Source: Heptranchias perlo
Lineage: Eukaryota
Reading direction: 5' to 3'
Length of the DNA: 64,000 bases
Assembly: GCF_035084215.1 (NCBI RefSeq)
Contig: NC_090327.1
Location: forward strand, 64,976,001 to 65,040,000
Positions 1-64,000 of the stretch are shown piece by piece. Numbering within the stretch: the stretch's first letter is position 1; the number at the start of each line of letters is the position of its first letter. The position numbers and the translations under genes were made by a program. The notes under the pieces are model-generated. The model ran no database searches. It worked only from the letters and a program-made list of their open reading frames with translations, and had not been told where the DNA came from.

Positions 1-10
1 TTCAAAGGTA

Positions 11-250
11 GTGATCTCAGGATTACTACCAGTGCCACGTGCTAGTGAGTATAGGAACAGAAGAATAGACAGGATGAATGCGTGGCTGCAGGGATGGTGT
101 AGGAGGGAGGGATTTAGATTCCTGGGACATTGGGACCAGTTCTGGGGAAGGTGGGACCTGTACAAGCGGGACAGGTTACACCCGAGCAGGACCGGGACCA
201 ATGTCCTCGCGGGGGTGTTTGCTAATGCTGTTGGGGAAGGTTTAAACTAG
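11..250 (+). mobile_element. CR1 LINE ORF1, C-terminal end (SGNH esterase-like domain)
   Basis: Translation ISGLLPVP...NAWLQGWCRREGFRFLGHW...LYKRDRLHPSRTGTNVLA is typical of the CR1 ORF1 esterase C-terminus (DxxH motif); lies directly upstream of CR1 ORF2. Confidence 0.85.
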
Positions 251-432
251 AGTGGCAGGGGGATGGGAAGCTGAGAGGGGAGTCAGAAGGGAGTAAAGTT
301 GAGAGCAGCAAGAGAGGGGAAGACCCAAGGGAAATTTACAATACAAATAGTACAAACAGTTGTTCAAGAACAAGTGAAAGGGAAAAGCGTAGAGCAGCAG
401 AAAGAAAGTGTACTTTAGACACTACAGATAAA

Positions 433-3243
433 GTGAAAACTAGAAGGTGTAAGGCGATTAACCCAGCATCAAAGCTGAAGGTCAGGCTGGGGAGTGTGGC
501 CCAACTAAGAGTTCTATATACAAATGCACGGAGTATAAGGAATAAATTAAATGATCTACAGGTTCAAATTCAAATTGGAGGGTATGACATGATAGCTATC
601 ACTGAGACATGGCTGCAGGATGGTCAGGATTGGGAACTAAATATACCAGGTTATAAGGTCTACAGGAGAGATAGGGAAAATAGAAGAGGGGGAGGAGTAG
701 CCTTAATGATTAGAGATGAAATCACTTCAATGATAAAGGAGGATATAAGGAGAGGTAAGCAGCCAACAGAGACCTTATGGGTTGAATTGAGAAATAGGAA
801 AGGATCTAAGACTACAGTGGGAGTTGTGTATAGGACGCCTGGCAGCAGCTCTGAAGTGCTAGATTGTATAAATGCAGAGATTAGACAAGTGTGTAAGAAA
901 GGCATAGTGGTCTTAATGGGGGACTTTAACCTTCACATAGATTGGGAAAAGCATACTAGCAACTGTCAGAAAGGTAGTGAATTTCTTGTGTATTCGGGAT
1001 AGTTTTCTACAGCAGTATGTCCTAGAGGCAACAAGGGGGCGAGACATATTAGATTTAGTAATGAGTAATGAACCAGATTTAGTTAATGGCTTAACTGTGC
1101 GTGAACATCTATCCAATAGTGATCATAACATGATCGAGTTCAATGTAGTGTTTGAAAGGGAAGAAAGTGAATCAGCTGCTAAGATTCTAGACTTGGGTAA
1201 GGCCAACTTCAAAGAGATGAGACAGAGACTGTCCACAGTAAACTGGGCAAATCTGTTAATGGGTAAAACGACTGATGATCAGTGGGAAATGTTTAAAGAA
1301 ACATTTAACGTGATACAGAATCGGTTTATACCCCTGAGGGGCAAGAACTCTATTTGCCAAAAAAAACAGCCATGGACAACTCAAGAGGTAAGGGACAGTA
1401 TAAGACATAAGGAAAGGGCATACAAAAAGGCAAAAAATGGCACAGATCCTGGCGAATGGGAAAGATACAAAGATCAACAAAGGGTCACAAAACAGATAGT
1501 AAGAGCTACAAAAAGAGTGTATGAAAAGAAACTTGCATGGGATATCAAAACCAATATGAAGAACTTTTATAGTTATATTAGGAAAATAAAGAGGGTGGTC
1601 AGGAGCAGTGTTGACCCCTTAAAAACTGAAAGTGGGGATATTGTCATTGACAATGGGGAAATGGCGGACATGTTGAACAATTACTTTGTGTCAGTATTTA
1701 CAGTAGAAAAAGAGGATAGCATGCCGGAAATCCCAAGAAAACTAATATTGAATCGGGGACAGGGACTCGATAAAATTAATATAAGTAAAGCAACAGTAAT
1801 GAAGAAAATAATAGCACTAAAGAGTGACAAATCCCCAGGACCAGATGGTTTCCATCCCAGGGTTTTAAAGGAAGTAGGTGAGCACATTTCAGATGCCCTA
1901 ACTATAATCTTTCAAAGTTCTCTAGATTCAGGAACTGTCCCTCTGGATTGGAAAATTGCACATATCACTCTGCTTTTTAAGAAAAGAGAGAGAGGGAAAC
2001 CAGGGAATTATAGATCAGTTAGCCTAACATCTGTTGTGGGGAAAATGCTGGAATCTATAATTAAGGATAGGGTGAAGGAACACCTCGAAAATTTTCAGTT
2101 AATCAGAGAGAGCCAGCATGGATTTGTGAAAGGTAGGTCGTGCCTGACAAACCTGATTGAATTTTTTGAAGAGGTGATTAATGTAGTGGACAGGGGAATG
2201 TCAATGGATGTTATTTATATGGACTTCCAGAAGGCATTTGATAAGATCCCACATAAGAGACTGTTAGCTAAGATAGAAACACATGGAATCGAGGGAAAAG
2301 TACGGACCTGGTTAGGAAGTTGGCTGAGCGAAAGATGACAGAGAGTAGGGATAATGGGTAGGTACTCACATTGGCAGGATGTGACTAGTGGAGTCCTGCA
2401 GGGATCTGTCTTGGGGCCTCAATTATTCACAATATTTATTAATGACTTAGATGAAGGCATAGAAAGTCTCATATCTAAGTTTGCTGTGTAGATGAAAACA
2501 TAAAATTACAAAGTGATATTGATAGATTAGGTGAATGGGCAAAACTGTGGCAAATGGAATTCAATGTAAACAAATGTGAGGTCATCCACTTTGGATCAAA
2601 AAAGGATAGAACAGGGTACTTTCTAAATGGTAAAAAGTTAAAAACAGTGGATGTCCAAAGGGACTTAGGGGTTCAGATACATAGATCATTGAAGTGTCAT
2701 GAACAGGTGCAGAAAATAATCAATAAGGCTAATGGAATGTTGGCCTTTATATCTAGAGGACTGGAGTACAAGGGGGCAGAAGTTATGCTGCAGCTATACA
2801 AAACCCTGGTTAGACCGCACCTGGAGTACTGTGAGCAATTCTGGGCACCGCACCTTCGGAAGGACATATTGGCTTTGGAGGGAGTGCAGTGTAGGTTTAC
2901 TAGAATGATACCTGGACTTCAAGGGTTAAGTTACGAGAAGAGATTACACAAATTGGGGTTGTATTCTCTGGAGTTTCGAAGGTTAAGGAGTGATCTGATC
3001 GAAGTTTATAAGATATTAAGGGGAACGGATAGGGTGGATAGAGAGAAACTATTTCCGCTGGTTGGGGATTCTAGGAGTGGGGGGCACAGTCTAAAAATTA
3101 GAGCCAGACCTTTCAGGAGCGAGATTAGAAAATATTTCTACACACAAAGGGTGGTAGAAGTTTGGAACTCTCTTCCGCAAACGGCAATTGATACTAGCTC
3201 AATTGCTAAATTTAAATCTGAGATAGATAGCTTTTTGGCAACT
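433..3243 (+). mobile_element. CR1 LINE ORF2 (APE endonuclease + reverse transcriptase), near full length but disabled and 3'-truncated
   Basis: APE motifs YTNARS, ITETWL, GGGVA, VVYR, MGDFN (433-1002); RT motifs KSPGPDG, NYRSVSLTS, SQHGF, DFQKAFDK (977-2338); C-terminal RPHLEYC...FYTQRVV (2554-3243). Frameshift near 990, TGA at 2336-2338, deletion through the FADD motif near 2486, no 3' tail. Confidence 0.95.
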
Positions 3244-3244
3244 G

Positions 3245-4377
3245 CTTGGAGCATTTAGGAGGAGTCCTGCTCATCCCAGCTTCACATTCAGGTAAATATT
3301 TTATAACAAACTTACCTCTTTGATGGCAGCCTCCAATGGTTCCTTTACAGGCCTAAAATGGAGCCATAGCGTCCAATATTGCAGGCGATGTGCGTACACG
3401 CATTCCATGCCAGAAGTGTGCTGCTCGACATATTGGTAAAGGCAGAAAAAGAAGCAAAATTGGGCTGCCCTAAATGCAACCACCTGTGGCATAACTAGCA
3501 GTCCTTAAAGGCACCGCTGGAGACCGCCACCAAAAAGGTAAATTTGTGATAAAATACTTACCTGAATGTGGAGCCAGGATAAGCAGGAGTCCTCCTTACT
3601 GCTCCACTGTGGTGCCGAAGACCGTTGCTGGCTCCCGCTCTGCCCCCTCCTGATCGACCCCCTTCCGATCGCCCCCCTCCCTCCCTATCGTTCCCCCCCC
3701 TCACCCAATTGCTTCCACCTTCCTGAATGCCTCCCCCTCCCAATAGCTCACCTCCTTCCCTTCTGATCGTTCCCCCCCCACCCAATCAACTCCACCCTCA
3801 TAATTGCCTCTCCTCTCCTGATCGCATCCCCTCCCCCAATTGTCTCCCCCCCCAATTGTCTCCCCCCCCAATTGTCTCCCCCCCCATTCGTCTCCCCCCC
3901 ATTCGTCTCCCCCCCATTCGTCTCCCCCCCCCATTCGTCTCCCCCCCCCATTCGTCTCCCCCCCCCATTCGTCTCCCCCCCCCATTCGTCTCCCCCCCCC
4001 ATTCGTCTCTCCCCTCCCGATCGTCTCCCCCTCCCGATCGTCTCCCCCTCCAATCGTCTCCCCCCTCCTGATCATCTCCCCCCTCCCGATCGTCTTCCCC
4101 TCTCCTGATCATCTTCCCCTCTCCCGATCGCTTTTTCCCTTCCGATCGCCTCTCACTCTCCTGATTGTTCCCCCCCCCCAACAATCGCCTCTCCCCACTC
4201 CCGGGACTGACCTGCGGACCAGTGTCGATGATGCGGCGGCCCAAAATCCAATGTTAATTCGTCAGTGAGCTGCATGGAGACGCCCAGCATGCATCTGGCC
4301 AACACGAGTGCGCCTCGGGCCAACACGTTCCAGCGCAGAAACTGACCCCAGGCTGGCACAAACCAATTTCTAGGCCT
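3245..4377. mobile_element. Partial non-autonomous Harbinger-type TIR element
   Basis: Ends in ACCAATTTCTAGGCC, the reverse complement of a left terminus like GGTCTAGAAATTGGT at 47973; shares internal AGGAG..TCCT and CTTACCT blocks with other copies in the window. Confidence 0.55.
3640..4200. repeat. C-rich minisatellite, ~18-20 nt unit (CCCCCCCATTCGTCT / CCCCTCCCGATCGTCT)
   Basis: Tandem units directly visible, most regular at 3830-4060. Confidence 0.9.
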
Positions 4378-5179
4378 CTGCCTTTGACCTGCTCACCTCT
4401 TGGGTGGGTGTGCTTTTTTAAAATTACTTCAAACCAATCAATAATTATTGGAATTATTTTCTGGACTTGTTACTGATGTTGTAAATGAAAAATGCCAACA
4501 TACAGTGCAGATCTAACGTGTATTTACCTCTCTTACTAGAAAAGACTCCACGGAGATAGATTTGCTCTGTGTAGAAAAATGTTAAAGTTGTTCTTTATAA
4601 ACATGTTTATGATTTTGCTACATCTGTCACACAGGGGTTCATATTTCATCTGCTTAATATTTTTACCTCTGTTTCAGATAGTTTGTCTACATCAGTATTG
4701 TTGTTCAGTAACTTTTTGAGTTGTGGTGAAATGTATTTAGCTAGAGTCAAAGAGAAAACATTGGAGCACAAAATATCTTTTTTTTATTGAGAAATCTGGA
4801 TGAATAGTCAAGGTCCATCAAGACTGAAAAGAGTAGAAGAGGAGGTATATCAGAAAGCAATGGTTATGTAATACTATACTTGGTTTTTAAAAGCCGGTAA
4901 GTTGTAGGAGGAAGGGAAAACTGAGGAAAGTAGAAACTTGCAGTTTTGAGGTTCAGGAGAACAATGAGTTGGAGTAGGAGGTGACTTGATTTTAACATAG
5001 TGCGGATGCAAAGTGAGGGAACAACAGGCAGGATCACATATTTAGAATTCAGTTGGCCTAAAATTATACTTGAGGGGTTACAGTAGTAAGTCATTTTGTT
5101 TCATCTTATTAAACTGTTAAAAGAAAACAGCTTAGTTTAGTATGGATGGTGGGTGGGGGAGGGGGGAGGCACTTGAAGC

Positions 5180-6060
5180 CCATGATGTGCAGTACCTGGA
5201 AGGTCCTTCATGATTCTGAGATGACCACATGTGCAGCGAGTGTCTCCAACTATTTGCACTCAATTTCAAGGTTTCTGAGCTTGAGGAGCAGCTGGCGACA
5301 CTCTGTCTCATTCAGGAGGCTGAAGGATTCTTTGAATGACATTTCAGAAGTGGTCACCGCAGAGGCAGAATGAGGAAGGGGCATGGATGATCATCCGTTC
5401 TATAGGGAGAGTAGACAGGAGGCAGTGCAGAGATCTCCTTATAGTGTTAAATTGACAACTAGGTGAGTATGTGCGACGATGACAACAACTCAGTGGAGAA
5501 CAACCACAAGTATGGCACCGTGGACCAAATGGTTGCCAAAAAGGTTGGAGCAAAGTGCAGAAATGCAGCAGTAATTGGGGATTCCATAGTCATGGCAACA
5601 GACGTGCATTCTTGCCTTCACAACAGAGGGTCTCAAATGGTATGTTGCCTCCCGCGTGCCAAGGTAAAGGATATCACAAACGTTCTGAAGAAGGAAGGGG
5701 AACAGCCAGAAATTGTGGTTCAATCTGGAACCAATGACATAGGGAGAAATAGAATTGGAATTCTACAGAGTGAGATACCTAAAAGCACAAATTATTATGA
5801 ATAAAATTGTTGAGCTAAAGACACAAAATGCTGTTGGTGGGGGTGGGTGGGGGGGTATGAAATAATAGTATTAACAGAAACATGGTTTAGCCTGGAGCAT
5901 CACATACCTAGTTGCAAAATACTTATGAGGAATAGAGTAGGAAAAATGGAAAAGAAATGGAAGTATTAATCAAAGATTAATTTACAGCAGTGGAACATAG
6001 GGATAATATATGGGATGATGCAAAAGATGAAGCTATTTGGTTAAGGAATAGGGCCAGCAG
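5180..6060 (+). mobile_element. Degraded CR1 5' region (ORF1 esterase and start of APE)
   Basis: VIGDSIV (SGNH block I), VCCLPRAKVKDI and SGTNDIG (block III), followed by degenerate ITETW-like codons near 5870. Confidence 0.7.
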
Positions 6061-6169
6061 GTAAGACAGCAACAGTGCTTTGCTCTTTCATTTCTTTCTC
6101 AAATTACTTTCCTTATCAAGATTTTAATTATACTCCGACAGAATTCTGACCACTCAAGTGCCATCTGTA

Positions 6170-6266
6170 CCCAGAGGGTAGCAAAGCTCCATCTAAGAAA
6201 AGATCAAAGAACTTCAGTGATACAGACCTCGATGCCCTACTGGAGGAGACTGAGAGAAGAGACATA
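6170..6266 (+). mobile_element. Harbinger Myb/SANT-like ORF start fragment
   Basis: Reads KERSKNFSDTDLDALLEETERR, matching the R..NFS..E...LL start of Harbinger Myb-like proteins. Confidence 0.45.
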
Positions 6267-6971
6267 GGACTAGAAAAATCAGGTGCATTTATTTTTGGGC
6301 GTATGGGGGGCTGCCAAGTAAGATCTCTGCACCTGAATGATGAAGCCCAAGGCACCCCTGATATTGGGCCTCGGGTCTCATTTCCATGAAGTGGGTGAGC
6401 TGCAGAGAGTAAGAAGCAGCTTGCCCGGTGAAGTGTGTTAGAAGATCAGGCCTCAGGTAAGTGAGGAAGGGGGAGCTACTGGATCGGGAGGTACCGGTGG
6501 CTGGGGGTGGCGGGGGGGGGAATTGGTTGCTTGTGGAGGTGATTGGTAGCTGGGTTGGGGGAAATAGTAGCCGAAGTGGGTGGCGGCCCGTGTTCTTTTA
6601 ATCTGGGGTCAGGAGGAGCAGTCCTTCTCCTCCCAGCTCCACATTCAGGAAAATATTTTTTAAAAACTTACCTTTTTGTTAGTGACCTTCAGCAGGCCCT
6701 TTAAAGCCGCACGTAGACCACATTTTCGATTCTGGCTGAGCCCAATTTTGCAAAGGGAGCCGCAAACAGGCGTTAGGCGTTTGCAAAGGTACAGGGCCTA
6801 ACACCTGTTACAGGCGTGGGCTCTGGATGCCTCTTTTTCTGTCTTTACCAATATGCCAGGCAGTACACTTACAGTGCGTAGTGAGTGCGCGCATCCCACC
6901 CGCCATATTGGATGCTTAGGCACCCTTTTTGCACCTGAGAAACGAGTGCGCCGCCATCAAATTTCTAGGTC
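6267..6971. mobile_element. Harbinger-type MITE
   Basis: Imperfect TIRs GGACTAGAAAAATC ... CAAATTTCTAGGTC; G-rich spacer; internal CAGGTAAGT and CTTACCT. Confidence 0.55.
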
Positions 6972-7064
6972 AATGATTCTAGGAGAAACACCAGAGGAAA
7001 ATTCAGTCTGATTCCACTGAGAAAATCAACTGGTTAATTAAAAGTAAATGGTCAATAGAGATGC

Positions 7065-8473
7065 AGGGAAAAGCCTGGGAACTACAGACCGGTGAGCCTG
7101 ACATCTGTAGTGGGTAAGTTGTTAGAGGGTATTATGAGAGACAGGATCTACAGGCATTTGGAGAGGCAGGGACTGATTAGGAACAGTCAGCATGGTTTTG
7201 TGAGAGGAAAATCATGTCTCACGAATTTGATTGAGTTTTTTGAAGGGGTAACCAAGAAGATAGATGAGGGCTGTGCAGAAGACGTGGTCTACATGGACTT
7301 CAGCAAAGCCTTTGACAAGGTACCGCATGGTAGGTTGTTACATAAAGTTAGATCTCACGGGATCCAAGGTGAGGTAGCCAATTGGATACAAAATTGGATT
7401 GACGACAGAAGACAGAGGGTGGTTGTAGAGGGTTGTTTTTCAAATTGAAGGCCTGTGACCAGCGGTGTGCCTCAGGGATCGGTGCTGGGTCCGCTGTTAT
7501 TTGTTATTTATATTAATGATTTGGATGAGAATTTAGGAGGCATGGTTAGTAAGTTTGCAGATGACACCAAGATTGGTGGCATTGTGGACAGTGAAGAAGG
7601 TTATCTAGGATTGCAACGGGATCTTGATAAATTGGGCCAGTGGGCCGTTGAATGGCAGATGGAGTTTAATTTAGATAAATGTGAGGTGATGCATTTTGGT
7701 AGATCGAATCGGGCCAGGACCTACTCCGTTAATGGAAGGGCATTGGGGAGAGTTATAGAACAAAGAGATCTAGGAGTACAGGTTCATAGCTCCTTGAAAG
7801 TGGAGTCACATGTGGATAGGGTGGTGAAGAAGGCATTCAGCATGCTTGGTTTCATTGGTCAGAACATTGAATACAGGAGTTGGGATGTCTTGTTGAAGTT
7901 GTACAAGACATTAGTTAGGCCACACTTGGAATACTGTGTACAGTTCTGGTCACCCTATTATAGAAAGGATATTATTAAACTAGAAAGAGTGCAGAAAAGA
8001 TTTACTAGGATGCTACCGGGACTTGATGGTTTGACTTATAGGGAGAGGTTGGATAGACTGAGACTTTTTTCCCTGGAGAGTAGGAGGTTAAGGGGTGATC
8101 TTATAGAAGTCTATAAAATAATGAGGGGCATAGATAAGGTAGATAGTCAAAATCTTTTCCCAAAGGTAGGGGAGTCTATAACAAGGGGGCATAGATTTAA
8201 GGTGAGAGGGGAGAGATACAAAAGGGTCCAGAGGGGCAATTTTTTCACTCAAAGGGTGGTGAGTGTCTGGAACGAGCTGCCAGAGGCAGTAGTAGAGGCG
8301 GGTACAATTTTGTCTTTTAAAAAGCATTTGGACAGTTACATGGGTAAGATGGGTATAGAGGGATATGGGCCAAGTGCAGGCAATTGGGACTAGCTTAGTG
8401 GTATAAACTGGGCGACATGGATATGTTGGGCCGAAGGGCCTGTTTCCATGTTGTAAACTTCTATGATTCTATG
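7065..8473 (+). mobile_element. 5'-truncated young CR1 LINE (RT domain, 3' UTR, tail)
   Basis: ORFs 7092-7448 and 7455-8393 are in one frame, separated by a single TGA; motifs GVPQGSVLGP and FADD; ends in CTATGATTCTATG, the CR1 octamer tail. Confidence 0.95.
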
Positions 8474-8789
8474 CAGCAACTGCACCAGTATATTTACATC
8501 AAAAACAGAATTATTTATTTGTGAAAGCGTACTGAAACGCACGTGAAACTGTGCTGGGAATTTAATTTCTTATCAAGTGATGCAAAGTGTTGTGCCAGTT
8601 CTAATAAGTTACAGAGTGCTGAGTGGTAATGAGATTCTTAAGGAAAAACCTCAAATCCTAACTCTTTGAACAGTGTATCTATTTCTCTGTCCTAATAGAT
8701 ATAAAATATTTTTTACAACTTTTTATGGGTGAATTTTAGAAAGAAGAATCTGAGAGAGGTTTTGAGCCAGAGGATGCTTTTACGAGCCT

Positions 8790-9107
8790 GCTCCAATGTT
8801 GTCCGTTTGTCTCTCATTTCTAGAAGGCTATTAGTCATGCTGGGATACAGTTCCACCAATAACAGCAACATCTGGTACATCATCCAAATGGCTATTCTTC
8901 ATTTGTGAGCCCAGACAGTGATTGTGCCCAACTATTCAATTGTGAGTGGCATTGCAGCTTCACCTGATGGTAGCACAGGTTATTAAGTATCCAACAGGAT
9001 CAGAGATTCTGTCTGGCTTTCCCACCACCACCCCTCCCTCCTGAGGGTGCTATACCACTTCCATCAGTACTACCCTAGCTGAGATCAGCTAATTTAGCAC
9101 AGACCAG
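8790..9107 (-). mobile_element. AmnSINE2-like tRNA-derived SINE, 3' part (split by insertion)
   Basis: GCTGAGATCAGCTAATTTAGCACAGACC and ATGGCTATTCTTCATTTGTGAGCC match the reverse complement of the AmnSINE2 consensus as I recall it; continues after 11247. Confidence 0.6.
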
Positions 9108-11244
9108 GGGCACAATTTTTACTTGGAGCCGGGAACTCAGCGGGTGGGTAGATTTTCGCATAGGAAACCCGGAAGTCAAGTGAGTGCGTCAGAATCTGCA
9201 ATCGCAACTCAATTGAAGGCATTTATGTTTGCTTCCGTGTTTCCCACGCGACAGCCAGCCAGATTAACAGGCTGCCTGCCAGTCGGGAGGGAAAGCGGCC
9301 AGGGAGCGGATGCCAGTTAAGTCTGAGATTGTGGGGTGGGGGGTCTCGGCCATCGGTCGGGGGGGGGGGGGGGTCTTGGCCATCGGGGGGGGTCTCGGCT
9401 ATCGGGGGGAGGCTCAGCCATCGAGGTGGGGGGGGGGGGGTCTTGGCCATTGGGGGGATCTTGGGGCGAATGTTGGTTTAAATCCTAACCAGCAATTTCT
9501 GAGATGGGGGTGATTGGGCGTGAATGAGAGTTTGTGATCCTATGCCAGAATTTGTGCTCAGTGGTGGGGAGGAGAAGGTTTGTTGTCCTATCCAGCAATT
9601 TCTGTTATGTTTTTGTGGTCCTAAGCTATGGGGATGCATTGGGCTTATGGTCATTTTTTGGGTGGTTATTCTCGGATATATCATCATTGGCTTGATTCCC
9701 AATTATTGCGCTGTGGATGGGATTTGATTTGTGTTTTTTTTGCTCAGTTGAGTGGGGGCCACATTTATTATTCTGCTGGGGGATGTAGAAAGTGATGTAA
9801 TGGTGGTGCTGCGGGGGAGATATTTATTTTCATTGGTTGCAGTTTTTGCTAGTTGATCTCCCAAGGCATTGCACGTGGGGAGTCAAAACCAATGAAACTT
9901 TTTAGGTCAACCAAGGGAGATATTTGAACCAAGACAGGCTGGGGAGGGGTGAAAGAAAGGGAGAGATTTGAGAACAGTGAAGGCAGACTAAGTGAGGGGG
10001 ATAGGAAGGGTAGGGAAGGGAGAGGCAGTGAGGGGGAGGAGAGGGGAGAGAAGGCATGAAGAGCTGGCTCCAGATTCAGGCCAGGAATAAGGAACATATA
10101 CCAGGGTGAGCAGGAGAGAAACGATTTGATGATCAGTGCAATATAAGTAACATTCATATTTTGAACTTCCTAACAGCACCAGCACGAGCATAAGCATTAA
10201 AAGATGAAAAGCATAACAGATGTCCTCGACAGTTATTTTCTGCTGAATATGGAAAATTTGGTGGATTCAATCAAAGGGCCTGTCAACCACAGCTGAGGGA
10301 AGACTCGGGAAGGACCTTTAGGAACTCTGGTGTGGAAAGTAGATTTATTAGAGCAGATATGACAGAGAAGAAGAAAATTAGAGAAAGGGATGAAGTATTT
10401 ACTGGAGTGGGATGGGAAGAAACACAATCCAAATAGTTGTGGGAGACCGAGCTTATAATAAATAATTATGGAAAGCCGATTGCCAAAAATGGAGAGAGAT
10501 AGAAAGACAGAAAAAGAAGGAAAGAGATGAACCACACAAAAGCAAAGAAAGGATGAGAATTGGAAACATATTTGGAGTGCTACAATTTATATTAACAAAA
10601 TAGCCAAGTTCTTATAACATTTTATGATTCTTTCAAGTAACTTGACTGCAGAATATTCCAATATTTCAGATTTTGCCATCATTCTTAAAAATATAAGCGT
10701 GTGCACATACTCAAGATTGATTTAGGATGTTAAAAATTGATTATTTTCTGAATCTTTAATTTAATTGAGTGATGGCTAGAAGAGTGATTAGAGGCGCAAC
10801 ACAAAGAACTCTCAGTCAAACGTTTGCCTGAGAGAACTGAGAGACCAGCTGCAATGCCTGAGCTTTTATTGAGAAGTGTCAATCACAGGTTTAAAGGGCC
10901 AAATTAACTTTGGCTGCATCTCGCCTCCATTTCAATGGCAAGATTCAGAAGCTATGGTAAACCCATGCAGGTGAAATAAAATTAATTTCAGGCTCAGAAT
11001 CAACAAAAAATTACCTACGTCAAGTATTTCAACTGGGTAAATTGTCCCTTTAACGATCCGTCTGCCAGCGCTAATTTGGGATGCGACTTCCGGGTTTCAA
11101 CTGCGGGCGCCCATCCAAACGCATCCACGTTAAACCCAGATGTGGGCGCGTGGGAGCCAGGTTGCGCTCGCGCTTGAAAAAGCTATTATTTTAACCTCCC
11201 GCCCGCCCCCAACCCATTCGTTCTTTTGGGTTAAAATTAACCCC
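9108..11244. mobile_element. ~2.1-kb non-autonomous PIF/Harbinger-type element with 3-bp CAG target-site duplication
   Basis: TIRs GGGCACAATTTTTAC / GTTAAAATTAACCCC; CAG at 9105-9107 and 11245-11247; removing it rejoins the SINE. Confidence 0.7.
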
Positions 11245-11325
11245 CAGGGATCAGATCAAGAATCAAATTGGAGACTTTTCTGGTCTGTAAGACTCAATAC
11301 CACACCATACGTTGGGACATTGCAG
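11245..11325 (-). mobile_element. AmnSINE2-like SINE head (5' part)
   Basis: GACTTTTCTGGTCTGTAAGACTCAATACCACACCA resembles the reverse complement of the tRNA-like AmnSINE2 head. Confidence 0.55.
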
Positions 11326-12084
11326 GAGCTTTTGATAAATTTAATTTTATCACCAGGAATCAAATCCACTGTAATCCATGGTCTGGTGGTGCAATGCCAG
11401 ATCCAGACCTTTAGACCACCATTAGAAACTGTGCAAAAAGCATCTCTCAATTTACCATATTTTTGGAATAAACTAAATAATTTTAATTTCTTTGTAGTTT
11501 TAATATTATGCAAATGCATTCATCACTAGTTTTAAAATGAATTCTGGCAACCACATAAACAAAATTGCTTTTACAGCAGTACACATACTAGCCCTGCTCT
11601 GAATGGCCACAGGACTGAAAGCATGGAGAATGGGAAGACAGTCTGGTGCATCAGGATATTGTTCCACTTGTGTGACGGGAAATGGGGGGTGATGGGGAGA
11701 GGGTGAATAAACTGTCAGGACAAATGCTGAGGTGAGGGAAAGCAAACATATTATTTGGCTTTTATCAGTGTAACTCCTCAGTACTGTGATTGGTTACAAA
11801 GAATTTGTTCCATTCCCCAACTCCATCATCCCTCCCATAGTTAACTATTAATGTACTAGAAATGTACAATTTAGTTAATTATTTCCAAGCAAAGTTACAC
11901 TGAGAATGGGGAGCCTTGGAGACCTTGCAATCCTGACTGTTCAGAAACGTCTGGCTTGTTTGCCCTGTCTGTGGTTAAAACAAAATAATATTCTGTATGG
12001 TTCTCTTTATTCTAATGCCGCTCTAAAATAAATCTCAAAACTATGTATTCCAGGGAAAAGCTACAATTATTTAGAACTCTCATT

Positions 12085-12090
12085 TTTATT
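12085..12090 (-). terminator. Candidate oprk1 polyadenylation signal (AATAAA)
   Basis: TTTATT on + strand ~1.6 kb past the stop, at the end of an AT-rich repeat-free stretch; alternatives near 12006 and 12960. Confidence 0.4.
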
Positions 12091-13615
12091 TAATAACAAT
12101 TTCACAAACATATTCCAAATCAGGACAACACATAAATTCTTACATGTCTGTAAAAACACTGCAAATATTTTATGTCATCAAAATAACCAACAGTTTGTAA
12201 CACCAGAGAAAAATAAATCTAAAACATTTAAATGAAGCACACCCACAATTCTGAACACTGATAAACAGCAAGACCATTGTCAGTCACATTATATACCACA
12301 ATTCTTTTACTTCAATTAAATGCAAAATATTTGAATATATGAATATGTTACAAAATATTCATAGCAAAGATAAAATACTTAAAATGTTGCTTAGCTTGTT
12401 TTTAATTCACAGTTACTTCTGAATACACCTGGAGTTAAAAACAAAGTTGTATCAGACACTGATATTTCAGAGTGAGACATATCGATTCTAATTTACATGA
12501 TGGATGGAAAATCGTGATTTCCCAATATGTCCCCTCCTGGCAGGTAAGTGATGTTCCTGGCCATGAGTGCACATTTGTAAAATGGATCCTAATAAGCTGT
12601 CTGTCCATTTTGTTTAAACCTTTCTGTTGCACATTATTTTACAAAATAAGAGCTTTTGTTTTGTTGATCCAGACTTGATTGCCTTTTCCAAAGCCCAATT
12701 TGTTATCTGAATCTCAGTTCTAGAATACAGACGTTGACATTTACACTATGTTTGAGCCATATGTTCATTAAATGTATCACTTCATCCAAATTGCGATTGA
12801 TGCTCAAAGACTTTTGGTCTTTGTTAGCATAAAACTATTAGAATGCAAGAATATTTTTTACAAGTAAAAGCATTTTGCTCTTGGTTTGCAAATTGAGCTA
12901 TTTCTATAAAATGGCATTCCACTCACTGTATTTGGACTTTAATATATTCAATTTCTGTTTTATTTATAGACTGGAAATGTGCAATAAGTTTTATGTATCA
13001 ACACTGATATATAGGTAATAACACATTTTATGACATGTATGCTTTTGTGTATGATTGACTGTTGGTGGCTTCTTTTTTTAAAATCGGACTCAAAATTCTC
13101 ACGAAAGATTTGTAATTATTTTGTATCACAAATATGCAATGAAAGCATTTTTGGAAAAAAAACATTAGAATCATATAAGTAAAGACTCCAAATGTATCCA
13201 TTGCAGCACAGTCTCTTTAATATGCCTGCCAAGCTAATTTGATATGGCCCATTTCCCAATGAGATGGGGATGTAAGTCTTAATTAACAAACTGTAGGACA
13301 GCTTAACTATAGGAAAAAAAAATCCCTATTTGCTGAAAATAATACATTTCTATGAATTTAACATAGGCTGAATGTATTAAGTTCCAAATACAATAATTGC
13401 AGGACTGTTTCAGAATCAATGCCAATTATCCAGCTTAGATGCTAATTTGGCAAGCATCTGCTATTTTGCACTGAAGATAAGAATATTAAAATGAAACTCA
13501 CTTTCATGTAAATATTGACCATTTGATCCCTTATTGATGAGCACAGGCAGGCCAAGTCACTGCATTTGTTGTAATGCTAAATAGACCTCATTTTTTTCAA
13601 TCAGCAGAATAAGAA

Positions 13616-13705
13616 TTAAACTGCAGAAGTAATTTGAGTCAGACCTAAATCCTGAAAGTCATCTCTCGCTTGTGGTGAGAAAGATAACATTTCCGCTGTT
13701 AGTCA
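13616..13705 (-). CDS. oprk1: Putative stop-codon-readthrough C-terminal extension of kappa opioid receptor (X-LTAEMLSFSPQARDDFQDLGLTQITSAV*)
   Basis: In frame after TGA (13705-13703) in TGA-CTA context; 28 sense codons to TAA (13618-13616); resembles the known human OPRK1 readthrough tail (from memory). Confidence 0.7.
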
Positions 13706-14229
13706 TACCTGCCGGTTTGCATTCCCTGTGCTACTGCGGAACAATGTAGCATTCTGTGTGGCATTCCTTACTCGGTTGCTGGTCTGCAACTCCAGCCTCA
13801 ACCCCGAGGAACAGCAAAAATCTTTGAAGCACCTTTTAAAATTTTCATCTAGAAAAGCATAAAGGATGGGGTTAAGGCTGCTGTTGGTATATCCAAGAGC
13901 TACTGAGAAATAATAACAGGCAGATACAGCTGTGGTTTCTGGCACATTTACCAAAGCTTTGACCAATACAAAAATGTGAATGGGAGTCCAACAGATGATG
14001 AACACTGCTACAACAATGAGGACCATCCGTGTGATTCGGCGTAAGTTTCTATCTTTCTCCCTGGAGCCAGACAGCATTCTCACGCTCTTCAAACGCAAGA
14101 TCATCAAGCTGTAGCATATAGAGATGATGAGAACTGGGATGACAAAGGCAAAGACGAAAACACAGATTTTCAGCACGGTGTCCCAGTACCAGTAGGGATG
14201 TGGGAACTGCAGTGCACATTCGACAATAC
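13703..14229 (-). CDS. oprk1: Kappa opioid receptor, last coding exon (ECL2, TM5-TM7, C-tail)
   Basis: Acceptor TTCTTATTGAACAG|GT at 14230; reads (G)[24 protein letters not shown]...[23 protein letters not shown]...CWTPIH...[23 protein letters not shown]...NRQV*; 527 nt, phase consistent with the upstream exon. Confidence 0.96.
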
Positions 14230-15588
14230 CTGTTCAATAAGAAAAACAAAAGTCAACGACTATGACCAAATCTACAATCGAAGCTAAATCTCGTTAACTG
14301 AGATGGATATCATTTCATGTTACTTTTTTCAGATTATCTTCAATCAAATATAAAGAGTTGTACTGGGAATTTAGTGGAACCAAACAAAACATCCATGTAA
14401 TAGAATGCCCAATTAAGATTGTCCCAATTACCATCTGGAATACTAATAGGAAAATAGTACAGATCCTGTAGGAAGATGGTATATCCATTTACGTATTGTG
14501 GTAAATTATAGTAAAAACCTTCAATTAAAAAAAATAATTGAACTGATGTGTGTTTAATGGGTATAGCATCATTCATGCTGAGACCTGATTCCATAAGTCA
14601 GGTTTGGTAATTGACTATACGCAAAAAATAATATAGTAGTTCTGCTCGGCCTTCAGCCTTTTGTGTCAAGATTCAAGTGTTGCAACTTGTAACCAAATGA
14701 AGATGATTTTGGAGACTGATTGTCTTGCAGGTCAGTCAGGTGAAGGTCAGCTTCAATGTATTTTTGGTGAGCAGATGTAAAGTGGACACATTTTGAATTA
14801 TTTTGGAAAAAAATATTTTACCTCCATATTCTATAAAGTAATATATGGTGACAATTTGAAAATGGGTTCTGGTGTCTTTCTCTTCCATTTTTTCAAATAG
14901 ACTGACATTTGTTGATGAGTTGCAAATGATACATATGTTGAAATTGTGCCACCTACCTATGGTTTATCAATGAGTTAATTTCAAAATATTGTGTTTCAGT
15001 TCCTGTTGCCAAGGGAACACTAGAATACACAGAACCTGCACTAGAAAGGCCAGTGCCTGTAAAGTCACAGGAGTCCAATTCTAGCTGTTTATGATCTCAC
15101 TGCTATTCACACCAAAAGGGTGACTCATAAGTTTTATATTTTCACAAGTAGCAAAAATAGTCCTTGTTTTCCTGTTCACTTCTCCAAGTAATTCATTCAG
15201 TTCTCATTTTCCTGTTTTCCTCTACCAGCAAGTGATTTAGGAGTATGTCTTCCTCTGTTCACTAATCAAGAGAAAATATAGATGTGAGTATAAAGCATTG
15301 TTTTCCACTTTCTACTCATATCTACATTTTCAGTAAAATTAGCAAATAGAGGAAACATATCCTTTAGTAATTTATTTTGGAGCATTAGTTAGATGGTGGG
15401 GAGCGGGGGCCCAAATTTTCAATTTGTATCCCTGATGCACAAGGCTCTGTAAAGGGAATGTAATTTTGTAAAATTACTCCTTAAGTGTTAGTACAGCAAT
15501 AATCGCACAGCACAATTTCTAAGCTCATGCTACATATCTAATATAACCATTACAGTGCTATAGATTAACATGAGTATTAAGAGTCTGT

Positions 15589-17238
15589 GGGCTATAAATT
15601 CGGCTGTGTAACACCCATTTTTTAGGCGCTATGCAGCCTCCTAAGGTCCCAAAATGGTGTCCAGAATGCGCGCGTATGCTTGGCGCCAAACGCCATCTTG
15701 GTAAAGGCGTTTGCACATGCGCAGATAACGAATGCCAGCAGCATGTAAAGAGAATATGCATTAGATCAATGTGCAACACTGATTTAAAGGGACAGATATG
15801 ATTTTGGAACTCAATGCTCCAGCTAATGCACTGTCTTAACCACGCACAGTTGAACAGGTCGTAGATGGCCTGGAGGACCCCCCACCAGTGTTATTTAAAG
15901 GGATCATGCAGGATTTACAGGTTAATTGCTGGATTATTGCTTCTGGCTGCTGATGCATTTGTACCTGTTTTTGGAGGTCTCCTATACTTGAATACTAGGA
16001 CTAGGGGACATAGCCTAAAAATTAGAGCCAGGACTTGCAGGAGTGACGTTAGGAAATGCTTCTTCACGTAAAGGGTGGTAGAGGTTTGGAACACTCTTCT
16101 GCAAACAGCAGTTGATGCTAGCTCAATTGTTAATTTTAAATCTGAGATTGATAGATTTTTGTTAACCAAAGGTTTAAGGGATATGGGGCTAAGGCTGGTA
16201 TATGAAGTTAGGTCATAGGTCAACCATGATCTCATTGAATGGCTGAACAGGCTCGAGGGACTAAATGCCACTGTCACTTGCTGCCTCCTGTTATGCATCA
16301 TCTTCTCCTGCAGGAAAGCGGGACGTGTGTCAGTGAGTGTCCAGCAAGATGTTTGGGTGATGTGCCTGTCATGGTTGAATAGCTGCCAGTGTGTGACCTG
16401 TGAGTTGTGGGTGTGCGGCTTGAAACAGTGGTCATGTGTGAGGGTGAGAGGAAGCATCTGATTGGAAGAGTTGAGTACTGATTGAAAGAGTTTGTCGGTA
16501 GGTGCGTGATGGGGGTGTAGTGGGTGGAGCAGTGGATTCGGCTAGTGGTGCAGTTGGTGGGAGACACCACTTGACAATTGATCTCACTCACCTTGACCAC
16601 TCTTGTCAAAGCATTGAACTTCTTCCTGCAATGCATCCACGTTTGTGTGCTATGCGCTTGGCATTGATTTCGTCCCCTATTGCCTCCCACTGCCTCTTGA
16701 GCATTTGTCTGGAGGGCCTCTTGCCCCCGCTACGGATATAGGATGCCCCTCCTTCTGTCCAGATCCTGCACCAAAGCCTTTAATGCATCAGCAGAAAACC
16801 TTGGTGTATGATCTCTCGCAGGCCTGGTACAAATTCAGATCGACAGATTGGTGAGGTCTGTCGTGCAGATTGGAGCGTGTGGGATATAGTAGTGTGCAAC
16901 TTTTATTCAATATTTTAACAGTTTGTAAACATGGGGACAGAACTTACATTTGCAATGTCTGATCTCTGTTCAGACTTGTATGGACCCATATCTTATATTT
17001 TGCAAATAAGGGGTGCAGGCTGCCTTTAGGAGGTATGAGCCACTCACAAGATATCGGGGGCCCCCTGCTGGTAAGAAGCCATTCAACAGCGCAACTAGGC
17101 CTGGCTGCTCGCCAGAATCAGGTAAATGACCAGGCAGCACGAATCTCATGTGCTGCCTGCATTGCAACGACCAGGCACAAGTTAATCGCGCACCGCGACC
17201 CCCGCGCCCGGATTCGGGGGATATCGAATTTAACTCCC
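15589..17238 (-). mobile_element. Harbinger-derived element with Myb/SANT-like ORF remnant
   Basis: Imperfect TIRs GGGCTATAAATTCGG / TCGAATTTAACTCCC; minus-strand TWMHCRKKFNALTRV resembles the QCRKKFNDL Myb-like helix and is followed by a GTGAGT donor. Confidence 0.6.
15990..16268 (+). mobile_element. CR1 3'-end fragment nested in the Harbinger element
   Basis: TRGHSLKIRAR...FFT; nucleotide sequence closely similar to 3070-3243. Confidence 0.85.
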
Positions 17239-17535
17239 TAAGTCCTTTAACCAAGCTAGCCAAAGATAGATAAACACCCTAAATTGCTTAAGTCAATTAT
17301 AGCTGTGTATTTTACATCCACTCCTGTGAGTTGAGCCAATGAGCATCACAGCTTAGACTAGAAAAGATTGATTCTGCACCTTGCAATTTCCTAGGAAAAT
17401 CAGTTTTAATGGCAGCTAAATTTTAAGGGTCAAAAAGCAATGCTGAACACCATAGGAGGAAAGGATGTTATATAATAACCATCTAAGCTGTATAGTGTTA
17501 TGGGGATAAAGGCACAAAAACTTCAACAAGATGAT

Positions 17536-18271
17536 GGGCCGGAACTTGCTCCAACCGGCGTGGAAAGCCTCTCCGCACATCCTGCGGATAAAAAGTACGA
17601 ATATACTCACTGCGTAGGCCACGACGTCTATTTGCTTAATTTTGAAATCTTGTCCAGTGGTGTGCTCCGTGATCAGCACAGGCCATGTGCACATGCAAAG
17701 ACTGTGAGAATGGAAGCCCCGCCCACAGCCAGACAAGTAATACTCATTCATTTAGTGACTTTCCCTATGTTAGTCTAAATAACATATCTTATTATAAAAA
17801 GGCAAGGAAATGATTTATAATATACTGAAACATACAGAAATTAAAAGTTAAAAAAATAAAACTTTTATTTAAAATGTCTAATTATTCTAAATAGGAATAA
17901 TTAGACATTCCACATTTTTAAAATTTAATTTTTTGTCGTTTTGCAGTCATTACAAGTCTCTGTGCTTTTAAAAAGTAGTGTAGGGCTGGTATTTTCAAGC
18001 GTACCTTCTCATGGCATTAAGTATCTTCATTCCAGCTGGGCAGATGGGTAAGTTTACGATTGTTTGGCGATTGTGTTTGATGTACTGATTGTGGCGTGGT
18101 AGGCCCTTTAATTCGGGACTGTCAAAACACCATTGAACCAATCAGAGCAAGTTGGCGATTTCCAGGTTTTAATGTGCATGTGCGCATTCGCGAACTTGCT
18201 CCGATGGATTCAACGGCAGTTGGGATGGACACCATTACCGAGTGGCGTCCAAGGTAAGTAAGTTCTGGGCC
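17536..18271. mobile_element. MITE with AT-rich core
   Basis: TIRs GGGCCGGAACTTGC / GTAAGTTCTGGGCC. Confidence 0.55.
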
Positions 18272-18454
18272 ATTGTCTGTTCATCTGATCTGAAGTGAGC
18301 AAGTGCTATACTCATAATGGGTTGTCATACAATTAGGCTGATTTTATTTTTGTTTGCAACTATGTGCTTGACAATGTCAAGTGTAAACTTTTGACATCAG
18401 ATATTCAGAGATGTTAACATAATCCATTACTGAACAAGCGTTCCAAGAGAAGTT

Positions 18455-19480
18455 CCTATTTCTCATCTATTTGCTGCACCTCAGTGACATCATCCAAAAA
18501 CACAATGCCAGATTCCACATGTATGCTGGCGGCACCCAGCTCTACCTCACCATTGCCTCGCTCGACCCCTCCACTGCATCTGATTTGTCACACTGCTCAT
18601 CCGACATCCAGTATTGGATGAGCAGAAATTTCCCCCAATTAAATATTGGGAAGACCGAAGCCATTGTCTTTGGTCCCCACCATAAACTCCGTTCCCTAGC
18701 CACTGACTCCATCCCTCTCCCTAGCCGCTGTCTGAGGCTGAACCAGACTGTTCTCGACCTCGGTGTCCTATTTGACCCTGAGCTGATCTTCCAACCCCAA
18801 ATCCTCCCCATTATCAAGACTGTCTCCTTCCACCTATGTAATATCACCCGTCTCCACCCCTGCCTCAGCCCATCTGCATCTGAAACCCTCATCCACGCTT
18901 TTGTTACCACCAGACTCAACTATTTCAATGTTCTTCTGGCCAGCCTTTAATCTTCCACCCTCTGTAAAGATCAGTTCATCCAAAACTCTTCTGCCCGTAC
19001 CCTAATTCGCACCAAGTCCCATTCACCCATCACCCCTGTGCTCACTGGCCTACATTGGCTACCAGTCCAGCAACGCCTCAAATTTAAAATTCTCATCCTT
19101 ATGTTCAAATCCCTCCATGGCCTCGCCCCTCCCTATCTCTGCAATCTACTCCAGCCTACAACTCTCCGAGATCTCTGCATTCCTCCCATTCTTGCCTCTT
19201 GAGTATCCCCGATTTCCTTTGCCCCACCAAAGGTGGATGTGCCTTCAACTGCCTAGACCCTAAGTTCTGGAATTCCCTCCCTAAACCTCTCTGCCTCTCT
19301 TCCTCTCTCTCCTCCCTCTCCTCCTTTAAGATACTCCTTAAAACCTACCTCTTTGACAAAGCTTTTGGTCACCTGTCCTAATATCTCCTTAAATGGCCCG
19401 GTGTCAAATTTTGTCTGATAACGCTCCTGTGAAGCACCTTGGGACGTTTTACAACGTTAAAGGCGCTATATAAATGCAAA
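18455..19480 (+). mobile_element. L2-type LINE 3' portion
   Basis: HMYAGGTQLY (degenerate YADDTQLY), LNIGKTE, LGVLFD, LIHAFVTTRLNY; L2-type tail AAAGGCGCTATATAAATGCAA. Confidence 0.9.
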
Positions 19481-20344
19481 TTCTGGTCGTTAAGATTTAT
19501 AAGAAATGTCTACAAGTTGCTCAATAGCTCCAAACAGAATCTTCTCTTAAAGGCACAGTTATGTGGAAAGCTTTTAAACATTCTCAATGCTCGGTAAGCA
19601 GTATGTTTAGCATTGGCAACCCACCTCCTGTATTTAAGTGAGGCCCGATCACGATAATCGATGGACCTCCCATCAACATCATTGGGCAGGTGGACCAAAC
19701 GCCCCACTCACTGCCATCCCAGTGTAAGCCAGAGAAAAAAACTGACCCCTTGATGCATTCATACTAAATCCCTCTGCAGGCATTAACCTTCATTAACTTT
19801 GGATGGGTTAATACTTATGTTAAATTACACAGAAGAATTCAGTATAAGTGTACTCATACAGAGACAGTGCCAGTCAAGAAATATATTCTGAACAAATTAT
19901 TTTGGAACTGACTTGGCCTTTAGAAAGGCCTCTAGTTAGAAGTAACTTGTTTGAAGTTTCTCTTAGATCATAAATATTGGTATATATTTTATCTAAAATC
20001 TTTCCAAAAAGAAACATTTTAATGGTGAATTTGTGTCCAAGATAAAGATGAAGATTTTTGTGCCAAGCTTCGATATCATGCATTCTCAGGTATAATAGAG
20101 GTCAGATACAGGTTAAAGCTCCAACTATAGTGCCCTAACAATGCATCTCAACCTCAAGCACAGAAAAGAAACTCCTAATGCACATGTATAACGTGTCCTT
20201 TTCTCAAAGCAGTCATCATTATAGTCTCTCTGAGGAAAACTATGACTTTATGGCAGGACAGTGAAATTGTGTCCAATAGTAACTAGGGTTGAGGCTGCTC
20301 TTACTCATTTTGTGGAGGACCCCTAAAGCCAAGTTTTTGGTCAC

Positions 20345-20472
20345 CGGTCCTAATATGTCCTAACCTCCTTATGTGGCTCGGTGTCAAATTTTGTTTAATA
20401 ATGCTCCTGTGATGCGCCCTGGGATATTTTACTACGTTAAAGGCGCTTTTTAAATGGTTGTTGTTGTTGTTT
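20345..20472 (+). mobile_element. Short L2-type 3' end with (GTT)n tail
   Basis: Near copy of 19375-19480 ending GTTGTTGTTGTT. Confidence 0.8.
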
Positions 20473-20660
20473 TACACTTCATTAAATTGAATCAATGAGG
20501 TCAAAGTGTGAATGAAAGTCAGCAAGAAATTTTAACAAGTGCAAAAATTAAATATGCTACAATAAAAATCTTGTTAAAATGGACTACCCGTCATCAGACT
20601 TTGCTAATGCTTTGTAACTACAGTAATGAAATTGGCTTTGACTGCAGCTTCAATACTCAC

Positions 20661-21013
20661 CATCCCTTGTTCCAGTGGCCCCCAGCACTATAACAGGTAT
20701 GCCAATAACTGAGGCAAGGAGCCAGATGCAAACATTTATTACTTTTGCCTTTAAAGGAGTGCGGAAGTCCAATGCCTTCACTGGATGGCACACAGCAATA
20801 TACCGATCAACACTCATCATTGTCAATGTGAAGATGCTGGTAAACATGTTGTAATAATCAATGGAGACCACTATTTTACACAGCACATCTCCAAATGGCC
20901 AGGACCCTATTAAATAGTCGGCACTCTGGAAAGGCATTGTGCTTGTTGCTAGAGCATCTGCTGCAGCAAGATTGAAAATATAGATATTGGTAGCTGTCTT
21001 CATCTTGGTGTGT
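20661..21013 (-). CDS. oprk1: Kappa opioid receptor, middle coding exon (ICL1, TM2-TM4)
   Basis: Acceptor TTCTTTTTAG|A, donor G|GTGAGT; 353 nt; [26 protein letters not shown] (Asp3.32), [24 protein letters not shown]. Confidence 0.97.
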
Positions 21014-21605
21014 CTAAAAAGAAATACACAAAGCTGTCTTAATTCATTGCAATGACCATTCATTACCCATAATAAATTATGAGTACAGGCAAAATAAAAC
21101 CTGGCTTATGATTCTATGATATACGCTTCATTCAGAAGCTATGTTCCATTTGTTCAATAGATGTATTCATTTATATAGTTGCTTTGCCTATCGAAGATGC
21201 TAAGCAATTCAATATCAATTCTCTAACACCAACATGTCAATGTCCTGCCCTCAAATATCAATTTGCTTGTTACAGTGGGCATAAAACTTAAGGCAATTCA
21301 CAGAATATATGCAATATTTTCAATGCTGACAAATGCTCAAGACATATCAAACAAAATATAAGGAATTGTCAGTTTTTTTCCAATGTGTGATGCAGTCAGT
21401 TGCTGATGATGCCTTTAGTTCACTACCATTCACTTTAGTTAATACAAACTTTTGATTAACAAAATATTTCTCGTCAGACATTCTGCTAAATGAATGTAGG
21501 TTTCTTCTCAGACTGTAAAACTTACAATAAGAGGTTTCTAATAGTTAAGTTTCTAATTGTGAAAAGTTTGAAATTCCTCTTTTAATGACACTTGCAGTGT
21601 GTCAC

Positions 21606-22230
21606 CTATTTTGGGCCTGAAGTTGAGCTGACATCAATTTCTGCCTGGATGGCTTCAATCATGCTGATGTTGAGTTGAAGGAAATTCTTCCTTACCCAGG
21701 ACTTAACATCATCTGACCAGCTGGACAGCACAGTGGTAGTTGAGAAATCAAGTGTAGTGGTAAAGATAGAGCTGGATGTTGACAGCATACACGTGAAAGC
21801 TGGCTCATTGGCATGAACTATATCACCAAAGGGCAACATATGCTCAAGGAAATGAAGGGGGCAAGGATGGAGCCTGAAGAAACACCAGATGTGACTGTTT
21901 GGGGGGGTGGAGGGGGAGACAAACAACCAATACAGGAGATGTACTGGCCACAATGGGACAGGTAAGAGTGGAACCAAGAGTGGTAGTGCCAAGAAAGTGC
22001 ACCACAAAGGAGAAATGATGGAGTGGTCGACTATGTCAAATGCCACAGTGAGGTCAAGAAGGACAAGTAGGGATAACACACTATGCTGACAGGTTCAAAG
22101 ATTGCCACTGACAATGTTGCCAAGGAGCTGTGGGCAGGGTGGAAAGCAGATTGAAGGAAATCAAAGATGGGAGAGGTGGGTATGGAGCTGGATGGCAACA
22201 AAACATTTGAAGAGTTTAGAGAGAAAGGGG
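21606..22230 (-). mobile_element. Degraded L2-type LINE RT fragment
   Basis: SLLVLLDLTVAFDIVDH and NFLQLNIS motifs. Confidence 0.75.
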
Positions 22231-22484
22231 GTAGGGCAAAATGGACTTTTGCCTATATTGATTTTTTAAACTTGTATTCCTGTAATGCTAGAATCATCAT
22301 GTGAAGGGTTAACTCCCAAGGCTGCAACTGTATTTTTTTCAACAGAAAACTATCAGGTTCAACTAGTCTACTCGATTTTACTCATGGTGTAAGTGTATTT
22401 TGGGCCACACAATGGGAGTTTGAAATGTTAATTAGTTAATTATCCCAAGGGGTTTTATTTATAATCCCAAACATTGCCTAATCT

Positions 22485-22647
22485 TTGTAAACAATTTTAC
22501 AACACCAAGTTATAGTCCACACTGCCTGAGGAAGGGGAAAGCCCCCGAAAGCTTGTGGGATTAAAAATAAAATCGTTGGACTATAACTTGGTGTTGTAAA
22601 ATTGTTTACAATTGTTAACCCCAGTCCATCACCGGCATCTCCACATC
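22485..22647 (+). mobile_element. Penelope-like element terminal relic with inverted repeat, hammerhead core and TSD
   Basis: Perfect 35-bp inverted repeat (22485-22519 / 22577-22611); flanking direct repeat TTGCCTAATCT (22474-22484, 22648-22658); internal CTGAGGA...GAAA. Confidence 0.75.
22521..22560 (+). ncRNA. Minimal type I hammerhead ribozyme-like motif
   Basis: CUGAGGA-A-GGGG-AAAGC-CCCC-GAAA-GCUU: conserved core, 4-bp stem II, palindromic AAGCUU stem III, weak stem I (CUGC/GUGG). Confidence 0.6.
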
Positions 22648-24944
22648 TTGCCTAATCTTGTTAGAGATAGCCTTATTGTCCCACAGGAAAACCATTGCAG
22701 TATCTTGCCATTTAAAGTGTCATTCTATTCCATTTGCACAGCATGACATACAGCCAGGCAGACTTTCGAAGGCACCCTGGTCCCACGTCAAAAGATAGGT
22801 CCCAACCTGAGGGTTGTGACTTTGATTGATGGCTATTTCTAAATTCTTTGAAAAAAGGGCAGGACCTTTAATAGGCTGGAACCCTCTGCGATTGACAAGT
22901 CAGTGGGCAGAGACCTTACAGTACAGATTGATATTAGCAGTCCTCAGAGCAGTCAGAATGTATATGAACTTTGCAGCCAGTGCCAAAAGGCATGAACGTT
23001 GCTGATCATAATCTCTACCCTGTATTATCTGATAATATATTAAGAAAGTACTCTTTGTCCCTAATTCATGCTCAGGTGCTCACAGTGTTGATACAATCGA
23101 CTAAAACTGGGAGGAAAATAGTCATTGACTAAAATTATTGTACTTCTATGTCAAGTAAATTAAAATTAAGACTAAATTTTCTAAAATAAGACCAATATTT
23201 GAGATAGAGAGAAACTAAAGCCAAACTTTAAATGATTTCTAGGGCTAAAGTAACTCTGGCGTTGGGGGCTATTCAATCCCACCCCTTTACAGGTTGACCC
23301 TGTCACTCTGTTAGCATATTGTACAGAGACAGATGCAACCAGCTCACTGCTACATATGTCCCTGTGCCTTCTCAAAGTGTAGAGGCTTACACAAAACATT
23401 TGAGTGTGTTGTTCTAAATACATTTTTAAAAATTTAAAAATAGGTAACATTTCATTGGATCCCAAACAAAACTGTAGTTAACAACTTTGTTATTATTTTT
23501 AATATTTATGATTGAATTTTTAGCTAGAAAACCATTTCTTAATAAAGCACCTAGGCAGTTTAGCATAATCTGTATTTTAAAGTATGAACTACAGTTTAGT
23601 TACAGATTATGGATATGGTTTATGAGTAGGTATAATGAATAGCATGGCTAGTGTGCATTGAAGCAACTGTGGGTAGAGCTATTTTTCTTTCAAGATCTTA
23701 TTTTTCACATTACTTATACCAGCCTTTGTGGGAAAATGATGATTACACTCTTCTCAAAATAGTGTTGGATTTAAATAAGGTTATTTTGTAACCTATAGAA
23801 TACACAGATTAAAGCTGACACCTGAGTTAACCATTTTGCTTTGGGAGGGCAACAGTGGTGTTAAATATGATCCTCAGTTTGGCTCCTGTACTCATTAGGC
23901 TGGGGTTGGAGATATTAGAAATGTCAAACTGTTTTAAGTAATTTTGACAACTTGCTGCTAGTAAGCACAATGAACGGGTCAGAACCTTTGTTATGTAAAA
24001 TAGAAAATCTACATGGTGCATTAAAAATTGTCGCAACAAGCTGCTTGCACCTACTGCTCATGAGCTCTGTATGTGAAGGAGACTTACAGAAGAAAGTACT
24101 TTTATTATTAAAGCCGAATATGGCCCTATTAGCAAAGGGCATATTCAATTTTAAGGGAAACATACAGCTGTTATGATTCTTTCCCATTAAATGTTGAACA
24201 GAATTCTACACTCTCAGTTCTTTGGTTCCGTTGCAGGGAAGTATCCACCAGTCTGGTTCTAGTGCCAGAGTGATTTATTGACTCAGTATCAAACTGATTG
24301 AGTGACTTGAATATTAAAAGCACATTTTAGTAAACCAGAGCAATAAAAGCCAGAGCTATTCAGAAGAAAAATAATTAACAAAGTATTCATCATTATATGT
24401 CCTCAAATATGATATTTAGCTCATATGAGATGTAGATGTTATTCTTCACTGTTTAAAACTATGTATTAATAGTAAGTCCTGCATTTCCTTGTCCAATTTT
24501 GAATAAAAATAAGAAGCTTAATCCTTTGTAGTTGAGTGAGTGTTTTTCTGTCTGAATGGAACACATTGTAAAATAGCACTAAAAATTGACCATACAATTA
24601 TTGATAAAACTGATATTTGAACATTGCACTTTGTGCATTTAAATTGGTATAAATATTAAACAAAGTGTAGAAACTTCATTGTAAAATGTTTCTAATTTGC
24701 AGGCAGAGTGATATAAATAATATGGTGAGAATGTGATTTTATTTGTGCTTTGTTAATGATATCATTTAAAAATCATCAACCCTTAAGGAATGATTGAGGG
24801 AACAAACAAGTGAAAAACACATTAAAAAGTGGCATTTTATTTAATAGAACTAGCCAATCTACCATTGCATTGCAGACCAAATAATTTAAATTAATTTTTC
24901 AGGTCAAGCAGGGTTGCAGAGTGGGGGATAATGGAACCAACCTG

Positions 24945-27900
24945 GAGGAGTGGGAAGCGGCAATAGGAGAAAGAAAAGGCAAATAGGAGGAGGGGACAGG
25001 AGTGGAGGCATGGAGAGGAAGAGGAAAGGAGGTTGGAGAAAACGGGAGGGGGAAGAGGGAAAGTGGAAGGGTAACGAGAGAGAAGGCAGAGAGGAGATGA
25101 AGGAGAAAACAATTGAAGAGGTGGTGACAGGGGAGGGGAAAGGGGAGTGTGAGAGGAAGGGGGGAAGAGAGGAGGTGGGGGAAGAGAGGAGGTGGCGGGA
25201 AGAGGGGAAGAGAGGAGAAGGGGGGAAGAGAGGAGGTGGGGAAGGGGGAAGGGGGGGGAAGGGGGGGAGGGGGGGGAAGAGAGGGGAGGGGGGGGAAGAG
25301 AGGGGAGGGGGGGGAAGAGAGGAGGGGGGGGAAGAGAGGAGGGGGGGAGGGGGAAGAGAGGAGGGGGGGGAAGAGAGGAGGGGGGGGAAGAGAGGAGGGG
25401 GGGAGGGGGAAGAGAGAAAGGGGAAGAGAGGAGGGGGAGGGGGAGGGGGAAAGGGGAAGAGAGGAGGGGGGAGGGGGAAAGGGGAAGAGAGGAGGGGGGA
25501 GGGGGAAAGGGGAAGAGAGGAGGGGGAGGGGGAAAGGGAAAGAGAGGAGGTGGGGAAAGAGAAAGAGAGGAGGTGGGGAAAGAGAAAGAGAGGAGGGGGG
25601 GAAAGAGAGGAGGTGGGGAGGGGGGGAAAGAGAGGAGGTGGGGAGGGGGGGAAGAGAGGAGGTGGGGAGGGGGGGAAAGAGAGGAGGTGGGGAGGGGGGG
25701 AAAGAGAGGAGGTGGGGAGGGGGGGAAAGAGAGGAGGTGGGGAGGGGGGGAAAGAGAGGAGGTGGGGAGGGGGGGAAAGAGAGGAGGTGGGGAGGGGGGG
25801 AAAGAGAGGAGGTGGGGAGGGGGGGAAAGAGAGGAGGTGGGGAGGGGGGAAAGAGAGGAGGTGGGGGGGAAGAGAGGAGGTGGGGGGGGAAGAGAGGAGG
25901 TGGGGGGGGAAGAGAGGAGGTGGGGGGGGAAGAGAGGAGGTGGGGGGGGAAGAGAGGAGGTGGGGGGGGAAGAGAGGAGGTTGGGGGGGAAGAGAGGAGG
26001 TGGGGGGGAAAGAGAGGAGGTGGGGGGGGGAAGAGAGGAGGTGGGGGGGGGAAGAGAGGAGGTGGGGGGGGGAAGAGAGGAGGGGGGGAAGAGAGGAGGT
26101 GGGGGGGGGAAAGAGAGGAGGTGGGGGGGGGGAAGAGAGGAGGTGGGGGGGGGAAGAGAGGAGGTGGGGGGGGGAAGAGAGGAGGTGGGGGGGGGAAGAG
26201 AGGAGGTGGGGGGGGGGAAAGAGAGGAGGTGGGGTGGGGTGGGGGGAAGAGAGGAGGTGGGGGGGGGGAAAGAGAGGAGGTGGGGTGGGGTGGGGGGAAG
26301 AGAGGAGGTGGGGGGGAAGAGAGGAGGTGGGGGGGAAGAGAGGAGGTGGGGGTGGGGGGAAGAGAGGAGGTGGGGGGGGGGAAGAGAGGAGGTGGGGGGG
26401 GGGAAGGGAGGAGGTGGGGGGGGGAAGAGAGGAGGTGGGGGGGGGAAAGAGAGGAGGTGGGGGGGGGAAAGAGAGGAGGTGGGGGGGGGAAAGAGAGGAG
26501 GTGGGGGGGGGAAAGAGAGGAGGTGGGGGGGGGAAAGAGAGGAGGTGGGGGGGGGGAAAGAGAGGAGGTGGGGGGGGGGAAGAGAGGAGGTGGGGGGGGG
26601 GAAGAGAGGAGGTGGGGGGGGGGGAAGAGAGGAGGTGGGGGGGGGGAAAGAGAGGAGGTGGGGGGGGGGAAGAGAGGAGGTGGGAAGAGAGGAGGTGGGA
26701 AGAGAGGAGGTGGGGGGAAGAGAGGAGGGGGGGGGGAAGAGAGGAGGGGGGGGGGAAGAGAGGAGGGGGGGGGTGAGAGTGGGGGGGGGAAAGAGAGGAG
26801 GGGGGGGGAAGAGAGGAGGGGGGGGGGAAGAGAGGAGGGGGGGGGGAAGAGAGGAGGGGGGGGGAAGAGAGGAGGGGGGGGAAGAGAGGAGGTGGGGGAA
26901 GAGAGGAGGTGGGGGAAGAGAGGAGGGGGGGGAAGAGAGGAGGGGGGGAAGAGAGGAGGGGGGGAATGAGACGAGGTGGGGGAAGAGACGAGGTGGGGGT
27001 GGGGGTGGGGGTGGGGGTGGGTGTGGGGGGGGGTGTGGTGGGAGAGGGGGTGGGGGGGGGTGTGGGATGAGAGGGGGTGGGGGTGGTGGTGGGGGAAGAG
27101 AGGAGGTGGGGGTGGGGAAGAGAGGAGGTGGGGGAAGAGAGGAGGTGGCGGTGGGGGAAAGAGTGGAGGTGGGGGGGGGATTGAGTGGTGGTGGGGGGGG
27201 GAAGGAGGTGGTGGGGGGGGGGAAGTGTGGAGGTGGGGGGGGGTAAGTGTGGTGGGGGGGGGGGGAAGTGTGGTGGTGGGGGGGGAAGTGTGGTGGTGGG
27301 GGGGGTTGAGTGGTGGTGGGGGGGGGAAGTGTGGTGGTGGGGGGGGGTTTGTGTGGTGGTGGGGGGGGGTTTGTGAGGGGTGGGGGGGGGAAGTGTGGAG
27401 GTGGGGGGGGGGTTGTGTGGAGGTGGGGGGGGGGTTGTGTGGTGGGGGGGGGGGGGAAGTGTGGAGGTGGGGGGGGGGGTTGAGTGGAGGGGGGGGGGGG
27501 GTTGTGTGGTGGGGGGGGGGGAAGTGAGGTGGTGGGGGGGGAGTGTGGTGGTGGGGGGGGGGAAGAGTGGTGGTGGGGGGGGTTGTGTGGTGGGGGGGGG
27601 AAGTGAGGTGGTGGGGGGGGGGAAGGATGAGGTGGGGGGGGGGGAAGAGAGGAGGTGGGGGGGGGAGGTGTGGTGGGGGGGGGAAGAGAGGTGGTGGGGG
27701 GGGGGATGTGAGGAGGTGGGGGGGGGGGAAGTGTGGAGGTGGGGGGGGGGAAGTGTGGAGGTGGGGGGGGGGTTGAGAGGTGGTGGGGGGGGGGAAGAGA
27801 GGTGGTGGGGGGGGGGAAGTGAGGTGGTGGGGGGGTGGGTTGTGTGGTGGTGGGGGGGGGTTGTGTGGTGGGGGGGGGGGAGTGTGGTGGTGGGGGGGGG

Positions 27901-30900
27901 TTGTGTGGAGGTGGGGGGGGATGTGAGGTGGTGGGGGGGGGAAGTGAGGAGGTGGGGGGGGAAGTGAGGTGGTGGGGGGGGGGAAGTGTGGAGGTGGGGG
28001 GGGGTTGTGTGGTGGTGGGGGGGGGTTGTGTGGTGGTGGGGGGGGGATGTGTGGAGGTGGGGGGGGGAAGAGTGGTGGTGGGGGGGGGAAGAGTGGAGGT
28101 GGGGGGGGGGGTTGAGTGGTGGTGGGGGGGGGGGTTGTGTGGGGTGTGGGGGGGGGGGTGGTGTGGGGGGGGGGTGGTGGTGGTGGGGGGGGGGGGAGTG
28201 TGGTGGGGGGTGGGGTGGGGGGGGGAGAGGAGGTGGGGTGGGGTGGGGGAGGAGAGGAGGTGGGGTGGGGGGGAGTGTGGAGGTGGGGGGGGTGGTGGGG
28301 GGGGGATGAGAGGAGGTGGGGTGGGGTGGGGGGGAGAGAGGTGGTGGGGTGGGGGGGGGGGTTGTGTGGTGGGGTGGGGTGGGGGTGGTTGTGTGGTGGT
28401 GGGGGGGGGGGGGGAGGTGTGGTGGTGGGGTGGGGGGGTTGTGAGGAGGGGGGTGGGGGGTTGTGTGGTGGGGGTGGGGGGAGTGTGGGGGGTGGGGGGG
28501 AGAGTGGAGGTGGGGTGGGGGGGTTGTGTGGTGGGGTGGGGGGGATGTGTGGTGGTGGGGGGGGGGGAAGAGAGGTGGTGGGGTGGGGGGTTGTGTGGTG
28601 GTGGGGGGGGGGGATGAGTGGAGGTGGGGTGGGGGGGAGAGAGGAGGTGGGGTGGGGGGGGTGAGAGGTGGGGGGGGGGGAGGTGGGGTGGGGGGGGGGA
28701 GAGAGGTGGTGGGGTGGGGGGGAAGAGAGGAGGTGGGGTGGGGGGGAAGAGAGGAGGTGGGGTGGGGGGGAAGAGAGGAGGTGGGGTGGGGGGGATGAGA
28801 GGAGGTGGGGTGGGGGGGAGTGTGGAGGTGGGGGGGGAGAGGTGGTGGGGGGGGAAGAGAGGAGGTGGGGGGGGAAGGTGAGGGTGGGGGGGGAGAGAGG
28901 AGGTGGGGGGGGTGAGGAGGTGGGGGGGGAGGAGGTGGGTGGGGGGGGGTGGGGGGGGTTGAGTGGGGTGGGGGGGGGGTGTGGTGGTGGGGGGGGGGAG
29001 GAGGTGGTGGGGGGGGGGAGTGAGGGGTGGGGGGGGGTGGAGGAGGTGGGGGGGGGGAGGTGGTGGGGGGGGGGAGAGAGGTGGTGGGGGGGGGAGAGTG
29101 GTGGTGGGGGGGGTTGAGAGGAGGTGGGGGTTGAGGTGGGGGGGAAGAGAGGAGGTGGGGGAAGAGAGGAGGTGGGGGAAGTGAGGGTGGGGGAAGAGAG
29201 GAGGTGGGGGAAGAGAGGAGGTGGGGGTGGGGAGAGAGAGGAGTGGGGGTGGGGGAAGAGAGGAGGTGGGGGGGGGGAGAGAGGGGGTGGGGAGTGGTGG
29301 GGGGAGGGGGGAAGAGAGGTGGTGGGGGTAGGGGGAAGAGTGGAGGTGGGGGGGGGAAGAGTGGAGGTGGGGGGGGGAGAGTGGAGGTGGGGGGGGAGGG
29401 GGGAAGAGAGGTGGTGGGGGTAGGGGGAAGAGTGGAGGTGGGGGGGGGGGGAAGAGTGGAGGTGGGGGGGGGGAGAGTGGAGGTGGGGGGGGGGAAGAGT
29501 GGAGGTGGGGGGGGGAAGAGAGCTGGTGGGGGGGGGGAAGAGAGCTGGTGGGGGAAGAGAGCTGGTGGGGGGAAGAGAGCTGGTGGGGGGAAGAGAGCTG
29601 GTGGGGGGAAGAGAGGTGGTGGGGGGAAGAGAGGTGGTGGGGGGGAAGAGAGGTGGTGGGGGAAGAGAGGTGGTGGGGGGGAAGAGAGGTGGTGGGGGGG
29701 AAGAGAGGTGGTGGGGGAAGAGAGGTGGTGGGGGGAGGGGGAAGAGAGGTGGTGGGGGGAGGGGGGAAGAGAGGTGGTGGGGGAAGGGGGAAGGGGGGAA
29801 GAGAGGTGGTGGGGGGAAGAGAGGTGGTGGGGGGAAGGGGGGAAGGGGGAGAGAGGTGGTGGGGGGAAGAGAGGTGGTGGGGGAAGGGGGAGGGGGAAGA
29901 GAGGTGGTGGGGGGAAGGGGGGAAGAGAGGTGGTGGGGGGGAAGAGAGGTGGTGGGGGAGGGGGGAAGAGAGGTGGTGGGGGGGTGGGGGGAAGTGTGGT
30001 GGTGGGGGGTGGGGGGAAGAGAGGTGGTGGGGGGTGGGGGGGAGAGAGGTGGTGGGGGGGGGGGAAGAGTGGTGGTGGGGGGTGGGGGGAAGAGGAGGTG
30101 GGGGGTGGGGGAGAGAGGTGGTGGGGGGGTGGGGGAAGAGAGGTGGTGGGGGGAGAGGTGGTGGGGGGAAGAGAGGTGGTGGGGTGGGGGAAGAGAGGTG
30201 GTGGGGGTGGGGGAAGAGAGGTGGTGGGGGGAAGGGGGGAAGAGAGGGATGAGGGTGGTGGGGGGAAGGGGGAGTGAGGTGGTGGGGGGAAGTGGGAAGA
30301 GAGGTGGTGGGGGGAGGGGGGAAGAGAGGTGGTGGGGGGAAGGGGGAAGAGTGGTGGTGGGGGGTTGGGGGTTGAGAGGTGGTGGGGGGAAGGGGGGAAG
30401 AGAGGTGGTGGGGGGAGGGGGGAGTGTGGTGGTGGGGGGAGGGGGGTTGAGGGTGGTGGGGGGAGGGGGAGGAGGTGGTGGGGGGAGGGGGGATGGGGAG
30501 GTGGTGGGGGGAGGGGGTGGTGGGGGAGGGGGTGGTGGGGGGAGGGGGGTGGTGGGGGGAGGGGGTGGTGGGGGGGGGTGGTGGGGGGGGAAGGTGGTGG
30601 TGGGGGGTTGGGTGGGGGTGGGGGGGAAGGGGGGTGGTGGGGGGGGAGGTGTGGGGGGGGGTGGTGGTGGGGGGTTGGGGGTGGTGGGGGGGGGGGAGGA
30701 GGTGGTGGGGGTGGGGGAGGAGGTGGTGGGGGGAAGGGGGGAGGTGGGGGGGGGGGGAAGGGGTGGTGGGGGGGGGGAAGAGAGGTGGTGGGGGAGGGGG
30801 GAAGTGAGGTGGTGGGGGGAGGGGGGAAGGAGGTGGTGGGGGGAGGGGGTGAGTGGTGGTGGGGGGTGGGGGGAGGAGGTGGTGGGGGGAGGGGGGAGAG

Positions 30901-32554
30901 GGTGGTGGGGGGGAAGGGGGGGGGTGGGGGGGAGGTGGTGGGGGGGGGGGAGTGAGGTGGGGGGGGGTGGGGGGTTGTGGGGGTGGTGGGGGGGGGGTGG
31001 TGGGGGGGAGGGGGTGGTGGGGGGTTGGGGTGGGGGGGGTTGGGTGGTGGGGGGGGGTTGGGTGGGGGGGGGGGGGGTGGTGGGGGGGGGGGGTGGTGGG
31101 GGGGGGGGGGTTGGGTGGGGGGGGGGGTTGGGGGGGTGGTGGGGGGGGGGGGTTGGGGGTGGTGGGGGGGGGTGGGGGGGTTGGTGGGGGGGGTGGGGGT
31201 GGTGGGGGGGGGGGTTGGGGGGTTGTGGGTGGTGGGGGGTGGGGGGGAGAGAGGTGGTGGGGGGAGGGGGAGAGGTGGTGGGGGAGGGGGTTGGTGGGTG
31301 GGGGGGAGGGGGGTTGTGAGGGGTGGGGGGATGGGGAGGTGGTGGGGGGGGTGTGGGGGTGGGGGGTGGGGGGGTTGGTGGGGGGGGGGTGGTGGGGGGG
31401 GGGTGGTGGGGGGGGGGGGGGTGGTGGTGGGGGGTTGGGGGGTTGTGGGGGGGGGGTTGGGGGGGTGGTGGGGGGGGGGGTGGGGTTGTGGGGGGGGGGT
31501 TGGGGGTGGTGGGGGGGGGGGAAGGAGGTGGTGGGGGGGGGGGGGGTTGGTGGGGGGGGGGTTGGGGGGTTGGTGGGGGGGGGGGGGGGTGGTGTGGGGG
31601 GGGGGAAGGGGTGGTGGGGGGGTGGTTGGTGGGGGGGTTGTGGGGGTGGGGGGGTTGTGGTGGGGGGGGGTGGTGGTGGTGGGGGGGGTGGTGGTGGGGG
31701 GGGGGTTGTGAGGTGGTGGGGGGGGGGTTGTGGGGGGGGGGTTGGTGGTGGGGGTTGGGGGGGGGGGGGGTTGGTGGGGGGGGGGGGGTTGGGTGGTGGG
31801 GGGGGTTGGGGGTGGTGGGGGGGGGGGGTTGGGGGGGGGGTTGGTGGTGGGGGGGGGGTTGGTGGTGGGGGGGGGGGGTGGTTGTGGGGGTGGGGGTGGT
31901 GGTGGGGGGGGGGAAGTGAGGGGGGTTGGTGGTGGGGGTGGGGGGAGAGAGGTGGTGGGGGAGGGGGGAAGAGAGGTGGTGGGGTTGGGGGAGGGGGGAA
32001 GTGTGGTGGGGGGGGTGGGAGGGGGGGAAGAGAGGGTGGGGGGGGGTGAGAGGGGGGGGGAAGAGGTGGGGGGGGAGGTGGGGGGAGGGGAAGTGAGGGG
32101 TGGGGGAAGAGAGGAGGGGGGTGTGTGAGGGGGGGGAAGTGAGGTGGGGGGGAAGTGAGGAGGTGGGGGAAGAGAGGAGGTGGGGGGGGGAAGAGGAGGT
32201 GGGGGGGGGGAAGAGGGAGGTGGGGGGGGAAGAGAGGAGGGGGGGGGGAAGAGAGGAGGTGGGGGGGGGAAGAGAGGAGGTGGGGGGGGGAAGAGAGGAG
32301 GTGGGGGGGGGGGAAGAGAGGAGGTGGGGGGGGGAAGAGAGGAGGTGGGGGGGGGAAGAGAGGAGGTGGGGGGGTGGGAAGAGAGGAGGTGGTGGGGGGG
32401 GGGGAAGAGAGGAGGTGGGGGGGGGAAAGAGAGGAGGTGGGGGGGGGAAAGAGAGGAGGTGGGGGGGGGAAAGAGAGGAGGTGGGGGGGGGAAAGAGAGG
32501 AGGTGGGGGGGGGAAAGAGAGGAGGTGGGGGGGGGAAAGAGAGGAGGTGGGGGA
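24945..32554. repeat. ~7.6-kb G-rich minisatellite array, unit ~ G(6-10)AAGAGAGGAGGT, in an oprk1 intron
   Basis: Tandem units directly visible; almost no C on + strand; degenerates to G/T-only sequence in the middle. Confidence 0.95.
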
Positions 32555-32754
32555 NNNNNNNNNNNNNNNNNNNNNNNNNNNNNNNNNNNNNNNNNNNNNN
32601 NNNNNNNNNNNNNNNNNNNNNNNNNNNNNNNNNNNNNNNNNNNNNNNNNNNNNNNNNNNNNNNNNNNNNNNNNNNNNNNNNNNNNNNNNNNNNNNNNNNN
32701 NNNNNNNNNNNNNNNNNNNNNNNNNNNNNNNNNNNNNNNNNNNNNNNNNNNNNN
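32555..32754. other. Assembly gap (200 N)
   Basis: Run of 200 Ns at the end of the G-rich array. Confidence 0.99.
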
Positions 32755-33639
32755 GGAGTTGGTGGGGGGGAAGGAGGGAATAATGCTGAGGAAGGGGAAT
32801 TTAGATCAGAGGGAGCAGGGGGATTTAAGCATGAGACATCCAGCCATTGGGGTTGGACAAGCACATTTAGTGAGGGGAGGGATACTGTGGATATAAAATG
32901 CAGTAAGTAGTGTTGAGCCAGCAGAAGGATAGGTGTGGGGGAAAATGAATACAATGCATGACTTACTGCTCAGCTGCAGGGTGGGGGGGCGGTGCTCTAC
33001 GTCCGATGGGGAGATACGAGTACTTATTTATCGAGAGTGTGATGGGAAGGTTTCGATTTCCATTCCACTTTGACAATAGTTTTGCTTAAATGCTAGGACT
33101 TCCACAAGTCTTTGAGAGGTTCACTGGCTATTCGGACTCCCTGTCTTCCAGCCATCATCCTCCAAGAATTTTTGAGGGTGCTCCCTTTCTATTTCTTCTT
33201 CAATTTTTGGGGTGGGGGGTGTTTCCAGATGTATGTTCCACAGATTAGGGGGTTGGAGAAGGGGCTGCAAACTTGCTCAGCGCAGGTGATGGGAAGAGGC
33301 TGAAATCTTGTTTGGGGAGAGGGGAGAAAGTTGAGATCTTGTTCAGCAGGGCAGGGATGGGTAGTGGGCCAAAATGTTGTTCGATGGGGATTGAGCATTG
33401 GTTCCACTATTTTTGCTCAATGGTGCGGTGACCAATTCCAATCATTAACATTGTGCAATCGGTGCCCGATCTCTGCTCTGCATGCGTGGATGTTCAACAA
33501 GTCCTACTTGTGCAGCAAGGAGGATGGTGCACACTGCCTGCTATGCTCGATAATGATTTTGTCTGTATTATGCAGTGCCCGCTGCTTTCAGGGGCCTTGG
33601 ACTTGTCAGCACATTTTGGATCAATGCTGGGAAGGTTAT

Positions 33640-33984
33640 TACAATCTTGCAGCAATCCTGGCTCCACATCAAGCTGTAAAAAAAATGTACTTACCTGTTT
33701 GTAGCAGGCATTTCCTAGGTCACATCCATGACAGGGAAACCTGAGCAGAGTTCAGGGCAGCCCAATATAGTAGAGGGGACCGAAAACAGATGTTAGGCCC
33801 CTCATTAACTTAAGCAAGGGGGCCTAGCATCTGTTTTAGGTGGCCATCAGAGATGCCTTAAAAATCACCTGACCCAATATGGGAATGACATACTCCAGGC
33901 ATCCTTGGGACACGGTACAAATTGATACTTTTTACCCCCATTTTCCACCCAGAAATTGGCGCAATGAGGACCAATTTCTACCTC
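33640..33984. mobile_element. Right arm of Harbinger-type MITE
   Basis: Ends GACCAATTTCTACCTC; internal ACTTACCTG and AGGGGGCCTAGCATCTGTT resemble the 47973-48849 copy. Confidence 0.5.
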
Positions 33985-35073
33985 TAAGCCTCCATGTAAT
34001 CAAATAGCATCATCCCATAGTGACTCTCAAGCAATTTGGAACCATCTTCTGAAACATAAAATTAGATTGCTGTCTCCCTCCTGCCTCATATAATAAATAT
34101 AAATATATATCTACTAGCGGATTCACCCATGGCATTGCTCATAGTGAATTAGTGGATAGCTGTTTTATGATAATAGAGCTGTCGTGCAATGTAACCTACA
34201 ATGTGTTATCAGGACCAGTGCTTTATAGTGACCAAATAAATTAAATTCTACTTTTAATACTTGGTATTCTGGGGTTTTTACTGGTGTCTTGGGAATTAAA
34301 ATTTGTGACTTCCTCCATTATTCCTTGAGAACAGTAGGCAAGAATACCATGTGAGAGGTAGGCATCTAGTGTCTAGCATTACTGGGGAGCGAGTGGTCAT
34401 GAGATCTTGGGCTTTGGTATTACTGGAGGATGGTCCTGGAGTTTGGCAGAACTGGAGTGCAGTGCTGTGGTTTAGCAGCATAATGGAGGCAGAATCTGGT
34501 TTTTGGCAGAGCTGGAGTTGGTATTTGGGGTTTGGCTCCATGATGGATTCCTGAGTTCTGTGAGCAGTGAGGAAGGGAAAGGAATAGTTCTGACACCACT
34601 GATTTATAAGCTTCTATGAGATCATTTCAAGCATTGAAACTAAAAAAAAAGTAAATTCTATTTTGCTTATATCAATAAATGCCAAAGCTGCATAAATTAA
34701 TATAAGATTCCACTCTCTGCGCCTTTGCATTTGCCTCTTTGGGGCAGTAAACACATGGCTATATTACAAAATATATTTTTACTTTCAAACAGCAAAATTC
34801 ATTCAGCAATTTTTGCATTTCTTGTAAGGTGGCTGAGAAGGTTAGGGCTTGCAACCAACATCCTCTGTTAATGGCCAGTCTTGCAGTTAATGATAGATAT
34901 CTAGAAATTACCTCAGAGAACAATGCGCATTATTTAACTAGGATGAGTATGAACAAAGTATGTTTTTGGATAAAAATCTGCTTAAAAAAACTTTTCATGG
35001 TTAACAGGTTAATATACAAAAACAAAGCCACCTCGCATGCATCCCGGATTTTCTACTCAATGGCAAATATTTT

Positions 35074-35996
35074 GGGCTCAATTTTAAAACTGAGCCAGGA
35101 AGGGGGTGGGGGGGGAGTCAAACTGAGGATGGGAAACCCATTAGTACAGGATTCCCGGACGCCCTTACGATTTTGGTGTAAGGACATCTTTTTATTTTGT
35201 CGGTTTCCCGTCCGACTGACCGGCCTGATTGACAAGCTGCTCTCAGATGGATGGGAGACCAGCCAGGGAGAGGACGTGTTCAGCTAAGTCTGCAGATATG
35301 TCTTTGTTTGTATGGAGGGGGGGGGCATGGGGGGCATGGGGGCATGGGTGGGCACAGGGGCATAGGTGGGCATGGGGCATGGTGGGCATGGGGCATGGGT
35401 GGGCATAGGGTGGCACGGGGTTGTGTCAAGGGAGGAGGGATCAGGGGTCAGTCATGGGAGGGGGTGTAGGGATCGGTGGTCATTGCAGGGGTCCGCGATG
35501 GTTGAGGGGGAGGATCGGGGGTCGGCGGAGAGGATCAGGGTCAGGGATCGGGAGTCCGCGATCGGGCTGGGGGTTTGCTGTCGGGGGTCAGGTGTCCGCG
35601 ATCATTGGGGAGTCAGCGCAGGTACGCTTGTTGGGCCTGGGGGAAGTACTCCTGCTCCTCCGGGCCCACAAGTGTGCCTTTCTAGGCACCTACCTGTTTG
35701 TCTAGGGCCTTCTCGCCTCCTTTCACGAGGCGTAAAACAAAAGGCCCGGAAATCCCAGCCGCCCGGGGTTGAAATCGGGAAGTCCAGAAAAATGGAGGCC
35801 CGGAGCCTCCTTGAAAGGTTTTAAGGCCCGACCCACCTCCTGGGAGCGGGTTGGTCGCTCGGCCCTCTTCCAGCTCTGGTGAAAACCGGAAACGACCGGT
35901 TGGAGGCGGGTTGGGTGCGGGTCTGAAATGGCGGCAATTTCAATGCCCCCCACCCCGCCCCCAACCCACCGGTTTTTCACTTTGAAAATTGAGCCC
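35074..35996. mobile_element. Harbinger-type MITE with near-perfect TIRs
   Basis: GGGCTCAATTTTAAAA / TTTGAAAATTGAGCCC; flanks TTT/TTA; central (GGCATGGG)n spacer at ~35320-35420. Confidence 0.8.
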
Positions 35997-36745
35997 TTAG
36001 TGTTTAGCTCTCCCATAGAAGTTGCATAAACAAATATTATGCAGTGATTTTTTTTCCCAATTATAAATGCAAACAAAAGGACAGTGTGCCTCTCTCTGTC
36101 AGCCTCTCTCTGTCAGCTTGACGTGCTTTCCGAAGTAAAAAATGGCTTTAATGGTTTTTACTTCAAAATGTAATTGAAAACCTACTCAAAATAATTTGAG
36201 TTTGTATTCAAATCATTTTCAAAAACACACAAACTAAAATACAATCCACATTGGGCTGGTGGTGGACGGGGCTCGTGCTACATACACCTGCTGGCTCCAG
36301 CAAGAGGCCTGAACCATTTTCATGGTCAGGCTTCAGTTCAATATTTTGGATGAGTTGCCCAAGGATAAGGCAGCTCACCATGGGAAGGGAAGGGGGGGGG
36401 GGCAAGAATCCGGTGGTTCCTCCATGAAGTCAGGCCCCGAAGTGGGATGGTGAAGGAATTTGTGGGGCCTGCTGAGTGACTGGTAATGGGCCTGAAGATG
36501 TTTGTGGGGCCAGGTGGAGTATTCATGGCCGAACAATCATGACAGCCAGCGGGTGGGCATTTTGTTTTCTTGTCGACCGCCCCCATTTTCCATCATAAAC
36601 AAGGCGAATGAGTTTGTTTAAATTTGTCTTACATTGTTTGGAATTCAGTGTTGAACAAAAGCCGCTACAGGTATATGAGCAGTGCTGCCTGTCATATTTG
36701 AAGTGGATCTCTATTCCTGTTTTTCTCTCTCACACATATGCATGT

Positions 36746-36782
36746 ACACACTTACACACACACACACTCACACTCACACACA
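36746..36782. repeat. Imperfect (CA)n microsatellite
   Basis: ACACACTTACACACACACACACTCACACTCACACACA. Confidence 0.85.
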
Positions 36783-38261
36783 GGCTCTCTGTTTAAAAAA
36801 AAGCATCTGTATAGAGTTTCTGAATCCTGTGGTGATGCACTTGATTCATCACAATTGTGAATTAGAAAATCATGGGTAGCACGCCCGTGATTTTTCAATC
36901 CATGCTTGTAGCAGGGCAAGTACCCAACGAACTATGGAGGACTCAGGTAATCTACCCTTTAATATATCTTTTATTGGAATTAATTTTTGAAATTTTCCTT
37001 CAAGCTTTTCTTCAAATTGTTTGACAAAACAACCAAAGCAATGCCTTTAGAGCTGAAGAGAAACATTTTCCAGCTGAGCTGACAAAATGCTACTGAAGCA
37101 TCTTGATAAACTGTGTACACTGCACACACTCGGACTGCAGGATCTGACTTTAGCTTACAGTCACAGTTCTAAGCTTCAAATAAAAACAATGATGAATGTA
37201 TTCAAAGGCAACCTTATCTTTAAGTTTAATCATGTTTCATGAAATGTGTATTATTTTTATATTTTCAATGTTGCAAATCTTATTTTAGACATCAGAAATT
37301 TCAACTACTAAGAAAAAAATGGCAGCCAATAATGTTCTCCAAAAGCATTCAGTAATTTGATTGGTTTGCCTTCTTTCTTTTATTTGTAGGTTCACCTGAT
37401 TGGTCATTCAAGTTTGGTTACTTTCATAAACTCAGTGATTTATCTTCAGCAATGTTCTAGCTGCTTTCCTTACTATTGATTCATACATTCCCTACTTCAT
37501 CAGTTCTGAATTGTTTCTGTTTTACTTGGAACCAATTTACAAAGTGTGATTGATGAAATGTATATGGGAAAGTGTGACAGGGTAAGTGTTACAGGAAGTA
37601 TATAAATAAACAAGATGTTTAATGTATGTACACATTTTGCTTTTGTCTGTTGGAGGTGAAGGTGGAAGTACAGGTTTATTCTGGTGTTAGTCTATTTTTG
37701 AAACTTGTTTTGAATAGAAGCCTTTTTAATTAAAATTATGAAATGCACCTAAAATGATAGAGAGATGCTCTGTACTTCATATAAGTTACACTATATTTAG
37801 ATTGCAATGGCAGTTTGGCCTTTAAATTATGCATCATCTCTGCTATCCAGGTCTATCTATTATTAGAAGGAAAAAATAGTTTGTACTCCTGACATATGGA
37901 TGTATAAATTGTATAACTTTTTTGTATATATGCAAACAGATCTTTTGATAAACCTATTGAACTCCCTAATGATAACCAATATGAATGTGTCAACTCCATT
38001 CTACCCACATGGATGTAAACTCAGTTCAAATTAAGCATTAACACTATAAATATCACTGAGTATAAATATCGGTAAGTATAAATATCGGTAAATGACAGGT
38101 GGTTGCTGATCACAACACGTCCACTTAAGACGAAGAGTGTACTGTTATTGATACAGTGAATAAACAGTTGGTATAGTGTGGTTATATCATTCAATTCAAT
38201 CAATGCGGCAAAATCCAGAGGGAAATGCTGTAGATTGACTTCACTGTAGAGACTTCGGGGA

Positions 38262-38802
38262 GGGGGGATTTTTGACATCCACCCAAAAGAGGCCACTCCG
38301 CCCGCCTGAAGGTTGTGTTGAGAAGCCCGAACTATTTTCAGGTACAGGCCTTCTTTGAATGTAACCATAAGCTGCAGGCACCAAAGGGCCACTCCACTGC
38401 AGCTCAGCAGTTGTGGGAGGGCAGGAAATTGGTTGATTCTGATACTGAGCCGGCCAGCAGGTCAGGCCAGGGAGGGAGGAGCCAATCCTGAGACGTGGGT
38501 GGGGGTTGGTGAGCATGGGCCGGCAGCGGGCTGCAATATTTTTGCAGAGCCAGGAGGAGCAATTCTGCCTGGTACAAATGGGCGGAGCATGAACATTTAT
38601 ACCTGAGAATTGCAAACTAGGACCCCGAATAGCATATATAAGCAACCTCTCACCTGAAACTGGCAGGTGTAATGCTCGCCCATTTGCAGGCCTACCTGAA
38701 AATTGCATCAGGCAGCCATAGGATGGCCGAGGTCCCCCACCCCCATTTTAACCCCCATTTTTCAGGCAAGAAACAGGTGACCAGCAGTTGAAAATTTCCG
38801 CC
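38262..38802. mobile_element. Harbinger-type MITE
   Basis: Imperfect TIRs GGGGGGATTTTTGAC / GTTGAAAATTTCCGCC; internal similarity to 42976-43791 in the opposite orientation. Confidence 0.5.
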
Positions 38803-39086
38803 ATTATTAATTTTGGAGCCAATGTTAGTAGGTGGTTAACTTCAATTAGGATTTGGATTGTTAGGACACTGGGGTACAGCACACTCTGAGGAACTAATGA
38901 CTATGCTCTCTACGTAATGGAGAAGTTAGTCTTCATTTCAGGGAAGCATGCATGTGTATGATTACATGCAACACTGGCGATTTCTTTCTAATGTATTAGC
39001 ACTTTTGTGCAACCAATTTTAGGTCCTCACAACACAAAACAGATTTGCCTCACATGCTAACTCTCAACACGAATGAATACATCATT

Positions 39087-39257
39087 AAAATAGAAAATAC
39101 TGGAAATACTTAGCAAGTCAGGCAGCATTGGTGGAGAAAGAAAGATCAGGTTAACGTTTCAAGTCGATGACCTTTCATCAGATGCTGCCTGACCAGCTGA
39201 GTGTGTCCAGCATTTTCTGCTTTCATTTCAGATTCCCGGCATATGCAGTATTTTTTG
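39087..39257 (-). mobile_element. Penelope-type terminal relic with inverted repeat and hammerhead-like core
   Basis: Imperfect ~42-bp inverted repeat (39087-39128 / 39182-39223); minus strand CUGAUGA-A-AGGUC-AUC-GACUU-GAAA-CGUU at 39181-39153. Confidence 0.7.
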
Positions 39258-39969
39258 TTAATATATCTTAATCTCTCTCTCTATAAAAAATAAGACATTG
39301 TTAACACAGTTTCAACATAAGCCTCTTTAACTAATTTATATGTATTTTTGCTATAACATTTAAAACAGATGTTCGTTGTTTGGAATTATTTGGATTAAAC
39401 TGTCGGTCTAGAATCACTGCCGATTGATCCCATCTGGGGGCACTACAATTCTAAAACCAGCCGCCTTGTCCAATTTAGTGGAGATTTAGGGGCTTCATTA
39501 TCATCGGATCTGTACTGGTGTTCGTGTAATTGTGTTAAATGTTCGTTATTTCAATGTAGTCATAAACCAATGGATAAGAGGAGATTAAACCTCGTTGGGT
39601 CATTTCCAAGAATCGTTGGTCTTTTTTGATAAATAATAAACTCTAATTATTACACAAGTTACACTAAATCCCAATTTTCCGTGACACCAGTACCAGTTAT
39701 GACTATTACTCTACACCCTGATATGTACCATTATATCCCACCTCCCAGAGTTTACACCTATGGCAATTGTTTATTTTACATTGAGACTTTTCCACCAAAT
39801 TACTTTTTCCCCCACTGTTTTACTTTAACACTTCTCACAATTGCCAGATTTTCCCTGAGCTCATCTTTACTTTGTCCTTTTTGGTCTTCCCGAAAGTTTA
39901 ACTTCAACATCCTACTCGGGAATCGTGGCGATGCCAAACCAAAGGGAGAAACGAACTGAAGCCTCTTAC

Positions 39970-40232
39970 CTGACGATCACGTACATAACCAGACAGTTGC
40001 CCACCGAACCCACCACAAAAATGACCGAGTAGACAGCGGTGATGATGATGGGGATGAGAGTGCCCACGGTGCCGTTCCTGTGAAAGTCGAGGAAGTCGGT
40101 GCTGTTTTCCCAGTAGTAAGAAATGGGTGGGAAAGTGCTGTTAGGGATCACGCCAGGGCTACATTCGTCAGAGGAGTGTAACATACACTCGGAACCCATA
40201 TCTTCCCTAGAAATCACCACTGGGGTACCCAT
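39970..40232 (-). CDS. oprk1: Kappa opioid receptor, first coding exon (N-terminus, TM1)
   Basis: Acceptor CTTTTTGTAG at 40241, ATG at 40232 in strong context (ACTATGG), donor AG|GTAAGA; MGTPVVISRE...IPIIITAVYSVIFVVGSVGNCLVMYVIVR; three N-glycosylation sequons; 263 nt. Confidence 0.95.
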
Positions 40233-40473
40233 AGTCAAATCTACAAAAAGAAAAGCAAAAACAAGAAACAAGGGCAAAAATGACAATTATTTTAACAGCA
40301 AAATATAAGATAATTAGAATAAAAATAATTAGAATAAAAGCAAGCAGAAATCTACTTGCAAATTGTAACAGGCTTGGGGGGAAACTTAGAAAATACTGGA
40401 CAATAAGGATCAGGATACAGAAATATTATTAAAGGAAAATTAAACTAAACCATGTCCGATCACCAACTCTTAC

Positions 40474-40790
40474 CCAGGTTAATTGAAGAGACGAGACTGA
40501 AAGCTTCAGTTTAACAGTAAACTGTGCGGGGAGAAGCCTCACATCCTCACTGGACAACTTTTGATGTGTGCACGGTGAGGTGTGAAGGGCGAGAGATCCT
40601 TGCTGCAGGATCTGATAACTGGCAGCGTGTTTCCCTTTTACCTTCTCTCCGTTTCCCTGCTGCTGCAGCAGTTGAAATCTAACGTGATAGCGACTCGATG
40701 ACGCTCTTTAATGGACGCAGATCGCTGGAGGCGTTTATTGGAGATCGGAGATTTAGGTACATCTTCTGTAACACCGCACCGGCGCTACAC
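40474..40790 (-). other. oprk1: Probable non-coding first exon of oprk1 (5' boundary uncertain)
   Basis: Donor CTGG|GTAAGA at 40473, 233 nt from the acceptor at 40241; mammalian OPRK1 also has a 5'-UTR intron. Confidence 0.5.
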
Positions 40791-40870
40791 TGACTGCCGC
40801 TTTTCAGAGCTCGCCATAGCAACCTTATATTAAGGGGTTGATGGTGAGATATATCATCGCAAGCGCCCAC
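40680..40870 (-). promoter_or_regulatory. Candidate oprk1 promoter (CpG-enriched, TATA-like TAATATAAGG, RFX X-box-like GTTGCTATGGCGAG)
   Basis: Local CpG enrichment in otherwise CpG-poor DNA; X-box-like 40810-40823; TATA-like ~40823-40832. Confidence 0.45.
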
Positions 40871-41989
40871 AGAATCATTTTAATTCATGCACTTAAATTT
40901 ATTTCTTGATGAAACATCATGCATTTGTATCATTGACACATCCACTTACCCTTCATCGCTTTGGTGATCTGTCAATGAACTTGCAGGAACCCTTGTCTCC
41001 ACACATAACAGTTTATTTCTTCGTCCTTTTTATTTTCAAAGGTGAAAAAGCCTGTTTCCAACAAGTGTTCAAGTTTGCGGTTTGAGTGACGATAAAAGGA
41101 AGCGTGTTTAAAAATAGTTTCTTCTAATGTCCTGTCATTAAAATACCTGATTTGTTGTCTGTTTCAGTTCCCATGCCTAAAAATGTTACATTTCCCCCCT
41201 CTATGAATCTTTTCCAAAGAAAACAGTTCGTTGCGCTGATAATCCATCCACTACATGGTTCGAATATGTGTGCATGATCTTACATTAATTAAAATGAAGA
41301 ATAATCCTCTCAGGAGACTAGAGTCTGGACAGAAAGGTTCTTGCTTTACGACTGCAAGTGGTGCTTTGCTCTTTTTAATTTCCAGATTGCCCAGTGCACA
41401 AACCGTGATATGCGAGTTTATGTTCATTACAACTTAAGTGGCTAAACCATAAAGGAAGTTTTATTCCAAGAGTTCGGACTGCACATTATTTAAAAGCATT
41501 TACACCTATGCCAGAACTAGGTCGGATGTTATTTCAATGACCAGAAGGAAACTTTAAACTTTGAAGACCTATGCCATCTCAGAAAATGTTATGCAAATTT
41601 AAAGTTGGATTTCCTGATTCTGGTGATCTTTCAGCAGGATCTACACACAATTCTGCTTTATAAGAGGCATTCAGTACTGCTAGGTTGCTACCAACAGGCA
41701 GACGTGGAGCTAAAGGGATACTTCAGTGAAACTGTAAATAAGTGTAAGTTTACTGTAGAATAACCAATGTTTTGGCTACAGTTTTATGCTTTTGTTTATC
41801 AAGAAGCTTAATGTTATATTCACCATTCTATCTTATGCACTAAGGCTTCCTTTTTGCTCCTCACTCATTCCACAGAGGAGACGATAGTCTCTCCATTAGG
41901 AATGCCCTTTCATCTTGTTACTTAGAGGGGAAAGAAGAAGAGGAAGCAAAGCAGGAATACAGGGAAGCAAGACTCATCAGGTATCACAG

Positions 41990-42470
41990 GAGGTGTTTGA
42001 ACCCCTCTGACCAGAATGCACCTTCACACCCACATATAGAAACCAAGGCACTTCTATCTCCACTTGAACAAAGCTGTGCTTGCTGAGGCTACACCACTTT
42101 AAAGTAATACAAGAATTACACCACATGCTCACTCCAGACCTAGAGATCACCTTCACCACAGTCACTGCACTGTCAGTGTTTGGAAAGGTCATCACAGCTC
42201 TCAACTTCTACCCAACTGGATCATTACAGGCTGCCTCTGGAGTCAATTGCAATATTAGCCATTCTGCTGTGCACAGATGCATCAAGCAAGTGACAAGAGC
42301 CTTGTTTGCTGGAGCTGCCCAGTACATTATCTTCTCCATGGATACTCATCATCAATGTAACAGGGCCCTGCACTTTTACTGTAAGGCAGAATTTCCCAAA
42401 GTGCAGGATGTCACCGAATGCACCCATATGGTCATACGTGCCCTTTTTCATTTGGGTTCCATTCACTGAA
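41990..42470 (+). mobile_element. Harbinger (HARBI1-like) DDE transposase remnant
   Basis: ALNFYPTGSLQ...ISHSAVHRCIKQVTRALF...AEFPKVQDVTECTHMVIRA parallels ALRFYATGSFQ...GFP.V.GAIDCTHI of PIF/Harbinger transposases; truncated and degraded. Confidence 0.8.
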
Positions 42471-42514
42471 TGTACAGGCAGCTTCAGACCACAACCACCA
42501 AATAATGTATTTGT

Positions 42515-42935
42515 ACTAGCAAGAAATATAAAAACAGATTGTAAGAGCTTCTACAAGTATGTAACAAGGAAGAGAGTAGCGAAAGTAAATGTTGGTCCCT
42601 TAGAGTCTGAGACAGGAGAAATTATAATGGGGAAGAAGGAAATGGCAGAGACATTAAACAAATATTTTGTATCCGTCTTCACAGTAGAAGACTCAAAAAG
42701 CATACCAGAAATAGTGGGGAACCAAGGGGCTAATGAGAATGAGGAACTTAATGTAATTATTATCAGTAGAGAAAAAGTACTTGAGAAACTAAGGGGACTA
42801 AAAGCTAGTAAAGCCCTTGGACCTGATGGCCTAAATCATAGGGTTCTAAAAGAGGTGGCTGCAGACATATTGGATGCATTGGTTGTGATCTTCCAAAATT
42901 CCCTAGATTCTAGAATGGTCTCAGTGGATTGGATT
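42515..42935 (+). mobile_element. CR1 ORF2 internal fragment
   Basis: NIKTDCKSFYKYV...LNKYFVSVFT...KALGPDGLNHRVLKEV. Confidence 0.9.
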
Positions 42936-42975
42936 GGAGAATTTTTTTTTACATAAGGGATTGTTAAGACATAGA

Positions 42976-43791
42976 GGGGCAATTTTCAACTGTTGACCAC
43001 CCGACCACCCATTTCTCACTTGAAAAACGGGCGGCTGGCAGTTGAAAATTGGGGGTTGGGGGGGTGCGGGCTCAGCTGCCCCATTGACACCCAAGGCCCT
43101 CCTGATGCAATTTTCAGATGGGCCTGTAAATGGGTGAGCATTACACCCGCCTGTTTCCAGTGGGAGCTGCTTAAATTTGCACATGGCATCCTGCAAAGCT
43201 TGTACAATCCTGATTGCAATTTTTAAACAAGAATTGGCAGTGGGTGCAAGTTTGTACCAAGCATTGAGTTAGCCTAACCAGTGATAAGAACATAAGAAAT
43301 AGGAGCAGGAGTAGGCCAATCGGCCCCTCGAGCCTGCTCCGCCATTCAATAAGATCATGGCTGATCTGATCCTAACCTCAAATCTAACTTCATGTCCAAT
43401 TTCCTGCCCGCTCCCCGTAACCCCTAATTCCCTTTACTTCTAGTTCTGATGCTTAAAGGGATCACTTGAGGCCGCACAAAATCGGCTTAAGAAATTTAAA
43501 ATTTTTATTTTTGTGGGGCCAGGAAGAGCAGGAATGCTCCTCCTAGGCCCCCAAAAAATCTATGGTCCACGGCCCACAATGCGAGGTCCCTGGAGGATGG
43601 CCTCCATGCTCTTCGGCCCCGTCCACCTCCCAGGAATGACATAACTAGCGAGCTGCAGCGGGGTGCCTGTTTGGCATCTGCAGCTTGCTGGAAGCATTTA
43701 TATGAGGGCCAAGCTGAAAATGCTTCGAGCCTCCCAGTGGCTGCTTGGCTGATTTTGTGCTCCTTTCAGCCGGAAGTCAAAGATCGTCCCC
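42976..43791. mobile_element. Harbinger-type MITE with AGA TSD, inserted in a CR1 3' fragment
   Basis: TIRs GGGGCAATTTTCAAC / GTCAAAGATCGTCCCC; AGA on both flanks; CR1 sequence resumes at 43792-43990. Confidence 0.65.
43285..43442 (-). mobile_element. CR1-type 3' end nested inside the MITE
   Basis: TAAGAACATAAGAAATAGGAGCAGGAGTAGGCC... is the reverse complement of a CR1 3' UTR with octamer tail. Confidence 0.85.
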
Positions 43792-44787
43792 AGAATTTCC
43801 TGCCAAAAATAGTGAAGGAAGGATAATCCATAATAGCTTTTAAAAGGGAAGTGGATCAATATTTGACAAATAATTTTTTTAATGGATTAGGCAAATGGCA
43901 AGGGAATGGGACTAAGTGGATAGCAGTTTAACTGAGCCAGCACAGGCACGATGGACAGAAATGTCCTCCTTCTCTGTTGTAAAATTCTAAATTATGCCTT
44001 TTGTTAATTGTTCAGATGCACACAAACGTTAAGAAGAAAGTTCAGCTTTTCTTTCTGAAATGTCACCAAAGCTGGAACTTTAAATGCCCTCTCCTCATGT
44101 ACCAATGCACAGCACCATGACAGGTCCCAATTGATGTTGAGGAGCAGCAAAAATAAAACCAGAGAACGTTTGTTTTATATTATTCATTTCGAACAAGTGG
44201 CACTGGGTGATTCACAGAACACGAGGAAGCCCGAAGAGGGGAGAATGGGTGAGGATGTGCCAGTTCCTCAGTTCAGGATGTGGAGACAGCTATCCTGGCT
44301 ACAAAGTTAAAGGACTCAGATCTCATGGATCCCTGCCTGAGAAGTAGGTCTGCAGTTGTGGGGGCCAGACAGGTGGCATTTAGTGTAACTGCCATCTCCC
44401 TCCACATGCCTTGCGAGACACTTTTTGGGGTTTTCTACCATGAGAGCCCAGCAGACTTTCTATTCTAATTGCATCACAACAACATGATGAAGTTATGAGC
44501 TCTTTCTTCTGTCTCCTTATAAGTGGACTGTTCCTTTCTTTGGGTCCCTCTGGTTGCTGCTGCAGTCCATTCTAAAATAAATTATAGAAATTCTCTGGCA
44601 AAACATTTATCCACAAAATATGACAGGCAATCCAAGCTGTTGGAGTTATCAGCACTTACCTGCTGCTCCTCCAGTCTGCTGCAGCTTTTCTAGTCGCAGC
44701 AGCCGGGACCAATCTCCACCCCAACGAGCACGGCACACCCATTTTACAATGTCAATGAGTATTTAAATAAGCAGATCCCACAAACAG

Positions 44788-45055
44788 TGTTTGAGGTGTA
44801 TAAAATTATGAGGGGCCTAGATAGAGTGGATAGTAAGGACCTATTTCCCTTAGCAGAGGGGTCAATAACCAGAGGGCATAAGTGGACTGTTCCTTTATTT
44901 AGGTCCCTCTGGTTGCTGCTGCAGTTCAAACCAGAGTATTTGGTAGAAGGATTAGAGGGGAGCTGAGGAAAAAAAAATTCACATAGAGGCTGGATGGCCC
45001 TTTTTTGACCAGCACAGACACGATGGGCCGAATGGCCTCCTTCTATGATTCTATG
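44788..45055 (+). mobile_element. CR1 3' fragment with TTCTATGATTCTATG tail
   Basis: EVYKIMRGLDRVD...LFPLAEGSITRGH followed by the octamer tail. Confidence 0.85.
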
Positions 45056-45317
45056 AAACAGTGTTGCCATGCAGTGGTGGGCAGATGTGCCACCTTTGGT
45101 GCACAACATCATAAATGGTCCCGTGGGTTTTCAGGCCCCACATCTCTGTAGTGGTCTCCCAATATGTTTTATAACATAGGGGTCATTTTACATATTCACA
45201 TCCCTGGTGTGCAACCTCGCCTGCTAGGAGTCCATTTGGAAATTTGGGCATCCTCTCCCACAATGTATGATTTCGTAAAATTTCTTCTTAAATGCATGCT
45301 ACAATTATAAAATCGTT

Positions 45318-45496
45318 GGCGGGTAAATTTCTGCAAGGGTGCTTCTGTTTGTCTGCCATAACTTCTGTGGAAGAGTTGAGGAAACTCTGGAAAAATGACG
45401 CCAATGGCATTTACATCGTTTTTCTGGGGTTTCCACAGTTCTTCCACCGAAGTGACAGTGGACAAGGGAGAGAACTGCCAACAAAAATCACCCCCC
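45318..45496. mobile_element. ~180-bp fold-back MITE
   Basis: Termini GGCGGGTAAATTTCTG / CAAAAATCACCCCCC; inner arms 45361-45394 and 45420-45453 are ~80% complementary. Confidence 0.7.
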
Positions 45497-47659
45497 TGAT
45501 GTTTAAGTTTACACACGATTGGTCTGAATGTTGTCTCTTTTGCTGTTGCTCCTGGTGATTCGAGATCACCATGACTTACATCGTTTTTCACTGATCAGAA
45601 CTTACGTTATTTGATCAAATAGATAGACATGGACAAACAACAGAGCAAAATGGAAAATGAAATATTGTTTGTTGTGCCATCTGCTTTCCCAGCTGGTTTC
45701 CACTAAATAATTATCACTGTCTTTTTTTTCATGGAATGGGAACTCCTACAAACTGAGTGGATTACAATACTGTTCTTTTATCTATGGGACCGTTGAAATA
45801 ATGAAGGGTTAAAGCCCGCTTTCTGACAGCTATAAAAATTCTAAGTGAAATGAGACGGGGCTGTCTCAATTTTCCATGTACAACTACTTCTAATTAGTGT
45901 CTGAGTCATAAAGATGCAAGGATGCCTGGCGTGAGAAATGAAAATGTCATGATGATCCAGATGGAGGGTCGAAAAGAAAACTGATTATAATTAAATAGTA
46001 CAAAAGTATCTAACAACAATATTGTTCTCATCCAATCATGGGCTAAGGCCTCTGCTTCTACCGTAAGATTTCCTTTAAAAAAATGCTTTTATAATTTTTC
46101 TGTAACAGAAAAACGTGTGTTTTTCACATAGTTTTTCTGTTTCTCTTTTCTTCCTTCTACTAGTTCATTCCTCATATTGTTTTGAAATCTTGCCATTCCT
46201 TTCTGGTTTCTCACAACCTATTTATTATATTACATTTTTAATTCATTTTTTTTTCTCCTTTCTTTGCTGCAGTGCCACAAAAATTTAGCCAACTGTGGTG
46301 TACAATCAGCGGTGACACTAACAAAAGTCCTGCACTTATGTTGTGATAAGTCTCTTCCATCACCATGGAAATAGTGGAACCAGTCAAGCTCCATAATTAC
46401 AGAAATGTGCATGCACAGACTAAACTAGCTTTTGTCATTACTTATGCCTGATTTTTGGGCATAACACTGGATCTCTGCCCATTTAGCATGTCACACACAT
46501 TTTAGGTTGTGGTATGAAATTCTGATGACACCATTTTCCATGCTATTTTCCATTGTTTTTGCCTATACAGCACTGTATAATGTTCCCGCCATAAGTGGGT
46601 ATCCAGGTTTGCTAGACACAGATAACAGCCTTATGGCCTATGTGTTCCCCTGTATAATGTCACTGCCTACAGTAACTGGAAAGAATTCCGGTCTTTGAAT
46701 GTTCAGTTCATTTGCAACCAGCTGCACAGGATTATTCAAGTCAATGCTCGATTCCCAGGCAACTGTCATAATGCCTTAATTTTAGGTTGTCCACTGTACC
46801 ACCAATATTTGACTCACAAAGCAAGTGCTAGCATGACTCCTAGGTAATCAAGGCTATGCTCTGTCACCAAGGCTCATGATACCTTTGTGATATTCCAGAA
46901 CACGAGCTGAACATGGGTATAATGAGGAGTATTCATCAAGCACGCCACCGGCATTTTGAAGCAGCATTTCTGGATAGATCGGTGAACATCCTACATTACA
47001 GCCCAGCTAAGGTTTCAAGGATGGTGTGCTCTTTCCACTCTGGGATACCAGGCCCCATGGCAGCAATCTGTGCCTGGGAGAATCACTACCTGGCTTTAGG
47101 GTCTCTGGCATGAACTGCTTGGCTGCAGATATCACTTGAATGACCATATGTTCTTTAGTGGACTGCAATGTTGCAAAACAATCATGTAAGGCTGTGAACA
47201 TGCCACTTGTGGACTCCTCCTCACAAGCTGTCATCTGCTCATTCAACAATAAACGGTATGTGGTCTTTTGCACCAGACGTTTGTGTCTCATTCAAGCTTG
47301 AAATGTCCTGGGGACACTCTTGTCGCTCTTCCTTGTTGTTTGTTCTTTCTCTAGCAATCCCTTAGGGTTTAAATGTCTCAAGTAATCTTTGATTTGCCTG
47401 AAGATTACAGAAAACTTAAAGTGGGCATACAAATGTGGGTCTGGCCTACATTGGCTTGTTTGTTTATCTGTCTGGCTACCAATGTTTTAAAGTGAATTTT
47501 GCACAAAATGGGTATTGTTTGCACCTCTGAAATATGATCTTCCTGATTTGATTAACATGTCAAACAGTCTGAAGGCAGAGAACAAACATCATTATATCAG
47601 TCCAGATATGCTGCTGCCTGTTGGCAATCTTAAGGTTTCTGGGAAGCAGTTTATGGGAT

Positions 47660-47800
47660 CAGTCTTGAGGAAGGGTCTTAGATCTGAAATGTCGATTGAC
47701 TGACTTCTATTTTTCCACAAATGCTGCTTGACCCGCTGAGCATTTCCTGCATTTTCTGTATTTGTTTTTAGATTTCCAGCATCTGCAGTATTTTACTTTT
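47660..47800 (+). mobile_element. Degenerate Penelope-type terminal relic (same family as 39087-39257)
   Basis: TTGAGGA-AGGGTC-TTA-GATCT-GAAA then ATGCTGCTTGACCCGCTGAGCATTTCC...AGATTTCCAGCATCTGCAG. Confidence 0.6.
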
Positions 47801-47972
47801 TCTAAAGTTTCTGGCCACAAGACAGAATCTGCCTTAGCTTATCAGTTATACAAGAACATAAACTATGAACAAGGCTAAACTTATACCCATCTAAATTCAT
47901 AGTGATACAAACACTGAAACTGTCACTTGTGCCTAGTGGGAAAAAAACTCCTTTAATCATATTTGTTGTATT

Positions 47973-48849
47973 GGTCTAGAAATTGGTTCGCGCAGGGCCC
48001 ATGTTTTGGGCGCTACACGGACTACTAAAGTCTCAATATGGCGGGCAGGAAGCATGCGTACATTTCTTGCCAGAAGTGCGCCGCCCGCCATATTGGGTAA
48101 GGACAAAAAATATACGTCCTTTACGCATGCCTGGAACAGGCATTTGGCCCTCTGCATATGCAAATAAGGGGCCTAGCACCTGTTTGAGCCCACCTCTCCA
48201 AGATTGATTTGTCGTGAGGCATTTGGCGTCAACGCCAGTGCCTTCACTGGAACAAGTCCTAGGAATCACCTGCTAGGCCCAACCAAGCAGTAACAGCCTG
48301 AAAATAGGGATCAATCTCCTTACCGCCCTGTTAACACCTGCAATGCGGCCAGTTCCATTTTAAAAGTGGCCTACTGCCAGGTGTCCAAAGCGCCCGCCTA
48401 CTTTAAGATGAAAGGCCCCTTTTAATATGCAAATCGGGGTCCTAAGACGTAAATAAAAGCCCGATTGCTATTTTAGGTCGGAACTGCACAGTGCAGGCTC
48501 CGCCCTGTTCCACAGACGATGGAACTAAAGAGACCCCGCTAAAGGTAAGTGTCGGATTATTTTTATGTTGGCCCCAGAGGTGCAGGAGTGCTCCTCAACG
48601 GCCTACAAAAATAATCTGGGCCATTGCCATCCCGGGGACCCCACCCTCAGTGATTGCGCCAACCCCACAACTTACTTGCTGGTGCCGCCCCTGCCTGATT
48701 TTGAGGCCTCAATCCAGTGAGCTGCATCGGGAAGCCTGCCAGATTTAAATCAGACCGGGGCTTCAAAATCACAGGGGCCTCTTCGCCGCCAGAATGGGCG
48801 GCTGACCAGCACACTGTTGGTGCGTCGCCGAAAAGTCAAAGCAGACCCC
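47973..48849. mobile_element. Harbinger-type non-autonomous element(s)
   Basis: Starts GGTCTAGAAATTGG; CCCGCCATATTGG, GGGCCTAGCACCTGTT and AAGGTAAGT blocks shared with the 3245-4377 and 6267-6971 copies. Confidence 0.55.
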
Positions 48850-49094
48850 ATGGTGTAAGTTTGGGATTATAGGAGATAGGAGTCTGCCTGCAGAAACTAC
48901 ATTTTGTTACGATCATTAAAAAAAGAGTTGGAAGAGTCACAACTGTAAGAGCTTGGGTCCAAGCTGAAGAACTGCGATAATGAGGTCTTAAGAAAAAATG
49001 CCCATCTCTAGTTTTTTTTAAAAAGAGAAGCTATATTTTTGGAGTATTAATGGTGCAACAAACCATTTGTTTGCCTGAGCATCTCAGGTACATA

Positions 49095-49789
49095 GGGGTA
49101 GAGTTTTGGTTTTTTTGGGCGCAATCGGGAATTGGGCGCAAATTGCGCCCGAAAATTGTGCTGGTTAGATTACAGTTCAAGTTTTTGCCAAAATGCATTT
49201 GCATATTCACAAACATAACAGCTTCCATGATCCAGTGCAATCCGGCAGCTTAATAGAGCGTAATTGTTTATTTTCTTTCTTTGCAACACATTGATGCACT
49301 TAAGAGTGGTAATCTGGTGCAGTTTTATTAATACAGCTGAAAATGGGTTTATCACAAAAACTAAGCATTTTTAATATGAGTGTCCAGTCCTCCACCTGTG
49401 ATTAACCTGATTTTAAATCACTGAAAATGAGCTTAAAAACATATACTGAACCATTTACTACACTAGTCAGTTTCTTAGTAAATTAAATATTTTTTAATAT
49501 GTAAAAACATTTAAAACGTGCCCACTTGTGTGCCAAAGAAAACAAACTTAATTTGAAAACCCTCTTCAAACAGCCGCAATCGACGGAAACTCGCCATCCT
49601 CGTTATTTCGATCGGGGGTGTGGCCAGTTTTGTGGGTTCAGTGCAATGATTTTTGAACCAGCGCAAAAGATCACGGAAACTCAAATTACGCTGGACTGCC
49701 CAGCGGAAATTGAGTTTTTGCGATCTTTTGCGCTGGTTCAGCCGGATTGTATTGATAAAACCAGTGCAAACTAGCAGAAATTCTAGGCC
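49095..49789. mobile_element. MITE with AT-rich core
   Basis: TIRs GGGGTAGAGTTTT / GAAATTCTAGGCC; flanks ATA/TTA. Confidence 0.55.
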
Positions 49790-50389
49790 TTAATGCTTTA
49801 TAGATTAGGCCTGATGAATATGCAGGAGCATGGCACTCTTAACAGAAATGGACAATTGCCAGATTAGCTAAACAGACTAGTGTTCTGGAATTATGGCAAA
49901 AAGAACATAGTCCTCGCTTATGCTGCCACATAAGGAATCAACTGGAAGAGAAACAGATAATAGTACTTAAAATAACTAAAGACTATATTTATAGCTCTGA
50001 AAATCTACTAAAAACTGTAAGACCTGGCTTAGAAAGTCAAATAAAATCAGCTGTGGAAGCTTAGAGAATCTTCTCAAAACTGGAGCAGGGGCTGGAAGGG
50101 GAACAGTTCCAACGATGCTATGACCCAAAAATTGTGAATTCCCAGAATCAATCTAAATGGACAAGTTCCTACAATGTATGAAGGATACCACTGCTCTTCC
50201 TACTTTGGTGTTATCTGACCACTCTGCATTAAGTTTCTGAATCTAGGACATTTATGTAAATTAGAAATAGTAGCGGTCCCAGCCCAGAGGTTCCCCATGC
50301 AGTACTTCTTCCCATTCCGACATAACTTCTCTAACAAATACTCATTTATATTTGCCAATTGCGCCCTTGGAGGAAACTCAGGGCCATTG

Positions 50390-50760
50390 ATTCTTAGCCC
50401 TCACCCACTTTATTTTCCATTCCCAGGATTACCCTGAATCCACCTTAATAGTCTTTCATGTGTAACTTTATCAAAAGCTTTCCGAAAGTTGAGGTCCACC
50501 GTGTCATAGGGCTTACTGGAGTCTACGTGAGTTGTCACTTCTTCAAAGAAGTCGAGCAGGTTGGTCAGGCAGGATCTTTCCCTTCTGAATCTATGCTGAC
50601 TGCTGTTAACTAGGCTATTGTTGTATATATATGACCCTCAAGTTTACTCCTGATAATCAATTCCATTATTTTACATGGAATGGAATTAAGACTGATAAGG
50701 TCCATGTTTACCTCTGTCTGTTTTGCCACCGTTTTTGAATATGGACACCACATTAGCCTG
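50390..50760 (-). mobile_element. Degraded CR1 RT fragment
   Basis: Minus strand ISLNSIPCKIMELII, QHRFRRERSCLTNLLDFFEEVT, FRKAFDKV. Confidence 0.8.
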
Positions 50761-51698
50761 TTTGGTGAAAGGAATTGCATCAGACTGATATAAAAGCCAG
50801 TACTGGACATGGCAGAGACAAATCAAAGGGTCAGAAAATAAAACTGACAAATTAAGCATTTTTTAGCTCCTTTTTATGTTATGATTATTTTAAGGTTTAA
50901 ATAAGATATTTACTAATTTAGACTGTTGACTATTCATGAAATTTCTGGCAACAATTTACTTTAAGGATATAAAAATGTTCGGAATTTTTAATCTGCAGGA
51001 ACGCTAGGATTGGATTCTATAAGGTTAACTCTATTGTGGGTTTTAGTATGCTAGAATCAGTTTCAACACTTGGATTTGATTCATGCCAGGTTGATCGCTG
51101 GTATGAAGATACTAAATGTCATGATGAACAAATATTGCAATGGTGTGGATTTTCTATGTTTAATTAACATTTGAAAGCAAGACCATTGGACTGATATCAT
51201 TAACTTCAATAACGTGATATAATAGTAGCTCATGTTCTGAAGTTGATGTGCAAGAAAGGATATTAAGTTTCAAATAAAAATGAAATAGATTGATCATAAT
51301 ATGAATAAATTGTGGGATTTCAATATTCATTATAAAATTATTGTACTGGCTGGATCAAGTTGAAATTCTTAACTGATGCGAATTCTGGTCCCATGTGGCT
51401 GAGTTAGGTTACAAAATTACACTACAAAAGACTTTTAAAAAGCTCAAATTTAAAAATTGATCGGGTTACCATAGGTTTTCTTTGCCTGTGTATCACAGTA
51501 TGGTTTTATGAAGACAGAAAGTACTTGCTAAAATTAAATTTGATTTTTCCTACTCTCTTATTTCACAGGAACAGCTGTGAAGCACAACAATTAAAGGCTG
51601 GCTGGGAGAAATCACGTATTTGTTTTGTTGTAACCCTTGATTTGGAGCTACGCATAATCTAATTATGTTTCGTTTCTTGGCAACCAAAATATACATAT

Positions 51699-53790
51699 GG
51701 GGGGCAATTTTAAGGCCTCCTGTCCAGTGGAAATGGGGTGGTAACACCCCAAAAAGACACCACCCTGTTTGTGTTGTGGTGCTGCAGGTGCCATTTTCCT
51801 GGGGTCCTTGGCCTGGGTGGTCACCTGGATGTAGCTCATAAACCAACCCTTCCAGTAAAAGAACAAGGAGAACTAACCCCTTCACATTACCCCTGCAGTA
51901 ACAGTCCTTCAACACCAATCCATCTTAACCCTCCACTTTGTAAGAAAATAAAAGACTCTGATCACCTGCCATCGTAGCTGAATACCTCATTATACGAACA
52001 TACGAATTAAGAGCAGGAGCAGGCCATTCGGCCCCTCGAGCCTGCTCTGCCATTTGATAAGATCATGGCTGATCTGATTGTGACCTCAACCCTACTTTCC
52101 CGAATAACCTTTGACTCTCTTGTTAGTCAGGAATCTATCTAACTCAGCCTTAAAAATATTCAACGACCCTGCGAATATAGAAATATATGTGAAATATGAC
52201 CCATTATAACCCAGTGAACAGGCAAATATGCACCGTTCAGCTATTATAATTTTTAATGCCTTCAAAGACTGGCATCATAGAATTATTTCCCCCTGGTGTT
52301 ACCCCATCATGCTTTTATTAAGTGTTCTCTTACCTAATCTACTGCTTTTACAAGGTGCTCCCCAGTGCCGTCAGCAGGGATGGTGGGCGTCTGTTGATGC
52401 TCAGATTAAGATGTTTGTGGTCGGCAACCTCTAGCAGCTTGGGGCCTTGAGGGGCTAGTTGGGCACTGCGACAACTCAGCTGGTGTCAGGGCAGTCTGGC
52501 CAAGCTGCCTTTCATGCATGATAGCGAGCACTGGTTGAGTGGGTTGCACTGGGCCAGACATGTTGTCATCCTGAGAGAGGGCAGCATGTGCCTCTCCCAT
52601 TAAGCCACTGCCAGTCCCATTCACTTGCAGGACCTTACTCCTAGTGGTCTGCAGCAGAGCAGAACTTAGGAGATTAGAGACTTCGGAAGCCCATATCAAT
52701 ATGTTCCACCAGCATTTTGAAATCAGCAGATACTGAGGACAGAGCCTGTATGGCACTAGTCTGAGCTTCTATCCAAGTGGCCCGAGTTTATGGACACAGA
52801 CTCCTGTGCAGAGGTCCTTGCTGCAGGATCTTCAGAGGTGACCACATGCTCCATGGTTGACTGCTGGTTCCACTGGCCAGAATGCCGGACATGCTGGAAT
52901 GAACTCCTCTATAGTCTCAGGCATGTTGCGGTGACTTTTAGGCAGGCAGTCAATACACCCAACAACTGTTGGTGCATGTCAAGGAGTCTGCTTTTGTAAG
53001 CTGGGCCTCTGAGGTCTGCATCTCGATCCTCTATAGCAAAGCTAACACCCCTCCGGCATGCCATGTCCTCAGCTTCCCTTTCCACTGCCTCGTGTTCACA
53101 AGTGCTGTGCAAATCCCCTTTTGCATCCCCTTCTACCTCACTATCTATCCTAACTGGGGTGCCAATCTCTGAGCCGGTGCTTGGAAGAGATAGAGCGGGT
53201 GACAGTGCTTCTTCAGGAGGGTTCACCCTCCAAGGCTTTTGCTTCATTTTCTGAAGGATGAAAAAAACCTAGAGAAGGGGAGAAGGGACAAGGATTACTA
53301 TGGAGGTAGCAGTTAACAAAGCAATGGATGACTGTCAGTACTAGACAGCACCAATGTGCCACACAGTCTACATGCAGGATAGTGAGAGAAAAGAGAGATC
53401 ACAGTAATAAAGACGGACAGACTGCTGTGGGCTTGAACCAACCTCGCCATCTCCAATACTTCAAAGTCTGCATAGCGTCCTCCTCTATGAGTGAGGGGGT
53501 GGATGGAGGCAGCGCGCTCCCCCGCAGGACAAACTCTTCGCAGGGGTGACAACACCTCTCTTTAAGACGTGCATTCATCCTTCAAATACTGCAGATCTCA
53601 GGTGAAATCACACCCCCAATTAGGCGGATTGCCATTCAGTGATCCCAATGCCTGGGCAGCCCGCCAATGAAATGCAAATAAGGCCCGCTGTCAAAATTTG
53701 CTGGGCCTTCCATCCATGTGATTGGGCAGCCGGAACAATCGTTCCTCCCACTGACTGCCTGAGCACCACTCGGGGGGAAATCTACCCTCC
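51699..53790 (-). mobile_element. Degraded Harbinger element with remnants of the Myb-like accessory gene (contains CR1 3' end at ~51995-52170, minus strand)
   Basis: Termini GGGGGCAATTTT / GAAATCTACCC; exon-like remnants (LSLPSTGSEIGT, RLLDMHQQLLGVL) resemble Harbinger accessory proteins; boundaries uncertain. Confidence 0.4.
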
Positions 53791-55187
53791 CTAGCCACTG
53801 ATCCCAAGACAGATTTCCCCCCGAGTCCAGGATTCAGTGCAAGGTTTCAAACAAATTTATTTTGAGGACATTTTAGAGGGTTGTATTCTTCATAAATGAT
53901 GGTTATAATTTATTTGGATTTATAAATGGCTTTCACATGTAAGACTTTTAAAAGTTAAGGCTCGTGGAATTAATACAAATTAGCTAGCTGGATTGAAAAC
54001 CGGCTTGACAATATTAACCAGGCATGGTGATAAATGGAAAAGGCTCTGTCTTGGGATCAGTGGCTAGGGAGGGTAGATTTTCCAAGTGCTTGTATCTCGT
54101 ATTCCAGCATGCATCAGAATTTCCTATGTGCCCTTGTGGAGTGCAAGGCACAATTGAATAATTTATCCTGTGTAGGCATACAGGGATCTGTCCTGTTCCC
54201 TTGGCCTCACATGATACATTAACAATTTCGAAGGCAGGGCCTCTAGTAAAATAAAATTTACTAATGATACCAAGCTATGTGGACAGGTTGCTGGCAGTGT
54301 AAAGGTACTGATGCATGAAGGGGTGCAAGAAGTATCCTCCAGCAACTTTCATTATCTAAGGACGTGTGAAAGATTGTAGCCTCTGCTATATCCTCGCTGA
54401 CTTCTCTCAGCATTCTATGATGCATGTCATCAGGACCAGTGACTTTTCCACTTTGAGTTCCACCAATTTTTTCAGTACTACCTCTTTAGCTATAGTTATC
54501 CTAATAGCTGCACTGCTTCCTCTTGATCCTTTTATGCCCACTACCATTCGCTTCATTGAAAACTGAGGCAAAGTATTAATTTAGTATCTCTACCATTCCT
54601 TCATCCTCCATTAGAAAGATTTATTTTCATCTTTAATAAGCCCTACCCTTTCATTAACTATACTTTTGTGTTTATAAAATTTCTTACCATTTACCTCTAT
54701 GGTACTGCCAGTTTTTCTTCATACCTTCTGTCTCAAAGGCAGCAGTGCTGCCAACTGAACCAAGCTGACACTTAGTACACAGAGAGGACCATTACAAAAT
54801 TTGCCAGCTAGAAAATTGAGAAGGAATTAGGCACAAAACATGCTTAAGGTCTGCTTGTCTTCATTCCAGTCCCCCAGTGCTCTTTTATGCCAGCACAAGC
54901 AATTGCAAAATCAACCTTTATATTACATATATCAATGAGCTCCCTTCTTCTCTCTAAATTGAAAAGCTTAAGACTCTGTTCTTTCCTAATATCTTATTTC
55001 TTTTATATTAGAGATTATTCTTGTTGCTTTTCTCTGTAATTCTCTTTCCAGTCCATGTATATTGTTTTTGAAGTGTGGTAACCAGATTGGCACACCATAC
55101 TTTGCTCAGAGTCTATGAAACATCTAATATCATGGGGGAAAGAAATCTTATATCGTCTCATTTGTTTGGACATGTACTCTATGTATA

Positions 55188-57170
55188 TGTAAATATAGGT
55201 CCCTTACAGTCAGAAATGGGAGAATTTATAATGGGGAACAGGGAAATGGCAGAACAATTAAACAAATACTTTGGTTCTGTCGTCATGGAAGATGACACAA
55301 ATAACTTCCCAGAAATGCTAGGGAACAAAGGGACTAGTGAGAAGGAGGAATTAAAGGAAATTAGTATTAGTAAAAAAAGTGCTGGAGAAATTAATGGGAC
55401 TGAAAGCTGACAAATCCCCAGGGCCTGATAATCTGCACCCCAAAGTACTAAAAGTGGTAGCCATGGAAATAGTGGATGCATTCGTTGTCATCTTCCAAAA
55501 TTCTATAGATTATGGAACAGTTCCTGCAGATTGGAGGGTGGCAAATGTAACCCCACTATTTAAAAAAGGAGAGAAAACAGGGAACTACAGACCAGTTAGC
55601 TGAACATCAGTAGTAGGGAAAATGCTAGAGTCTATTATAAAGGATGTGATAACAGGACATTTAGAAAATATCAACAGGATTAGACATAGTCAACATGGAT
55701 TTATGAAAGGGAAATCATGTTTGACAAACCTACTGGAGTTTTTTTTTGAGGGTGTAACTGGTAGAATAGATAAGGGAGAACCAGTGGATGTGGTTTATTT
55801 GGATTTTCAGAAGGCCTTTGATAAAGTCCCATGTAAGAGTTTAGTGTGCAAAATCAAAGCACATGGGATTGGTGGTAATATACTAGCATGGATTGAAAAT
55901 TGATTAACAGACAGGAATCAGAGAGTAGGAATAAATGGGTCTTTTTCTGGGTGGCAGGCAGTGACTAGTGGGGTAGCACAGGGATGAGTGTTTGGGCCCC
56001 AGCTATTCACAACATATATCAATGATTTGGATGAGGGAACCAAATGTAATATTTCCAAGTTTGCTGACGACGCAAAACTAGGTGGGATCGTGAGTTGTGA
56101 GGAGGATGCAAGAGGTTTCAAGGCGATTTAGACAAGGTGAGTGCGTGGGCAAATACATGGCAGATGCAGTATAATGTGGATAAATGTGAAGTTATCCGTC
56201 TCAGAAGGAAAAACAGAAAGGCAGAGTATTATTTAAATGGTGATAGATTGGGGAATGTTCCATGTAAGAGTTTAGTGTGCAAAATTAAAGCACATGGGAT
56301 TGGTGGTAATATACTAGCATGGATTGAAAATTGATTAACAGACAGGAATCAGAGAGTAGGAATAAATGGGTCTTTTTCTGGGTGGCAGGCAGTGACTAGT
56401 GGGGTAGCGCAGGGATGAGTGTTTGGGCCCCAGCTATTCACAACATATATCAATGATTTGGATGAGGGAACCAAATGTAATATTTCCAAGTTTGCTGACG
56501 ACGCAAAACTAGGTGGGATCGTGAGTTGTGAGGAGGATGCAAAGAGGTTTCAAGGCGATTTAGACAAGGTGAGTGCGTGGGCAAATACATGGCAGATGCA
56601 GTATAATGTGGATAAATGTGAAGTTATCCGTCTCAGAAGGAAAAACAGAAAGGCAGAGTATTATTTAAATGGTGATAGATTGGGGAATGTTGACGTACAA
56701 AGGGACCCGGGTGTCCTTGTACACCAATCATTGAAAGCAAATATGCAGGTGCAGCAAATGGTATGTTGGCCTTCATTGCAAGAGGATTTGAGTATAGGAG
56801 CAAGGATATCTTACTGCAGTTATACAGGGCCTTGGTGAGACCACATCTGGAGTATTGTGTGCAGTTTTGGTCTCATTACCTAAGGATATACTTGCCATAG
56901 AGGGAGTGCAGCAAAGGTTCACCAGACTGATCCCTGGGATGGCAGAACTGTCGTATGAGGAGAGATTGGGTCGACTCGGCCTGTATTCACTCGAGTTTAC
57001 AAGAATGAGAGGGGATCTCATTGAAACATAAAATTCTGACAGGGCTAGACAGACTGGATGCAGGGAGGATGTTTCCCCTGCCTAAGATAGTGGATCAGCC
57101 ATGATCATATTGAATGGCGGAGCAGGCTCAAAGGGCCAAATGGCCTACTCCTGTTTCCTAAGTTTCTATG
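55188..57170 (+). mobile_element. CR1 LINE 3' half, degraded, with internal tandem duplication
   Basis: KSPGPDNLHPKVLK, SQHGFMKG, DFQKAFDK and FADD motifs with stops/frameshifts; 3' UTR ending GGCCTACTCCTGTTTCCTAAGTTTCTATG. Confidence 0.92.
55829..56691 (+). repeat. Tandem duplication, 431/432-bp units
   Basis: 55829-56259 and 56260-56691 are near-identical. Confidence 0.92.
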
Positions 57171-59232
57171 CTCAGTCCAAATTAAATAGCCTGCTAACAT
57201 CTATATTTATATTTTGCTGCATGTTAAAGACTTTTCCTTCACACCCTACTACCACCAACCCCCCACCAAAAAGAAAATCTTTTCTCCAATGCAAACAAGT
57301 ATAATAGAGTATTACCATTTTGTTCCGTAAATCAGTACAGATACCAGCTTTAGAACAATGCTGTGCCTCAGAAAAGTAGGTTAGCTACAGCAAACATATG
57401 ACGAGACAGAAATAAACAAATTACTTGGGATAAATACTCTCATGAACTAGAAATCCAAGCAAATTTAGTCAAATTGTTTACCCGTAACAAAGGTTTGTTC
57501 ATTTCAGGGTCACAATCTTAGATTTGTTCAAAATATTGCAATGTTTTTGTTGTTTGGAAATAACCAATTTCTAGCCAAAGAAAAAGCTGATGAAAATGAT
57601 AAGGGGACAATGATGCACTTCATTAAAAAGGGTTATTTAGTAGGCATGAATAATGAGGTTTCACCAGGAAGAGTTGGAAGCTGACCTGGATAGGGTCTTT
57701 TGTTAGGACCCAAGGTGGAAATTTAGTACTCCATATTTTTATTTAAAGTGAATAACCTGTAAGAGTGCTTAGAATTTCTTTAAAAACGAAAGAGAATTTG
57801 ACTTGGCACCAGTTACCTCAAGAGTCTTAATAGATCCTACAAAAGTGTACTAATATTCTGTTCTTCCCTAACCCAGCTGAAATCTCTACTCATTGCAGAA
57901 AAATGTCATCTGCTCCATCCGTAGTCAAGATCAAGATGAGAATGGCTTTCACTGATTTATTTTATGAAGTATTGTCTACATTGGGAAAATAATTAAAACT
58001 ACCTCACCACACCATGTCTCTGCCCATTTTTCAGTGCCGCTGATTTTCTGTAGCTAGGGTCCAGGGGTGTCCAATATATGGGTGAGTGTATCATAAACAG
58101 ATGCAAATAATGGAAATACATCCTCCGACATATTTCACACCACAGTAACTCTGGATGGCAGGGATGCCTTTTTAAAAAAATACATTCAATAACCTATTAG
58201 TAGGATGTAGCTGGAGGCAATTGCTAAGACAGATTCCTCAAATTTAATCCCAGTGATGCATACTTGTTCCTGGTTCAGTAGGTGATAAACACAAAATTCA
58301 AAATTCTGAGTTAAAGAGATTGATTTTCAGCCAACAATACCATCTGAACAAAAGTTTTAGAGGCAGAGGTGGTATTTGGGGCTAGCTTTTTGGACTGATA
58401 CAGAACAAAGTGCAGCAGCAGGAACTCACATGTTCCAGTGATCCCCAGAAGCCAAGACACCAAAACAATCAATGGGAAATGAACTCCACAGTGGACCATT
58501 CTGTAGACAGGAGGAGATACAAAACAATACAGCAACATATTTTATTATTTCTATATCTCGCTATGCAATTATCAATATTGTGGTAAATCAACTTGCAACT
58601 ATAATGACACTATGCAGTTCCTGAATGTTACATGATGTGATCTTCAACAATTTAATGCATGCAATAAGTATGCTACATTTCCCCAGCTATTAATTTTTCT
58701 TCTCCCAAGTGGTTTCATTGCAAAATTACATACTGAACAATTTCCATCACATTCAATTGTATATTCAGTTGTAAAGGAATTTGATGTTCCAGTTTAATTG
58801 CCAAATATAATTTACTTGATGGCTCCAATAGTGGTATAAGGCTTTTGTTTTAAAAATCATGAATCAGTGCCTCCACCACAAGCAACATTGAACCAATTTA
58901 TAATGTTCTGTCGTGCTTCAAGAATTGATTCTGACATAACACCGTAAGGTTAAATGTTGTCAATCTAATGATTTCAGGTCCACAGAGGAAGTTGTTTCAT
59001 TAATAATTCATCACTATATTGACATCTGTGTTAATCGTCGAGAAGATACAGGCAGTACAAAACATGATACACAGCAAATAACTATTTTACAGTATGCTCA
59101 GATCATTTTTTTATTGGAAACATTACTGTGAAATCATACTTGACTAAGATGCAAATAATGTACAACTATTTCAAACAATGGATCTTTCAGGTTACTCATT
59201 AAGCAAATACTTTTATGCCAAATACATTAAGC

Positions 59233-59253
59233 TTTATTTAATCAGGATTTATT
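59233..59253 (-). terminator. Candidate atp6v1h polyadenylation signals (two AATAAA)
   Basis: TTTATT on + strand at 59233-59238 and 59248-59253, ~180-200 nt past the stop. Confidence 0.5.
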
Positions 59254-59431
59254 TTCCATGTTGCTAAATACACACCATAAAGAAATGCAGCATGTGGACA
59301 TATGAAAAAACACCATTAATCATCAAAATATTACATGCTTAGTTCAATATATTCAGAAACACCACTTCTTTATACCCTAGGAATGACCAGCCAATGCAAT
59401 TTAGCACAGACTGCAATAGCAGTATGACAAT

Positions 59432-59492
59432 TCAGCTTCTGGTGGTGACAGTTGGTGGTTGTTCTGACTGAAGCTGTTTCCCAAGGTACTCC
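59432..59492 (-). CDS. atp6v1h: V-type H+-ATPase subunit H, last coding exon
   Basis: Acceptor ATTATTTTCAG|G; reads (W)EYLGKQLQSEQPPTVTTRS*, matching the ATP6V1H C-terminus (human ...WEYLGKQLQSEQPQTAAARS); 61 nt; ATP6V1H neighbours OPRK1 in human. Confidence 0.9.
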
Positions 59493-59961
59493 CTGAAAAT
59501 AATGGGATAGGGATTACCATGTTTGTTTTTAAAGAACACCGTCTTTTATAATGCAACACCCTTTTCTATTGCATATAAAAATGTATTACACATTTCATGG
59601 TAAAAGTGTGCAACAGAAAACAAAATATAATTACACATATATATTCTATTTACACTTTCAATAGTAAATTTCAGTGCATATCATAGATTCTTTGATGGAT
59701 AGATAGTGGAATTACATTCAGTTCAGGTCAGTGCTAGGTTTAACATAGTGATCCATTATATAGCAGTATCGAACAGTTCAACAGAGATCACATATCAAGA
59801 TTGTGGTTAAAATTGATTTAATTTGGAAATGGTATAAAAACCTACTTTATAATCATGTTCACAATATTGTTATATTGCTGTATCACAACTTTCAGAAATT
59901 TCTCAAAGCGATTCACTCGGTCTACCATTTCCCTTACTACAACTCGGTGAAATGCCTTGAC

Positions 59962-60481
59962 GGCCCCGATATTTACAGGGAGGGTGCGAGGGAGTGCCAA
60001 ATTTAACGGCAGGACCTCTATCATTTTTTGGATCCGTTTCCTGCCCAGCTGGAAACTGATCCAGCTGGGCAGGAAACGGGGCTTTGGTGGGGGTGGGGGC
60101 GTCGGCTACGATAGTGAAAGGCTGCAATCGGCAGAAGGGAGGCCAAATGCTTCCTTGAGGGGCCAGGGGGAGCACACCTGCTCCTCCTGACCCATAAGGA
60201 GTGCTATAAAAAGAACTTACCTTCCAGAGCTGGCAGCTCCTGCCTCCATTTCGTTGCTGGGTTTCCAGAGCCTTGGGAATCCCGGCCGGCAGCAGTTATA
60301 TTTAAATCAGGCTCCCAACTGCAGTCTCCAAGACAGGGCACTCGCAAGTCTCGCTACCTGCCACCAAAAAAATGGCGGCAGGCCTGTAGATGTCGGGTTT
60401 GCATCGCATTTCAAATGTTTAAACACCACCCCCCACCGCCCGTTGTGGTGGTGGTGGGGGGGGGGGGTTAATATCTAGGTC
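59962..60481. mobile_element. Harbinger-type MITE
   Basis: TIRs GGCCCCGATATTTAC / GTTAATATCTAGGTC; internal GAGCACACCTGCTCCTCCT and CTTACCT. Confidence 0.6.
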
Positions 60482-60569
60482 AATATGTTTTGACACATTA
60501 AAGGTGCTGCATAAATGCAAGTTGTTGTTGTTCACATACAATGCTGTACTCTGGGGTGGTGTGACTATG

Positions 60570-60866
60570 TAAGCAAATGTAACAGCTATTTTACACAAGA
60601 TCCTACAAACAGCAATGAAATGAATGATCAGTTAATCTGTTTCATGTTATTTTGGTCAGGGGGACCAGGAGAACTCTTTTGAATAGCATCACAGGATCTT
60701 TTCTGTTCACCTGAACCGCTAGAATGGGAGAACAGGTCCTCAATTCAACATCACGTGAAAGATGGCACTTTTCAGTACTGCACTGGATAGTCAGCTTAGA
60801 TTACATGCTCAAGTCGGAGGCTGAGGTTTGAACCCATAACTTTGACGCAGAGAAATGCGCTACTAA
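60570..60866 (-). mobile_element. tRNA-derived Deu-domain SINE (SacSINE1-like), degraded
   Basis: AGATCCTACAAACAGCAATGA, CAGTACTGCACTGGA, GTCAGCTTAGATTACATGCTCAAGTC and B-box-like GGTTTGAACCC match the common shark SINE as I recall it. Confidence 0.65.
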
Positions 60867-60954
60867 CAAAGAAACTGAACACCAAAGAGCAGAGCAGTAT
60901 TACAGAATGCAAGAGCCACACTTGATTAATAATTTAGCAAATAAAACCAGTGAC

Positions 60955-61440
60955 AAAACAGACACAGGCAATTATAGACCCATTAGTCTTACTTCCATTC
61001 TGTGCAAAATTATGGAATTGACCTGAAGTAAACTTGATTATCTATACAGTAATAATCTAGTAAACAGCAGTCAAAATTGATTCAGAAGACAAAGATGTTG
61101 CCTGAAGAACCTTATTGACACATTTGAGGAAGTGATAATTTGCTTGGACTGTGGAAAGCCCCATGATATAGTGTGCTTAGACTTCCAAAAGGCATTTGAC
61201 AAAGTTCCACATGAAAGGCTATTGGTTAAACCCAAAAGCTGTGGGGAGTCAGTGTAAAGCTTAGAATGGATTAAAAAAAAGGTTTAAGGGTAAAAACCAA
61301 GTACCTATTAGAAGAGTTATATTGGGGTGAGCAGAAGTACTGAGTGGGGTGCCCCAGAGTGCAGTGTTGGGTTCAGAAACTCAATGCAAAATGGTCAAAT
61401 GGAGATGAAAATCATAGAATCATTCAAGAAATAACTGGAT
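60955..61440 (+). mobile_element. Degraded CR1 RT fragment
   Basis: GNYRPISLTSILCKIME, LDFQKAFDKVPHERLL, SGVPQSAVLG. Confidence 0.8.
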
Positions 61441-63775
61441 GTGGGGCCTAGTTTGTGGGATGGCCTTGAGAGGGCAGAGCCTCTGTCTGCCCCTACAAGG
61501 CCATCGACATAAGAAACAGGGAACTCCCACTCATGAGGATCTCAGTCAGGACCCAGCACTACATCACCAGAGATGCATCTGGTTTCACCAGACATACCTC
61601 CCCTGGCACCTGGCAGAAGTGCAGCCCACTTGAGAGTCCAGGGTCAGACCAGTACCTGGCCCCCAAATATCAGGGTCAGAAACTTAAATAAAAATTTATG
61701 ACAAGAGGGTTGCATCCTTACCTTTCCAGGGGTGGAAGTGTGGGAAGACCTAGCACCCATGTCCCATCAAGTTTCGCCCAAAGTTTATGGCCCTTTTGGC
61801 ATTGAGTATTGTAGAAGTACCTCCAAATTGCCAAAAGCTCTCTTTTCCTCTCCCTTTACTCAGCAAACTCTGGCAGGGTCAGCAGCGGACTTGAATCCAG
61901 CCTAACTGCCTGAGGAATTTCCAGGCCAATAAGTTTTGGTGTGAAGAAAAAAGCTTCCAAGATTTCTTTAACTATCTTGGTGAGATAATGCAAGAACAAA
62001 GTTATGGCTGCAATTTAGAATTAGCAATTGATTCAGGCAGAGAAAAAAGATATTTTCCTATTAGAAAAGCAACAGCAAAACATGCTATGAATAATGAAGA
62101 ACAACGGAGATTATTCAGCAGTCACAGCTCTTATTATGTATAATTTAGGGAAAATAGTGTAGTTCATGAGATTACACTATGCAAAGTTCTTAAAGGGATA
62201 TTGTTTTTTCACTCCCCCATTGGGTAATTAGGAGGATAACTGACAATGGGGAAAGACTGGTAAGCGGATGAAATAGTTATTAACATATATTTTAGTTGCA
62301 AATGAAGGATGCCAAATGTATTTGTACTTTTCCCATAGTATGTAATGTAACTCTAGTGGAAGGGGTACAATTATACCAAGTAATTCAATTACCCTAAACC
62401 TACCCATGGGAAATATTGTTCATGCTGCCAATTGTGTATTTTTTTTTGGGGGGGGGGGGCGAGGCGAATGGAATCTAATGTACAGTAAATAAAACACAGC
62501 TTTCTACAGTAATGCTGCCTGATGCAAATTGACTATCAATTAGGCATTCAATATAGCAAGCAATAAAATATGGATATTGAATTAAACAGTTAATTCACCA
62601 CAGTAAGTTTCTGTAACTTTTTTCATCAACTGAAATGTCACCATGCAACTGAAAAGGAACACTAGACGTTCTCATTATCCTAGTTCAGTGGTAATAATTG
62701 AACTATTATGCTTTAGCCATGCAGAGAACATTTACAATACTGTCATCTAAATATTGTTGCATTCAATTAGTAAAATACTTCAGTCACTATTCTGTTACAT
62801 CACTGGAAACAATTTACTGTAGAAAACCAAAAGTAGCATATATAACATGTTTTTGAAAGTAAACCCACTTACTGTTCATAGAATACACAGTACTTTATAA
62901 ATTACTGAAGTTTTAAAAATGTTAGTTTCTTTTCTTTGGTGTTGCTTATGGGGAGTCAAGTGCAGTCTTCAGAGATCAAGTGGGGTTATAGTGTAGGAGA
63001 CAACTGAACCACGGCTAAGGGAGGACTGATGATGGAGGCCAAATGTGAAGTTACAACAGGGTGGGAAGGAGGAGGGTAAATAATTACACACACTCATATA
63101 CAGATATAAAAATAAACACAGTAATGGTGTTTAATTATCTTTAAACTGCAGAATCCTAGCAAGATATAAAATAACAAACAACAAATGACAATGAAATGAT
63201 AACTACATGGTTCAAACAGCAAACAAGCAATTATAAATAGAAATAAGTTTAAAATATTTACCAAAAAAAACTGCTTCCACTGCCATGCAAAACAAAGTAG
63301 CTCTTGGATAAGGCAACTCCATAATAAATTCTAGTTCCAGTACAGATTCATTTTTGCAAAAGAAAACTGTGACAGACCCTTTGTTCATCTCTACGTCAAG
63401 TTATGAAGCATAATAATGATGCACAATAACTGTGTAAAGAGTTAATTGTTTCTAAAAATGTTCTGCTTAATGAAAACTCCAAACATCATGGTTGACTTAT
63501 TTTGTGGTGTTATTTTGAAGAATTTTCTAAATTATAATTGCAAATCAAAAAGAGAATTCCTGTGACATTATCAGATATTAAAACATGTTCAGCCTGATTA
63601 CTCTCAAGAAATATTGGACATTTACTCTTTGAAATGAATAATTGAACATTTTCATCTTTTTCTGTTAAAATGTACAATTTGATTCACTTCCACGTATAAC
63701 AATCATTTGAGGCTGACGTGCTAAGATTCAAAATACACAGAAAGCAACCTTTTAAGACTTTATTTTAAACGTGAT

Positions 63776-64000
63776 GGGCCAGATTTTGGTACAGCGGGGC
63801 GTTGCGTGGCAGGCCCTGTTAGATAGACTTGCACGTTTAGGTTTTAAAATTTTTTGCCCACAAAAATTGCTGAAAGTGCGAGCTGATAATGGCGCAGCGA
63901 GGGCAACGGGGCATCTGGGACCCTGGTGAACAACAAGACAAACAGTGTATCTCCTTAACCAATGTGATTTAAGGATTGAGAAATAAACAGAGGAAGGTCT
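63776..64000. mobile_element. Left end of a Harbinger-type element running off the window
   Basis: Begins GGGCCAGATTTTGG like other TIRs; abrupt switch to CpG-rich sequence. Confidence 0.4.

Follow-up and report, generated by a model that had tools for sequence, protein, structure and literature searches.

The kappa opioid receptor gene (oprk1) of the shark Heptranchias perlo ends in a UGA-CUA stop followed by 28 in-frame sense codons, and this stretch is probably the shark copy of the OPRK1 readthrough tail, carried by a minority 409-residue form of the receptor with a predicted PDZ-type end. Readthrough of the human kappa and nociceptin receptors has been known since 2014, with its function listed as unknown (10.64898/2026.07.14.738498). 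That OPRK1 has this tail, conserved as far as bony fish, has already been published, which makes the observation less novel than the initial annotation of this DNA had supposed; kappa readthrough is known, and the shark member is a modest extension of it. New here are the finding of all four opioid receptor tails within a single genome, a CUAA variant of the signal, and the spread of that variant among sharks.

The oprk1 gene and its stop codon

Within the window, i.e., the whole 64,000-nucleotide stretch of DNA analyzed, oprk1 lies on the minus strand, and three coding exons with GT-AG borders (Table 1) encode 380 amino acids with 100% identity to the named H. perlo protein P0005. The public label of this protein is "delta-like," and several other fish and shark kappa records likewise bear the name "delta-type opioid receptor-like" in public databases. 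Kappa receptors rank first among its PDB matches (536 bits versus 505 for mu), and in a tree of last-exon proteins (36 rows) the product groups with whale-shark and lungfish kappa. Because of this ranking and grouping, we read the gene as kappa despite its label; on sequence grounds it is the OPRK1 orthologue.

The last exon closes with GTA TGA CTA ACA, the TGA occupying 13705-13703 of the minus strand. Twenty-eight sense codons follow (13702-13619, LTAEMLSFSPQARDDFQDLGLTQITSAV) before a TAA at 13618-13616, and full readthrough would give 380 + 1 + 28 = 409 residues. The gene, coordinates, peptide, and both receptor lengths (380 and 409 residues) given by the initial annotation are correct; the stop and open frame that it described were also seen, on the minus strand, the strand being absent from its account.

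Open frames of this kind arise readily. Among the 2,215 TGA triplets of the window, 510 are followed by at least 28 open codons, 25 by CTA, and 6 by both, so the open frame by itself is weak evidence and the argument depends on conservation. The tail is missing from every annotated receptor protein that we checked. A protein search with the tail region for a human readthrough isoform returned 23 candidates, none at an E value of 10 or better, and no 409-residue kappa member appeared among the matches listed for the kappa-profile search and its clusters (at most 15 per cluster).

Elsewhere in the window, 226-3258 and 7059-8393 of the plus strand hold LINE-type elements that are broken but have endonuclease and reverse-transcriptase domains. 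The first coding intron holds an 8-kb low-complexity tract (~24900-32900), G-rich on the plus strand and with a 200-base assembly gap, whose stop-free frames of >2,600 codons are not genes; the tract may be an assembly artefact. Short frames at 42068-42469 (plus) and 16298-16729 (minus), which we take by their look to be Harbinger-type transposon fragments, had no Pfam match.

Table 1. Coordinates of oprk1 features in the window and of the other shark opioid receptor loci
Feature	Sequence	Coordinates	Strand	Basis or remark
oprk1 coding exon 1 (ATG at 40232)	Window	39970..40232	-	GT-AG exon model; translation equals P0005
oprk1 coding exon 2	Window	20661..21013	-	GT-AG exon model
oprk1 last coding exon, first stop included	Window	13703..14229	-	Exon model; X21 contig begins at 14230
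UGA-CUA leaky-type stop context	Window	13700..13705	-	Six bases unchanged in 4/4 related shark runs
+4 base	Window	13699	-	A in window species; G in sharks E and F
28-codon in-frame tail, predicted readthrough extension	Window	13619..13702	-	Conserved versus L013 and P0326
Last 12 codons of tail, most constrained part, S-A-V end (predicted class I PDZ-type)	Window	13619..13654	-	pN/pS 0.17 versus L013
Second stop, TAA	Window	13616..13618	-	One-base deletions 16-18 bases past TAA in related sharks
Possible RNA hairpin, +15 to +45 after UGA (weak evidence)	Window	13658..13688	-	10 pairs shared with L013
Shark mu, L002	C8	2854528-2855133	-	TGA CTAG, 28-codon tail
Shark delta, L003	C29	39980825-39981430	-	TGA CTAG, 29-codon tail
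Shark nociceptin, L004	C22	21704275-21704874	+	TGA CTAG, 28-codon tail

Conservation of the kappa tail

The shark tail was compared at the DNA level with that of L013, a teleost-like kappa locus found in a metagenome record, which has TGA CTAG and a 28-codon tail. The in-frame BLOSUM score of the two tails is 61, against -2 and -1 out of frame, and the untranslated region (UTR) beyond the tail scores -20 to -23. Across the tail, pN/pS is 0.38 (Fisher p 6e-5), and in the last 12 codons it falls to 0.17, with 7 of 8 shared residues encoded by different codons. The tail is also better conserved than the 36 coding residues that precede the stop in all four kappa comparisons from distinct lineages: 13/28 versus 4/36 identities for L013, 17/28 versus 12/36 for the bird-like protein P0326, and 14/28 versus 6/36 and 9/28 versus 4/36 for two further lineages.

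A profile search yielded 42 proteins, 5 of which span the whole profile and were called with the UGA as Trp; together with their cluster members, these supplied bird-like, lizard-like, and teleost-like kappa tails. Every kappa tail read has 28 residues, which upholds the expectation that frame and length are kept in orthologues, here from shark to teleost-like, lizard-like, and bird-like kappa. The bird-like and lizard-like tails also fit, in length and pattern, the approximate human tail given in the initial annotation. No printed copy of the human tail was found by motif in the literature, nor any mention of it in the supplements of PMC4359377, and the prokaryote and viral sequence collections gave no loci. 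Judged from these comparisons of sequence, the long-range conservation of the tail is of the protein-coding type.

Tails and free ends across the opioid receptor family

When the genome was searched with the last exon plus tail, each of the shark's four opioid receptor genes aligned through a single internal TGA, and each has TGA-CTA and a tail of 28-29 codons. The mu, delta, and nociceptin tails share a (L/V)TQIT motif toward their ends and are related to the kappa tail, and the first stop falls 49 residues past the same helix-8 anchor in all four receptors. TGA-CTA was absent from all eight related somatostatin-type GPCR genes of the same genome. Two related single-exon GPCR genes, L007 (C3:64901237-64901665) and L008 (C22:21753890-21754300), lie ~88 kb from kappa and ~49 kb from nociceptin, respectively; by synteny they are probably neuropeptide B/W receptors. 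PDB matches yielded no name for either, and synteny was left out of the evidence.

Metagenome records supplied ten vertebrate opioid loci: seven have the signal and a tail, one (L016) ends before the stop, and two (L021 and L022) are without. Besides L013, TGA CTAG and a tail occur at a bird-like mu locus (L014), two fish delta loci (L015 and L020, the latter omitted from the tail comparison because its tail repeats that of L015), two fish nociceptin loci (L017 and L018), and a mammal-like OPRL1 locus (L019), whose tail is of the published kind and shares the LTQ-T motif. Four protein-only fish delta tails agree with the delta tails read from DNA. The two fish nociceptin tails differ by nine synonymous and no nonsynonymous changes (p 5e-6). 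The mu tail is weakly constrained between shark and bird-like loci (pN/pS 0.69; 0.94 over the last 12 codons, without gaps).

The presence of tails in the mu, delta, and nociceptin paralogues means that the tail likely predates the duplications that gave the four receptors, and we infer that the ancestral single opioid receptor gene had a leaky stop and a tail. The initial annotation had placed constraint on the kappa tail since the jawed-vertebrate ancestor: protein-type conservation from shark to bird-like kappa stands, but that date is likely too late and, with mu, delta, and nociceptin also tailed, too narrowly drawn.

The later history of mu appears to involve splicing. Two fish mu loci (L021:1012-1023 and L022:1627-1638) read CAG GTA GAT, with no stop behind the terminal Val and no tail, and several unnamed fish mu proteins also continue with unrelated ends. 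These observations suggest either an independent loss or splicing at the position used in birds and mammals. In named mu proteins of birds and mammals, the switch from one tail to another comes immediately behind the matching Gln, whereas an unspliced bat form continues past the Val; mu exon 4 is reported to appear first in chicken (PMC8534031). At the bird-like mu locus (L014:2029-2112), the leaky stop and tail, the latter with a long predicted stem (z -1.8), lie directly 3' of the exon-4 splice donor. Birds may thus make both spliced and readthrough mu tails. The last codon before the leaky stop would have become the mu splice donor, and the signal would then have been lost in mammals; the presumed loss from mammalian delta is taken from papers, not from DNA. 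We regard as evenly poised the fuller scenario in which a leaky UGA of a single ancestral vertebrate receptor put a PDZ-binding tail on a fraction of the molecules, all four shark receptors, bird-like mu, and fish delta retain this arrangement, and mammalian mu gave it up when that last codon became the exon-4 donor.

All nine distinct tails read from DNA end in S/T-x-hydrophobic (S-A-V in shark kappa), an ending found in only 2 of 235 annotated receptors. This short pattern matches the consensus for class I PDZ ligands. Counted from the TQI motif, the end lies one residue nearer or farther in some tails; that the end motif is kept while internal spacing shifts points to recognition of the free end, and PDZ ligands are anchored there. 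Eight protein-only tails were trimmed at a Trp where a second UGA is presumed and are not independent support for the PDZ end. Given readthrough, we lean toward a role for the tail as a readthrough-gated PDZ anchor.

It is rather unlikely that readthrough is real and the tail is something other than a PDZ ligand, i.e., a phosphorylation or degradation signal, or a stretch constrained in part by an RNA hairpin in its first half. The tail is rich in Ser and Thr, which have been suggested as desensitisation sites (PMC4132726); against a signal of that kind alone, the Ser/Thr two residues from the end and the hydrophobic last residue are kept in 9/9 tails. As for RNA, hairpins are predicted at +10 to +54 in most tails, and the tails fold with a mean z of -1.8 versus synonymous shuffles, compared with -0.4 for 72 upstream coding segments, in a window picked after the folds had been viewed. 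Shark mu and delta are without these hairpins, and no consensus structure was found across all ten tails. The hairpin at +15 to +45 of shark oprk1 has 10 pairs in common with L013 and two two-sided changes, a score reached by 131 of 500 shuffles in a comparison of two sequences only. In related sharks, a change at 13686 turns a U-G pair into C-G, and one at 13657 breaks an outer pair.

Probable readthrough in the shark and its likely strength

The UGA-CUA stop of shark oprk1 is likely read through by a small share of ribosomes, a near-cognate tRNA competing with termination at UGA-CUA(G), which would yield a 409-residue receptor that ends in the predicted PDZ-scaffold-binding motif. That human OPRK1 undergoes readthrough, as the initial annotation asserted, is published: reporters gave ~13%, UGA-CUA alone gave 1.5%, and 12 bases past the stop suffice (PMC4132726). 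Other reporters gave 4-5% (PMC12233894), and a preprint gives 1.39% (10.64898/2026.07.14.738498). In the blots described in PMC4132726, the full-length HA-OPRK1 readthrough product was not resolvable. The residues inserted at the UGA of human MDH1 are Trp and Arg (PMC5133446).

The leaky context proposed for the shark gene, UGA-CUA(G), is correct for UGA-CUA and not for the next base: the strict UGA-CUAG motif is absent because +4 is A. Window oprk1 is the only one of 10 DNA loci with A at this position, the nine others having G. Among close relatives, sharks C and D share the A, and E and F have G. At +8, the window species alone has C, and all five other organisms compared have T. Contigs from four related shark runs span the stretch in one piece, with no indels in the tail and one deletion 16-18 bases past the second stop. 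Five tail sites vary, all in codons 2-16; one change is synonymous and four alter the residue, a ratio that equals the neutral expectation. The last 12 codons are unchanged in all four runs, as is UGA-CUA. The synonymous bias predicted by the initial annotation is seen against the teleost-like locus and not among close sharks, a comparison without power because the adjacent UTR differs about as little. Farther into the 3' UTR (13277-13400), organisms C, E, and F lack a 122-base stretch.

These base changes bear on whether the tail, although ancestral and functional in vertebrates, belongs to a readthrough signal that is decaying in this shark lineage, with little or no long form made here; this is the main rival, and we think it unlikely. 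When the first four bases were varied in the context of human OPRK1, 764 of 765 variants lowered readthrough, CUAA included, and T performed best at +8 (10.64898/2026.07.14.738498). As A at +4 and C at +8 both lower human OPRK1 readthrough, the shark signal may be weak, and the four residue-altering changes among five in sharks also speak for decay. Against decay, the UGA-CUA, the tail length, and the last 12 codons are the same in 4/4 runs, UGA-CUA alone still supports 1.5% readthrough, CUAA raises readthrough in the MAPK10 context, the only one in which it does so (10.64898/2026.07.14.738498), and 5 of 73 MAPK10 orthologues are without G (PMC4132726). We accordingly expect shark readthrough, if it occurs, at the low end, in a few percent or less of receptors. 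The tail would then anchor or sort this minority receptor pool via PDZ scaffolds, and its Ser/Thr residues are possible phosphorylation sites.

Three further explanations were weighed. Translation of a separate short open reading frame by re-initiation at the Met of codon 5 is highly improbable. This Met is present in the shark kappa tail, and the human OPRK1 and OPRL1 tails entered a conservation screen of short 3' UTR frames via an in-frame Met, but the same report calls them misclassified (PMC4568590); since no more than 3 of the 9 distinct tails read from DNA have Met 5, against 9 of 9 with UGA-CUA, we rejected this reading. There is equally little chance that the conservation reflects a splice donor, CAG|GTATGA, of the sort through which bird and mammal mu genes join a further exon, and that the tail is intron sequence. 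The window stop does read CAG GTA TGA, and bird and mammal mu proteins switch tails after the matching Gln. Runs from five other species, however, have no joint here; delta, nociceptin, and teleost-like kappa loci have no such donor and are still tailed; and synonymous conservation at a distance of 60-84 bases would find no explanation in a donor, which together largely refute the idea. The X21 contig (guessed to be RNA, organism F) begins at the exon edge at 14230 and runs unbroken through the stop, the tail, and beyond, a course that fits an unspliced passage through the stop on mRNA; the RNA status of runs is a guess, and run X6 ("RNA?") also covers intron. Selenocysteine at the conserved in-frame UGA is scarcely credible, as named orthologues stop here without Cys and no Rfam match (SECIS) was found up to an E value of 1 in 9000-14300.

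The readthrough reading has close counterparts in known systems. Human OPRK1 likewise has GUA as its last sense codon, UGA-CUA, and a 28-residue tail with conservation strongest near the end; it was traced to bony fishes only, and CUAG was called universal in OPRK1/OPRL1 and the six bases UGA-CUA universally conserved, whereas the shark has A at +4 (PMC4132726). The paralogous tail of human OPRL1 has the LTQ-T motif common to the shark tails. OPRL1 reporters gave 17-31% readthrough (PMC5513072), and readthrough was inferred to be older than the split of kappa and nociceptin (PMC4132726). In contrast to that picture, shark mu and delta, bird-like mu, and fish delta are tailed too, and the mu and delta tails shift the likely origin one duplication earlier. 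Readthrough of OPRD1 and OPRM1 was stated in 2020 to be unreported (PMC8159799), and in the literature surveyed, to which most subscription journals were closed, we found no publication that describes a tail for mu or delta, or a PDZ end.

MDH1x, LDHBx, and AQP4x likewise use UGA-CUA to unmask a C-terminal tail that relocates the protein; that of MDH1x is a peroxisomal signal (PMC5133446), whereas the signal predicted for the shark is a GPCR terminus of PDZ type. Close relatives of the opioid receptors, somatostatin receptors 1 and 4, have T-T-L as their ordinary C terminus in the shark, also a class I PDZ-type end and shared with human SSTR1. The somatostatin receptor end is on every molecule and the opioid receptor end would appear only upon readthrough; the likeness is one of motif.

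If the PDZ-anchor reading is true, the readthrough forms of the human kappa and nociceptin receptors would be PDZ-anchored receptor pools, and loss of the last residue would abolish scaffold binding and alter the localisation or recycling of the long form. The readthrough signal is not confined to kappa and nociceptin: nonmammalian mu and delta genes carry the signal and a tail, a finding of relevance to studies of opioid receptors in fish and birds and to the origin of the spliced mammalian mu tails.
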